The position numbers were made by a program, and so were the translations under genes. From the NCBI GenBank assembly GCA_965655095.1, contig OZ296657.1:84878001-84942000 (forward strand): a DNA stretch of 64,000 nt, in the 5' to 3' direction. Below the pieces are notes generated by a model. It ran no database searches, was not told the origin of the DNA, and worked only from the letters and a program-made list of their open reading frames with translations. The stretch comes from Haplodiscus bocki (taxonomy: Eukaryota). How positions within the stretch are numbered: the first letter of the stretch is position 1; each line of letters begins with the position of its first letter. This document shows positions 1-64,000 of the stretch, one piece after another.

Positions 1-99
1 AAGGAATTTCACGGAGGGGAAAAAAACGAAACCATTTTGGCGTGACCTTGTGCGAATAGGCTTCCTTCCGCTCGCCTAAACTTTGCCTTACTTAAGGCG

Positions 100-1900
100 G
101 AGCAATAGGGCATTCTCGATAAGTAAAATATCTGAAATCACTCACAAAACATACATCGTTACATCAAAAAAATTAACGATAACCGCTCAGCAGTTTCTAG
201 TTTTTGCGATGGATTAAATACTTAAACATCGAAAAAAATGGTGCCGAATCTGCTGTTTCAAAGACCATTCTTCGTGACTTTCAATCAACCGTCCACTTGA
301 GTTGTCCGCTCTATCTTTGAGGGATTCCCTTTATAACAGCTGAAGATTCGGCTCGACCTCAACAGCAAGCAAAAGTCTGCAAACGTATCTCTATGGTCAT
401 TTTGACATATGCGTGTATCCTCCATTAGGACAACGCAGCACACACTCAAAGGAAAACATTTCAGCACGAGCGCAAATGGATCATAAGTGCTTTGGACTCC
501 TTCCAAAATTTAAAGCTACTCCATCTTGGAACGCAGAATTCGTCAAAATACATTTATCTTTCGAGTGGCAAAGCGTTCAGCCAGCTCGAAGAGGCTAGAT
601 AAAAAGCGAACAATCCCTTGTCGGTCATCGTTGATCTCATGAGTTGTTTCCTTGCTTTGGTTTTTTTTGCAGTTTTGATTTCCACTGCAATAAATTGCTG
701 TTTCTCTTCAGCGCACGAAGACTCCATGGACTCAAGAACTTGGGATGAAGTAAAATACGTCGTGTATTCACTCGTTCGAACTTCAGGTAGCGAGACGTTC
801 AGACAACCTGCACTAATCGGGAGGCAGAAAACTTCTCGCAAAATCTAAATGAAACTTCTGTTGTCCAAAAAATTCGGTAGCAGTTCATTCATGATAGTTT
901 TCTCAATCTGCTTCAGCAAAAAAAGGCAACCCCGCGTTGCGTGAAATGAATGTTATATTATGTTGTACAGTTTGTCAAGCTTTTGTAAACATTTTTGGGG
1001 TAAAATCTTCGCATGTTTAGCTAATTTCCGAAGAAGTTTGGCGCGTTGATTGATTTGGGTAGCTAAAAACTGTTGTTGAGATTCGTACGAACCGATCACG
1101 GAGCCTTACACTCTGTATCCCTCCTGAATGTCGACGTCTCTGTCAGGAAACATCTCGGTGGACTTGTTTAAAAAATGAATTTTGGTTAGCACATGACATT
1201 TGGTGACATGGTAGCCAAACGCAGGGCCATGTTTTTTCAGTTATTCTAACAGCACTCGTAACTCGTAGAGAGTCGAAGCTACCAGCAGCGTTGCCATCAT
1301 GGGCGTACTACCATTTGTGTGATGTTGCTTTTCCTCATTTTTTTTATCAAAGGAAGAATTCCTATGCCGTACATCGCTATTGCAAGTGGATCACCCTGCA
1401 TAGCTCATTCCTGTGGTTCGCTGATGTTCTCGATGAAATTTTAGAGGGCTTCTAGTAGAAATTCAGAAGGGTCGTATGGATTGATTGACAAAAAAAACTT
1501 TTTTTCCACCCAGTTGCTTGAGATTTACAAGAACACATCTAACGATTGTCTTGCTGATGATTCTCCGTAGAACTTCGCCAGCTCCAATTGTCCTGGTCTG
1601 ACTCCGGGGTTGTTCAAGGCAATCAATCTGCAGACATTGTATACATCTAGGCCATCCAGATTCTCGGTTGCTATTTTGACGTCTAAATTCGAGATAGCTT
1701 TACAGACATCGACTGATTCCATATCAAAAGCTGACAAAATTTGCCGCCATTCGTTTGCACGCAGACCTGACGGTCCATTACTACCATGTGTCCTCATTGC
1801 TGCTCTTTTGATGGTTGCTGCATTTATTTTGTCGAATAGAGAAGGATGATATCGGAAAACGTTTGGTTTGAACAATGTATTCGGGGTTGGCAGCTTTTGC
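100..1900 (-). mobile_element. Degenerate CRE-clade non-LTR retrotransposon (RT plus restriction-like endonuclease), intronic
   Basis: Minus-strand motifs in order: GPSGL, RLIAL..PGVRP, QGDPLAIAMYGIGILPL, YAHDGNAAG (YADD), HGPAFGY, ASSSWLNALPL, HRDTFA, FFDV*VFNP (RLE). Many stops and frameshifts; boundaries approximate. Confidence 0.8.
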
Positions 1901-2332
1901 TTTAGGATGTTTCTTTCAGAATGTCTAATACTTCAACTTTCTTTCAGTCAGAATGTGTAGAAATATCAGGAATCATCAGTCAACAAAAAACTATTGCCTT
2001 CGCCGATAGAGGAATAGTTGCAGAGCCGCATACATCCGCGTCAGTTCGAAACATTGTACCTGTTAATTGCATCCCGGTAAAGCCCAACATTTAGCTGACT
2101 AAGTGATGGTATGAATAGCGGCATTGATCGACTATTTTCTCGAAATGAGTTAAATAACGACTCACAATATTGGGCCCTGCTTTTAAACCCAAGAGCATAC
2201 CATGAGCCGTATTTCGCATTTTCTGTTTTCGTTTATCTTATGTACGCTCATTGGAAAAAACACCGAAATTCGGTTGCTTTTTGGTTTATCGACGACGAGC
2301 AGTAATTGTTATTCAAGATGTGACATGCTCAC

Positions 2333-2569
2333 CTTTGAGGATGACTTGCTGCTGTCTGCTGATTGGTCAGTTGATGAACTGAGTTTGTGGAGAGGTACTA
2401 GTCGGGGGTAGAAGTAGGCTGCAGTTGCACTCACAGTCATAGAGTTCACTAGGTGCATGAGATAAGCGCGGTTGTCAACTGTGACGTCAGAATGGCCAAA
2501 CAGAGCCTGACTTTTGAGCACGTTGTTTGTGTAAACTGGCAGCAACTTCATTGATTCCGGTAAAATTAA
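2333..2569 (-). CDS. SEC24C: SEC24C/D exon (helical domain); the gene continues beyond the window start
   Basis: LILPESMKLLPVYTN.VLKS...YFYPRLVPL; AAG|GTGAGC donor. The gelsolin-like C-terminus was not found in 1-2332. Confidence 0.95.
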
Positions 2570-2938
2570 CTGAAACGAAGGATGTTCAAATATTGCAAAA
2601 ATTCAGAAAACAGCAATTGGCTACATGTAGCACTTGTGATCATAAATTGACGTCATATATATTTATATGCACATTGTTAGTTTTCGAACATCTGAATCTC
2701 CAAAGCAGTAATTAGTGTCGTATTCATTTCCAACAGCAAAATGGGCCCCAGAATTTTTAATCAGAGCTTTCAATCCTGTTCACTTTGACAAGTTCGCGGA
2801 TTTCTTAAGATCATGGCAAAATATCTTCAAGAGATTCAATATTTCCCCTGCATCTCTACGAAAGACGAACAAGATTCAGAGCACTGGGAGGTTCCAAGAA
2901 GCTTCTTTAGTGCAGAAAACTCAGAATGACGATTTTAC

Positions 2939-3196
2939 TTGTCCAGGAGAAGAGGGGTTAGCACAGTTCTTTCTATAGCAGGCCAGACTGTTAGCACAGA
3001 GATCGATTATCTTCTCCTTGACTTGCTTCGGGTTGTCTTTGAGAAGCGCCCTCGTGCCTTCTTTGCAGATCCAGTTGATCAGCACATCTGTCTCCACAGT
3101 TTTGTACATGTCACTCAACTGAGTACAACACGTGAACGACATGTTGTGGATTCGCAGTCGTCGCTCCCCAGAAAAGCTTGTATATAGCAAGGCTAC
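2939..3196 (-). CDS. SEC24C: SEC24C/D exon (beta-sandwich/helical domain)
   Basis: VALLYTSFSGERRLRIHN...LACYRKNCANPSSPGQ; follows a 70-bp intron. Confidence 0.96.
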
Positions 3197-3266
3197 CTGG
3201 AAAAAACAACTTGCACAGTCTAAATTTCATATTCAAGCCAATGACATTTCTACACTACCGACACAC

Positions 3267-3509
3267 CTGAACATGAGCTCCCGCATTTTCGTCCAATTTA
3301 TCATCGTGTTTGAGTTCAACGAGGATGCATTTGTCTGGATCGAGAGCACCCAGTTCAACATCTTGTGCTGTCTCCATGTAGAAGTTGCCGTAGAAGTCAC
3401 AAGGGCGTACTCCTGCACTCGTGCGCACCCTCACCATTGCATCAAAGGCGTACTCTTTTTGAACACAGTTTGCTAGATCGGACATCAACATGTCTCCATC
3501 AGTGTCGAC
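3267..3509 (-). CDS. SEC24C: SEC24C/D exon (beta-sandwich)
   Basis: AFDAMVRVRTSAGVRPCDFYGNFYM...ELKHDDKL; GT-AG, 81 codons. Confidence 0.96.
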
Positions 3510-4411
3510 CTACGAAGAATTCAACAAAATGTAACAAGCAATTCCAAGGGCAGTTCTGTAGTTGAGAAAAATTGAAAATTTGCCGGTTTTTGGTCGCGAC
3601 TCTCACACCGGTTCTTTAAAGATCGCCCATGAACGTAAGAAAAGGCACAACTTTGCTATATCACTTTTTATATCAACAGATAATTTCGAAACGATATTTT
3701 TGGCACTGAGGCAAAAGTTTTTCTGTAAAAAATCTTAATTAGCTGACTCGAGTTTAAAATTTTTCAGGAAAAAACTTCCGAAAACACAAGGAAGCACCCG
3801 ATGAATACTGTAAACCTTGAGTATGATTCAGGGCTGTTCCAGATAGTTCAATTTGAAGACTTATCACAACAAGCCTGTACAAACCACTTATCCCATTTTA
3901 GAGTTGAAAACCCAGCGGACCTTGTAAAAGTTGGAGGATCAATCACACAATTTCACACGCGATGTTTGACTCGTCAGAAGAAAGTCCGACAAATACAAAT
4001 AAACAAAGGAAGAAGCGCGTTTTTCAGCATTTGCCAAAGGACCTGGAAAAGATGAAAGAAAAGCAGCAGGTTTTCATCGAAATTCAAGTCATCAGTTCTG
4101 CTATAAAAATATCAACCACATTCATCAGTTACCAGAAAAAACTAATTGCAAATATTGAACATATTTTTGCAAAAAAACACGCATTTCACGAAAAATGCAA
4201 GAAATTATGAATCAAGACTTCAAGTTCATGCAGAAACAAAACTCAGATTAGATTGCAGAACCTCATGAAATTAGAAGTTCATCTTTTTTTTCGACAAGCA
4301 TATCTATAGATACAGATCGAACAAAACAACGTATTTCCTCAATTGACAAATTTTGCGAAGTACAAAAAATAAAAAGTTGAGATGCGTAGACTGTGGCCGT
4401 TCTCTTTTTAC

Positions 4412-6666
4412 GATGACCCTCACATTAACTTTTGATGGCACGGAGACAACTGATGACGGGACGACTATGCTGTCTTACTGGAAACCTTCGAGTCTTTTCC
4501 CGGCCTGGAACCCATTTTTCAATTACGGGGGACCATCCCAAGTTCTTGTTCTAGATTACGAAGTTCTATTGAAAAAAAGCGTTTTCGACAAATCGCTACA
4601 ATCTCATCATCTTTGAAAATGTTGAAACTAGCTATAGCTACTAATATTCTCAGTATAACGCTAAATACTATGGTCGCTTTGGTTATACTAGCCAAAAGCG
4701 AACTTCGCCAATCACAGCTTTTCCCATTTCTGTTCGTCTCTTCTGGACCTCATTGCCACTGGTTTGATACCTCTACCGGCTAACTTAGTCCTGTTCTGGA
4801 TACAAGGAGACGCAAGGAGCTGCAAACTTGCTTTTTAGCAATTCGGTGAATCACAACAAATGGAGGGCGAAGATGAACAGTTGGAATATCATAGAGCTCG
4901 CGTGTGCCAAATATTCACTGTGTGTGATGCTCTAACAGAAGTAAGCGCAGGTTTTACAATATCTGCAGTTGCCTTCATTAGATTTATCAATGCTTGTTAC
5001 CTATTCAAACTTCAACATATGCGCCAAACCAATTTCTTCATAAGTTTTTCGTTTCTTTGGTACTTATCGCTGCCTTGGCTAATTGTGATATCTACCACCA
5101 TATTTTTCCTGATCCCAGTCAATGCTCAATATCGGGTTATGCCGAAATGAAATTGACACAAGTGAAAAAGACATCATTCGGCTCGGCGTCGGTGTGGTCA
5201 TTTTTTTTCTGAGCACCTCTTGGGTTTTTTTACCCGAAAATTTCTCGCAAACTGCTAAAGGCCCAAAGGAACGTGTCAACGAACAAAAATTAACGTCGGT
5301 ATTTTTAGTCAATACAGCTCTATGAGCCATGTGCTCGACTGTTTCATTCATATTTAAAGTGATTACAAACAATGCTCCCTATTGCGGCCAAAATTCAAAG
5401 TAATTTTCAGTGAAAATAAACATTAGCTAGGATAAAATTAAAAGATAAGGTTAAAATTTGAAAGGTTAAGTTCAAATATGGGCTACGAGTATGTAGGTAG
5501 AAGAAGTAAAGGTTCCAGAAATTAGTGTCTAACTCACAAAAAGTACACTCACGCACCTTTCCCTATGTTTGGTCCACTTTTATAACTGACAAGGGTCTAA
5601 ATTTCTAAATTTACAAAAGCCATCCACGATGTGGTTGGAATACTCCCCGGCTGATGAATAATCCGTGAGACACTGGTGCGAGAAGTCATGACAGCATGAA
5701 ACTTGGTAGAACTTTTGAGGCCATCTAAATCTTTGATTAAAAATGAACAATTCAGCACTCAGAGATGACGCCGTGTACACTGCAGGTTGACAATGATATC
5801 AGATTCCGTGCTTTTTACAAATCTCTAAATCAGCACATATAATACTGATTAATGCTAACTCAAACAAATTGCAGGAAATATTGTTTCATCAGATGCTTTG
5901 GGGTGAGCGTTTCATGGCCAAATCTTTTGTACCGTACGAATCAATAGTTCATCTATTCTCACACATCCAACCTTTGATTTTCATGACAATATGTGCACCG
6001 ATCCGAAATAACCTTCTCCTGTTCCTTCTAGCCTCCATAAAAATGTTTTTGGTTCCGCTCTTCTTCAAAGCATCCGGAAACGCAAAAAGAGGTCAACAAG
6101 GAAGTGAGAAAAAAGGATACCGATCGCTGGTACTGAGCCGGCTGTTGGTTGCTCTGAGTTTCGTCTTTGTTTTGCTATCAATCAACTTTGTGGTCCTTTC
6201 GCCGTTTCAAATTCACAAACTTACTTCGAGACATGAGTATCGAAGCTTGCTGGTAAAATCTCAACAAGCTTCCAATTTCTCCAACTATTACTTTTTCCGC
6301 GGAATTTCAATCGTAGATGAAAGGTTTGAATGCCTAGAATCTAGAGGATACCCAAACACGCAGTTTCACAAATGTTATACAGTTATTGCATCTCCATATC
6401 AAAATGAAAGTTAAATTCATTGGAAACATAGGAAATTATGCGAGTACCACTCCCTGGGAATATACTACCCAATTTTATTGGACGAGATGAAGGCCGTTGA
6501 TAAAATTTTGAAGCATCACACTGGTCTGAACAAATCTCCCAAAATTTTTGTGGCTTACGAGTCGGGATGGAAAAACAGAAGTCACTGGTTTAGCGAATAC
6601 CGAAACTATGATGGAAATGTGACTAGAATTGAAGTCTGCGCTTTGGATGAGCAAACCGAGAGGTGA
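4412..6666 (+). pseudogene. Rhodopsin-like 7TM receptor pseudogene nested antisense in a SEC24 intron
   Basis: Reconstructed TM1 NILSITLNTMVALVIL, TM2 LDLIATG, TM3 C...AVAFIRFINAC, TM4 W, and TM7-like HIQPLIF. Broken by frameshifts (about 4616 and 4742) and stops; no introns seen. Confidence 0.6.
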
Positions 6667-7098
6667 GCCTCCTGCCTGTCAGGAAAATGGGAAACTTTAC
6701 GACTGTGATAAACGCATGTGATTTTAATTGCGCTCGATTCAATTAACGTTAAACTTATTAATACTTGCAATACAAAATGCAAAATAGTAAAGCCCCAGCA
6801 AGCAGAACTTTCAAACCGCTTCCCCGAAATCTAACTGGAAGCAATCTTAATTGTCCAAAAATCAAATAAATTTTTTGGTGTTGATAAGACAGAAAAGATC
6901 AAGAATTGTAAAATTCTTAGTCAGAAAAATTTGCTTGATTACGGTAGTCGCTATAGAGCTGTAGCGACGCGATGAAGCCCGAATGCCATTTCCATCCATT
7001 ACTAACTACCCTTGACTGTGGACTGGTTTACACTGGACCTGCTCAACGATATTTGGCGTATAAAAGAGCAGCATAATATTGAATGGTCAATAACCAAC

Positions 7099-7269
7099 CT
7101 GAAAATTGTTGTAAAGATGCACTTCTCCTCCGGTGAGTCTAGGAACTTCGGCCAGAGTTGCAATGTCGACGTGGGCGATGGGGAAGAGGAACAAATCGAC
7201 AGAGCAGCCAGCACGTACACACTCAACTCCAAGTTTAGGGTAAAACTCATTCTGAGGTTTCAAAATTGT
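7099..7269 (-). CDS. SEC24C: SEC24C/D exon (trunk domain), after a 15,086-bp intron
   Basis: TILKPQNEFYPKLGVECVRAGCSVDLFLFP..HVDIATL..VPRLTGG; GT-AG, 57 codons. Confidence 0.95.
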
Positions 7270-7324
7270 CTGAAACAACACAGCGTTGCAGAAAAGAGCG
7301 TTCGAAGAATTTCAATTAAAAAAA

Positions 7325-7375
7325 ATAGGTGCCTGGCGAGGCTCGAACATCGAATCACAAGAATTGAAAACCTGC
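7325..7375 (-). repeat. Dispersed SINE-like fragment with a B box; second copy at 27721-27770
   Basis: ATAGG...GGCG(A/G)GGCTCGAACATCGAA is shared by 7325-7355 and 27721-27750; it reads GTTCGAGCC on the minus strand. Confidence 0.45.
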
Positions 7376-8358
7376 TACTGAAAATCTTTAAGTTTAATTA
7401 ACCACAAAAGTAGCCATTTATTAGAAATGCGAGTTGCTTTTTAGGAGTTACCTCCTCCTCCGGGGCAAATTTAAAGCACTCGACTTCAATATGAGACAAA
7501 AATTTGACGGAAAATTTACATAATAATATTTCACAAGAAAAAGTATGGGCTCTTTAAGGCACCTGAAGGCTCTTCACTCACAAAGTAATTCCAACAAGAC
7601 GGCCGGCTACCAACGGCATATATTCCACCCACCAATCTTAATAAAGATGCCTCTTGAAAGATGGAAGCGTTTTTTTTCAGAATATTACTTTCTTCATCAA
7701 ACTTTGCAATTTCTCCAAATTTAAAAACTTCAAGTTTTTGCACAAAACCAAACAATTACGACGGAAAAGACATTGTCAAGAAGTAATATCCTTTGATACG
7801 CGTTCTACTAAAAATTTGATACAACAATTGAAACTCAAATTCAGAATCTGGGCGTTCTGCGAGTGTTATTGTTCTCTGTGAGTGTTATTGAGGGGATGAT
7901 TTTGCTTTCATATTATGAATATGGCAGAAACAGAGGAGCTCGAACAAACTCATTCAGAGCAGTATCTAAAGCGTTTTTATGTTACTTTATGGTGTAGGAA
8001 GAAAATGGAAGCTAATTTAGGAAGAAAAGGAATGAAATTTCGATTAAAAGCTAAACTTTGACTTTAGAGACTGACTATAAAGAATCAAGCGTATCAGAGT
8101 ATCATTATGGTGCATCAAACTATAATAACGCTGGACGCTTAAGTAGAAAGTTGAATTGGAATGCAAACAAAGATTTCAGAAAAACCGCAAAAAATATAAT
8201 TCCGCCGACTTACGGAATGATCTTGTCCCTAAAGCATTGTTTCCCAAAAAAATCGCTGTTTATCTTCGTTCGTATGCTGTTGAAAGGTGTATAGACTTGT
8301 AGCTAAACAGCTGTATCAGAAAGTAAGACTGCAAAAATTACAGGAAAATGTTTGGCTC

Positions 8359-9664
8359 AGCCTGAGGAATCGGAAAAGCCTTTTAAGTCACCGAGAAATC
8401 TGCATAAGGTTCGAGATATGAAAGCAAGATTTTAAAAATTCCGAAAATACTCGGACTAAGCACATATAAAATACATTATAAAATTTTTCGCCTGAACGTT
8501 AGTTTTTCTCCAAAAACTACGCTCATCCAAGTTCGAGTTAAAGTTGGGCGGAAATTTCTTTTGACAGATGAAGTACTGAAAAAGTGTGCAAAAATCGCGA
8601 ATTTTCCGAAAAATGGCTAAAGAACCTATCAGTAGTAGAAGAGGGAACAGAGTTGACGGGGAAGGGGGTTGAAGACCATATGTATTAAGATAGGGTATAG
8701 TTCGGAAATGTTCTGAGATAGGGCATACTCCGTTAAAGTATGATGTAATACATGGTTTCTCGCATGGTAGTCTCGGATTTAGAACATGGTTTCTCGCACG
8801 ATAATCCCCGTTTCCAATGGTTTCTCGCAGGGTAATGCCGGATTCAAAACATCGTTTTTCGCAGGGTAATATCCAACTAGTTCCGGGTCTCGACAAACTT
8901 CAGTTACATCCTGCATTGAAGTCAAATCAAACATTAGTACACAGTGGTATTTGAAATTGTCAATAGGAATTGAGGCTATATCAACTTTAAAGTCCATTGC
9001 TTCCCCTGTGGTGACATATGGGCGACGAACATTAGCAGCATCAAAGTCTACGAATGGCTGACCGCCTCACAGTATTGTGATTTGTCTGAGATCGAATTGC
9101 TGATTCCAGAATGGAGTTTCAGAGTACTATCCAGCGAATTCAATGTTTTTATTCGTTCCAGGAGCTATCAGACGAACTGGAGCATTGTTAAAAATGGTTT
9201 CTTGAATCAATCGGTTTTGTGTAGCGGGAATGATAAAAGTCTGCTACAGTCTCCAAATAGTTGAACTCCAATAGGGTATGTGCAAGCATGTCCATTCTTT
9301 TTTTGTGATATTCGTCTTCCAGAGTCGTACGAGTGGTCCTATAGAAGATGCAATTACGTGATGAGGATCAGAGTTGCAAAGAACAATTGGTTCTGTCACA
9401 ATCTTTGACGAATTGGATACATATATCAGGACATGTTTCCCTATCCACGTTGTCTTTGTAGCCTTGAAGGTCTCCTTCTGGACACAAATTGATTCAAACG
9501 CGAAACTTGCTAAATTTTTGATGAAATTTTGTTGATTCGTGTACTTTATACCAAAAGAGTCAAGCTTGTCAAAAAAGAGTTCTCGGATTTGATATGAGTT
9601 GGTCGGATGGTCATTCTTAACTCGTTCACTGCATCCGGCTAAAGGTCGCTCCAAATTAACGTGT
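8359..9664. repeat. Tandem duplication of the Polinton left junction (flank, TSD and TIR) followed by an inverted copy of the right arm
   Basis: 8359-~8945 matches 9665-~10255, including CCTATC|AGTAGTAGAA at 8625-8640. ~8945-9657 is a near-identical reverse complement of ~18912-19635; the ORF track shows the same peptides on opposite strands. Confidence 0.92.
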
Positions 9665-9937
9665 AGCCTGAGGATTCGGAAAAACCTTTGAAGTCACCGA
9701 GAAATCTGCATAAGGTTCGAGATCCGAAAGCAAGATTTTGAAAATTCCGAAAATACTCGGACTAAGCACATATGAAATCCATTATATAATTTTTCGCCAG
9801 AACGTCTAGTTTTTCTCCAAAAACTACGCTCATCCAAGTTCGAGTTAAAGTTGGGCGGAAATTTCTTTTGACAAATGAAGTACTGAAGTAATGTGCAAAA
9901 ATCGCGAATTTTCCGAAAAATGGCTAAAGAACCTATC

Positions 9938-10185
9938 AGTAGTAGAAGAAGGAACAGAGTTGACGGGGAAGGGGGTTGAAGACCATATGTATTAAGATAG
10001 GGTATAGTTCGGAAATGTTCTGAGATAGGGCATACTCCGTTAAAGTATGATGTAATACATGGTTTCTCGCATGGTAGTCTCGGATTTAGAACATGGTTTC
10101 TCGCACGATAATCCCCGTTTCCAATGGTTTCTCGCAGGGTAATGCCGGATTCAAAACATCGTTTTTCGCAGGGTAATATCCAACT
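9938..10185. repeat. Polinton-1 left terminal inverted repeat
   Basis: AGTAGTAGAA..CAGAGTTGACGG, then ATTAAGATAGGGTATA units and CATGGTTTCTCGCAGGGTAAT units; inverse of 20476-20998. Confidence 0.85.
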
Positions 10186-11349
10186 AGTTCCGGGTCTCGA
10201 CAAACTTCATTTACATTTTGCATTGAAGTCAAATCAAACATTAGTACACAGTGGTCATTGAAATTGTCATTTGGAATCGAGGGATATCATCTTGAGGTCC
10301 ATTGCTTTCATTGTAACATATGGGCGACGCGCATCAGCGGCATCGAAGTCTACGGTTGCCTGACCGCCTCAGTGTTTTGATTTGTCGCAGATCGAATTGC
10401 TGATACCAGAATGGAGTTCCAGTGTACGATCCAATGAATGCAGGGTTTTCATCCGTTCCAGGAACAATCAGACGAACTGGATCATTAATAATGTTTGCTT
10501 GAACGAACCGGTTTTGTCCAGCGGGAATGATAAAAGCCTTTGCGAGAGTCTCCAAATAGTTGAACTCCACTGGGGTATATGCAAGCATCTCCATCCTTTT
10601 TTTGTGGTAAACGTCTTGAGAGCAATACGAGTGTAAAGCGAACAGTCCTTAATTCCAAGACTAACGTTCGGGTTCTCGCCAATCATATAAAACTTAGGCG
10701 TGGCTGATTCGTAATCAAACTTTCATATATGGTTATAGCAATTCAGAAGTGAAAATATCATCACCCATTTATACCATACAGCATGAAGCCATCAAGTTTT
10801 CTCTTTCCGTGTGAGAAATTCGTTCAGACGAGGGTGCGTCCATTATCTCATCAGAACTTCCTTCGTAGTCTCACCCTTCTCAATACAAAACTTACGTGTA
10901 TTCGAAGATGGCTCCCTTGAAGTTGCTGGAAATGGAAGACTTGTATGCATATATTCCATTAGAATTGTGATTTTGCTGAGTGTTGATGTACACACTTCGA
11001 GATTGCAAATAGCGAATGCAAAATGTTTACATGTTTAACCAGCGGAACTGGAGAGTCCTCCTCCTCCGTTTCCTCATCTGCTGGCTATTTTGTTTCTTCA
11101 TTGTGTTTTTTTTAACTTCTTTCCTATTGTTAGCTTCCTAACCCCGACACTTGACAAATTTCAGTTTCTCAAATCAACGTAATAGTTCCGATCCGTTTGA
11201 AAATCAAACTGTACGCAGTTTTCATCGAGTGAAGTGCTAGGAAAATTTTCTTGTTCATGGGACGACAACACATCGTCAACTACTAGGACTTTTCCTGCAA
11301 AATTTCCAGGAACTGCCGTAAACGGTTGTTACCGAAAACTAATTGACAT
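10180..11349 (-). pseudogene. Polinton major capsid protein, left-arm copy, C-terminus truncated at the TIR
   Basis: VVDDVLSSHEQE..SLDENCVQFDFQTDRNYYVDLR; FNYLETLAKAFIIPAGQNRFVQANI; HCVLMFDLTSMQ; ends at PELVG fused to TIR repeats. Confidence 0.8.
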
Positions 11350-11701
11350 GAATTGAGAAATATTTGTAAAATTGTCTCTTCGCGACCGACTCCTTTGTTT
11401 TGCAGATTTTGTTCGGATGAACCTGCTTGCAGTCCTTTTTCTGCTTCCACTACCCATCTGTTTTCGCAGAGTTGGTCTTTCACACTCTTTGCTGCTGTCT
11501 TAAAATTCTAACAACTGCAATTTTGGGCGCAGGAAGTTCCAACAAGTCAGCACTCACACGTTTTGCAGCTTTGACCATGTACTTACGCAAAATTGGAATT
11601 GCGGTCTTCCCAATAGCTTGTGGAAGTGCAGCGAATCCCCTTCCACGCTGTCGACCAATACCTCTATAGAATGGAATTTCTACTGAACTTTAGGCAACCA
11701 T
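11350..11701 (-). pseudogene. Polinton small basic core-protein-like ORF (pVII/PZ-like) upstream of MCP
   Basis: MVA*..PFYRGIGRQRGRGFAAL..IGKTAIPILRKYM; homologous in motif and position to 60647-61240. Confidence 0.65.
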
Positions 11702-11719
11702 CTTGCAGCGTCTTTTTGG

Positions 11720-12480
11720 TAAGAATTGAATTTTGCAGGCTTTTCTAAACATCAAAACAAGACGGGTGTTACCGACAAGTACAGAGGGTTTTTTGTCACC
11801 GGTCGTGTTTCTGAAGTCGAAATGAATACTATGAATAGAAGTTTTGGGCAGCTGTCTGAACTTTAGGTTATTAAATATCTGATATTTAATGTACTACTGT
11901 GTAGTGGTTATCATGTCCCCTGCTTTTAACTTTGAAGTAAAGGAAAAGCAACGCCGTTTTTCTTCCGAGTAGTATCTGAAACTGCTCAATAGAAAGAGAA
12001 CATCCTTTCTTGACGGAAATTGTTCCAATTATGATAAGATGTTTCTTCAGTACACAGCAGCTCTTGAAAGTTACGCTATTGTAAGTTAATGGATATACTC
12101 ATTTTGCCAAGAGCACTTTGTATTCTTTCATTTTCAGATCGTTTTGGTTATCACTGATGTTTAACTTGTTTCAATAACGGTACACCACAACGTTCACCTT
12201 TCCTTTATCAGTCCTGAAGTTTACACATACTTTTCTCCTACCTTGATCTTTTGTGCATTTTAGGCCGGAAATTTTTTTGTGATCAGTTTTTGCATTATCT
12301 GGTAATTGCTAATTGTGACGACAGTCAGTGTAAGTTTTTTCGAGAGAAGTTTTAGAAGTTATTAGTACAATGTTAAAGTCCCATATTTGATTTTAGCTTG
12401 AGAAAGGTGTAACTTATCTCCTTTGTTCCAATTCATCGTAACTCGATTAGGATGAAAAATGATGAAGTAAATAGTTGCAA
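11720..12480 (-). pseudogene. Polinton minor capsid (penton-like) protein remnant
   Basis: C-terminus YQIFNNLKFRQLPKTSIHSIHFDFRNTTGDK...TRLVLMFR aligns by eye with the penton C-terminus at ~60310-60460. Confidence 0.65.
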
Positions 12481-13061
12481 TCACTCGTAAAGAACACCAC
12501 AAATGAGTTTATCGAAAATAATTCCATCATCTGCAGAATTCATTACATTAAATTGATAGATAACTTCATCCATTTCTTGATATAGATCATTATTTTGTTG
12601 AAATATCTTGACCTCCTTCTGCTTTGGAAGTAATCGGACTTCAACGTATGAACTCTCTGGCTTGTCTGCATTGTACAGCAGCAGAGTCACACAAATCTTT
12701 CTGTTTGCTCGGTAGACAACGTCAACTACATTGAGCTAGCTTTAGTTGTTCATCCTTATCGTTGGACATTGTTGGAATCTGTTTTGGAGTCAAGTTTTCC
12801 TCTTCTAAACTTTTCTGCTGTAACAATTATCTGCTTTCGTAGTCTCATAAACTCGTTGAAGTCTACTTCTTCCTTTGTAAGATTTTGTATCAGTCGGAAA
12901 TCTTTGTTGTCATCTTTCTTGAAAGCTTTGAGTTTTACATCGAAGTACTTGGCGTCTTTTTTGGACCAGAAAAATCGTCAAAATCTTTCTTGACTTTTAC
13001 CAAAGTCCACATAGTCGGTACAAGTTAGCTGGTCCAAGGAAGGAGTAGTGTTTTAAGCCAT
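12481..13061 (-). pseudogene. Polinton accessory ORF, possible PC4/PUR-fold ssDNA-binding protein
   Basis: MA*NTTPSLDQLTCTDYVDFGK..RFFWSKKDAKYFDVKLKAFKKD..FRLIQNLT..EVDFNEFMRLR; beta-beta-beta-helix pattern. The fold assignment is inference. Confidence 0.4.
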
Positions 13062-14169
13062 GGGTTTTGGTTGTCGAGATAATACGGTGGTAGCTGAAAG
13101 ATGTGATTTTTTTCAGATTGAAACTTTAATTGTTTTTAGAACTGCAAGTTGTTGCTTATATGCATTTTTTTTCATGGTCCTTGTCACTCTATTTGGTCAT
13201 TATCACGTGATGATTCCATATAAGGCGATTCGTTCCTTCTTTGATCCTTGTCTCTGGATATTTCCATATATGGAACCTCTTTCCTCTTTTTGGTAGTGTT
13301 TCACAAAAAAATTAGTTTTACTTTGTCTTGCAGATTCATTTGTTCAGGAAAGATCTCAACAATCCGATGGCAGGTGTAATGTTACAGGTGATCCGAGCTT
13401 TTATGTAAATTTTTCAAAAAACAGTCTGTTTTTTCTGCTAACACATATTAAAAATACGTACTATTAACGAATAGTGTATTGCCCACCACGTTGACAAGAT
13501 TTGCTTCCTTCCCGATGGCAGATATCACATTTTACTAATAGGAGACTTTGAAGAGTTGCTACAAAATTTAGACGCGTTCTGCTTCAAGTACAAACACGTG
13601 GACTGCCCATCGACACTTTTCAACTATCTGTTCACTGATAAAATTATTGCCAATAGTGGACAAGTGTTTGTGTCTGGTAATGTGCAGAGAGCAGTCTACT
13701 TTAATCAAAGAAACAGGAATGGATATAATGCCCGGCATCTCCAAAAACACTTTTAAAAAATAAGTAAGAAAAGAATTTTTTGTTCTTTCCAAAAGACAAT
13801 ATCAAGGCAAACCAGCGGATCAGTCTCTGCAGAAAGAATAGAGCATTTGAAAAGAACGAATTCGAATTAGAACTGACAAAAATTGCAGATTGTTTTCTGG
13901 ATGTTTTTTGTAATTTTAGTATTATAGTAACTTTCAAAATAAAATCTTTATGAACCAATCATTTTTTGGATCCCGAAGGCATCTGTAAAAGTCAATTGGT
14001 ATTGCAAAGGATAATCATCACAGCCATCATCAGTCCTACAATAATGAAGAAATCAACAAATAAACAGACATCACCGATTATGAGAGAAACTAAAGTTGAA
14101 CAACCCTCGCAATCTTTTATTCAATTAGACATTTTTTGTGCTCGAACCTGAAAAGCAAGTCTGAATTTT

Positions 14170-14665
14170 ATTCAGAAATTTCACGTCTCAGATTTTGATT
14201 TGAAATTTTTAACCACGTGTCAGATTTTGTATTGGAAATTTGGAATCATGTCAGATTCTGAAGGAAAAATTGGCTGAAATATCACATTTCAACTCATCTT
14301 ACTCCCTAAAACTTCACCTTTTGCATTTTTGGTGCTTTCTTGAAAGGCATCATTTTGATAGCAATTTTTTGAACGTGTCAGAATTTGATTTTGACCCTTT
14401 TAACGTACCAACTTTCGAAATAAAAGTTTTTCGATCTGTCAGACTTTGAATTGATTTCAACGTGCCAGATTGTGAATTAGAAATTCACCATTGTGTCATA
14501 TTTTGTGTTTAAAGTTTTTCAATGTGTCAGATTTTCAATTGACAATTTTTCAACGTGCCAGGGTTTGAAATAAAAATTAACCAATGTGTCAGATTTTGAA
14601 TTGAGTTTTTTTTGAACTTTGAACTTGTCAGATTTCGACAAACGTGTCAGATTTCGAATCAAAAG
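14170..14665 (+). repeat. Internal minisatellite, about 13 degenerate copies of AACGTGTCAGATTTTGAATT with ~30-32 bp period
   Basis: Recurring (C/T)GTGTCAGATTTT core from 14182 to 14660. Confidence 0.85.
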
Positions 14666-15999
14666 TTCTTCATATCTTCTAATGTTAAATTCGAACCTAG
14701 CTTCAGCACTTGTATTTTTCATAATGTTTACCTCTATACCAACATGAACAATTACGGCTTACATCATCTTCGCCACTTATAAATTAGCATTTGCCGTAAG
14801 ACAACAGTTCCTGTACATTTTTCACAGGAATTTTTCAATTTTGATTCTGCTGTGGTATCCCATTTTTTTCTGTGCATGAACTTGTTATTAACAGAAACTA
14901 GCTGCTACTAATAGGATTAATGATGACGAAACTAGAGCTGTTTTTCTCTCACACGTGTCTGACTAGTTACTGAAGGCGACGGAGAAAAAACGAAACACGT
15001 TAATTATTGTTTGCATTGAAATACATACACAGTAATACTTCTTGAAACAAATTTCTGTAGACATAATCGAGAACTTTTCGTGTTTCAAAAGGACAATTTC
15101 TCAGCAAAGCACGGCGTCGAGTTGGTCTGTAAGAAACTGGAATTGTTGCAGGAGGAGAGTTCTCCATGTGTTTCTCTTCAATCGAATCCGGTTTTCATCC
15201 ATTGAGCCTATCTCAAAATCGTTGGAAGTTGAATGGGAAAAGGGAGTGTTAATATGTCTGGTCGAAAGGCTGCATCCATGCTTTAGTCAGGATCCTCCCG
15301 GTGAAACTCAATGTCCTCCACAACGGTGCGCCTACACTTGAGTACTTCATCCCTCATTTCATATGTTCCTTGTTGGTTTGGGTTGATTGTGGTTCGAGCC
15401 AAAGGATTAACCAAAACTTGTCTTCGAACTCATTGTCATTTCATGGACGAGATCATTTACAGCCAGAATAACTGGATCTGGAACAAAGTCGAGAGACCAC
15501 TGGATTCCTTCGTTGGAAACGGAAAAGATCATGCTGCATAACTGTATTGTATTGCATTGAAATTGTATAAAATGGGACTGGAATAAAGTTTTTGAATAAT
15601 TGTTTTAATTAATGGGAGCTCGACACGATTATGCTAAAAATGATTGGTTTTTGCCTGTTTGGACACATGTTCGGATGATGCTGATTGCGACTGGCGGAGA
15701 TACTTTTGTAGCAAGGGGGACGGTTTTTCTGCTGCCTAGTCACCACTCTTTTTGGTAGAACAATGAGTAGCATCTCAACCGAATAAGTTCATGCCGGTTC
15801 TTGTTTTTTTGAGTGGAATAATAAACACATGACAGCTGGCTTTGCTTTTTTTGCAGTGGTAGAAACTAATTGCAGAGTTTTGCTTGGTTAAATTGTAAGC
15901 ACACTGTTTTTTTTTAAAATTCTTGCATTTTACAACTCCGCTAAGAACTTGAATTGACTTTCGCGTCTCAGCAAGAATCTAAACACCTCGGTTACACAT

Positions 16000-16757
16000 C
16001 AGGTAGAACGAGTTTGTTTGTTCTCCAAAGGGAATCTGACCGAAGTGACATATGGACGCGCATTAAGGAGATTTATAATCGCTTCTTCCGAGAGTTCTAA
16101 AAAAGTCTTCTTGTACACGCAAAGTTTCCCAGAACATATTCGGACCGCACACGTTCTCAATAAGGTTATAGACGCTACTGTCATACCGACCATCAGGGTT
16201 GAGCGTGCTACACATCGTAAAAGCTTTCAATTTTTTCACGGTTGTTTGCAACGTTATATTGGTTCTTGCGGTGGTAAATGTGGTAAATTTCGCGATCGTT
16301 AAGGTTGACAATTTCTGTAGGTATGGATTGATTACCATGTAGTTCAAAACTTCTTGATGGAAAAAACGCAAGATACGTTTTTTTCACAGCGGAACGATAA
16401 GCGAATTTGTCTGTTTGAATCTTCAGTGATATCTTTCTATTAATGAGCCTGGAGATAATCTTTAGATTTCGCAAATCCAATCTCAATTTTCGTTTTCGGT
16501 AATGCAATCTGTAAACACTTGCTAGCTTGATCAAAAGCTTTGGGAAATTCGCGAGAACTGTCAGCCAAACAACCAAGTATTTTTTGGAAATATTCAGTAC
16601 TTCTTGATGGATTTAACGCTGCTGTGTCTTCAAATCGCAAATATTTGGTTGTAAAAGATTTTTTGTTCGAGCCTTTGCTAACTCGTGCTATTCGATGCTG
16701 GGACTGGGAATTGTCAAAAATGTGATAAAAAGAAATTTCTGCAATCGTTTCGTCCAA
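16000..16757 (-). pseudogene. Polinton accessory ORF (frameshifted)
   Basis: Three overlapping minus ORFs (16440-16757, 16208-16576, 16063-16371) look like one broken reading frame; function unknown. Confidence 0.4.
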
Positions 16758-17254
16758 GAATTCCGCTGATGTTTTTTCTTAAAATGAATACTGGTTGCTT
16801 AAACTGAGAATTTGCTCTTCGACAGATATGCTGGTTTTAGTCAGTAAAATTAGCAATATGATTTTATCAGTGGTGTAGCGATAAAAGAGATGCGGATTGG
16901 TTAAGGATTGCGATTTTCAGCTATGGCATCGCTTTTTCTACAATCAGATTCAAATAGTTCTGTAGTGACTTCAATTTGTGAAACTGGTATAGTGATTGAA
17001 AGCTTGATAAGTCCAGTAGGTAACTGGAAGAACTTATAGATAATTCCATGAAGCGCGGAAGCTTTTAACCGTTACGCTACAGACTGTGGGGAAAATTCAA
17101 TTTTCATTCCTATTGAGGTATTTTTGATTCACAGTTCGGGTGAAAGTTAGCAAGACAGATTTTACTTTTCCAGAACTAGCTGTCTCCCAATCGCGAGAGC
17201 TCGTTTTACTCGAGTGATTTCTGAGGCAAGCTACTTCCTTTTCCGGTGAATGTG

Positions 17255-17400
17255 TTCAACTGGAGGAATTTTCCCAGACAACGTGTCTCCCTATCAAGGG
17301 AGTTTGTTCCACTGGATTGATTTTCTCAGACAGTCTGTCTTCATATCAGGGAGCTTGATCCACTCGACTAATTTCCTCAGACAATAAATCGCCACTGGAG
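17255..17400 (+). repeat. ~52-bp tandem repeat (about 3 copies) in the divergent intergenic region of Polinton-1
   Basis: ACTGGA..ATTTTC.CAGACA..GTCT..ATC.GGGAG.TTG.TCC at 17259, 17311 and 17362. Confidence 0.7.
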
Positions 17401-17706
17401 AAGATTAAATGTTTATTTAACCAACTTTTTCTCGTGGTAATATGTCAGCTGTGGAGAATGATAAGTTGATGGACAGTTCGTTTTATGGGTATTTTAGTTA
17501 ATGTTTCGTTTTTTGATCACGTGATTAATCTTTCTTCTTATGGTCCTTTGAATCTATCGTTCGTTTTAGTCTTCCCGTACATAGTAAAAAAAAAGTAGTG
17601 AATATCCTTTGCTATATATTTTCCGCCATGACTTCTCTTGCTACATTCAAGTTGCTACAACCTTTACGCCACTTTCAAATTTTTCTGTTGAACAATTAGT
17701 ACTCAA

Positions 17707-19240
17707 ATGCCTTCACTCAATCGCTACGAAAAAGTTACTTTCGAAAATTGTGGTGCCCAAACTACCAAGCTTACTCTTGCTCATCACAAGAAAAGTTTTT
17801 CTGCTTTGACTTGGTATTGTACCCAGTGTCCCATTTTCTCCTTAAAATCCCGAAATGTTTTGATTTATCATGATCCTAAGAAGCACAGCGCTCCAAAACC
17901 TGATGCTACCTTCGAAGTGCAAACATTGTTAGAAATACTTTCCCGGGTTTTAGGCTTTACGACAACATAAAAACACTAAACATAGCTTTACTTTTAGGAC
18001 AGCAGTTGTTGATCCTGAGCGTAACACCGACGAAGTTAATTGTACGAATCTTAGAGGAGCTGCGTTCATGTCAGCATTTACTCGGTGTCTCTGACTTTAA
18101 AAGCGCGAGACACAAAGCATTCAGTTATGCTAAAAAATCTCAAGGCAACAATGCTGGAGGAGAAGCTTGATTACTTTTTCAACAACTTAGAATATGCAGC
18201 AAAAGTGAGTATAGCTCTTGGGTTCTTTCTAGAAATATAGGAGTTTGAACATTCAGATGTTTTCACGCACATAACAACAGGACACTGCTGGATCGATCAA
18301 ACTTCTGGGCACCAGGGACGATTTGACAAAGCTGAGGGATCTTGTCAACAGAAGCAACGTCATCGAGTCGTGTAGTAGAGAAAGGATGAACACAAATTGC
18401 AGGTTCTTCAGATAAACTTCACAGTATTTGCTGCTTGATTCAAAGATATACCTATGGGTTGCAACGATGCTGTTTTACCCGAACCTCTACTGAGAAACTG
18501 CGCAATCAGCTGTATCATGTATGAAGAGAATACAAGATAAGCATGTAACGACAACATGTGCCTTTTTAATGAGCTTGCTCTCCATATACATGGAAGTTTA
18601 TACCACTGGAAGAAGAAATTTGAAAAGTTTTGTTCATTTAAAAATACAATGGATGGAATCAGTTCCAGGAGGTCCACACAAACGAGATTCAGGTTGTTGA
18701 GGATCTGCTAACACTCAATCTTCTTTTGTATTATATAAATAATGTGGATGAGAACAGTATCGGAGAACCTCCTAGACGAAGTGTGCAGAAATACGAAAAT
18801 ACTGTGCGACTGCTGAGATACAACAACCATATATTTTATGTGAGCAACTTTAATGCAGTCTTCCAGTTTTCTTGATTTCCTGATTTTGAGAAGTTCTGCA
18901 ACAGAACATTGAATTTGGAGCGACCTTTAGCCGGATGCAGTGAACGAGTCAAGAATGTCCATCCGACCAACTCATATCAAATCCGAGAACTCTTTTTTGA
19001 CAAGCTTGACTCTTTTGGTATTAAGTACACGAATCAACAAAATTTCATCAAAAATTTAGCAAGTTTCGCGTTTGAATCAATTTGTGTCCAGAAGGAGACC
19101 TTCAAGGCTACAAAGACAACGTGGATAGGGAAACATGTCCCGATATATGTATCCAATTCGTCAAAGATTGTGACAGAACCAATTGTTCTTTGCAACTCTG
19201 ATCCTCATCACGTAATTGCATCTTCTATAGGACCACTCGT
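17707..19240 (+). pseudogene. Protein-primed DNA polymerase B, N-terminal part (C2H2 fingers to the Exo I region), truncated
   Basis: YCTQCP...HDPKKH C2H2-like; NDNMCLF..LALH; LLRYNNHIFYV; LASFAFESIC (F-D-F-E-S Exo I-like). Joined at about 19240 to MCP sequence. Confidence 0.65.
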
Positions 19241-19830
19241 ACGACTCTGAAAGACGAATATCACAAAAAACAAAAAAAGAATGGACATGCTTGCACATAC
19301 CCTATTGGAGTTCAACTATTTGGAGACTGTAGCAGACTTTTATCATTCCCGCTACACAAAACCGATTGATTCAAGAAACCATTTTTAACAATGCTCCAGT
19401 TCGTCTGATAGCTCCTGGAACGAATAAAAACATTGAATTCGCTGGATAGTACTCTGAAACTCCATTCTGGAATCAGCAATTCGATCTCAGACAAATCACA
19501 ATACTGTGAGGCGGTCAGCCATTCGTAGACTTTGATGCTGCTAATGTTCGTCGCCCATATGTCACCACAGGGGAAGCAATGGACTTTAAAGTTGATATAG
19601 CCTCAATTCCAATTGACAATTTCAAAGACCACTGTGTACTAGTGTTTGATTTGACTTCAGGGCAAGATGCTACTGAAATTTTTCGCTAACCAGAACTAGT
19701 TGGAGATCCACTGAGACTGGAGCTGAACTCTAGTTTTCCTCTAGAAAAAGTCACTGAACTCATTGTATTGGGAGCACGATTGTCTTCGGTTGCAGTTGAC
19801 AAGTTTGGTGTTGTTGGAAAGATTAAATAA
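19240..19830 (+). pseudogene. Polinton major capsid protein C-terminal part, right-arm copy
   Basis: EFNYLET; FKDHCVLVFDLTSGQD; PELVGDPLRLELN..FPLEKVTELIVLGARLSSVAVDKFGVV. Confidence 0.8.
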
Positions 19831-19831
19831 A

Positions 19832-20223
19832 ATGGATGAGGTTGCTCTCCAGCAGATAATCAAACTTATCGCTACACTCGAGTATCGGTAACTTGGTTCT
19901 GTCATTTCAGATTATATACCAACTCTTCCAATTGAAACTTTTGCCACTAAAACTACGCCACCCAGCCATGTGCAAGGTGAACACTGGATAATGATTGAAA
20001 ACTTCCGTCACAGACTGTGTTTTACAGAATCTATGGCAAGTGAAAAGTACAGTTTCCTCAAGGAACACTACAAGGAGATGAGGCCAGAACCACTACAGTC
20101 CAATCCCATCGAATGAGTTTTCTACACTATATATATGCAGCTTTTCATCTGAAACTCCGACAAGTAGAAATTACTGGAGTTCACAATGTCAATATGTTTT
20201 CATTTATAAGTAACTACATGTAA
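19832..20223 (+). pseudogene. Adenain-like cysteine protease
   Basis: MDEVALQQII..LGSVISDYIPTL..GEHWIMI..PLQS..FYTIY; directly follows MCP, as in element 2. Confidence 0.8.
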
Positions 20224-20475
20224 TAAGTTCTCCTTTATAGTGTAAGTGTGCCGGGTATACAATGTTTTTGTTCTGATTTGTAAGGTCTAATTAACTTTTT
20301 TTGAACCTGAAATCAACTTTCCTGCATAGCACAACAGCCAAAACAGTATCCGCTGCCATCATTAACTACCTGCAGGCGTCATATTTAGTCCACGCCGTAA
20401 TGATTATCTGCGCGCTCAGCTTCGAATCCAGAATGTGTCGTGAACTTTTATTACAAAATTTCAATTGCTTAATCA

Positions 20476-20998
20476 CGGGATTATCCTGCGAAAAACCATG
20501 TTTTGAATCCGGGATTACCCTGCGATAAACCATGTTTTGAATCCGGGATTACCCTGCGAGAAACCATGTCGTAAATCCGGGATTACCATGCGAGAAACCA
20601 TGAAATATAACATACTTCCACGGAGTATACCCTATCTTAAAACTTTGCCGACCTATACCCTATCTTGATACATTACTTACATTACTGAGCTAAACCCTAT
20701 CTTAATACATTTCTGAACTATCTTGATACTTTACCGTCCTATCTTAATACATTGCCAAAATATACCTTATCTTAAAACATTGCCGATTTATAGCCTAGCC
20801 CAATACATTGCAGAAGTATACCCTATCTCAATGCATTACCCAACTACACCCTATCTTATTACCTCACCGAACTATACGCTATCTTAATACATTGCTGTCG
20901 TCGAAAAGTTATCGGCCTCCAATCAGAATCGAGTATTACCACTCGGCAGCCAATCAGAATCGAGCATTACCGTCACTTCTGCTCATTTTTCTACTACT
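20476..20998. repeat. Polinton-1 right terminal inverted repeat with two minisatellites and a CCAAT doublet
   Basis: About 4 x 34-bp CGGGATTACCCTGCGAGAAACCATGTTTTGAATC (20476-20605). About 9 x ~30-bp TATACCCTATCTTAATACATTGCCGA (20625-20895). CCAATCAGAATCGAG twice (about 20918-20968). Confidence 0.9.
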
Positions 20999-21884
20999 CC
21001 TATCATTAAAATTAAATAATTACTTGAAAGCTTCAAAATGTTGTTTTTAGGGGTTAAAAAAGTGCACGCTTGTTTCATCACTCTGTCATATTTGCATTCA
21101 GAGTGTAACGTAGGTAACTTTAAGTGAGTAAGGCAGAAATGTACGAATTCAGCTATGTCCCGTCTGAAAAGAGTCCGCGTTGCCCGTCGTCCCCATATGA
21201 CGTTTCGTCTTCGGTAATTAAAAAAAGATCAGTGTCTTCCCTACAATATCTTTCGCCTTCGATATTTAAGAGTCGTCCAGAAGTCGATGTTTAATTAAAT
21301 GAAATTAAAGGAAACGATTGGTGTTAGAAATCAAGCTGTCGTCAATATGCCTGTGCAATCAATTGATCGATAACTAATAATTGATATCCGGCGAACTAAT
21401 TCTTGATTTATTGAAAAATTTTCGATAACCGGAAGTTATCTCGATTTTTTCTTCAACTGACTTTTGAAGTTTCAATTGGAGTTCCAGCTGCTAAGTTTGC
21501 ATAAATTGTCGACAAAGAAGATTTAATGTTCGCTAATTTGGGTTTTTTCGGTCATCGTGGAACATTTTTGACTGAAACTCTATTAGAAGCGCTTTTGCTG
21601 CGCTACGTCTTCAAGACTTATGGAGTCTGAAAAATGTTCAGGGTAATGTGTACATTTTCACAAGCAGTTTTCTAATGTCGGAATAATTAAATGATCGATA
21701 ACTATTTATTTTCTCCCATATATTTAATACTTGGAAGGAAAATCATTCGTTCACAGTTAGGTCTTCTGTAAAGAATCTGCCAATTCCACGATCAACTCCT
21801 GTGCACCGTCAGCGAATACCCGGTTCCGATAGGTCGAGGCAAAAGCCCGAGAAAACGGCTACTATTAATAGCATGACGTCATCA

Positions 21885-21951
21885 AATACTCGATTCTCAT
21901 TGGATGAAACGAAAAATCGCGGGACGTTTCAGCCAATAGGAATCGAGTATT
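21885..21951. repeat. 27-bp imperfect inverted repeat with paired CCAAT boxes, preceded by a CRE site (TGACGTCA 21874-21881)
   Basis: AATACTCGATTCTCATTGGATGAAACG ... CGTTTCAGCCAATAGGAATCGAGTATT. Confidence 0.75.
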
Positions 21952-21978
21952 CTAATCTTGGTACTAACGATTGGTGAA

Positions 21979-22060
21979 GGCTCCATGGCTTAGAGGCGAA
22001 TGCAAATTTTTATGGGCTCGCTAGGAGTACAAAGGTTGTGAGTTCGAGTCTCCCAAAGGA
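21979..22060 (+). mobile_element. tRNA-derived SINE-like head (Pol III A and B boxes)
   Basis: A box TGGCTTAGAGG at 21986-21996; B box GTTCGAGTC at 22042-22050; no complete cloverleaf. Confidence 0.55.
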
Positions 22061-22355
22061 TGAATTTCTTCATGTTAATTTTGAACGGGGCAAAAAATAT
22101 CTTGGAGGTAGCCGGTTGTATTGTTGGAATTTTATATTAGTAATTTATTGATAATTGATTGAAAGTCAACTTTCACTAATCGGACAGACCCCGTCCCCTG
22201 ATATATTCAAGGAAAACATAGATACTCATATGCCAGGTTGGCCTACACGCTTTTCTCAATAATTTAGCCCTGGAATTCATGCTGCTATTATTTCTCTATT
22301 CTATAATAAACTATATGATTGACAATAAATCCAATGAAATTTCAGGTTGACATAC

Positions 22356-22566
22356 CTTTTCTTTGTCGGTTGCGAGCAACTTGGGGTTGTCTCTGGGTTT
22401 GAGCTTACCAGGTGCGTTTCTGGTCGGCAAGCAAGTGTGGAAGAGAAACAGTTTGCCAGTTCTCCCGTCAGACTTGAGAGCATCGAGACCAGCTTGCATC
22501 ACTGGACCTAAGATGGGGTCAATCTCTGCATTGCACGCAAACTGTTGAGGAATCTGAGAAAGCACT
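22356..22566 (-). CDS. SEC24C: SEC24C/D exon (trunk domain)
   Basis: PVMQAGLDALK..GKLFLFHTCLP..APGKLKPRD..LLATDKEK; phase 2 acceptor matches the previous exon; AAG|GTATGT donor. Confidence 0.95.
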
Positions 22567-23085
22567 CTGAAACAAATATTACTTTTTAACATTATCAAAT
22601 ACCACCAATAATATTCTACCGTGGCTTTGTGTTGCCACCAGCTTGTGACCTTACATTTTGCTCTACTCAAGATTGCACTCCATTAGAAATTTTCTTGAGA
22701 AAACATTGAGAAAAACACATTTTCTTTAGTTATTCAATTGAATAACATGTTCCCATTGGAGAAAAGGCAATGTAAAAATTGAAGACTGCAAGATTTATCA
22801 TTCTCTTGCAAGTGCAGGAACAGTTTGGCATAAGTCTAGAAGACTAATTGCACGGATTCTTACAGACAATACATGACTCCATTAAGATTCGATCTCATAA
22901 TCTTTCGGTTAGTCAAACACATTGGCAAATGACCAACGTTCCTCTCAAGCTCTCCAGCAGATTAAATTTTTCAAACAATATTTAGATGGTTCTTCAAAAT
23001 TTTCCGGAGGCTCTCAAAGGTTATTTAGCAAACAATTGCTATATACATGCGATCTTGCTGAAGATATGGAAAAATTGGGACATAC

Positions 23086-23672
23086 TTTTCGATAACCTGT
23101 TTCGTTTCGGGTGTGAACTGAACAAGACATCCTTCTAAACTGGGTAGGAAAATATCATTCACATCAGCTACAACTTGCATTTGTGGTCTTGACTGCGATT
23201 TACTCAAATTGTAGAAGTGAACAACATGTGAATATGTTGCGAAGCCAACTCTGATTGGAGATATTTCTCGATTTTCAGCACCAATCATCTTAGGCAAAAC
23301 TTCAAGGACGTGTTTCAGTTTGTTGCACAGCAAATTAACCATGCCCGATTTGATCGCATTTGCAGACACGTCAATCATAAATATGTAAGCCGGTTCTTTG
23401 GGAAGAGTTTGGTTTTTGCAGTACTCTGTCGGAGCTAGGAACTCATAGGACCCCACACAAAGTTCAGGGCGTTGATATGTATCCATTCTAAGTCCAGTGT
23501 GGTCCAGGTGGCAAAAATACTTCTCGGGGACTTCGTTTACACAACCACACAACAGACATTCAAACTTGCGACCTCCGTCCACAAAAACCATCAGAGGAGA
23601 CATGTAGGCTTTGCAACGGTTGCACCGTATGGGAACTCCAGTAGACGAACAATCGGCAGTCGGAATTGGACT
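23086..23672 (-). CDS. SEC24C: SEC24C/D exon (zinc finger and start of trunk/vWA domain)
   Basis: RCNRCKAYMSP..FVDGGRKFECLLCG zinc finger; RPELCVGSYEF; PAYIFMIDVS; VGFATY...HFYNL. These motifs are diagnostic of the SEC24C/D subfamily. Confidence 0.97.
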
Positions 23673-24194
23673 CTAGAAGCAACGCATGATTTAAAATTTA
23701 CTAGAAATTGTAGAAAAAAACACCCGAAAACACATTCTAGCAAGTGCAAACAAGTGGTTTCGAAAATACTCGATAACTTCCGGATAAAATTCGTAACATA
23801 CGCCATATATCTAAAAATCAAGAACTTTCCAGAATAAACTGATAGTTCTTGAAAGTGATAATTTGGCTAAATTCATCATTTCCTTTCGGAAGCAGCGATT
23901 GATGTAACTACTGAAAAGGCATTAATCGAGCGTTTTGAGTCGCCGCGTTTAATTATACTACAAAGCCTGACTACAGTAGTACTGTTTTATTTATTTTTTC
24001 ATGATGACAGACCTCACTCTGTATACGTTTTTACTAACCTTGCATATTTTTGCCCACTATACCCACATTCATATTTTAATAAGTAGAACAGTTTTACCAA
24101 CTTCAAAAAGTTTATACAAAAATTGAAAATTTATGCACAGACATACCCAACTATCAAAACATTTGTCATATGATTTCTTCAAAAATTCAAGCAA

Positions 24195-24415
24195 GAGCCA
24201 ATTCCAAAAACTTTTGTGATACCCCCCATTTGAGTACCAAGAGGAAACCATAGTTTTTTGAAAAACTTCGGGCCTCCTGTCCAAATTTTTCGATTATAGG
24301 CATTGCGTACAGCAATTCTTTCCGAAAAATTGAAAGTTTTCCAACATCAAAGCATCCCGTCCTATGAGTACTTTGAGCCTTGCGGGCGGCGTCGACTTGG
24401 CCGTTCTCGAACAAG
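24195..24415 (+). repeat. Dispersed repeat family, copy 1 (copy 2 at 28396-28600)
   Basis: GAGCCAATTCCAAAA...GAAAGTTTTCCA.CATCAAA...GTCCT.TGA.TA.TTTGAGCCTT..GGGCGGC is shared by both copies; GC-rich hairpin at the 3' end. Confidence 0.65.
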
Positions 24416-24561
24416 AACTAAATTTTAGTTGAAATAGTTTTAATCTTAATACAAGAGCACAAAGCTTAGCAACTCAACGGAAGATCTAGTTAATCAAAAT
24501 TTCTGGGTTGCCAAAAATAACTCAACAATTAGGCTGCAGATTATACATGGAAGCAACTCAC

Positions 24562-24810
24562 TTCCATACTGTCCAATTGGGCGTAGGGTTGCAAAGCCAT
24601 ACAAATTGGAAGCCGCGAACTGTTGCACATGTCTTTGGTAACGGGGAAACTGTACACAGTGGATCTCAGGAATTGGGGTCGACAATTTCCCTGATCAACA
24701 GACACGAACATGGTTGTGCAGAGAGGAGGGGCTCCCGCTGGCTGCATCCTGTTCCCAGTCTGGAACGGCTCGTCTCCTCTGTTCTTCTGATCTTCCAAAA
24801 GCACTGTGAT
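24562..24810 (-). CDS. SEC24C: SEC24C/D exon
   Basis: ITVLLEDQ...PPLCTT..DQGNCRPQFLRSTVY..P (Sec24 DQGN.SPR.RST motif); GT-AG, 83 codons. Confidence 0.93.
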
Positions 24811-25492
24811 CTATAACACAAAGTGAATAACCACCTGCTCATGTTTTAACAAAACCGTCTCATTGTCCTAGCTTAACTATTTTTTGTATGAAGAAGCGCC
24901 TCTAATTAATTTTGATTTTAGATCAAGGCTACATGACAGTCAGTACAAGTGAATTTCAATTCTTTCACTTAAACAGCTGTTTCATTCCATTTTAAAATAT
25001 AGCCTCCCAATGCACAGAGGACTTCGGACTTTTTTGGTTTGATCGCTCTGATCGCTCCTATGATGGTCCATATGGTCCCTCCTGTACTCCCACACAGCTT
25101 TACTGCATTTGGAAAAAATTGAAATTTTTCAGATGTCGCACGAAATTCCTTATTTTGGACGAGGTCGCACAATGTCGTACGAAAAAGCGTCAAAAAACAA
25201 AAACCGACTAATACTATTAGTACGTCGTAAAACTAAATTTTTCGCCACGTCCTAAAAAGCCCCAATTACATAACAATTCAAATTTAATATCGCACATCAA
25301 ATCTTCGACCAAGATAGCAGCAAGCAATAATGACCCATTTTGAGTGAAATAAAACGCAATCGCGAACTAGAAATGGTTCTTTATTTCCTGGTTCTTTAAG
25401 CAACACATTTGAACCAAATCATTTTAGTTTTCCTTCGGCAATTCGGTGTTTCATTCTAAAGTTTGTGAAAAAAGGTGACCCATTTTACTAAC

Positions 25493-25629
25493 AGGACTGG
25501 GCATCAAATCAGGATCCAATCTGTTCCTTGACTGCTGAGGAGGTCCCGGAGGAGAGCGGGGAGGATGGCCACCCATAGAGTCACTCGGTCCCATTGGTGG
25601 TGGAGGTCCAGCCGGCGGGGGTCCCATGT
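25493..25629 (-). CDS. SEC24C: SEC24C/D exon
   Basis: ttccag acceptor; ends RLDPDLMPSP (cf. the conserved LDPD.PSP motif of SEC24C/D); GTTAGT donor. Confidence 0.85.
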
Positions 25630-26163
25630 CTGGAAACACAAACTCTCAACTTATCACAACTTGCGAACAACAATGATATCCATTTCTATAAATCGCATCA
25701 AGTTTACTTTCCGTTATTGAGTGAATAAGAATTACAACCAAAATTCTGATGCAAAAATCAATCAATGAGCTGAATGTTCTTAGACCTTTTTAGGCGATTC
25801 AAGATGTTGCGGCCAATCAAAGCTTAAGTACGAATATGAGTAGAAATGGACAGCATTGATTAAGGTCTATCAATTTGAAGAGTCTCATTTTTCAACCCGA
25901 TTACCCAGAAGGAAGTTGAAACCGAGCCGAAATTCAGTGACAAGATTTCACCTCAGCCAGGAAAAGACAACACTTGAGAAGCAGAACAAAACAAAATGAA
26001 GCCCAAAGGAAATAAAATCTGGGGCTAAAAAAGAAATAATTATCTCCAAAATTCAAACAATCAACTCACTGCACGCAACCAAGCCATCAGCGATCACTGT
26101 TAAGGGAAACAATTATTGCCATGAAATCAAATGAAAGAATTTTCAAATTTAGGAGATACAAAC

Positions 26164-26340
26164 TTGTCTGAGGAAGGGTGGGTGGCTGAGGAGGAAAATT
26201 GGGATTCATTGGCCCACTCGTTGGAGGCATCGGTGGAAATCCAACAGGTGGTCTCACGTTTCCAGGGTTCATATTGTTGGGTGGAAGGGGAGCTCTGTAT
26301 GGCTGTGAGCCAGGGTATCCGGGCATCGGAGGTCCAGGAG
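26164..26340 (-). CDS. SEC24C: SEC24C/D exon (Pro-rich)
   Basis: tattttag acceptor, A|GTTTGT donor, phase 1-1, PGPPMPGYPG...PPTLPQT. Confidence 0.8.
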
Positions 26341-26568
26341 CTAAAATAGAAGTCAAAAACTTTTATTTGCAACTCTATGTATTTGACTTCTCGTTCTTTC
26401 TACTCAACTAAAAGAAAAAACTACGCCTTTTAAAGACTAAATTATCCAAAAATTATATTCAGCATTTGATTACTATGTCGGCTTGTACTGAAATTATTTT
26501 AAAGTCGTATTTTTTGAAAACAAAGTAGTCTGATGAACCCAATACAGCATCAAAAATTTCAAACTTAC

Positions 26569-27382
26569 TGTATTGTGGTGATTGAAAATGATGGGGTGGT
26601 CGATTATTCGGTGAAACTTGTTGCATATTTGCTTGATAGGATACATGACTCGAGGTCGGTGGTTGCTGAGGGGGAGCTCCACTATTCGGGGCAGCGGGGA
26701 GACTCTGTTGTACAGGCAATCCAGCGGAAGGAATCTGGTTCATTTGGTTTTGGGGAGCGCCTGGTGGCATAGGGGGACCCGGAGGAGACACCATCCCCTG
26801 TTGGGGATAAGTGGGTGTTTCTGAGGTCGGAGGGAATGACTGAGGAGGATATTGATTAAAGTTTTGCTGTTCTGGCGGATTTGGGTAACACTGGTACTGT
26901 TGCTGTGGGTGATGGTTGTTGCTCTGCGCAACCGGTGTAGGGGTTGACTGCTGAATGTTGTAATTAGGACGGGAAGTTGAATTTGGATGCACACCATTCA
27001 CAATCGACGTCTGTTCTGACTCGGCTGAATTTTTGTTTTCGTTACTTGAACTGTTCACATTCTCTGATTTTGAAACTTGATGGCCGGCACTGCTCAAATC
27101 ATTCGCATGATGCCCATTTGCTAAGCCTCCATGGCTTGATCCAACCTGAGGAAAATTGTTCGGCCCTGATTGATGACTGGAGTTCAAGGTAGGTCCAGTA
27201 GGGGTAGCAATTGTGTCAGGAGGAGGCCGCGCCATTTGCTGTTGTTGCCATTGAATAGCACTCGGATGCGCTGGAAAAGATGGATGTTTGCCCGGTGCCA
27301 TCTGATATTCATATGGCTGTTGCATGGCAGGGTTTTTATTCACTTGGAACGGAGGCGCAAACTGAGACGGATGAGCCGGCAT
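26569..27382 (-). CDS. SEC24C: SEC24C/D exon (first identified coding exon; Pro/Gln-rich N-terminus)
   Basis: Pro/Gln-rich ORF MPAHPSQF...SPQY. Acceptor tttttcag at 27398-27399 lies just upstream of the ATG at 27382; donor A|GTAAGT at 26568. An upstream exon may exist. Confidence 0.8.
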
Positions 27383-28059
27383 TCCTCTACCTGGGCCCTG
27401 AAAAAAGCAACAGCAATGTTTTACTGAAGGTCCCCTGGGCCTTTTATTAGCAAGGATGACCAATTATTCATGGCAATGAATTGTTGCGAAAACTTTGAAC
27501 CGATCAATTTCTGCAATTACTGGAAGCCTGAAAACCATCATTTTGCGCTCCAAAATTGATATTAATTGAACGTCAGCAATCAAGAGGCCTACATCAACCC
27601 CAAAATCTGAAATAATTGTTATAAGGTTTCAGAATTTACAAAGCCACTCCTCAACTTGGCGTTTTTTGATGAAAATACAACAAATTTTCCCCGAATTTAT
27701 TTCAGGGACATGATATGATAATAGGCCTTTGGCGGGGCTCGAACATCGAAGCGAAAGAGTTTGAAAGGTTCGCCGAATTAACATCTTTGAAGTTCTAAAC
27801 AATCAAACGAAGAAAAAACAATGAATTAAACTATTTTAAAACTTGATTCGGGTCAAATTTGTTATTTTGCAAAAAAAATTGAACAACGGATATTCGAAAA
27901 CGAAAAAAGTGCATAAATTTTCCACGAGGGCTGTGTACATAAAGATGCCAGGCTGTTTAGACGCAGGTGAAAAATAAATGGAGTAGTCAATATGATCTAT
28001 ATAGGAAGATCATCAAATATGGCAAGAAAAGAAACTTTACCAATTTTACAAATTTGGAA

Positions 28060-28150
28060 CATAGGAGCAGCCTTAGGGCGCGCCGCGACTTCCTTGGCTC
28101 AGAAAGTAAGTTTCTCGACAAAAATGGCGCCCGAAGAATCTTGTCAAAAC
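28060..28150. promoter_or_regulatory. Candidate SEC24 promoter region (local CpG-rich patch, YY1-like AAAATGGCG)
   Basis: GGGCGCGCCGCG and CAAAAATGGCGCCC about 700 bp upstream of the first identified SEC24 exon. Confidence 0.3.
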
Positions 28151-29304
28151 AGTACCAATCGTTTGTAGTCAGCGCTTTGATTATCGAATAAAAAGCTACT
28201 TTTCCTCTTGTATGATAGACTTCACTCAGTATGCGACGTTTTTACTAACTTTAGTAATCTAGCATTAATTTACCCACTCTACCCAGAGAATAAGTATCAA
28301 ACATACTTTCATCACTTGAACGTTCCAAACACCTTCAAATAACCTTATACGAAAACCGAAAAAAAATGCAAACACAAATATCCAGGAAAATTTTGAGCCA
28401 ATTCCAAAACTTTCCTGATATCACCCATATGGGTAAACCAATAATATTCAAAAAGCAAAACAGTATCGCAAAAAGTCGCACGTTCGTTTTTTGACAGCCC
28501 AAAATTCTTGCATCTGAAACTTTCCGACGAAATGAAAGTTTTCCACCATCAAAAGCTCCTGTCCTGTGATTATTTTGAGCCTTAAGGGCGGCACTGACGG
28601 CTTTTTATCCCACTTAATGGAATTTTGTCTAAAAATTTGAATTGGTGGGTTAAAGAAAGAACAAGAAGTCCCAGGAAAAACGCCAACTTTAGCAGCTACT
28701 TGGATGACTAACCAGCACTAGAAAAACTGTCTGGACAAAATTTTGAAAAGTCTGACGAACTCCTCAAAATTTACCACTTTGTATCGAAGTGAGCAGGATG
28801 CATAGTCACAAAATTGATACCCCAAACAGATTAAAAATTTGGAACTCGCAAAGTTAGTTATTGTGGCGACTCGCAAACAGTAAAAGTGACATTTCTGAAC
28901 AGAAAATCGAATACCTTATAAAACATTACAGATTGTTGTTTTGCATTGGTTTTCAAAAAACGTAGATGGAAAGCAGAATCAAAAGGTGAAACCGAAAAAT
29001 TGCGCAAAATCAACTATTTCTCGCTTCCTTCGGATCATCAAAAAATCATCAAAATGATTAATTTTTGGCGTATTATACTGCTGTATTTTGCTATAATTTT
29101 CCTTCTGCAATGTAATCCTAGGTGTCAGTAGTTGAAAAATTGACATGAAAAGCGACAACGAAAGAAAAAACTCGAAAAATTGCTAAAATAGCTATTTTTG
29201 GCATGCATAATAAGTTAGCTACAAAAACTCCATATTTCATATTTTTGAAAAAATCTGCAGTAATTTGCTGGAGTTGTGCTTTTCGAAATAATAATACTAG
29301 TAGT

Positions 29305-29600
29305 AGTAGCAGACTTGCATTTACCGCGTGGGAAGTCTGTGCGTGTGTCTCTCGTATTAGTTGGAGACAGCTTAAGTTTACCCTAAGGCGAGTTTTACAG
29401 ACAAAATTTTCCAGCAGAACATAGGCTATCAATGGAAGTCAATTGAAAATTAATTGCCGAGGCAGTCAGGAGATGCAGTTCGAACAGTAGCATTCCAGGT
29501 ACCATGTACAAAGAAAAAAGAAAGTTTTATTTAGCGAAAGTAGAGAAAGAACATACAATATTTTTCCCAATTTATAAAAAATGCAACTTCTGCATGGAGT
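29305..29600 (-). mobile_element. LINE/SINE 3' end fragment (two hairpins plus (CTA)n(TTA)n tail)
   Basis: Minus strand: TGTCTC...GAGACA and CAGACTT...AAGTCTG hairpins followed by CTACTACTACTAGTATTATTATT. Confidence 0.5.
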
Positions 29601-29969
29601 GGCGACGGGTTAAGGCCCATTTTCAAACAACATTCCACAAGAGCGCCACTGATAACTGAACTAAGTGAGTGAGGTCGATAAATTACTACGAGCTGTAAAA
29701 AAATACTGTAAGAAGGTTGACGCCATTTGTGCTATTTTCTTTGAATGGAAAAATCCTCAAAATTGAAACGGATGAAAACTTTTTAGTAGCTGCTGTTTGG
29801 TTATTGTATATTCACCAGCATCCTAGCTCGTTGAAGAGTAGGTTGCAAAATCTTGTATTATGCTATTATTGGTTGACGCGAAAAGTTGATCCGAACGATG
29901 TAAAAATTTGAAAAAGCCCGGAAAATCGCTTCTCACGCCCGGGTTCATATATTTTTTGATTCCCAACGG

Positions 29970-32480
29970 AAGAAGCAGTCCCCCCGTACTCATAGACTGA
30001 GCAGTCGATCCTTGCCCCGAAACCCCCAAGGGTGAGATGGACAAGGACCGAACCAACAGGGAGCGCAAAAGCTGGGGGCTGAAGGCCCCGGTAGGAGAAA
30101 GGAACAGGACACTGAAAAAGTAGAAAAAATACCCAAGAAACAGATAGATCGTTTTCAGGGGTCAGTCAGCCGCAACATTTAAGCAAAAGAAAAAGAACCG
30201 AACCGGAAAAAAATGAAATTAATTGCAGATGTTGTGAAGAAGTTTTTGACTCCTGAATACAAATTGTTTCAAACAATTGCCGTGGCTCTTCTTGAAAAAA
30301 TTTGAAAGTAGTAATTGCAAGCCAACGAACGGATGGTCAATTTTCTTCAAAACATTATATAGCCTACATGCGCGATAAATGAGACTTCATGATCCCGATT
30401 TGTTTCTGCTAATAGGTAACAGACGTCTTTTCTTGTGAAACGTTTTCGGCATTGTTTGTATCAATCGATTTCCAAAGGATGATTTCAGAAGAAAAAGCCA
30501 TGGAGACAACGTTTCAGCAAATTACTCAGTCCATCACAGAGAGCTCCGGTGGCATTATAAAAAAAAGAATCATTTAAAGTGCTCGAAATATGATCAAATT
30601 TTTTTTTCTTGAAGATGACTCGGAAAACATTTTTCTGTTGTGAATGATTTCTACGCAGTTCCATAGATCAAAATTCCGGACGATATTATTGGCTTGATAT
30701 ATACCTTGTACATCCTCACCAACAAGTTTGTGGATATAACTTTTCGTACCCCATAAAATACACTGCAGAGTGTTTTCATTTTTGTCACTATTCCGTCAAT
30801 GTGGCTTTTGAATGAGAATTTTTCATCAATTATGACTCCCAGGTACTTTGGTTGACTTGATAATGATACTTCTCTGATCGTTAGTGCTAAGCGTGATGTC
30901 TCTTTTCCGAAACAAATGCTGGTTGTCTTATCGATGTTTAGACTCAATTTGTTTCTTTTTCAGCCAGTCCTCTTATGTTTTTATATCAGAGTGCTGCTGA
31001 TTGTTTTGGGGTCGCAAACCAGAGCCGTATCATCCGGGAAGTTGATTGTTTGTATTGAAAGCAAATGGTCACTAATATAAATTACATAAATCAGAAAAAT
31101 CAATGGTCTGAGAGCAGATGAGTATTGATATCGACTCAAAAGATAACTTTCCAAAAGATATAAACAATTACCCCTTATTCCATAGTTATCCAGCAGAGTA
31201 GTAGTGAATGGTTTACTGTATCGAATGCTTTCCGAAAATATAGAAACAAAGCAACCAAATTAATATTCTTTGCGTCGAGAACCTATTCACTGACGATTGA
31301 TAGTGCATCGATTGCGCTTCTATTCATCCTGAATCCGAATTGATGATCATTCAAGATTTTGAATTTCCCGAGAAAACTATGTTTTTTGATGGAGTTTTTC
31401 GAATACTTTGGAGATTGTGGTAATCAATGCTATTGGTCTGAAATTCCCTGGCTCTTTTAAGCTACCAGACTTGTGTCGTTGTATAAACCTAGTATATTTT
31501 ATTTTCGAAGGAAAATACTCTTGATCAATTAGGTCGTTGAATAACTTTGCCAGGAATGGTACAAGAGCAATCGAAAACTTTTTCAAATAGTTTGATATTC
31601 CTGAGTGAACGCAGATTATTTTGTTTGTTAACTGATTTATTGCGTTGTAAGCCCGATTCTCACTAATTTCCTCCAGAAAAAACGACTGAGTGATGTTTTT
31701 ACTTGGGGCCGAGATTCACAGGAACGTTACTTATATTACTAGTAAGATTTTTTCCGATAGAACAGAAAAAATCATTAAAATGATAGGCTTTTACTTGACA
31801 TTAAATTTTTGTACCTTGTTTGTTGAGATAGATCTGACTCAGTTTGAAAAAAATTCCATTCTGGAGGTTACTTTCCATTTGTTCAGTGTTATACCTTTTT
31901 TTGCTCTGTGTAATAAGGCTTTTTGTATAGTTCCTGTGTTCTATGTGCATCTTTTTTCTGTGTGCTGTGGGGTCTTTGAGGTATATGCTTCTCAAAGATG
32001 TCCATGCGGAATCGCCGTTGTAATGACATTTGAGTGAGTGTACTAGAAGGTTTATGGTAAATAATTTGTAGTTGTGGTTAAGCCCCAAAAGTTAGTATTA
32101 AAATTCTACGCCAGGAATATCATATAATTGCCAATCCTACAACAAAAGCATTTAGACTTGATGCCATTACACAGGACCACTTTCGTTCCATAGCAAAGCT
32201 TAAGCTCGGTTCCAGGCGGCTCATTGGTGGAAAGTCAGTCAAAGTTAAGACAATTCGTCTTAGCTCCGATGTCACAAAAGAGTCGTAAAAATCGCTTGAA
32301 TAGCTGGTAGTATATTAGAAAAGTGGTAGATTTCTGACAGTCGTTACCACTCCACCATTTGCGTCCTTTTCTATTCAGATTCTCTATATCCTGGAGAACT
32401 GTAATTTTCGGGACCAAATCTGAAAATCGTTTAAAAAAAGATGGACAGAAAACACGAGAGAAAGGGATCATAATTGACCA
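29970..32480 (-). mobile_element. Degenerate L2/CR1-group LINE (RT) with a structured 3' UTR
   Basis: NFRPIALITTISKVFEKL, FRKAFDTVNH, PLIFLIYV, FPDDT, LSLNIDKT, KYLGVIIDEKFSFKSHI; GC-rich hairpins and a short CTT tail at about 29970-30090. Confidence 0.85.
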
Positions 32481-32732
32481 ACGCATAGACTAGGTGAGAT
32501 ACAGAGTAACGAAAGTAGTTAACGTGTTTCTGCTGAAAGTTAGTTTAGTTTGTAGATGCGACGTCATCCGGGACAACGAGTCTTAAGCCAGAGGTACAAG
32601 TCAGTCAGTTGAGAAGTGGGGTATTCAGTAAAACAGACCCATTAGTTTTGTGTGAAATATGAAAAAAAGCTTCATTCCTCAAGGTTCAAATTTAGTCTGT
32701 TCAGGTTGGCCAAATAGGAGAGTTTATCAAGG

Positions 32733-33044
32733 TTAGCTTGGAAATCCAGAAAATATTGTGCAGTCGAGCAAGTGATAAGCCATTTTGGTGTTATCAGCGA
32801 ACCAAAAGTATTTTGAGAGGACGAGCACTGCTAGCATACAATCTGTGTAGATTAGAAGGAGTAAGGTTCCGATTACACTGCCTAGGGTTACTCTGCCAGG
32901 TACTGGTTTCATGGATGATAAAATGCAGCTCACCTTCACCGTTTGAGACCCTATCGAAGGCCTTCCGGATATCCAAGTAGGCGTATATTTGTTCACTCTT
33001 ATAATCAGAGCGGTTAATAACGTCATCGCAACCATCGAAATAAT
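32733..33044 (-). mobile_element. Short internally deleted LINE RT fragment
   Basis: YLDIRKAFDRV; GSVIGTLLLLIY; FADNTK. Confidence 0.65.
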
Positions 33045-33880
33045 AACAAGACGGCCGGCTAGCACCGGCATATTTTTCGCCCAACTACAAATATTTTAAT
33101 CAACTTTTACAAACAGTTAAAAACAAAACTACTGTTTTGATATTAGTTTTCAAAGAATTTTTACAAACATCAATTCCACCACTGATTTCTGTACTTTGTG
33201 CAAAAAGGTATCACGATTTTCCGTTGAAAAATTTTCGTCTCGCAGTGCCGAAAAATTTCGATGAGGAACCCTTCTGTGCTGTGTTTCAGAAAAGAAAATT
33301 TCCGGTAGCGAAAACGTTTAGGGATAAGAGGGGGGGGGGGAGGAGTATCAAGATTTTCCGTCGAAAATTTTTTGTCTCACGGTCCCGAAAAATTCCGTAG
33401 GGGAATCCTTTAGTCTTTCATTAATTTAGGGTATCGAAAAAATTTATGGATAAGAGGGTGGGGGGAGTATCAAGATTTTCCTTCGAAAATTTTCTGTCTC
33501 ACGGTGCCGAAAAATTCCGTAGGGGAATCCTTTAGTCTTTCACTAATTTCGGGTATCGAAAATGTTAGCGATAAATCGTAAAAATATTTGGTACGACAAT
33601 GACCCGAACCTACTGCTTGAGAACCTTGTTGTCCTAAACCTACTGCTGTCATTTATTTTTGAATAAAAAGAGTTGGCAATTTTGGTCTGAAAAAAAAAGA
33701 AAAACAAATATGAATTTACACTTCTTACATGTACGCATTTAGATTGCTGGCTGCAATATACACTGCTTACAACCAAAGCTTCGTTCACAATTTCGATGCC
33801 TACAATCGACCCTAATATCTAAAAAACCACGAGGTGTACCTTCGGATTCGATACTGAAAAACAAAAACAAAATTTTCAAA
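33045..33880 (-). mobile_element. Putative non-autonomous Helitron-like element carrying a ~122-137 bp tandem repeat
   Basis: Minus-strand end GCCGGTGCTAGCCGGC hairpin followed by CGTCTTGTT; the same end occurs at 7593-7630. The far boundary is uncertain. Confidence 0.4.
33208..33572 (+). repeat. Three tandem units of ~122-137 bp (GTATCAAGATTTTCCG..TGCCGAAAAATT..GGGGAATCC..GATAAGAGGGGG)
   Basis: Unit starts at 33208, 33345 and 33467. Confidence 0.85.
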
Positions 33881-33883
33881 TAT

Positions 33884-34200
33884 TAGTAGTAGTAGTAGTA
33901 GTAGCAGTAGCACAGGATTCAGTCCAAGGGAGTTTGTGGCTCCCAGATGTTCAAAGTTTCTGCATATTCCTGCAGTTACTGCATCCGCAGTAAAGTCGCC
34001 ACGTGTAGGAGCTTTCATGGTTGTAAGACCCCTTGAAGGAACCTCTGTACATTTTTGTGATTGCCGCCTTGGGATTGGAGATCTTCAAAATATTTTCGCT
34101 CAATTTCGAGCTGAGAATTTTTGGGAGATATACAGCTTGTGTCCAAAAATGCTGTTTCGTTTTTCGTCCTTGTTTCAATTAAATTACGGTCAGCGGTAAA
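33884..34200 (-). mobile_element. LINE/SINE 3' end fragment with hairpin and (CTA)n tail
   Basis: (AGT)n at 33885-33910 next to a GGGAG...CTCCC hairpin. Confidence 0.5.
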
Positions 34201-36249
34201 TATTGATATCTACCAGCCAATTATCGCATAATTTACGTCGGGCCGATCAATCATTTCGCCTTGCAATTTTTTGTGATTTATTCATTAAGCATCCATGTCC
34301 ATCAAAAAACACAGTAAGTCGGCAACAATCGACAACATAAAAACAAAATTACACCAACTCAACACCAAAAGTTTCCAGAAATGAAAATACCAAATCTCAA
34401 TTGACTGGCATAATTTTTTGTTCGCTTTTAGGCACAGGTGTGCCTTTCCATCTATCATTATAAAAAAAATTAAAATCAATAGTTGATGTAGTAAAGTAAG
34501 CAATACAATGACCTAATCTATAATTACTTCCTCCACAGCCGATGTTTTAGATACTTTTTGTTTAATACATGAGATCATTAGTGGCATTGCAAGGAGGCTC
34601 TGCATCTTGCAGCGTAATGACGCCTGTTTTTCTGACTGCCCATACTTGATCAAGGGATCCTTCATGTTTTTCCCTAAGAAGACTGGCTTCAGTACGTACG
34701 GTCCTTTTCAATTTGTATTAAAGGAAGATAGAAAAAATAAAACAACAAGCAAAAGCGAATAAAGAAAAATATAAAAACAATGTCAATTGACTGCGATAGT
34801 TTTCTGTGCTCTTACATTTAGGCTCAGGTCTGCCATTCGATTCGTAACATTAGTATTTGCCATCCAAGTATACTCTGAAAATCACCAAACATTAGGTAGC
34901 TCAAAACTAACGAATATTTAGAAATCACAAACCTTTGAAGCTACAGTTTTTCACTTCCCATGCGCAATTATGACCAGGCGACACAGAAATTGAAGAACTC
35001 CAAAACCCGAAAACATTTTGAAAATTTATAGCGTGTTTTATTTCCAGATGGGTTGGAGTTCATCGGCAAGTGGATAGCTGCTTCTTTTTGTATTTCACTA
35101 ATAAAAGACATAGACATACTGTGTCCTTCCTGCTTATAAATTCGCGCTGTTGGTCGTGTGTTTTTGCACTATCAACATGGATTGCAGTTACTAAATATAA
35201 TCGAGCATATATACGATATCAATACATTTTTGACTTTCCAGAGGAATTGCTAAACTTCTGAACGTTACACTACACTGCCAAACACTCCTGCTGATTGATT
35301 TCTGGTATGACGAACCAACTTTGAAATCCGAGTAAGCTCAATGATTGACGTTTTACACCTTCTAGGCGCAATTTACAGCTCAGATCATCTGCGAAATAAC
35401 ATCGGTCACTTGACGAACAGCATCTGTCAGTTTGGAACACCAAAAATTTTACGAAAAGTGTACGATCGATATCAACTGTTCATATGGGATGATCGGACCA
35501 TAAAACGAGCCAGTGTAAAACCCCAATCTTGACTGACGAGAGTTACTCCTCTGTCAATTTACACCCGATCGAATAATTTTTAGGTATTTCAATGCCGAAA
35601 ACCCGCAATTGCTCATTCATTTTGACCCTGCCGCCATCGATCCTTTACGAGCTCAATTGGCAAGTGCAATCACGTTCGCGTCGTGGAAACAGCGAATCAA
35701 GACAAACACTCGGATACCTAGAGACGTGATAAATGGTGGCTATTCACAAATTCGGAAATAAATTTGGCTTGAACAAATCCGAAAATAATTTGCCCAAGCC
35801 AAAATATTAATCAGTATTGAAATCGGTGCCTTGGTGACTGCCACATCGTCTATTCGGCTCTGGTCAAGAGCGTCTTGCGTTACCTCACTAGACTTGGGAA
35901 TTGTTTCTTCTGTGCCTTCATAACAGTTCGATATTTGAAGTATTTAACTCACTACGTTATAATGAGTGATTTGAAGATCTGAGCGCATGTAAATACGTCG
36001 AACTTGATTTAAACTGGGAAAAAGTTTTTAATTCTAACGGACGTCTGAATTGACACACAATTGAGATAAATAGCGCACACTTGTGTTAAAAAGCTTGACA
36101 CAGTTGACAAACGGTTCACAAAACAAGATTTTCACTTCTTTATTCATTTTAGCCGTTTTTAATACCTTGACACGCAAGGAAACTTTCAAGGTATAAAGCT
36201 CGAAACGGCAAACCTAAATTAACGAAGCCTTTGCTTCGCCAACTGTGAC

Positions 36250-38975
36250 ATCAGCTCAATCAACAAAACAGACATTACTTTCCTAACGATAAATCATCGC
36301 TGATTTATCACTGCTCCTCGAACTGAAGCAAAACGAAATACTCCTCAACAGTAGCACAACTTTTATAACTGGAGACTTGAACAAGAAATCAACAAACTGG
36401 GAAACAATGTCCTCCAGAGGCACGAACGAAGACTCACTGCTCACTGATCTACTTGACTCAGGTTTTCACGAATTCCTGCATCATGGTGAAGAAAAGCAGC
36501 TCGACGTGCTGCTGACAAACAACCGACATTGTTATTAAGGCCAATCCTGACATGAGTGTTTTCAAGAAAAACTCAATTGACGAAAAACCCTGCTCCAATC
36601 ATCTGCCTCAGCGAACCCTACTAAACCTGACACAAGAGAGATGGCAATCACACACAAACCTGAAAGCATACGGGCTCCGGAAGGCCGACTGGGGAGTGGT
36701 TGTAGAGGCAATTCAAAACCATCCCTTCAACCCATATTGCTACAGTAATACAAACGTACTGCTCGAATTATGGTACTCTTGGATACGGAAAATAATGGAG
36801 GATACCTTGCCAAAAGTCACAAAACATCGCTCTGAACTACCTCCTTGGGTGACTAGCCCGACTTCACACAAGATGAAAAAGCTAGAAACGTTGAAGAGGA
36901 AAAGGAAAACGGGAGTACCAAACGTCAAGCTGGAGCTTAAAATAAAACGATTGTCAAAAGAAATCCATAGTGATGTCGAAACCGACCTGACACAATTTGA
37001 GGAAGATGTTTTCCGCACTCGAGAGTTCAGCAAAATACAGAAATATCTTGTATGTGTTAGAAAGAAACCTGTGATACCCAGCATTGTGAAGCGACAAGGA
37101 ACTCTAGCAACTGACAAAAAACAAAGTGAGGACTTTTTCAACGAATTCTTCTGCAGTGTTTTCCACAAAGACACTCCAAACATCGTGAAGCCATACTATC
37201 CAAATAGACAAGTAAATACAGTCCACATCTCAGAAGGACGTGTCACCGAGCTTCTAGAAACGCTACAGGTTGGAAAAGCAACAGGACCAGATAGGATTGG
37301 AAACTTCTTCCTGCAGAATACAGCAACATCTCTTGCAAAGTCTGTGGCACTCTTATACCGCACGATGGTCAATAAAAGAATCTTTCCGGCTTCTAGGAAA
37401 GTCAGTCAAATCAGCCCCATCCACAAAGATGGGGAAAAGGACTTTGTTGAGCACTATAGACCTATCAGCTTGTTGTGTTGTGTGTCCAAGGTCTTTGAAC
37501 GTATAATCTTCGAAACACTTTACGAAAATCTTCGCCACAAGCTACACCCAGCACAATACGGTTTCCGTCAAAAACGATCTGCCACCCTACAACTTCTGAC
37601 CTTTCTCCACAAAATCTACACCAACTATGATGACGAAGCAGTGAAAGAACTGGGGTAATCTATCTCGATTTTGCAAAAGCATTCGACACAGTTCAACATG
37701 ACATACTGATCACAAAATTACAAGAAGTAGGTATTGGAGGCAAACTCCTACAACTACTTGCATCATACCTAAATCAACGAAAACAATTCGTCAAAGTTGG
37801 TGAAGAATCTTCTGGGCTGAAGGAAGTAACGAGTGGAGTACCCCAGGGTTGAATTCTTGGTCCTTTGTTATTTTTAGTTTTCATTAACGACCTGCGGAAC
37901 AGCATGCAGAACTGTTACGGTTTTGCCGATGACTTTAAAAATCTTGTGAAAAGCCAACAAGAACTCAACGGAAGCACTGCCGCAATTGACTACTGGTGCG
38001 CAACGAACGGAATGCAACTAAATGTGAATAAATGTGGCATACTCGTACTCAGTGGGCAAATGAATGGCAAACTCAGCAACGAGAACATTGCTTCTCTCGA
38101 GACTCAGAAGGACCTAAGTTTGGTAATAACGAAAAGTCTAACTTGGCATAACAACTGTCAACAATGAACAAACAAAGCTCTAAAGGCACTTTTTAGTCTT
38201 AAAAGAAACCTGTCCAGTAACTGCTCTATAAATGTCAAAATCAATGCCTTCACAGGGTACGTGATGCCAATACTCACGTATTGCGCCCAGTCCTGGCTCC
38301 CAAACAACTCCTGTCTTAGAGATATGGAAAGAGTACAGAAGATTGCCACCAAATGGTTTTACGGTAGCCATATAGAATACTGCGAACGACTACTTAAATG
38401 CAACCTACTGCCAGTATCAATGTACCATGAATTGCATGACATCCTTTATCTCGACTCACTGCTGAAAGGAAAATACGACATAGACATCAACAAATTCCTA
38501 TCGAAAACATCAGTTGAATCAACCAGACAAAGTTCGCGGAGTGAACTGGAAGTTACTCGAACCAGGACACAGAAAGCTGATGAGAACTTTTTCATTCGAT
38601 CGAGCATCCTTCACAACATCATGTCACGGGCACTTGCGGGAATGTCGCTAAAGTTTAACAAAAGCAACCTGACTTATTTGTACTGGAACTACTTCACGAC
38701 TAGATACAGCGAAACCAACCCTTGCACATGGAGAATTATCTGTAAATGCAACCATTGCAACCCCACTGGTAAACTCAGCCTTATCGGGACGATACAATGA
38801 AGGGATTCAATTGCCCCAGAGGACCAAACCTCTGAAGCCTCAACTACTACTACTACTAATTGAAACAAAGAAACTGAAAAAACTCGAACTACTGCTGCAT
38901 TAGTTAAAGAACATACATACGAACGGGTTCTTACCCAACCCCTGGACATTTGTCCTAAATCCTTTTATTATTATA
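36250..38975 (+). mobile_element. 5'-truncated L2/CR1-group LINE, relatively young (APE C-terminus, RT, 3' UTR)
   Basis: ITGDLN; KATGPDRI; YRPISLLCCVSKVFERII; QYGFR; IYLDFAKAFDTV; SGVPQG*ILGPLLFLVFINDL; FADD; C-terminal CTW..CKCNHC; (TTA)n tail. One frameshift at about 37655 and stops at about 37850 and 38165. Confidence 0.93.
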
Positions 38976-39399
38976 ATTCTAGAGAAATGAAGAGAAAATT
39001 TTTAAAACCTATGATTTGAAAGTGCTTCTTGGAGATTATCACTCGCATTCAGATGGCCTCTAATATTTTTATTACTTTTTTTTCTTATGGAATAACCGTT
39101 CAGAAAAAAGCGGAAGTTCTCAGGACTTTTCCCCGCGAAATGAATGAACACACAGTCAAAACTATTCTTCTCAACGACCAGTTAGCAGATCTCTCACAAG
39201 TTCCACTCACCATTTCCCGGAACTTCTAAATAATAATGGGAACGGTTTCTCTTCAGCAACTAACGCGAATAGAATGAAATTGTACGCCAAAATATAAAGA
39301 TCTTTTTAATCGCTTCAATTATTCGCTTTTTGAAGTGTCTTGCAAGCAGCCAACTGTGACCTTCCTTCTCCGAATATTCTACTTGTTTTCAAAAAATCA

Positions 39400-40230
39400 C
39401 GAAAAAAATCATTTGAGTTATCCCCCGAGACAGTTTTCCTCACTCAGTCGTCTGGTCTGGGTACGTCTGTCTAGAAGCGAAGGTATTTAGAAGTGAACCG
39501 TCTGTCTAGAAGTGAACCAATGATCGTTTGGAGTCTTCGAGGAACGAAAGAAAAGGGGTGTTTGGCGATAAGTCCCACTTTTTTTTTCTGATAAAGTTTT
39601 TTCATGGTGTTCGCCGCAAATGTTTTTTCCCGTTTATCGCCCGAATAAACCAATTGTTGCGATATTCCTATTGAATAACTTGATTTTTGAAATAGGCCCA
39701 CCAAAGCACGGTAAAATTCTGTGACAAATAATGAAAGCAAACATGATGATTCAATGCATCTTTCAAGGCACTGAGATTGATCTGGACAGCAAAGATTGTC
39801 TTTGCTGTCCAGATCAATCTCACCTATATGTGGACATCTATATGGTTACCCAAGCGCATATCAAAAACCTTCATAAATCACCCCGTTTTACGTGGTTTTT
39901 GCTCTGCATTTGGTTTGAAGAGTGCAAAATATCGTCACCATCAAAAACTGCCGACAGTTCGGGTTTATATTGTGCAGATTGAAATGAGCAGTATTGTTGA
40001 CGAGACAATAACCACATTTCGGGGTTAAGTGGAACAAAAACGAGGATGTCTATGCCGTGTCGTAGAGAAGGCAATAGTTATCAGGGTAACGATATATAAA
40101 CGAGATATCAGTGTCTATCATCGCCTGCCCTCCAGAAGCCCGGGATCACACCCAACAAAAGCGAACTTTGTCTGACGTGAAACCAAGTTTCACGTTACCA
40201 CACACAAAAGAAATTCAAAATACTCAATAA
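39400..40230 (+). mobile_element. Possible Tc1/mariner transposase remnant
   Basis: PDQSHLYVD (cf. SDE.HF) and PSRSP(D)HT (cf. WP.RSPDL.P) in the expected order; heavily decayed. Confidence 0.3.
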
Positions 40231-40559
40231 AAAATTCAATTTAATGATGACATAACACTACTGTGGGAAAATTTAACAAGAGTTCATGCCAGCGCCCCGA
40301 TGTAATATAAGTTTCTATGTTCAGAGGAAAAACATCTTTAACATTGTCCAACGATAAAGCATATTTTGAATGAGGTATTTGATCTGCGTAAATAGGACAA
40401 AAAAATTGTTGATTGCGTATGTAGCAAATTGGGGCATCTTCGGCAAAGGACTCTCCAAATAGAGCGACCCCACTTAGTTGCAAAAATGAACCAAAAAAAA
40501 ACATTCAGTAATTACATCGAATCCCGTCGAGAAGGCAAATAATGGATTTTCACGTCAAA

Positions 40560-42800
40560 AATTGTCCGCTTAGTAAAAAAGTTGATAACTCAGGTTGTTG
40601 TTTAGAGTTTTCTGGCAAAAACAAACCATCCGTTGTATGTTTATTGCAACCATGAAAAGCAAAAATAAAGGAACTTCAAATGTTACAATTAAACATTTAC
40701 TTGCCTCCGACATTTCATTCTGCATTCATTTGAAATGACGGAGTACTTGTTTATGTACACGAAACCATCCAAAATCAGGTGGTAAGCACTAAAACAAACA
40801 TATTTCGTAAAAGTATTGAAGGAACGAAAGAGAACAACCAATGATTTTGTCGCTGGCTTGTACATATGTCTGTTGTTCAAACTTTCTTCATTTTTGAAGG
40901 AGCTTGAATTGTTACTAATTGATAGATCTAATGTTTTGAGCTCCCAGTTACTTATTGTATGCAAGAAGGAAGTGATCTTTTGAAACAAAACAGTTCGTCT
41001 AGTAAAAATTCGAATATTTTGCAGCAAAACGGAGTGACGCAACTATCAGTGACTGCAACGCGCACTACCAAAGATTTACTAACTCTAATCAATCACGTAG
41101 TTAAAAATATTTTCTTGGACGTTCCTGAATGTGGCAAACAAGACGCTGGTTCATCTGACCATTGTGTTATTTTCGTCATTTTGCCATTTATTTGCTCAAA
41201 AAACCTGATATTGTTGAAACTCCATATAGAGTTTTTCGTTTCATTTAATATGAAAGTGCCAGACAAATTTGTCTGAAATTAATTTCAAACAAACTGAAAC
41301 TGCCAAATCTATGTGATGACCTTGATGAGCAATTTGAATTGTTTTTGACTCCATATAAGATGGTATTCAACAACGTAGTTCTCTAAAACAATGCAAGAAG
41401 GAAACTTGTACACCAGCTTGTTTCAGAATGATAGTAAGAAAGCCATTGTTAAAGCAAGACGGCAAATGAAATGGTTTTGAGAAACACCAATTGCCTTGGT
41501 TGGAACCAGACTCCAAAAACTGAACAAAAAAGTATTGTTAAGGAAGCCAAATCTAATCAATTCTGAAATTTCCGTTCAAATTGTATGAATAAGCCTAAAA
41601 AATTCTGGACGACGCTTAACGAAATGCCAAGGAAAATAGCATGAAAACAAATCTTGTTGATAGAAATGACAAAAAGAAACCATAAATTCCTTTACAGTTC
41701 TTGTTGATATGTTAAACGAAAAAACTGTTAACTTTAGAACTACTGTTGAAAATCCATCCACACAGTTGCTTTAGGAATAGATTAGAAATATCGGTTATGT
41801 TAACGATTATATGGTTGCCTATCCAACTAGTATGACTGATGTTTTTCTTACGATAGGCAGTTTGGAAAAACATAAAGCTATTGGAGTTGATGGTGTCTCT
41901 GCTCAAGTGCTTAAAATTTCGCTTTCGCTGATTTTTTTCCTTTTAACTCATATCATTATTCTACACCTGTCATGCGGTTGCATCCCCAACTGTCCAAAGA
42001 ATGCAAATTTGTGTCCTTCACAGAAATCGGGTTAAAAACAGAATATCAAAAAATATAGCTTGATTTCGATCTTACCAGCTATTGGTAAATTGTCCGAGAA
42101 AACCGTGTATTATTGACTTTATTCATTTTTCCAATGAAACAATAAAGTCTTTTAATCGAAGCAGCTTGGCTTCCGTAGTAAACAAAGTACGATTGACACT
42201 CACGCTGAAATAACAGAACCAATTAGGCAACCGAGCACTGACACATTTACGTGTGTGTTGCTTGATTTGAGTTAATCTTTTGAACCAAATTATCATGAAG
42301 TTTAATTAGCTATACTGGAAAAATATGGTGCCTGAGGAATTTGTTTAGAGTGGCCTGAATCATATTAAAAAAAGACACCAGTGTGTTTTAGAGGCTGATG
42401 TGCTTTGCGAATTTATGTACACCTGCTTCCAGGAGTACTGCAAGGCTCAATTCGTGGGCTTTTGCTGTTTTTGATATACGTCACTGATCTACAAAGTGCC
42501 TGTGAATTTTCTAACTCAACTTTTTTCTGCTGACGGTACGAAATTTTTTTATCGAAAAGATCAGGATGTTTTGTTTTTGCTGAATAGAATTTGAAAAGTA
42601 CTCTAAAATGTTTACCTGTCAAAAAACTTGTTCTAAATATAGATGAAACTCAAGCCATCAACTTCTTGAAAAATCAAGGCGATGACATTCTTTTATCAGA
42701 CTCCACCATTGAGCGAAGTGATTGGGAAATTATAACGACATTTTATGCTATATTTAATTAAACTTTTTTTTTCATACTGCTGAGTTATTCAAAAATTTGT
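40560..42800 (+). mobile_element. Old degenerate LINE (APE-RT)
   Basis: SDHCVIF; KAIGVDGVSAQVLK; ISILPAIGKL; QLGFRSKQST; VLQGSIRGLLLFLIYVTDL. Confidence 0.75.
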
Positions 42801-43096
42801 CAAAATACAATCCGTAAAAGGTATTTTGTTTTATCAGTAGAATGTATCTGTAAAGATGAGCGCAAAAAATCTAAGGTCCACACCGGACATGCTCATTTTA
42901 ATTTAATTTCTTTGCCAATTGAATCCTGGTCTGTGAATCGTAAATGTTTGCGTTTTTGGTGGAAAACTAATCAATTGCTCAGTAGAAACAGGTTTCAGTA
43001 CATTTGATTTTTCCACAAAAAAAGAATCAAGCGGAAATCTTTGAAACACATGCAAAAAAGAAAAGTAAAAGTTCAAATTGTATACAATGTTTTTCA

Positions 43097-44050
43097 ATGA
43101 GATTGCTTAATGTTTGCTGTTACAATGTTCGGGCTCTCATTTTGTTTTTGGAAGGTCCCTTCTCAAAGTGCTATTCATATTCTGTTTTTACATGAATATA
43201 CTTCTTTTAAAAAAGATTATATTGTTCCATAATTGGTTTTAATCAGAGAAAATGAATTTTTTCCCTACGTCTTCGTCTTGATTTCCATTCTCAAACCTCC
43301 TTCTGCTAACATCTTCTGCAAAGTAGCAGTTGTAGTCAGTTTGAAACTTGCCTTTTTTAACGGAACTTGGAGAATCTGAGAGGTCTTTTTCATCTTCTCG
43401 TACTTGTTAGTTTGCTTCGATCCAACGCAAGGCCAATCAATTCTTGCTTCGAGAACCCTCGTTGTATTTTTGTTAATCTGTTGAACTCTCTTAATGAAAA
43501 ATTTCAATTAGCCAGTCCTGTTCCATACTTTTTTCCAGGTACCCTGACCTGCACTGTAAATTGAGACCTGTCGTTAATTTTTTTTAGCCGTCTTCTTGGC
43601 AACCTAAGTTACTTTTTTTGCACAAACTTTTGATTACTGTGCAACAATGTTAAGCTGAAATGCTCTTGAGTAGACGCATTTTTCAGTTAATTTTCCGTTA
43701 ATTTCGCCACAAATAAATTTGAAGAACGATGTGGTCAGTTTTTACAAGAGTTCAAAGAAATCAATGCCGTTGCTCGTTTTAAAGCAGGTCTTTTCAAAAA
43801 GCAGCTTCTCTGGTTTTTAGGTTGTTCCTTTCCTTTATTTTTCTCACTGATAGACATTCAACATTCAAAAAGTTCTCTGAGCTCGATAAATAAAGTGATC
43901 GATGATTGTTGTGAAAATCTGAACTTCCAACAAATATTGTTGCTCTGCGGGCAATGTTTTTTCAATCAGGCCAAAATTTGGCCACATCATCCATTAATAG
44001 TGCCTGTCGGGACGAAACACATCTAGTTTTTACTAAAAAAGTGAATTTAC
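43097..44050 (+). mobile_element. LINE APE endonuclease fragment
   Basis: LNVCCYNVRAL (N-terminal N-x-R motif) and a HHPL motif near 43985; frameshifted. Confidence 0.4.
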
Positions 44051-47000
44051 TGAGACCATCATTACTTTTTTTCCTCCAGGACTGTTTTTCTCACTCCCCG
44101 GCTTCATCCTCCGGGATCCAGTTGTCCTTATCATCCTCCAAGCTCCAGTTGGAAAATATTAGCTGGCCATCTCCAATAAACCCTAAAACTCAAAAGTCCA
44201 AAACTCGGGTCCCGTCTTCAACGGGCTACTTTAATTCAAACTCACAAAACTTTTTGTGCTGTCAGAGGCAAAAATAAATCCACATCTCCCGGATGCTACA
44301 GACGTTAGCTGAGATCCTTACTCTGCTTTTTCCCTATCCAACATGGTGAACGACAATGGTCTCACCGAGTTTTATAGTTTCCCCTAGTCTGAGCTCAGGC
44401 TAGTTTATGTACCTTACGCTGTCCAAAAGCAAAATCACAAATTATATCCTCTTTGCAGCTGACTAAGCAGGCCTCCAACAGATCAAGAGTCCAGTAGCCA
44501 GGCACCTCAACACCAACCAACTCTGTCTAACAACGTTATGTGGTTCTGATGTGTTCGATCAAGGACTTATACTGTCCTCACGCACCCTTTCTGGAGGGGT
44601 TCAAGATACAGAGCCTCATACTGGATTTTGTGCCCAAAAGGGCACCTGAATGCAGCATCTTCTACCCTGTTGCGTTGGATCGCCGTCAGTAGCTCGTTTT
44701 CGCTGGACAATGATCTGTACAGTTCATCTAAGCGTTATTTAGAGTATACCGTCACTGGATTCCCTCTTAGTACGCAAGGCAATTTTCTTTTCTGTAAAAA
44801 TTGGGTCAAATTTACGGACAGTATATCGCCTCTCCCTGCTTTCTCTGACAACACTTCTTCAATCATTTTACAGTCAAAGTCGACATTTTTAACTGTAATA
44901 TTCGTCCCGACAAAAAAAGTTCTCGAAAATAGTGTGCTCAAAGAGTAATGTAAATTGCAGAATTATCAGTTTTTACTGCTTAACATGATGTTTCTGATGA
45001 GAGTGCGTTCCTCACGTTACAGAGTCAAAAATTAGTTTCCAGTATCTAATTGTTCGTCAAAATTTAGGTTGTTGTTTCACATCTTTCATAAATCATCGTG
45101 ATATATTTGAAGTTTTTGGATGTAACGGAATTCACTGGAAAATCCGAAATCACGAGGACACGTATCTCCAACCGAAAAGAATGCAAAGCGTGCTAAATCC
45201 AGTCAGTCTTGTATTTGCGTTGTTACAGTTAACTGAAAACAACTACAGAAAGTGACTGATTCATTTCTTTGTTCTTTGTTTTGCTATTTCGTCTGCAAGG
45301 AATTTGAGGAGTTTCTACTTAAAGTGTGTTTCTCTGGAAAGCTTCAGCTGATCCGCCATGTGGAAGTTCATATTTCTGGCCCAAAGATTGCAAAAAGAGA
45401 CTGAAACTCCTGAATCCAGAACCAATTTGGGCATCGGTGGATACAGTGTTCAGGCTTTAGCTTTTTTGATCAATTTATACTTTGGAATTCACATAGACTG
45501 GCCCACTGTCAACTCGGATAGAAATAGCAAATCAATCAAAAAATTCCCTTTTGATGTAATGAAATGAAGAGTGTTGCTTTGACCGAGGAACCTAACAGCC
45601 ATATAATCCTGTGAACCCTCTCTCCGCTTCTAAGAAAATGATCTCTGTCGCGTGTCTCTGTTGCTCAATCAGAATAAGCGGACAAATACAAAAAAAGTTT
45701 TTAAGCATTTTTTTAGAGCAATGTTGCTTTACAAGTCAATATCACATCCTGTATGTTCGACAAATGAAAGTTTCTGAAAGCAGCATCTAGAAGATGTCAA
45801 ACTGCTCGTCAACCAACACTAAAATGCATGCCTTATGTTCCACCGTCACTTGCAACCTCTATGACCTTAACAGATACGGTTAGTTTGAAAAACCAAAGTT
45901 TCCGTTTGACTGGTACCACCAAATTCAAACGGCGTTTGGCACTTTGGATAAAGGGACAATATTAAATGGCAGTACCGAACCGTACCGAGAAGCTCGGATG
46001 AAAACAGTCGCTTATCTTCAGAAACTGAAAGAAAACTTCAAGAAAATGAAATTTCACACGACTTGCATGGATCAGTTTGTATTTCAATCGAATTGTGCTC
46101 TAACTTTCCTGTCGTAGCAACAGCTGCTTTTGTTAAAAGTTCTTGACGAATGATTAAAAGTTTTCACATTTTGATCGGTTTCAGATCTTATGCAATGTAA
46201 CTAATTATATGCCACACTCGGTGGCAGTAGTTTCAATCATTGCCGAAACATTTGTTTCTATATGCTCAAAAACTGGAAATAATTGAATGTTCACTTTTAT
46301 CTTTAGACCGACAAAGTACACCGTTAACGCCGTTAGCGTTCCGGTTCGACACCGTTAACGCTGTTAAACCAGAAAAAACTTGTGTCTATAAAAAATCTGT
46401 TTTTCTCACTCCATGAAGAACGAAAAAACTCATGGTCAATCATTTACTTGACAAAGGACTACGAAGCTTTTAGAGCATTTTTCCTCGAAAGTGTGGGAAA
46501 ATTGCAAGGGACCGGAGTCTGGGCCTGAACGTGACGGCATTGGTAGTGTCATTGAACTTGCCATTGCCAAGCAAGTTTACAAAAATATTGATCATTTTAG
46601 GACTTGACTAATTGGAGTCTTGCAGAAGTTTTGACAGTTAATAACGCTCAGTCAGTTTGATTACGCACTTTCTACGGCTGACATGTCCTGTTGAGGTCAG
46701 TCTTTTATCTGTTTGCTTGACTTTTGTCGTTAAACTCTGTTACAGACTTACCTGATTGACTTCTGCGAGTAAAGCTTCTGTCGGAGACTTATTATTCAAG
46801 AATTTTCTGAAAAACTCTCTAGCCACTTGACTTTCTCAGGGCCATGTATAAAGATTCAGCAATAGATTTAAAAAAAAAATTCTCAGGTGGCTTTACCAAA
46901 AACAGTGCCTACATTGATTTGTTTCAAGAAACTTCTCGATCGTACAAAAATTGGCACTGAACCTCTATATATCCCAGTAAACGGACTAGAACATCAAACA

Positions 47001-47799
47001 ATAAAAAATTTGAAAACGGACTAGCTGATTCTCAGCAGCCATCAGAGTGTTTGTATCTACACTACTCGCGGAAAGGCTAGACCGCAGTACACGCAAACAC
47101 AGGACGTAAAATTGCATCGGACTGAAAAAATTTCTCGTTGCGCATCGCATATCAATCCCAATTATGTTTTTCCTTCACCCGAATTTTGATTCAAGAAGTT
47201 TCAAATTACGTTTTGGTGTGGTCGAATAAGGTCTTTTTTTTCCATTTTTTCTTCCTCAGATTTTGTTTCCCCGACTTTGGGCCTGTTAATTCTAACATCG
47301 AAACAAAACATCAATTGTATTTTAATGGTTCAGTTCTGAAAGACGTAACAAACTTCCTGCCGAAATACTTTAGTACTATTTGGTCTTTCCTTCTCTGGGA
47401 AATTGGTTTTTTGAACTTAGGGGGAAATTTTCCCTTTATAAAACGCCTTCTTTCCTTTACTTATAATCCAATGATTTTCAAAATTTCAGTAGTGTTACAT
47501 TTGATATAAAATGCACTGTGCTTCAAATGGCGTTCAAGACAAAATATTATTTTTGTTCGACAATATTCTTCTTTTGGAGAATTTTGAAAGAAGTCAAAAA
47601 GCGACAACAGCCAGTTCCCGATCGTTTTGGCAAGAGTGAAAAATTTTTCATTCAAATGTTTTGGTTTTTTTTGGATAACGGATTGAAGAGCCAACAATGA
47701 ACAGTCCAATTTCTTTTTGAAACAAAATTATTTTTGAAGGATTTACCATTGAGCTCAAAGGCAGTAAGCGGTTACAATGGTCAAATTGTTCGATACTGG

Positions 47800-48028
47800 A
47801 TGAAAAGAAACGTCCGTAGGTTTGAAAAAAGCTGACCTGACAGGAAAAATAAAGGCTTCACGTAAACAACCTGCGGGCGCAGTTAAATTTCCACCAATTA
47901 CCTTCGGAAACCGCAGGCAATCGTTACCTACGGAGATTTTTGCCTGCATCCTTAGGTATTTTTACCTGCGGAACAGTTTACTTGCGGCCTTCGCAGGTAA
48001 ATTTTCACGCGCCAGTTTTACCGTGTAG
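47800..48028. repeat. MITE-like remnant with repeated (A)CCTGCG/CGCAGG units ending TTTTACCGTGTA
   Basis: Several direct and inverted ACCTGCG motifs; the partner TIR was not found. Confidence 0.35.
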
Positions 48029-48074
48029 AATTACTTAACTCGCAGTTTCCAGTTTTTCTACGGAGCTGATAAAA

Positions 48075-51000
48075 ATGTCAGGAGGAACTGAGAAGCTCAC
48101 TCAGCCAATTTATTCGTTACTATTAACTTCCGTCTTAGAGCGGATGAGGATGAAAGTGTCAAGCTGGAAAGTGCCAGTTCCTCTCCGGATAAATCAAAAT
48201 ATTGGGAAGTTTTGGTGGAACAAGTTAAACTCGTATCAGCATCGTTTTCTGCAAGCCCCCGTGCCGAAAGAAATCTTTGAACAAAATGAATCAAATGCAG
48301 TGTTATCACCCAGGAAGGGGGCCTTGTCGATTAGCAATAGCATGTCAATTTGATTATCGTGAAAGTTTTCCCACCAAACGCTACCACGGAACAAACAAGA
48401 TGATATTGAGTTAGCTCGAGTGCGACAATATTTCGAGGACAAGAATTTAAAAGTGTGACTGAAAGTTCTGGTGGCAAATGAAAAAGAAGGAAGAACATCT
48501 GAGGAGCGGAAAAAAGCTTCGGGAGATCAAAAGACATCGAGATTATTTTGAACACGAAATTGAATAAGCTGAACGTCTGCCTGCCACAATTCGAGAAAGT
48601 GAAGACATCGATGATTTGCCTACAGAACAAACTCGATTTCGAGGAACGTGAATGAGAGCACTTCGAAGCGTAAAATGGCAAAAGTTCAAATGGTTATTGA
48701 TAGCTGAGTATGATCTAGCTGTGTCCGTAACCACGGAAACCCCTCCATTTTTCAAAATTAATGCGGCAACATATCTCTTTCCTGATTTCTTGATACCGAC
48801 AACAAAATGTTTTTACCCAGATTTGGTGCCAAAACAATGATGCATTTGATCTGGCACGAATCTCAAACTCATTCACGAGGGTTTCATTTTTTCTTATCCG
48901 AAGGGTCATAGTCATTCAGCCAGTGGATCTCCCTCTACGTTGACGTCTTCACTTGTTCGTCGTGCATTCCCAGACCCATTGGCTGCTGCAACCAGTTGCC
49001 GGAAAATTGGTGCCCTGGCGTGTAAGTTTGCCAGAAGGGCAATTCAACAGAATCTTGGATCGTTCGCCAGCGCCCAAGGTGTCTACAGATTATTTGGTCT
49101 TGGAATTAGGCAGCAAACCGGTCGATGAAATCGAGTGGATCCGACCGAATGTTGTTCAGGAGTAAAACACGAAAAAAGAACGGAACCAAGGATGGAAAGA
49201 ATTTTCCTAAGCTAAAGATGATGAGGATTTACCTTGACGGACCAAAAATCAAGACGTACGGGAAGAGACTTTTCTGGTGACAAGATTTTTGTCGAAGAAG
49301 TGGATGCAATCTTTCTGAATAAACCACCCTTAACTACGAAACTCCTCTTAGATTGTCTAAGAATCAGTCAAGACACTTTGAAACGTGATCTCACAAAAAA
49401 ATCAACACCAAGTTGCCTCCCCGTAGACATTAAAAGTGAGAAAGTCTTGACATAGTTTGGGCGGAGGTTGAAGAAGTCACACTTAAGACTTCCCCCAAGA
49501 AGAAAAACAGAAGAACGATTACGAAAAAACGGTATCATGTTTGAAACTATTGAACGGCTTCGCAACTCCACATTTGGAGAAAATCAACGAAAAAAGTGTG
49601 AAGCACTCGTCGTGGACTTTCGGACTGTTGAACAAGTACGCCAAATACCCAACGAGTATGTTCGGTCTGAATTTTTATCGAAACTTGCTTGGCGGAACAA
49701 CCTATCCCTACACCTTCTTCGTAGCTCAAAGCCTTCACGAAAACAAAATTGTGCCAACAATTACCGCAGCAAGTGCCTACGCCCAAACCTCACCCTTTGC
49801 CAAAACTACAGGTATTCCTCCAAGTACGGCCAACGCTGGCAACGCATTGCCAAGAAATAGGCCGGGAGAAGAACACACTTGCTTTTTATGGATTCATTAG
49901 TTCGAGAAGGCCCCAAAATACAAAAAAAACTTACATTGTTCATAGCACATCGCATGGAATCCACCAATAAAATAACCAGTGAGGCTGCTTCCCCAACTGA
50001 CAAGAACAGGACTACACCCAAGGGCGACTCTATGGACTCACCACCCCGTGTTCGATGGATCGGGTTACTGACATGGCGAACACACCCATCAACCGAAACG
50101 TTCTTGATCTGCGCATGGAATGAATCCTCGTAATCAAGACAAACTCCAGTTACTTTTGAAGGGTTTCTCGGAAAACAAAACCTAAGCCACCTTTTATCTA
50201 GTGCTTTTACAGGAGGACTTTTTCATTGACGTTAGTGCTTGGCAAGGAAGGGATTTAACTCACATGGAAAGACTTGTTGCTGGACCCGAAAAAGTTGCTT
50301 TAAATATTAAGGCTACAGAAACCGAAACTAAAATCTTCGTGGCACAGGAAAAATGTACCTGAAAACCTAAGTGTAAACCACTTGAACGACAAAATGATGT
50401 GGTACTACGTCTTGATAAGAAAAGAACGATTGGCCTTGCAGCCGAATCAACTATTCTGACACTTTTTGCAAAACCGGGAAGTTGAGTTTCGCTGGAACGG
50501 CGGATCAAAAATGGATCAAAAATCCTCTATCAAAAAACATTCAGCTCGAAAGGAACTCTGCTAGACCTTAATTGAATCAGAAAAACAACAATGTGCTGTG
50601 GTTGAGGTAAACAAAAAACCATTGCCACGAACGAGTTGACCAGTTCAGCATGTTTAGCAGTTTCTATTCTTTCAATGAGGACCCTTATTTTGGTTATGCT
50701 TACGGACCTGTTTTCTACATTTGTGTTTCGAACAGAATAGAGCCTGGTTTCATGTGTCCATGTCACTATAGGGCCCATCGATTCGTCTGTTGGCCACAAA
50801 GACCATGAAAATTGGTTTGTTACGAAGTTTCTGACTGAGTAAAAACTTGTTGTTCTTACTATATCACACACTTATCTGAAAAAGTTTCAAGTGGTACATC
50901 GGATTTTTTGAATGCCTGATGATGGGTTAGAAATATCTTGGTTCTTTTCATGATATTGGGAAGTTATATGTTAAATTTAGCCACCAACGTTTCGAAAAAC

Positions 51001-51296
51001 TAAAAAGATTTCTAAAAAGAAATAGCATACTTTTTTGAACATGGAAAACGTAAGATAACAGATGTAAAAGAATTTAGATTTCGAGGGTGGAGAGAATTTC
51101 CCGAGAATCTAATTTTAACAGAATGGTTTTTGTTTCGTGGATAAAGTTTTTGCTTTTCTGACTAGCTCTGCTCTCTCCAATTTGCTCTCTCGGCTTTACT
51201 CCAGTAATCCAAAACTGATAAGATGTTGAAGATGTCTTTTGATCATCGATGAATTAAATAAAACTGAACAACTTCTCGTACTACAGAATTACAACA
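48075..51296 (+). mobile_element. Possible decayed, internally deleted LTR retrotransposon
   Basis: Broken coding-like ORFs; integrase-C-terminal-like FVTKFLT..QVVHRI near 50815-50905; purine tract GAGGGTGGAGAGAA at 51083-51096 followed by ~200 bp with AATAAA ending ACA. No 5' LTR or RT recognised. Confidence 0.3.
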
Positions 51297-52539
51297 TTTC
51301 ATAGTCAGAGAATCCACAATTCAGCCAAATAAAATTCGTTCATCAACATGCAAGTGCTGAAGATCCAACTTCAACTAAGTCGCTAGTCCCAGACTTTTAA
51401 CTAACGCAAATGTTTTCCTCGGAATTGCGGCTCCTGGAGCTGGCGACAACACAATGTTCTAGAAATGTTTCTTGCCTCTGCGAGGCTCAACTTGCTTCTA
51501 GCTCCCTAACTGGGTTGTCTCTTTCAGTATACATCAACTCCTCCTTAGGTATGTTTGCTCATTGCACGTGTTTACATTTGCTATTACGGCGTATCAAGCG
51601 CTTCTAGCAACATAGTTATACACCTGAATAAACATTCCAAATATGCCTTGCTGTCTGTTCAGCGTAGCTCGATTCTTGACTAAAATTGAGATTCCTTAAA
51701 ATTCGAATCATCCGAGGTTTTAGCGAGAGAGAAGCGATCACTCAAGGACCTTCGCTTACATGGTTTAACATGTTTCTTACATGTCGGGGGTGGTTCCACT
51801 TCACAACTTGGCGTCGCGGTCATAAAATCTTCCCGTGAACTGAAATGCATAAATTACCGCGTTGCCGAAGCTAATTTGCATGTTCTAATTTATATTCTTC
51901 CCAGTAGGCAGACATCACTCTGCAATAACCATGAGTTCCAGCCATGGCCTAGAAGATATCACGTATCATCTAACGCTGCCGTATACCAACTTATATACTC
52001 CTAGGGTTAATTGTTTCCGAGTTACACGGTTGGCGCATGGTTTGTTTACTCAAGGCCGTTACCATGGATAGGTTACAAATACTGCTCCATATTCGTTAGA
52101 AATCGTTTACTCTCGTTCTTGCGATCCGTTTAAGATATCACAAGCCCAGATCAAAAGTTTCTTTTCCGCCGGGCCTGTGTGCCCGGTTGTGCGCACTTTA
52201 AACAAACAAAATCTCGTGCGGGTTAGACTGACCACTGTGACTTTCATGTATTTTACTTAAGGTTGATAGGTGGACATCTTGAACAAGTTTAATCATGGTA
52301 GGGTCGACTGGTGAAGATTGATATAACATTCAGGGTTTGTTTAGTTTACATAGGGTCGGTTCTTTTCCTACACGTGCCATAGGGGTTCGAAAATATGCGC
52401 GCACGGCTCAATAATCTAAAGGCTGTCGATTCTATAAAAAAAATTGACTAATTCGGCCTGCTACTAACGCGCCCGATGACGGATAGACCTACTACATTTC
52501 CGGTGCTAATAACTTGGGGCCGGGGGTCCCAATACGGTC

Positions 52540-52571
52540 CCCGTTTCATAGACGGGTTCTCCTAGACCTAG
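52540..52571 (+). mobile_element. Helitron-type 3' terminus
   Basis: Hairpin CCCGTTT-CAT-AGACGGG (52540-52556), 11-nt spacer, then CTAG|T. Confidence 0.55.
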
Positions 52572-54705
52572 TGTACACGTTTGCCAATTTTAAGGTCTCT
52601 GCGATTAATAGTCTTTGAGAAAGTCCTTACCGGGGGGGGGGGTTGGGTTTTTGTGATGCAAGCTCTCTTAGTAATGAGTCTAAAACTAATTTCGTCCAAA
52701 AGTGAAACTTGGTAGAAATCGCTTTCGTTCACCCTAACTTCACTCGATTGTTCTGACATTATTAGGTTTGACGTCACTGAATTTGCTCACTAACCATACC
52801 GGACCACTCGTTGTTTATCCTTCATTTCTTAACAACATCAAATTTAATGAATAAGCAACGGCGATTCATGCTATGGTCAGCCCCTTCAGCTGACCTGCTT
52901 GTTTCTTAGCATAACGAAAAGTGCTGAACACCGTTCTGCCAATAATCTGGGCTGCGCGCATAGACCATAGGCTTTTTGCAAAAATGCCAAAATCAAAAAA
53001 TCCTACAACAGATAATAACCTAGACTTAGAGCCAGTAGTAGCTCGCTGTCACAAGAAACCTGTAAAAACACTTTCTCAAATCAGAGAAAGCATGCGAAGA
53101 TATTCCAAAGATGTCAGAAAAGCGCTTGCTCGAACATTGTCAATCACTCCTTGCAAGTGCAAAAGTGATGGCAAATGGGGCAATCAATTGCACATCTGAT
53201 CCAATTAAAGAAGCTGGGAGGCCCATTAATTGGAGGATTCTTTTTTCTTCCTCTTGAAAAAAGTCTATTCCTGAATAAGGACTTGCTAAAAGTTTTACTT
53301 GCTAGGCGTAGCAACACAATTTCCGTAAACTGCTTTTATAAAAAGTGATGAGATCAAAACCCTTGCTGCTTATGGTTCACGTCTTTTTGATTGTAAAACG
53401 ATGCTTCTGAGATGCCTTAACGCTGAAGTAGCACTGCAACCGTCTCTGACGATTGCTGTGAGGGACAGTTTGACGGACACGACTTGCGTAAAGGACAAAT
53501 TTCATGGTTTGAGGAGAATTTTTTCATCCCTTTAAATTGTTTATATCCCTAATCATCTGTATTGTTTGTGCTGGTGTCTCTGTTCTGGGGCTTGGGAAGG
53601 TTGAAAATAGTTTTCCTCAGATTGACCGTAACTTACAACAAATAAGATTAGTATAATTGCTCCTGAAAACCTGAAGCTGCGACGGAAGAAACTGCTTCCC
53701 ACTTTGATGGTCCGAAAGTTTTTACACGATATGATTTTCCCCCAAGAAGTTACTTTCACAGAAAGCCTTCTTAGAATTGCATCAATCGTCGAAATGACTG
53801 AGGCTGGTTTCGTTCACTAGGAGGATTGATGGTGATGTTGGTCATGATTGAGATTGGTGCAGCTGAGCTAATCTGCAACGGCGATGTAATTCCATTCTCT
53901 TTTGAAATGGATTCGGTGGCGTTATCTGACTTTTTTAGTGTGTACGTTTATCTGATCCAGGCAAAGATAAAACACAATCCTCAGGTGTCAAATACACCCG
54001 AAAACCAATTCGTTATATCACGCTGACCAACAAGAATGTTTATCTCTTCGAAGTTTGAAGTAATACATACAGCCATTATCAGTAGTAAAGGAAGGGGGGT
54101 TTGCTGCATTTTTTGACTCCCAAACCGAAATGTTTTCAAGTCAAAAAGGTCAAAGTACAAAACCATCTGAAGCTGAACTTTGTTGATTGAGTACACTGAA
54201 TGTCGTTTCTGACTCATCGCTTCGATTGTTTTGACACTTATTTGCTAATCAGTCAAACTGTGACAACTGGTTCTACAAAGAGTGAAATATTTCACTTTCG
54301 AGAATTTGTTGATTCAGGGAGTGCGAATAAAGCATTTAACCCCTGAGAAAAGATTAAATGATGCTAAACTAAGCTTCCAAAGCATAACGCACCACCGTCG
54401 TAAAAGTAATTTCTTTCTCGAGCATTCGATAAGAGTTGAATTCAATACAAAAACGAAAACTAGCAAAAAACGGTAACAGCAGTATCGCGTTCGTACATTA
54501 CAGATTGCTAGCACACTTGGCACACTCACCAGGAACTTATCAAAGATCGTGACTGAGCCAAGTATGTTTTTTTTCCATTTTGATGGAAAACTCCTAGAGA
54601 CCGAATGGAAAAATGCCTATTAAGAGGTGGGTGAGACAACAACTGTGAGACGCTTCATTTTCAAAAGTTTTAATACCACAATCAGTTGCTGAAAAAAATC
54701 GCTAG

Positions 54706-55362
54706 TTGAAACAAATGACAACTGTTTTCAGAGAAATTCCATCAAACTTTTGGTTGCTCCTATTTCATACGGACGAAACTACCACTATTGAGAAGCTTTC
54801 TGAAACCACACGAAATACGTTTCCTGACCCGATGCCTCCCAGTCTGTGCAAGGTTCTACAAATTCTCGTGTACTCGCACAATGCTCAAAATTTAAGCCGA
54901 GAACACCTTCAAAATGAATTCAGCTGCGGGCAGTTGGAGGAAAATTGCCAAACGTTGCCCTCAAACCATCATCATATTCTGCTTTATCTTCCTGATTGTG
55001 CTGAAGGGGAAACTTTTCTGAAGCAGACTATTCTTCAAATTCTATCGACAACAAACAATGCGCATGTAAAAATGATGACAGTCTCATATCCGGAAAATTT
55101 TCTCAGAGCAGAAACAAACATCAAATCAGCCGCCAGTTCCATTTTAGTCAGAGGTGACAAGATGGAGTCCCTCATGAATCGGAAGACCACAGAAGGACTT
55201 GGCTGCAATTTCAAAAGTGTGCTTGAGTACGAAAAACACAACTCACTGGGAACATCCGTTGGGTCAGAGAAAGCATTGTTTCTTTTTCAACCTCTGCTGG
55301 AGCTTGAAAGTTCAGATTCACCTTTCAAAGACGACATATTGTCATACACTGATCTTCTTTGA
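54706..55362 (+). CDS. Uncharacterised ORF within or next to Polinton-2 (218 aa)
   Basis: Longest open frame of the accessory region; no motif recognised. Confidence 0.3.
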   Translation: MKQMTTVFREIPSNFWLLLFHTDETTTIEKLSETTRNTFPDPMPPSLCKVLQILVYSHNAQNLSREHLQNEFSCGQLEENCQTLPSNHHHILLYLPDCAEGETFLKQTILQILSTTNNAHVKMMTVSYPENFLRAETNIKSAASSILVRGDKMESLMNRKTTEGLGCNFKSVLEYEKHNSLGTSVGSEKALFLFQPLLELESSDSPFKDDILSYTDLL

Positions 55363-56430
55363 AAAAGACGGGCGATTGTACGTAGCTGAGCTCAGCCGGA
55401 CATTGGCTGTTGATTTGGGGGTAACAAATGCTCAATGCACGTGCTTCGATTGTATGACTCAACCGCTTCAAATCATCGGTTCGACGGCTCAAGAAGGCAA
55501 CAACTAGGCTTCGCAGCTTTTTTTGTTTATGATGAGAACACATTTATTGATGCAGCATTTTTGTAAAAGTTTTGTTATGAGCCAGACGTTTCTTTTAATT
55601 CAAACTTGCCTACTTAAATGTTTTCTTCGAAAGGCATTTGCGAAAACTTTGTGAAAGTAACATACTGGATCTCAAAAAAGACAACATCTAAAAACTCTTT
55701 TCATGCAGTTTGTCTCTACTTAGAGAAAACAATAAACTTAAATGAAGTTACATCAAGGGCATCTTTTGGTGGCAATGTTGGAGCAGGCGACAGCCTTCTA
55801 CACACCAACTTGAAGTTTTCAAAAGTTTTACTAATGCATGCAATCTTTCACAATGCCTATGGTTATATGAGGAGTGTCAAAAATGTGGGACCTGGTTATG
55901 CTTAAACCTTAACTACTGAAAAATGGTCCAAAAACTGCATGCTTTTGGGTCATTTTTCAGGAAATTTATTTCGGACGTTTATGAAATTTTGGAAGATTTA
56001 TTATTACGACAACTTTCCGTTCTAACCATTTCGATTCAACCCAACTGGAAAACGGTTGGGTTTGTCCAGCACCGGCAAAGTTTCCAGCGAACAATTTGCT
56101 TGCCATGCAAGGCGTTGAATCGAAACGTTCCATTGGTTATTACAGTGAATTTTGTGTAGATCAAGAACAACAGGTGGTGGATGAAGCTGACTTCGCAAAC
56201 ATTTGTCAATGTAACAACGATCGCCTTGTTTTTGATGAATACAATCAGCAACGAGCACCATTTTGTGTAAATTTTTGCGGCGGTGACAATTTAGAGCTCG
56301 ATCGGTCTTTACTTGTAGTATTAAATAATCACCTAGTTATTTTGAATCTTGTCATTTTTTGTGTAACCTTCCTCACATTCTGCGAAGCGGACAGTAGATT
56401 CGCATCAGGGATGCTAGCCTTCTTGTTAGC

Positions 56431-57133
56431 TTGCTTAGGTCATATTTTACCCACTCCAATGTAGTGAACAAGCGAATAAGTACCCAACTTCACTGCTTTG
56501 TTTCTGTTGTGGAACCTGCAGGATCGGGGAAAACCAAACTGAATTGGCGTATGATGGTCAATCAAGCAAAAAATTTTTCACCGAGCTTCATCAAATTTAT
56601 CTATTTTTGTAATCTTTATCAAAAACATTATGGAACTATTTTAATGACTTGTGAGTCCACACATGTTGACATTGAATTTATTCTAGGATTAGAATCGAAG
56701 TCTTTTGAAAAAGTTGAAGCCCAGAAGAAACGGATCTTGATAGTTCTCGCGGATTTATTCGAAGAAGCGCCAAAAAGCAAAACAATTCTAGCACTAGTTA
56801 CTGCCGGTCGACATCGCAACATCCTTTTTGGTGGCTTTAAGACACAATCTTTTTCATCACAGAAAAAGTTCAAAAACAACCGACCTGAATGTCACGCAGA
56901 TTAATCTCTTCAATAGCGCAAGAGTTTCAGAACAAGTTGATATTTTGGGACGTCAATTAGTTGAGCGACACTTGACAAGGGAAGCATATAAAAAAGCTAC
57001 TCGCAAACCTTTCGGTCAATTGATGATTGTTTTAGAAGTGAAAAGTAATAAAACACTGAGGTATTCTTCCGAGTGTTCTGCTGACGAACTCTCGTTGTTC
57101 AACAGATCAACTACACCTGAACTTAGGCAATGA
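56431..57133 (+). pseudogene. Packaging ATPase (FtsK/A32-like)
   Basis: Walker A-like VVEPAGSGKT, Walker B-like ILIVLADL, TAGRHRNI, HNLF...LN..QINLF..R..EQVDILGRQL; frameshift at about 56825. Confidence 0.88.
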
Positions 57134-57454
57134 GCTTACGAAATTTTTATGCAGTAGGTTTTTAAATCCAATTTCCTCTCACACTGAAAAGATGTTTCAA
57201 TGTGAACTGCTCTGATGAAGTAATTAAACTATTTTGCTACTGCATCTTTCACGTGATGGAAAGAAATGTCAAACTAGAGAAAAAATTGCAAGCGAAAATA
57301 TCAACACTTTCACGAGAAAAGAGCACTATAGCGACTCTCTGTTCAAAGAAAAACATTTCGCTCAAACGTAAGCGTCAGCTGCTGGCTTCTCCTAGAGGTT
57401 TACATTTATTGTAATTCATTGTTCCCTCGGTGCTAGGTCATTTAAAGTCTTACC

Positions 57455-57958
57455 ATGACATCAAACGGTAGCCTTAAAGAATTTATTCTAACAACTAACG
57501 AAGAATACTGTTTTCTCAAAAATCAACCACAACACGGAAACAAACGTGTGGATTCTTGCCAAAAACAGAAGCAGCAAATCCTCGCTTATGTACCAGCATC
57601 AATTTTTTTAAACAGCGAAAGTGAAGGGACCACGAATCCGTCTATCGACAAGAAACAAGCGTTGATTGCTCAAATCATTTTGAACTCAAGGTTTCAGGAT
57701 CAGAAGAAGCCAAGTAAAGAAACATCGACGTCACAAGCAAATACTGGCTACCAACAGAACAATACACCAGACAAAGTTATGGCCGACCTACTTCAATCGG
57801 GAAAACCTGGAGGAAAAATTGAACGGTCAAGACAATTCTTGAAGGCCATCCAAAAAAGCAACCGCGTCACCGTTGACGAGATGAATCAAAACGCTTTCCT
57901 CGTTGAACAGGATACATCAATAGATATAACTGACTTCCTAACTGCTCTCCAAGTTTAA
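57455..57958 (+). CDS. Polinton accessory ORF between ATPase and integrase (167 aa)
   Basis: ATG-initiated open frame; position typical of conserved Maverick ORFs of unknown function. Confidence 0.4.
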   Translation: MTSNGSLKEFILTTNEEYCFLKNQPQHGNKRVDSCQKQKQQILAYVPASIFLNSESEGTTNPSIDKKQALIAQIILNSRFQDQKKPSKETSTSQANTGYQQNNTPDKVMADLLQSGKPGGKIERSRQFLKAIQKSNRVTVDEMNQNAFLVEQDTSIDITDFLTALQV

Positions 57959-58159
57959 ACTGAACAGCTGCCCAAATGATTTCCAATTTGGTTGAGATAG
58001 TTGCTCAGCCACAAACTCTGCTGGCAAACACATACGATAGACAGACGAGTTCTAGAATTCAAAACCGGAGAGCGTACGGAGAATCCCCAAGCAGACGTCT
58101 CAAACTCGACACTGAAGCCCCCAGTAGTTGGCTGTTTCTCTGAATTTACTGTTCGACAA

Positions 58160-59331
58160 ATGATGCCAAAGAAATGGTTCTGCAGCTGCTGCCAAAAGCG
58201 GTTGGATAAGGGATCAAAACAAAACCCTCTGGTGTGGTGCCATGTGTGTGAATGGGTTCACTTCGCGTATTCAGGGTTGGAAAACAAAACTGATTATTTT
58301 GACAATTTTCTATGTTCAAAATGTTCAAGAAGTCGAGTTATGATTGAAGATGACGATCCGTTCGCAGTTGTATATACCAAGATTCACGGTGCCTATACAA
58401 ACCCAGAAAAAGTAACTGCATTTTGTAGTCCATTAATTTTTGCCAGGGCAACGAACTGCTTGCTCAAACATGTTAATCGCTACTTGAACTCGAGTGAAAC
58501 TTACAGCGTTTAAACTTAACCGAAAACGTTTTTCGAGACTTAAAGTTATCAGTTATCGACTGAATGAGGTTTGGTCTATCGACTTGGCTGGTATGCAGCA
58601 ACTTTCCAGCGAAAATTTGGGAGTTAGGTATGTTTGTGGTGGTCGACACTTTGAGTTGCTTTCTATGGGTCGTGGGCGTGAAGTCCAAGACATCTAAAGC
58701 TTGTTTAGAAGCGCTGAAAAATATATATATCGTCTAAAAACAAACTAACAAATATAAGCAACGAAATGCACCAAAAATTTGTGCAATCAGAAAGTTTCCC
58801 GAAAAGATATGGGCTGATCAAGGTAGAGAGTTTCTGGGTGAGTTAGCAAAGTTTTGCACAAAGAATGGTATAGAAATTTAGTCTACGAGAAGCGAGACAA
58901 AGTCAGCTGTGGCTCAGAGACATATAAAAACCTAAAAAACTATCATTTTCAATTACTTACATGAGCGTGACACAAATCGATTCATTGACTAACTTGAAAA
59001 ATTTGTCTCAATCATTAACAATAGAATCGATCGTATGACTAAGTTGGCTCCAATCGAAGCGTCCTAAAAAGTCGTTTCATACTTAATCTCTCTTTGCAAT
59101 ACTGTGACAACACAACGACCAGAGCTCAAAGTCGGCGACCGAGTTCGCATTTGAGAGAAAATTGGAACATTTCATCGTGGTTACAGGATACAGTTCATTG
59201 AAGAACTTTTTACACTTTTACACATACCTACAAAGAATCCGCTGACGTACGTTGTGAAGGACGTGAACGACGAAATCATACAGGGTGAATTTTATGAACC
59301 TGAACTTGTGAAAGTTGTCACAGCAAATTAA
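58160..59331 (+). pseudogene. Retroviral-like (rve) Maverick integrase with an N-terminal PHD finger
   Basis: CSCC...WCHVCEWVHFAY...FLCSKC in frame with YTNPE..AF...YLNSSETY; then NEVWSIDLAGM, IWADQGREF, TKSAVAQR, VGDRVRI, TYVVKD..EIIQGEFYEPELVKV; several stops and frameshifts. Confidence 0.88.
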
Positions 59332-59421
59332 ACGAGAACATAAGAGCGCAGGTGTCTGAAATAACCAAACCGCGTACCATCAACAATCTGTCAAAACCAG
59401 ACACTTTCATTTCTTCAAGAC

Positions 59422-60468
59422 ATGACTGCTTCTGAGAGTGCTGAATTCACGCTAAACTTAACTTGCAACGCGTCCATGGAAACATTTCCAGGAAACAAAT
59501 TGTCAATTTTCACAACACTTCTACCCACGCCTGTGACTCTCTCCGGGGAATGGCAGGTAGTTTTGCTGGAGATATCTTGGCCGGCAAGGGTTCGCAAAAC
59601 AACTGAAGGCCAAATCACCGTTTCGAAAGTTGTACCGCGCCCAAAGTCACCGCCGCCACAACAATCACCGAGCTAAACTATCCCAAGCAGAGTACCAGGG
59701 GTTGTGTCAATTAGAGTGCCGCAGCAGTTTAGAGAAGTCAAACCAGCATTCACGTTCACTAGTCCAGAAGTACGCTAAATTAAGCCAAGTTGCTATTCAT
59801 CCATTGATGATATCATGGAGGCAACAGTCAGAAGTGCTACTAGAAACGACAATGAAAAACTTCTCCCGCCAACAACTCAGCACCCTAAAGTTGCAACATG
59901 CCGTTCAACAAATTCTTCGTGGAAAGTTGACAAGGCGACGCAAGACCTTCACGTTAGGTTCTGGGGAAACATGGAGCAAAACGGTTTGGTTATCCGAAAG
60001 AAATCACAGGATTTGAAGAACATTTTGGGCTTGACAACAGTCATAGACTGCCAACACGGCGAGCACAAACAGGAATCAAAAAAGAACTTTGATGGCAACT
60101 GCCAAGACGATCAGCAAAATCAAAGAGATATCGTAATTGTACAGAACTCAAGTCAATGGCCGGTTGACTTGAAACCCGGAAGTCACACAATGTTTTTGTA
60201 TTGCGACTTGGTAGAAAATGACATCTTTGGTGACACACAAACTGTGTGGTTGCGTTCCATTCCCCTTGAAAGCTTGTCATTGACGGGCAACCGACAAAGG
60301 AAAGAAGTGAACCACAGGAGTTTTTCAAACTTGCAGTGGAAGCGAATATACAAAACACAATTTCATCCAACCACTCTGACTCTGGCCAATAAAATGGGTC
60401 AAAGAATGCCCTTTTTGAGCTGCGGCCGCACAAGCATTACTTTGGCACTCAGGACCAAGCCATGTTGA
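59422..60468 (+). pseudogene. Minor capsid (penton-like) protein
   Basis: FTLNLTCNASMETFPGNKLSIFTTLLP..LSGEWQVVLLEISWP...MFLYCDLVENDIFGD...LRSI; two in-frame TAA stops. Confidence 0.85.
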
Positions 60469-60646
60469 CGAGAACGATTGACTGAGAGACAACTAAGCAG
60501 AAGAAGGTTAATTAATCTTCTTCTCTCTAGTCGACGCCATTTGACAATCAGTCGCGGAACCAAACAATTGTTCCAAGCGTTTAGTTATCACTATCATAAA
60601 TCAGTCGCGTGTATGTATATCAAATTAGGTGATCACACAGAAAAAG

Positions 60647-61240
60647 ATGGATGCTCAATATGATTCCTAAAAACCAAGTAATCACAATCATCTTCGTGCT
60701 ACTCACCCAAACGCCTCTTTTAGCGGTCGAGTGCGGCAAATGGGAGCGGGTGCTGGTGGCTTGGGAGCGTTTGCCGTGCGAATGGGAAGAGTGTTAATTC
60801 CAGTTGTGCGGAGGTACATTCTGCCGGTAGTTAAACACTTCGGAAGAATTTTGTTGGAAGCGGCAATGCCTGAAAATGGTCAGGTTTTGGCCGGCAAGAA
60901 GAGACCCAGTGGCATGATGTTAAAACATGTTGCGGACACTGCTACCGAAAAAACTGTAAATACCTCGGCGCTGAGATTTTCAGACCGCTCGGCCGGGGCG
61001 AGCGTTGCACCGCAGCGGGCGGCGCGTTCCCAAAGCGGACGGGTGCCAGGCGGCCGGATAGCGCGCGAGCGGGTGGCCGGAGCAGACTGACCGCGGACCG
61101 GCAGTACAAATCGAAAGCGACAGAAGCTTTCAGCAGCATCAGTGCCCGAATCAACAACGACACAAATCATTTCCAAATCAAGTCCTGCCAAGAGAAGTTC
61201 GTCAGATATTCTGTTTGAAATTCAGTTTGCCCGACAGTAA
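60647..61240 (+). pseudogene. Basic core-protein-like ORF (pVII/PZ-like)
   Basis: MDAQY..FSGRVRQMGAGAGGLGAFA..GRVLIPVVRRY, with an Arg/Ala-rich GC-rich tail. Confidence 0.65.
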
Positions 61241-61323
61241 AACCACAACGACAACAGAGAAAAAGTGCAAAGAAACTGGCCCTACCAACAGCAACAACAA
61301 CAACGACCTTTTTTGGTAGTGCG

Positions 61324-62624
61324 ATGGAAATTGCGAGCCCGGACATTCACAGCGCTCTAGATTTTTTTGAGAAGCCCAACGCGTCAATCAATTACGAAAG
61401 TTCATACGATCAACAGGTTTTCCCACATGTAGGATATCGAGGCCGCCAGTTGAACTTGTTGTAAAGCTGAAGCAAAAAACTTGATTGACTTGAATCGTAT
61501 TCTGTTGAGTGTAAAAATGGGCGTCTACATGGAGGACGGAAAGGCCCGCGCCAAAGTCATTGAGCATCCAATAATTTTTTCGAACAACATGCTTCAGACA
61601 TTGTTTTCTCTCGCTTAATTGTATTTGAAGGGTAAACTCATTTCACACAGCAAAAACTGTTCTTTTCATGCTGCGTTCATCGAACCCGAACTTACAGCTC
61701 ACACCGACAGAAAGCAAACTTGGACAAAGTGTCAGGGATATGATTACTTGGCAAAAACGAGTCAGCAAAATCAAGAGTTCAATAAATTTTACGCTGATTT
61801 TGACCGCCAAAAACAATGCACGACCGAACATTACATATTGACTTCTTTGGCTGCCAGAAATTTCTGGTGTCCGGCGTCACGCTTCATTTACAACTTTTCC
61901 GTTTTCCCAATAACAAGATGCTTTTTATGAAGGGAACCGATGACGAAGCTAAGGCGCTTGATGGTAAAGTGCAAGCAACTTTTGCGAAAACTTCTCTTTT
62001 TGTGAGGAAAGTAGTGGTTACGGACAGGGTGGAATTGTCAAATGAGAAAACTCTCATAAACAGTTCGGCTTTTTACCCCTACATTGAAAATCTGAACAAA
62101 ATTTTTATCATACAAGCAGGTTAAAACAGTTTTGTGAAAGGAAACGTGTTTGAAACGGAACCAATCAGACGGCTAACTTTGTGTATTGTCAAAAAATTAC
62201 TCTTTCCAAGTAGAGCTTTAAACTCTTCGCATTTTTCATACAAAAATTCGACTTACAGCAAGTGGAAAGCCAGCGCGGGAGCGGGGTGCCCTTGGCTGGG
62301 ACACCAATAGACACAAGCAACAACGTTAGGCTCTGATACAATACATTTACGGCTCTTGGGTTCAGCAAAAATGGGAAGGGACTAAAATTGGAAGATTTCG
62401 AGGACAATCAGTTTTTCCTCGTTTTGGATCCAACATCAACGGAAGAGGCTAGGAGAAGCTTAACCTTGTTTCCCCAAATCACTGGATTGAGTCTAACCTT
62501 GAAATTATATTTCTCTACTGCTCTTGATGATGCAAATGAATTTTTTCTAATTGGCGAGATGTCCAGTCATGTGTTCATCGATTCTGCTCGAAATATCTCC
62601 AAGAATACATTAATCGACGGATAA
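61324..62624 (+). pseudogene. Major capsid protein (double jelly-roll)
   Basis: HSALDFFEKP; LIDLNRI; LHIDFFGCQKFLVSGVTLHLQL; FIIQAG; FFLVLDPTSTEE..LFP...LTLKLYFS..FIDSAR. Confidence 0.87.
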
Positions 62625-63180
62625 GTTCACAATTGGAAAAATTGCAACAAAGTGTTTTAGTACATTCCACATTTTTGGTGGCTTTTGGTCGTCGGACAAT
62701 TTCCCTAAACGCAAGATGACTGCGTGGAAAAACAAAAAAAGAGCAGCGCCAACAAAAATAAAAAGGAACCAAGCTCGAAAATTTCACAACTGAGAAAATT
62801 TCAAACAAAAAACTCTTCGCCGTCAAATAAAAGCAGTGAGCATTGGATTATACTGTGTGCAATCTACAATGGTGATCAAGTTGGAGTTTTTGTTTGGGAT
62901 TGCCTCGGCAGGCCTCTATGCTAATACGATCAATTCTACAGCAGACCTTGGAAGTAATACGGAAACTGTGGAGGTTTCCCAGCGATCAACATACCTTTGC
63001 CAAAGCTTCATTCTAACCTGTGTGGTCTGTACTGCTTGTATCTAGCACACTGTTCGGTCAGGAAACACTTCAACGAGTACAAACTGCAAAAAAACGCCAC
63101 TTCAATTGAAACCACCGAAATTCATATAGTACGCTTCTTTAAAGAATATGTTAAATGTAGTCAAGTTAATCATAGAAGCT
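62617..63180 (+). pseudogene. Adenain-like cysteine protease
   Basis: FGGFWSSDNFP; SEHWII; VWDCLGRP; SNLCGLYCLY (His/Asp/Cys triad motifs). Confidence 0.85.
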
Positions 63181-63764
63181 GATAATATTGTCGATTTGTA
63201 ATGAATTTATTGTTTAAGGCAAGACTGTGTTGCGAAGACGTTGAAAGTTTACTAGTTTTTAGGCCACAGTTTCATCTGTGTCAGCGCCTTCGCTAAAGCA
63301 GGCTCGCTTCCTGGTTCTCTTGAAAGCTGGCACATCTGCTGGGTCTTCCTCTTTGGCTTCCCAGTCAATGAAGGGACATTTTGGGCCTGGACTAGAAGAG
63401 TCATCATTACCGTCAGCCATTGAAGATAGTTGATCCCAGTCAACAAAGTCGGATAGTTCGCTATCCGATATAGGAGGCTGGTTGAGGAGGAAGATGCTAA
63501 AAAAGAGAGCGTTGATTTTAACAAATGGATAAGACAGAACCACGCAAACATTTACCATACGTAATTAAAGACCAATGAAAATGTTACTGCTGTAGAGGTT
63601 GGACTTTACGCAATGAAAATTCTTGCTTTTCCCACAAATCACAAGAAGAAGGTAATGTTTTGAGCATATCATGCAAAAAACCAGGAGGTTTCGTTGTCTT
63701 GCTGTAATTCGACGACTCAGAGTCGAGATCAGTAGTGGAACTACTGGTGAAAGTTCGAGTCAAT

Positions 63765-64000
63765 TTAGACTGACGAAAAATCGTAACCATTTGAGTTCTC
63801 TAAACAGAAGAAGAAGTGTGAAGAAATTCGGAAAGACTGTGGTTGGAGAAACCAAAAAACTGCAAATTTTTTGAAACAGCGACCTGTTTGTCGGTTTGTA
63901 GTGTCACTGAATGTACTTCCATATTTGTAGTGTCCATAAGCAAATGAAGAAAAACCATTATCCAGAAGGAAGCGTTTGTCGTCAAATGAGCTCACTGTGA
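63765..64000 (-). pseudogene. pPolB C-terminus
   Basis: SLSSFDDKRFLLDNGFSSFAYGHYK matches the LS.FDDKR...AYGHY C-terminal motif of Polinton pPolBs. Confidence 0.8.

Follow-up and report, generated by a model that had tools for sequence, protein, structure and literature searches.

An 11-kb incomplete Polinton with inverted pieces of a putative capsid gene at both ends, probably rearranged within the chromosome of Haplodiscus bocki

Polintons, also known as Mavericks, carry terminal inverted repeats (TIRs) ending in the motif (AGT)2//(ACT)2; gene modules that face outward have been described for those of the cane toad, and 96% of the vertebrate copies are decayed (PMC8097293). In a study on butterfly polintons (10.1101/2025.02.07.637071), recent full-length insertions bear two copies of each gene. 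Terminal growth is described for Galileo, a cut-and-paste element of the P superfamily whose TIRs are proposed to be extended through repair from the opposite TIR, the recruited stretches being spacer DNA of a few hundred bases (PMC3573991). Rearrangements of the DUP-NML-INV/DUP type combine a switch in oppositely oriented repeats, which leaves a chimera, with a switch that lacks long homology; the outcome is a direct and an inverted duplication (PMC6902434).

The element described here lies in a 64,000-nucleotide stretch of H. bocki DNA, referred to here as the window. It resembles the defective, adintovirus-like Polintons of animals in its ends, its 6-bp target site duplication (TSD), its TIRs, the gene order penton-core-MCP-protease and a pPolB-like gene, but it spans only 11 kb, lacks integrase, ATPase, PZ and the catalytic half of pPolB, and has a piece of the major capsid (MCP) gene at both ends. 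Every gene is broken. Judged by sequence, the element is a Polinton derivative, an incomplete Polinton, best explained as a single dead copy without function of its own. Weak matches, position and sequence motifs, rather than curated family matches, are the basis for naming the genes MCP, core, penton and pPolB. The features are as follows.

9932..9937, no strand: left TSD, CCTATC, by sequence comparison
9938..10177, plus strand: left TIR, 240 bases, AGTAGT end, most inner repeats of the right TIR missing
10178..11349, minus strand: left MCP pseudogene, residues 1 to ~409 by tblastn with relatives, with several frame changes and stops
11400..11701, minus strand: core (PW-like) pseudogene, labelled by position, with read-through relatives P0106 and P0034
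11720..12450, minus strand: presumed penton (minor capsid) pseudogene, limits approximate, labelled by position
12450..16930, mostly minus strand: remnants of family ORFs, 238 relatives at E<=0.001 for one frame of 14700-16900
16931..17706, no strand: gap in which gene direction flips; contigs 16853-17332 and 17304-18386 match the window
17707..19240, plus strand: N-terminal half of a pPolB-like gene, residues 1 to ~523 of a relative
19234..19830, plus strand: right MCP piece, residues ~250-449, firm at 19252-19821 (residues 254-447)
19832..20220, plus strand: adenain-type protease pseudogene, to which the relative P0121 maps
20480..20998, minus strand: right TIR, 519 bases, with 34-, 28- and 31-base repeats and an ACTACT end
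20999..21004, no strand: right TSD, CCTATC, crossed with zero differences by contigs covering 20941-21895 (runs X1, X2 and X4)

The two copies of the 6-base duplication match perfectly, for which the chance is ~3e-4, and directly enclose the termini AGTAGT (9938-9943) and ACTACT (20993-20998); with the adenain-type protease, these are the Polinton traits present. The first-pass annotation had proposed both the ends and a single TSD; they were confirmed, except that the TSD-TIR junction is present twice on the left (also at 8625-8870). Its failure to recognize an integrase, an ATPase or a polymerase catalytic domain was borne out by profile and Pfam searches. A retroviral-type integrase profile, built from 54 relatives of the integrase of a second element in the window, gave a best E of 0.86 in the element under study and 7e-125 in the second element; a 35%-identical integrase recovered the decayed second copy at 6e-38. 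The corresponding ATPase search is a weaker test, its profile comprising two proteins (best E in the element 1.3; the second element's own ATPase matches Pox_A32 at 9e-5). Pfam scans of the element, covering 12 frames on the minus and 6 on the plus strand, gave no ATPase match and nothing that reached a curated cut-off. Neither PZ nor the catalytic half of pPolB was found in the element, and the latter has zero matches within the window. In the second element the integrase stands directly before the penton gene, a place from which it is absent here.

Alignments of relatives support the described make-up of the right arm, a pPolB N-terminal half joined to the MCP C-terminus and followed by protease and TIR, and place the junction, proposed near 19237, at 19234-19247. 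The pPolB-like gene is severed before the exonuclease and polymerase motifs; its relatives have no Pfam polymerase match, and what we take to be their polymerase motifs lie further on in the protein. Fusions of pPolB and MCP number 0 in sets of 120 and 162 relatives. The protease relative P0121 matches Peptidase_C5 at E 0.0028, weaker than the curated cut-off. A reading of the flank 9665-9837 as pPolB was discarded, as only 4 of 120 relatives reach it, through a weak gapped alignment.

The left arm does run penton, core, MCP and TIR, as proposed, but its MCP is truncated and no protease stands behind it. The reference relative has 449 amino acids; the left copy ends at ~409 and passes directly into the TIR at 10177/10178 (proposed near 10180), so that the last 40 codons and the protease are missing. 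The relative L001 is collinear with the element across 10797-11760. The core pseudogene matches the second element's gene weakly (E 0.018), and part of the penton pseudogene (11735-11890) matches the like-placed gene there at 28% (E 2e-5). MCP itself matched nothing among Pfam and PDB sequences; an Atlas lead (PF21738 on 24% of one cluster, score 0.98) stayed below the bar for recognition, and the position before the protease fits the label of a double jelly-roll major capsid protein.

The inverted arms, 10176-10605 and 19270-19707, align with a score of 422 bits, where 20 shuffles reached no more than 40.1. MCP residues 254-409 are present twice, for which reason a simple internal inversion was rejected. 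The visible divergence of the copies reported earlier amounts to 73 mismatches in 444 bases (16.4%), with 10 gaps. The mismatches show no excess at third codon positions (23/23/14), and pN/pS is 1.14 over 114 codons. At 12 of 112 conserved codons both pieces share a rare residue, one of them a stop. Among 120 long relatives, 108 carry none of these residues, 11 carry one and 1 carries two, counts that apply to proteins of at least 290 residues and in which decayed sisters are hidden. Damage held in common in this way suggests that both pieces were copied from one template and likely descend from a single gene that was broken beforehand. Four of the 12 shared residues are adjacent and may represent one event; the stop could have arisen twice.

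These comparisons bear directly on the origin first proposed, in which two distinct, though related, genomes of a replicating population became fused head to head by the same end, the product then integrating as a unit. The fold-back geometry stands, since the same end is indeed present, inverted, at both sides, and the TSD, the 16% MCP divergence and the unlike TIR interiors would all suit such a joining. Divergence between active lineages should, however, be mostly synonymous, which it is not, and the common stop and rare residues indicate one dead source. We therefore regard two parental genomes as very improbable. Snap-back or copy-back defective genomes are known from adenovirus. Those of AAV (PMC8235507) likewise have the same end on both sides, have lost replication genes and require a helper; the present element differs in showing no sign of replication or packaging, in its 8.6-kb unpaired middle and in having an already decayed template, the shared damage contradicting an origin in a genome that was functional and replicating. 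In Galileo, chimeras that combine TIRs from two subfamilies lack matching TSDs (PMC3573991).

The TIR cores show a similar divergence. The TIRs differ internally, as had been noted, the left one lacking inner repeats present in the right, and are 80% identical at the tips (6 of 30 bases mismatched) and 85-86% in the cores (26 of 189, 13.8%). Core divergence does not differ from that of the MCP pieces (p 0.47), which would follow from joint copying of TIR and arm. The binomial probability of the core mismatches is 0.0013 at 22% and 0.058 at 16%, so the cores are too little diverged to date back, as ends, to the first damage.

Neutral MCP divergence, shared damage, the TIR-core match and a host-containing unit upstream (below) together lead us to a model in which the TIR was extended in place, copied from the element's own opposite end, with deletions thereafter, as proposed for Galileo. 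We give this model about an even chance; that the fossil was rearranged within the chromosome, rather than formed from two joined viral genomes, is probable. An element with gene blocks facing apart would have inserted, creating the TSD, and decayed. A break in its right half would then have been repaired by synthesis that copied TIR, protease and the last 200 MCP codons from the left end, the copied arm being joined to pPolB at a few common bases near 19237; this step would have cost the element the catalytic half of pPolB and, probably, its ATPase and integrase. The left arm may subsequently have lost ~770 bases (MCP end and protease) together with its inner TIR repeats. The inverted MCP pieces could finally have driven a template switch that duplicated host flank, TSD and left TIR with an inverted right-arm piece. 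As in those Galileo copies whose TIRs are extended or recombinant (2RT; PMC3573991), internal sequence lies inverted beside the other TIR and coding sequence is lost, but here capsid and protease genes are concerned. Some observations run counter to copying in place. The model leaves the missing integrase before the penton gene unexplained; and the TSD copies are still identical, with 6 of 30 tip bases differing, a state that an insertion not preceding the arm copy accounts for roughly twice as well as one that did precede it.

The latter point bears on another origin, in which an active relative supplied the enzymes that mobilised, in trans, a fold-back unit derived from a single dead template, whether that template lay at a different locus or in a copy still replicating. 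Both ends would have been identical at insertion and all later change would be decay. This history appears improbable, although it accounts for the perfect TSD and tips and for a single clock, with tips, TIR core and MCP pieces all 14-20% diverged. Contig data show the Polinton family of this element to be very abundant, hence helpers existed, and Polintons without polB are reported as still mobile in the butterfly study (10.1101/2025.02.07.637071). Such a history nevertheless requires excision and replication of an already decayed copy, and no sister insertion was seen in the contig depth, fusion-protein or rare-residue comparisons (at most 2 of the 12 residues in any of 120 relatives). Summed contig depth at 19563-19573 is 0-70, where single-copy pieces have ~40 and sites close by 1e4-1e6, and thus reveals no abundant sister family with the shared changes; summed depth is not taken as copy number, and the argument is weakened by contigs that fit two places being divided between both. 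Sister insertions with other TSDs, if present, would be direct evidence of fold-back Polinton derivatives moving in trans. It is doubtful that a dead Polinton, folded back on its own capsid end and moved by a helper, here links autonomous Polintons to giant palindromic satellites as an intermediate and shows the route to gene-bearing TIRs.

Gene-bearing TIRs might instead be native to the family. The element would then have had long TIRs with MCP and protease and suffered two deletions, one on the right from mid-pPolB to mid-MCP and one removing the left protease; we consider this unlikely. The butterfly study (10.1101/2025.02.07.637071) describes TIRs of ~2 kb that contain hexon and adenain, each thus present twice in an insertion, and the present arms are similar in having MCP at both ends beside protease, within an arm of ~1.75 kb. 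They differ in that both MCPs are partial, 16% apart and dead before the split, with protease on one side only. Native TIRs agree with the single clock for TIR and MCP, and in run X1 the summed depth at 19775-19780 is ~2x that at 11392 or 13031, a ratio that is not a copy number. The 12 shared changes, in contrast, demand an extra step, conversion between the arms after insertion or a parent already defective. Wherever sequence upstream of MCP was seen, it held the core gene (P0106, P0034 and L001), and no branch upstream of MCP occurs among the loose ends listed (24 of 17,890), a weak test.

Upstream of the element, 8359-9664 forms a tandem unit of 1307 bases, in which the 19237 junction recurs in inverted form:

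8359..8624, no strand: first copy of the host flank, 94.7% identical to 9665-9931
8625..8870, plus strand: second copy of TSD and left TIR, 245 of 246 bases matching 9932-10177
8871..9657, minus strand: chimeric piece, left-type MCP to ~8934, then inverted right arm (MCP piece, pPolB/MCP junction, pPolB piece)
9665..9931, no strand: second copy of the host flank, preceded by a 7-base link

Informative sites are left-type in 13 of 15 cases at 8868-8934 and right-type in 68 of 68 at 8950-9312, placing the switch between 8934 and 8950. The second junction (9657-9665) has 7 linking bases and no long homology. A chimeric junction in inverted repeats combined with such a second junction is also the arrangement of DUP-NML-INV/DUP (PMC6902434), from which this unit differs in its kilobase scale, its place in and beside one transposon and the uneven divergence of the duplicated parts. 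By its sequence the unit has the pattern of a template switch after insertion, and since it includes host DNA, it indicates recombination in place between the arms.

Could part of the structure, above all this unit, be a chimera that arose during assembly or amplification? The inverted piece matches 18912-19625 at 99.2%, the junctions at 9657/9665, 10177 and 19237 are bridged by none of the contig pieces listed (32 of ~149,000), and three of the four sequencing runs stem from one sample, possibly the window's source. An artefact cannot, however, make main arms that are 16% apart within one common TSD. The flank copies differ at 14 of 266 bases, second-copy letters are read over the first copy in both samples, and contigs of X1, X2 and X4 join the first copy to upstream host DNA with zero differences. 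A host contig stops at 8414, where, by graph geometry, a true branch into the second flank copy would end it. An artefactual origin is accordingly highly improbable.

If the arm was copied in place, coding DNA may enter inverted Polinton arms by self-copying, and the arms may then rearrange host DNA further; self-copied arms would be a possible route to gene-bearing TIRs such as those in the butterfly study (10.1101/2025.02.07.637071). Its general weight is small, since it concerns a single decayed locus of a highly abundant family. A literature search for TSD-flanked fold-back Polintons with capsid genes, which took in few subscription papers, yielded only that butterfly case. DNA related to the element was absent from viral contigs and prokaryote genome contigs and present in JGI metagenomes as one contig of 1055 bases.

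In the middle region, two by-eye readings, one of a Walker A motif (near 15650) and one of a motif from the polymerase C-terminus (near 16150), were not upheld by later profile and family searches, and an Atlas search with the gene near 16.2-16.9 kb gave no usable match. No family match reaches a curated cut-off across 12450..16930, and family depth in the contigs is high there. The region also contains a tandem array of 31-33-base units at 14188-14604, and a 52-base tandem repeat lies at 17253-17384, inside the gap in which gene direction flips.

The element, a decayed Polinton at 9938-20998, has AGTAGT and ACTACT termini and is flanked on each side by CCTATC, a target-site duplication (TSD) whose 6-base match has a chance probability of ~3e-4. 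The same hexamer, probably by chance, is the core of the 28-base repeat (20620-20895) in the element's own terminal inverted repeat (TIR).

Gene pieces of the element and of a second, distant Polinton
11349 to 10178, minus strand: left copy of the major capsid protein gene (MCP), residues 1 to ~409 of a 449-residue relative
17707 to near 19240: gene resembling protein-primed family B polymerase (pPolB), ending at ~residue 523
19252-19821: right MCP copy, residues 254-447 of the same 449-residue relative
19832-20220: protease, right arm only
From the AGTAGT end at 54081, plus strand for all genes: second element, with ATPase, PZ-like, PHD-like, integrase, penton, core, MCP and protease

This anatomy bears out the first-pass annotation as regards the ends, the TSD, MCP pieces in both arms, half a pPolB gene, a right-hand protease and the lack of integrase and ATPase. 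Queried with the right MCP piece, 1327 candidates yielded 537 relatives, the best 120 at 66-74% identity, and because relatives read through from MCP into protease, this gene order is native. The overlap of the MCP pieces is the inverted arm itself (440 bases, 82%; 422 bits versus at most 40.1 in 20 shuffles). The downstream pPolB halves of six relatives matched nothing in the window, and profiles for integrase (54 proteins), ATPase (2) and PZ (8), built from relatives of the second element, were not found in the element (best E 0.86, 1.3 and 0.47); the same profiles detected the second element strongly. Compared with a Polinton, its ends, TSD and protease fit but integrase and ATPase were not detected; the element is a Polinton derivative, not a complete Polinton. 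The geometry is more secure than the gene names: the MCP label comes from an Atlas lead, length and position, the penton and core labels from position and weak matches, and the pPolB label from what we take to be polymerase motifs in relatives. Neither Pfam nor the Atlas matched the remnants of family genes at 12450-13100 and 14700-16930, which are putatively accessory; they have numerous unnamed relatives. Tandem arrays occupy 14188-14604 (31-33 bases) and 17253-17384 (52 bases), the latter at the flip of gene direction.

Two active lineages are expected to differ mainly at silent sites. Alignment of the MCP pieces shows 73 mismatches in 444 bases plus 10 gaps; over the three codon positions the mismatches distribute as 23, 23 and 14 (pN/pS 1.14 over 114 codons). 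When 124 codons were compared with the relatives, 112 remained after 7 gapped codons and 5 in variable columns were set aside: both pieces match the relatives at 61, only the left is changed at 16, only the right at 14, both are changed but unlike at 9, and both are changed alike at 12, including a stop at 19507. Four of the 12 shared changes are adjacent and may represent a single event. None of the 12 shared residues occurs in 108 of the 120 relatives, while 11 relatives have one of them and a single relative has two; since these relatives are the best matches to the right copy, an intact subfamily with those residues should have ranked first in this search, which covered proteins of at least 290 residues. 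We infer from these alignments that both pieces probably derive from one already dead gene. The earlier proposal that two related genomes were joined head to head is contradicted by the pN/pS, the lack of silent excess and the shared changes with their stop, and we consider it highly improbable. It is also doubtful that the family natively has gene-bearing TIRs: TIRs of ~2 kb with hexon and adenain are reported in 10.1101/2025.02.07.637071, but the shared damage would then have to come from a dead parent or through conversion. Between the TIR cores, 26 of 189 bases are mismatched, a level similar to that of the MCP pieces (p 0.47) and below the 22-30% estimated for termini dating from the earliest damage; it follows that the two copies of the TIR core and of the MCP arm began to diverge at roughly the same date.

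TIR extension in place is the best explanation, with an even chance of being correct. A break in the right half would have been repaired with the left end as the likely template, copying TIR, protease and MCP end from left to right; the copied arm would have been sealed to pPolB within 19234-19247, an interval in which the final pPolB codons overlap 8 bases of MCP. A later deletion may have joined left MCP to TIR, a join with 3 shared bases. Such a model would require the family's gene blocks to be natively divergent, an arrangement reported for cane toad Mavericks (PMC8097293) but not observed in this family. The same repair route was proposed, and TIR extension published, for Galileo (PMC3573991). 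Alternatively, though we think it unlikely, a fold-back unit that was already dead was mobilised in trans; this reading gains a likelihood ratio of ~2 from the intact TSD and tips, and polintons without polB remain mobile according to 10.1101/2025.02.07.637071.

Snap-back genomes are also known from adenoviruses. The element resembles a snap-back genome as outlined in PMC8235507, but does not fit derivation from a functional template. Capsid genes at both ends are published for butterfly polintons (10.1101/2025.02.07.637071), and PMC10748475 and PMC6431247 add general ranges only. In the literature covered (main texts without supplements, few from subscription journals), no Polinton was found that is flanked by a TSD and carries a decayed, incomplete capsid arm copied from itself.

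The first-pass annotation had overlooked that the left junction is present twice. In an upstream unit at 8359-9664, 266 bases of flanking host DNA are followed by the TSD and the left TIR and then by an inverted copy of 18912-19707 that includes the pPolB/MCP junction; host flank restarts at 9665. Because host DNA is included, this duplication postdates insertion. Its MCP part is chimeric: up to 8934, 13 of 15 informative sites are of the left type, and from 8950 to 9312 all 68 are of the right type. This pattern matches DUP-NML-INV/DUP, in which, according to PMC6902434, one switch within oppositely oriented repeats yields a chimera and the other proceeds without long homology. Mismatches between the duplicated parts are uneven (p 0.0009 and 7e-5): 14/266 in the flank (5.3%), 1/246 in TSD plus TIR (0.4%) and 6/707 in the right-arm piece (0.8%), with 6% divergence over the unit's first 80 MCP bases. 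Possible reasons are that the other homologue served as template or that conversion followed.

The stretch is present in four runs (two samples, one study, all short-read contigs), and the window itself may derive from three of them. Regions covered by contigs of single-copy depth that show 0-2 differences are 7500-8414, 13688-15462, 16853-17332, 17304-18386, 19795-20522 and 20941-21895, the last spanning right TIR, TSD and host. Among the 32 of ~149,000 pieces, 15 of 3045 joints and 24 of 17,890 loose ends listed, none spans 9657/9665, 10177 or 19237; an artefact, mainly of the upstream unit, nevertheless seems very improbable. Summed depth climbs to 1e5-1e6 at conserved sites, compared with ~40 where pieces are single-copy, which makes this a highly abundant family. 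Among the shared changes, at 19563-19573, the depth is 0-70, with no abundant sister lineage seen, and no pPolB-MCP fusion protein occurs among 120 pPolB and 162 MCP-set relatives; these are weak negatives.

The second element, likewise decayed, extends from 54081 to ~63200, and its MCP is ~30% identical. Its ATPase matches Pox_A32 (E 9e-5) and its integrase rve (E 8e-5); neither a pPolB match within it nor a right end with matching TSD after 62600 was found. Minus-strand exons at 22311-27463, presumably of a Sec24C/D-like host gene, lie ~1.3 kb from the element's right end and identify the host as eukaryotic, likely an animal. Fragments at 36516-38800, 31377-31715 and 1525-1932 resemble what we take to be non-LTR retrotransposon reverse transcriptases, and the window also holds a 122-base tandem repeat (33197-33562) and a 51-base near-perfect palindrome (39772-39822).

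Follow-up and report, generated by a model that had tools for sequence, protein, structure and literature searches.

An apparently undescribed variant of Maverick integrase with an N-terminal PHD-like finger and no chromodomain

A decayed Maverick module and its integrase

The window, by which we mean the whole 64,000-nt stretch of the Haplodiscus bocki contig OZ296657.1 that was analysed (positions 84,878,001 to 84,942,000, forward strand), contains a decayed module with the genes in the order ATPase, two small genes, integrase, minor capsid, core-like gene, major capsid and protease. An uninterrupted module with the same gene order is found on a 6.9-kb metagenome contig (L001), whose genes are used for comparison in the following list.

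56437..57070, + strand: packaging ATPase, broken (Pox_A32 E 9e-5; L001 homologue E 4e-35)
57455..58143, + strand: broken gene directly 5' of the integrase, function not assigned (positional counterpart of 202 aa in L001)
58160..58513, + strand: 5' piece of the integrase, PHD-like finger and helical N-terminal domain, 117 aa; frame lost near 58505
58181..58324, + strand: C4HC3 finger with predicted PHD fold, Cys4-x3-His5; sixth ligand lost here
58340..58501, + strand: three-helix, HTH-like N-terminal domain of Maverick integrase
58503..58634, + strand: central integrase piece, read in a second frame and containing WSIDLA (first catalytic Asp motif)
58630..59331, + strand: last integrase piece, read in a third frame with six stops: remaining rve core plus C-terminal domain, no chromodomain
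59332..59421, no strand: 90-bp spacer from the integrase stop to the minor capsid start
59422..60468, + strand: presumed minor capsid (penton), broken (tblastn with the syntenic L001 gene, E 7e-38)
60647..60901, + strand: presumed small basic core-like gene, broken (tblastn with the syntenic L001 gene, E 2e-10)
61309..62624, + strand: presumed major capsid, broken (tblastn with the 467-aa L001 gene, E 1e-64)
62578..63182, + strand: Ulp1/adenain-like protease, broken (tblastn with the L001 gene, E 1e-8)
63765..64000, - strand: probable C-terminal end of a protein-primed DNA polymerase, running off the window edge (weak match to contig L017)

Among these labels, we take 59422..60468 to be the penton from its gene position and a motif, 60647..60901 to be a core-like gene, and 61309..62624 to be the major capsid from its size, position and motifs; the capsid genes of the window and of L001 have no Pfam match. 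The L001 packaging ATPase matches Pox_A32 with E 1e-9, and the L001 protease gene gives a weak Pfam match to Peptidase_C48 (E 0.014). No tblastn match was obtained between the gene at 57455..58143 and the 202-aa gene of L001. The integrase core is recognized by rve (PF00665) above the cut-off in relatives and with E 1e-4 in the broken window piece, and the D, D and E motifs are intact in all eight uninterrupted integrases inspected. With a packaging ATPase, a protease and both presumed capsid genes next to the integrase, the element is a Maverick/Polinton. At the window edge, the roughly 77 codons in 63765..64000 weakly match the end of a 1317-aa ORF of L017 (E 4e-4) and contain DDKR...YGHY, presumably a motif of protein-primed polymerases; a search for Pfam or PDB support for this piece found none. 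The L017 ORF (2415-6365) adjoins an integrase, is probably a polymerase and has an internal endonuclease VII match (E 3e-5). Upstream of the module, the gene at 55618-55989 (+) matches an ORF of contig L003 (E 4e-15) and has no Pfam match; from its H-x3-H-(D/N)...GPGY pattern we take it to be a PLA2-like accessory gene of adintoviruses.

The initial annotation had described a finger running in frame from the ATG at 58160 into the integrase N-terminus, and the ORF reading of the window bears this out: a 117-aa frame with its stop at 58511-58513 connects the finger motif C-x2-C-x15-C-x2-C-x3-H-x2-(Tyr)-x14-C-x2-C to the N-terminal helices without a break, and the frame of the gene on its 5' side closes at 58141-58143, 16 nt before this ATG. 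The motif, composed as a pattern after viewing the sequence, is found a single time across the six frames of the window, and none of 60 shufflings of its two-letter blocks contains it. Seven of the eight ligands are kept and the sixth reads Tyr, as had been noted of this C4HC3-like finger. Compared with uninterrupted relatives, the frame changes near 58505 and near 58630, and six in-frame stops lie across 58624-59328; because of these two frame changes and six stops, finger and catalytic core are not in one frame in this copy, which is dead. The end of the gene is also where it had been placed, right after GEFYEPELVKV and about 90 bp before the penton, since the TAA at 59329-59331 falls five residues past GEFYEPEL and the penton ATG is at 59422.

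Contigs of two public runs from one study, which may be the source of the window itself, differ from 57925-58336 by one letter in about 411, so that the finger sequence is not an assembly error; a sequencing error as the cause of the Tyr or of the x3 spacing was likewise rejected. Over 57400-60500, the same two runs contain 562 and 594 contigs that are at least 80% alike, mostly below 95%, and the family is therefore large and mostly old. Contigs of other copies span the spacer with few gaps, and the read-through tail of one related protein (P0035) matches it.

Elsewhere in the window, two more decayed Maverick capsid/protease stretches lie at 8812-11875 (-) and 19300-20080 (+), 8869-9657 and 18912-19707 form an inverted pair with 97-99% identity, and part of 8359-9318 recurs as a duplicate 1.3 kb downstream. 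At 20476-20900 and 14210-14672 there are short tandem arrays with units of 28, 34 and 31 nt; inverted counterparts of the 28/34-nt arrays lie at 8680-8870 and 9987-10177, and these arrays are perhaps element ends. Host Sec24-type exons with Sec23/24 zinc finger and trunk (Pfam) occupy 23025-27463 (-), including a Sec24 exon at 23025-23672 and a Pro/Gln-rich exon at 26459-27463. The Sec24 exon marks the host as a eukaryote, and the capsid-bearing type of element suggests an animal. A fragment at 1525-1932 (-) has no Pfam match; from its GPSG and PGVRP motifs we take it to be a CRE-type retrotransposon reverse transcriptase.

The N-terminal finger in related integrases

With the 5' piece as query, the yield was 10 of 24 candidates in one search and 21 of 21 in another (identity 54-82%, every one an ENA protein without a name); with the C-terminal piece it was 38 of 486. 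A profile of the finger and N-terminus obtained 873 matches from 1.84 billion cluster representatives, and in a hand count both the finger and the helical domain were spanned in 34 of the best 150 of these. All eight ligands are present in 45 of the 259 proteins examined, many of which are near-duplicates and hence not independent, and 12 of the 259 run unbroken from the finger to the last integrase motif. Thus the finger, the HTH-like domain, the DDE core and a short C-terminal domain are shown to be one protein in relatives, which extends the fusion to other copies and rules out the finger being a separate ORF or a one-off insertion. One cluster comprises 24 members, and the 94-99% identity among six of its full-length members marks it as a young subfamily. 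No relative was obtained from scans of viral contigs with P0001, P0245, the L001 integrase and profile A5, nor from the first metagenome scan.

The lack of a chromodomain, which had been claimed from the window copy, holds in these proteins: 11 of the 12 stop 6-12 residues past the last integrase motif, and the remaining one (P0229) reads on, apparently into the capsid gene out of frame. Among 36 new proteins found with the C-terminal piece, 23 reach the terminal motif; 20 of these end within 15 residues, and the tails of the other three, 22-43 residues long, extend into the spacer. Pfam Chromo is above the cut-off in five outgroup integrases (P0151, P0183, P0185, P0189 and P0210) and was found in none of the family's full-length rows, of which two were covered for their best five families only.

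The finger is predicted to adopt a two-zinc cross-brace PHD fold. Its C4HC3 ligand order is realized with all eight ligands in 45 proteins, and the structure matches listed for a confident model of the finger are all PHD-containing and all weak, the likewise weak top Foldseek row being the PHD-containing chromatin-binding region of Hop1. RING, FYVE and C1 gave only scattered weak Pfam matches and do not appear among the fold rows listed, an absence that does not exclude them. The expectation that the finger would score as a PHD is therefore borne out by the predicted fold and the structure matches but not by PF00628, for which the best score is 21.7 bits (P0137), with window-type fingers at 18.6 or less, against a gathering cut-off of 24. 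The spacing from Cys4 to His5 is three residues in 43 of the 45 eight-ligand fingers, one fewer than for PHDs in PDB alignments; it is four in L001 and P0137 only.

Across families that are only about 50% identical, the finger is conserved as much as the catalytic core. In 42 of 43 fingers a Trp stands two residues before His5, in 41 of 43 an aromatic residue stands before Cys3, and in 26 of 43 a Trp or Tyr stands two before Cys1. In methyl-lysine readers this first Trp is the pocket divider needed for methyl-K4 reading, according to the relevant parts of PMC5415848 and PMC3851687. The finger thus has the predicted fold, the C4HC3 order and this Trp in common with the H3K4me-reading PHDs of Pygopus, TAF3, PHF23, BPTF and KDM7. 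The aromatic residue before Cys3 is shared with fly Pygo, where mapping from the alignment would make it the equivalent of F765, the floor of the methylated-R2 groove. The finger differs from the same readers in the Cys4-His5 spacing shorter by one residue, in a Phe at the signature Trp position before Cys7, in a basic loop 1 of 15 residues (mean net charge of the finger, +4.4), and in the acid after Cys3 that contacts H3R2, which is present in 0 of 43 fingers and occupied by E767 in fly Pygo. Furthermore, a finger strand is shortened and there is no cage Met. The missing acid, the positive charge, the short strand and the missing cage Met speak against methyl-K4 reading.

A normally spaced PHD is found in a sister lineage. 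The L001 integrase (409 aa) starts with such a finger and ends six residues past the last motif; its finger most resembles the PHDs of Pygopus (E 1.8e-5) and shares 30-38% identity with the window-type finger. The family finger profile did not detect this x4 finger, and hhalign of the family profile against it gave a probability of 60 and E 9e-5. In P0137, a protein from a JGI metagenome, GDVETNPGP precedes a PHD of normal spacing (Pfam E 2e-4), after which come a linker and a related integrase. The last ligand pair in both x4 fingers (L001 2421-2600 and P0137) is C-x-C, not C-x2-C.

Order of events and origin of the finger

Integrase trees were calculated with finger and chromodomain left out. 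The 31-row tree, with a midpoint root and the chromodomain-bearing integrases as outgroup, was obtained from a 55-row set, itself analysed as a quick tree, by taking out 25 rows (fragments, degenerate copies, long branches and one duplicate) and adding P0137; the labels were set by patterns, and several family rows labelled 'noPHD' are cut gene calls. Twenty of the 31 rows, without a chromodomain, form one 100/100 group, and the outgroup rows P0181 and L009 also end early without one. Early branches with complete ends (P0112, P0125 and L002) have neither finger nor chromodomain; L002 and L003 carry the gene order of the window without a finger. The finger-bearing families all fall inside a 95/90 subgroup that also contains P0186 and P0194; no finger was seen in these two, which may have lost it. 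A constraint that unites the finger-bearing rows is not rejected (AU p 0.37), and the two trees agree in placing finger-less, chromodomain-less rows basally, while the placement of P0159 differs. The initial annotation had proposed that the lineage swapped chromatin readers; since the chromodomain is already missing in the earlier-branching, finger-less P0112, P0125 and L002, loss came before gain and there was no direct swap. From the tree we infer that the chromodomain was lost first and the finger was then gained once or twice, seemingly in separate events.

A possible source of the finger is indicated by the residues in front of it. In 16 finger-bearing proteins from nine clusters, an NPGP-type peptide lies a few residues before Cys1 and after a leucine-rich stretch, and six of the nine clusters fit the expanded 2A core (D/G/C/N)(V/I)ExNPGP given in the pertinent part of bioRxiv 10.64898/2026.09.24.754024. 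The 2A-like core with a leucine-rich upstream helix occurs in P0236/P0245, P0102, P0126, P0135, P0137 and P0149, and is absent from the window's subfamily and from L001. In the sections of Odon et al. (2013, PMC3708506) on LINEs, 2A-like peptides are located 40-80 residues into ORF2, some are then followed by a PHD, and many are inactive; in Table 1 of Metcalfe and Casane (2014, PMC4120745), the Pygopus structures 2vpb and 3zpv are the top matches of most LINE PHDs. The cassette described there for CR1/L2/Crack LINEs is shared with the proteins found here in its short leader, G-x-(V/I)-E-x-NPGP and a Pygopus-like PHD a few residues on, but stands before an APE endonuclease and a reverse transcriptase instead of a DNA-element DDE integrase, and the window-type finger differs from the LINE PHD in its x3 spacing. 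This likeness of the 2A and PHD cassette makes the 5' end of a CR1/L2-type LINE the likely source of the captured finger. A scan of the window with the finger profile, which covered the LINE at 36516-38800, turned up no further finger, nor did a donor LINE come to light. The LINE in the window (+) is decayed and retains a reverse transcriptase piece (RVT_1 E 9e-6), with no PHD or NPGP within or before it. One protein of 126 aa (P0192) has an x3 finger of the GWVHxxCSGL type in which the loop is shorter, and after it comes low-complexity sequence instead of an integrase; it may be the N-terminal part of a retrotransposon protein and could point to the donor.

Possible function and known systems

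Our leading explanation, tentative and with a chance slightly under even, is that a LINE-derived PHD tethers the Maverick integrase to host nucleosomes via methylated H3K4. The lineage would first have lost its chromodomain, as the tree suggests; a LINE 5' cassette of short leader, 2A-like peptide and PHD would have been joined in frame to the integrase start; leader and 2A would later have been lost in some branches, the window's included; and the finger would have been retained by selection. The conserved pocket-divider Trp could bind the H3 tail while basic residues touch nucleosomal DNA, and the H3-tail binding would bias insertion towards H3K4-methylated chromatin. A more specific version, which we think rather unlikely to hold in full, is that the captured x3 PHD, with an aromatic R2 groove like that of fly Pygo, reads H3K4 and perhaps R2 methylation and directs insertion to active chromatin, and that the 2A peptide, where kept, trims and meters the integrase by ribosome skipping.

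Similarly doubtful is that the PHD-fold finger acts with the adjacent HTH-like domain to grip element ends or target or nucleosomal DNA instead of a histone. The net positive charge, the basic loop and the missing acid after Cys3 would suit such a role, as would the position of the finger abutting the HTH-like domain and the Hop1 chromatin-binding region at the head of the weak Foldseek rows; however, PHF23 is likewise lysine-rich in the aligned stretch. PHF23 is an H3K4me3 reader. The pocket-divider Trp and two neighbouring aromatic positions are retained, which also speaks against DNA binding, and since finger-less relatives such as L002 keep uninterrupted integrases, end binding is independent of the finger. 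That cross-brace fingers can bind DNA is illustrated by the piggyBac cysteine-rich domain (CRD), BRPF PHD2 and PHF6 in the parts of PMC5861402 concerned. Less probable still is that the finger serves folding, multimerisation or a non-histone host protein in place of the missing zinc-binding HHCC domain. Polinton integrases are described without an N-terminal zinc finger in the corresponding section of PMC2836005, other Cys-rich N-terminal additions occur in L005 and L018 although these keep the chromodomain, and the odd spacing with the invariant W-C/G-W-V-H surface could mark a protein interface; but most relatives work without any finger, and the conserved surface corresponds to the histone pocket of Pygo-type PHDs. 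We consider it very improbable that the finger is a passenger without a role, brought in when a LINE 5' end happened to insert in frame at the beginning of the integrase. The cassette does resemble LINE debris, its leader and 2A have been lost in some branches, and P0186 and P0194 may have lost the finger, yet conservation of the finger equals that of the catalytic core between families only about 50% identical, and all eight ligands are kept in the young 94-99% identical copies and in L001.

The PHD-fronted Maverick integrase is a real and apparently undescribed variant with a traceable origin, as had been surmised for Polintons. In the literature on Polintons/Mavericks, a full-text search pairing Polinton, Maverick or polintovirus with PHD, chromodomain or H3K4 gave no report among the matches listed. 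The term 'PHD' is absent from the main texts of PMC8502044, PMC11161782, PMC8097293, bioRxiv 2023.08.22.554363 and PMC3671162, as are Polinton and Maverick from PMC12338488, a paper about 2A peptides. One Atlas cluster combines rve and PHD. The variant would be a case of domain transfer in which a LINE retrotransposon was the donor and a virus-like DNA element the recipient, with the 2A peptide serving as its fingerprint; it also provides a natural PHD with altered spacing.

The chromodomain integrases of adintoviruses/Mavericks, as presented in the relevant parts of Starrett et al. (2021, PMC8502044), share with the proteins analysed here the rve DDE core, the helical N-terminal domain, the GxFYxxEL end and the gene order ATPase, integrase, minor capsid, core, major capsid and protease, whereas the latter have no chromodomain, an N-terminal PHD-fold finger and, in some subfamilies, a 2A-like leader. 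Steering of Maverick integration by the chromodomain is only presumed in that part of the source. The clade offers a natural three-way comparison of chromodomain, neither reader and PHD, apparently with several of these in the same assemblies, and insertion-site maps can therefore test the steering of Mavericks by reader domains. The chromodomain integrase frames of L005 (16-1479) and L018 (291-1700) start with a different four-Cys, zinc-ribbon-like module, so that N-terminal zinc additions recur in Maverick-type integrases.

PHD fingers have been acquired by many kinds of mobile elements, which makes the architecture less surprising. Chlamys, CR1 and Rehavkus elements also bear a PHD (PMC8557442, in the part on these elements) and share with the present case its fusion to a mobile-element enzyme. 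Ginger1 transposases share a PHD on an integrase-like enzyme and a proposed chromatin role, but there the PHD is C-terminal after Ulp1, in one of the 16 listed families of a cut-and-paste transposon with no capsid module (Bao et al. 2010, PMC2836005, as far as its family descriptions go). Finally, the piggyBac CRD is likewise a cross-brace zinc finger on a DDE transposase and was initially taken for a PHD/RING; it differs in its C5HC2 order, its C-terminal location and its demonstrated binding to terminal-repeat DNA (PMC5861402, in the sections on this domain).
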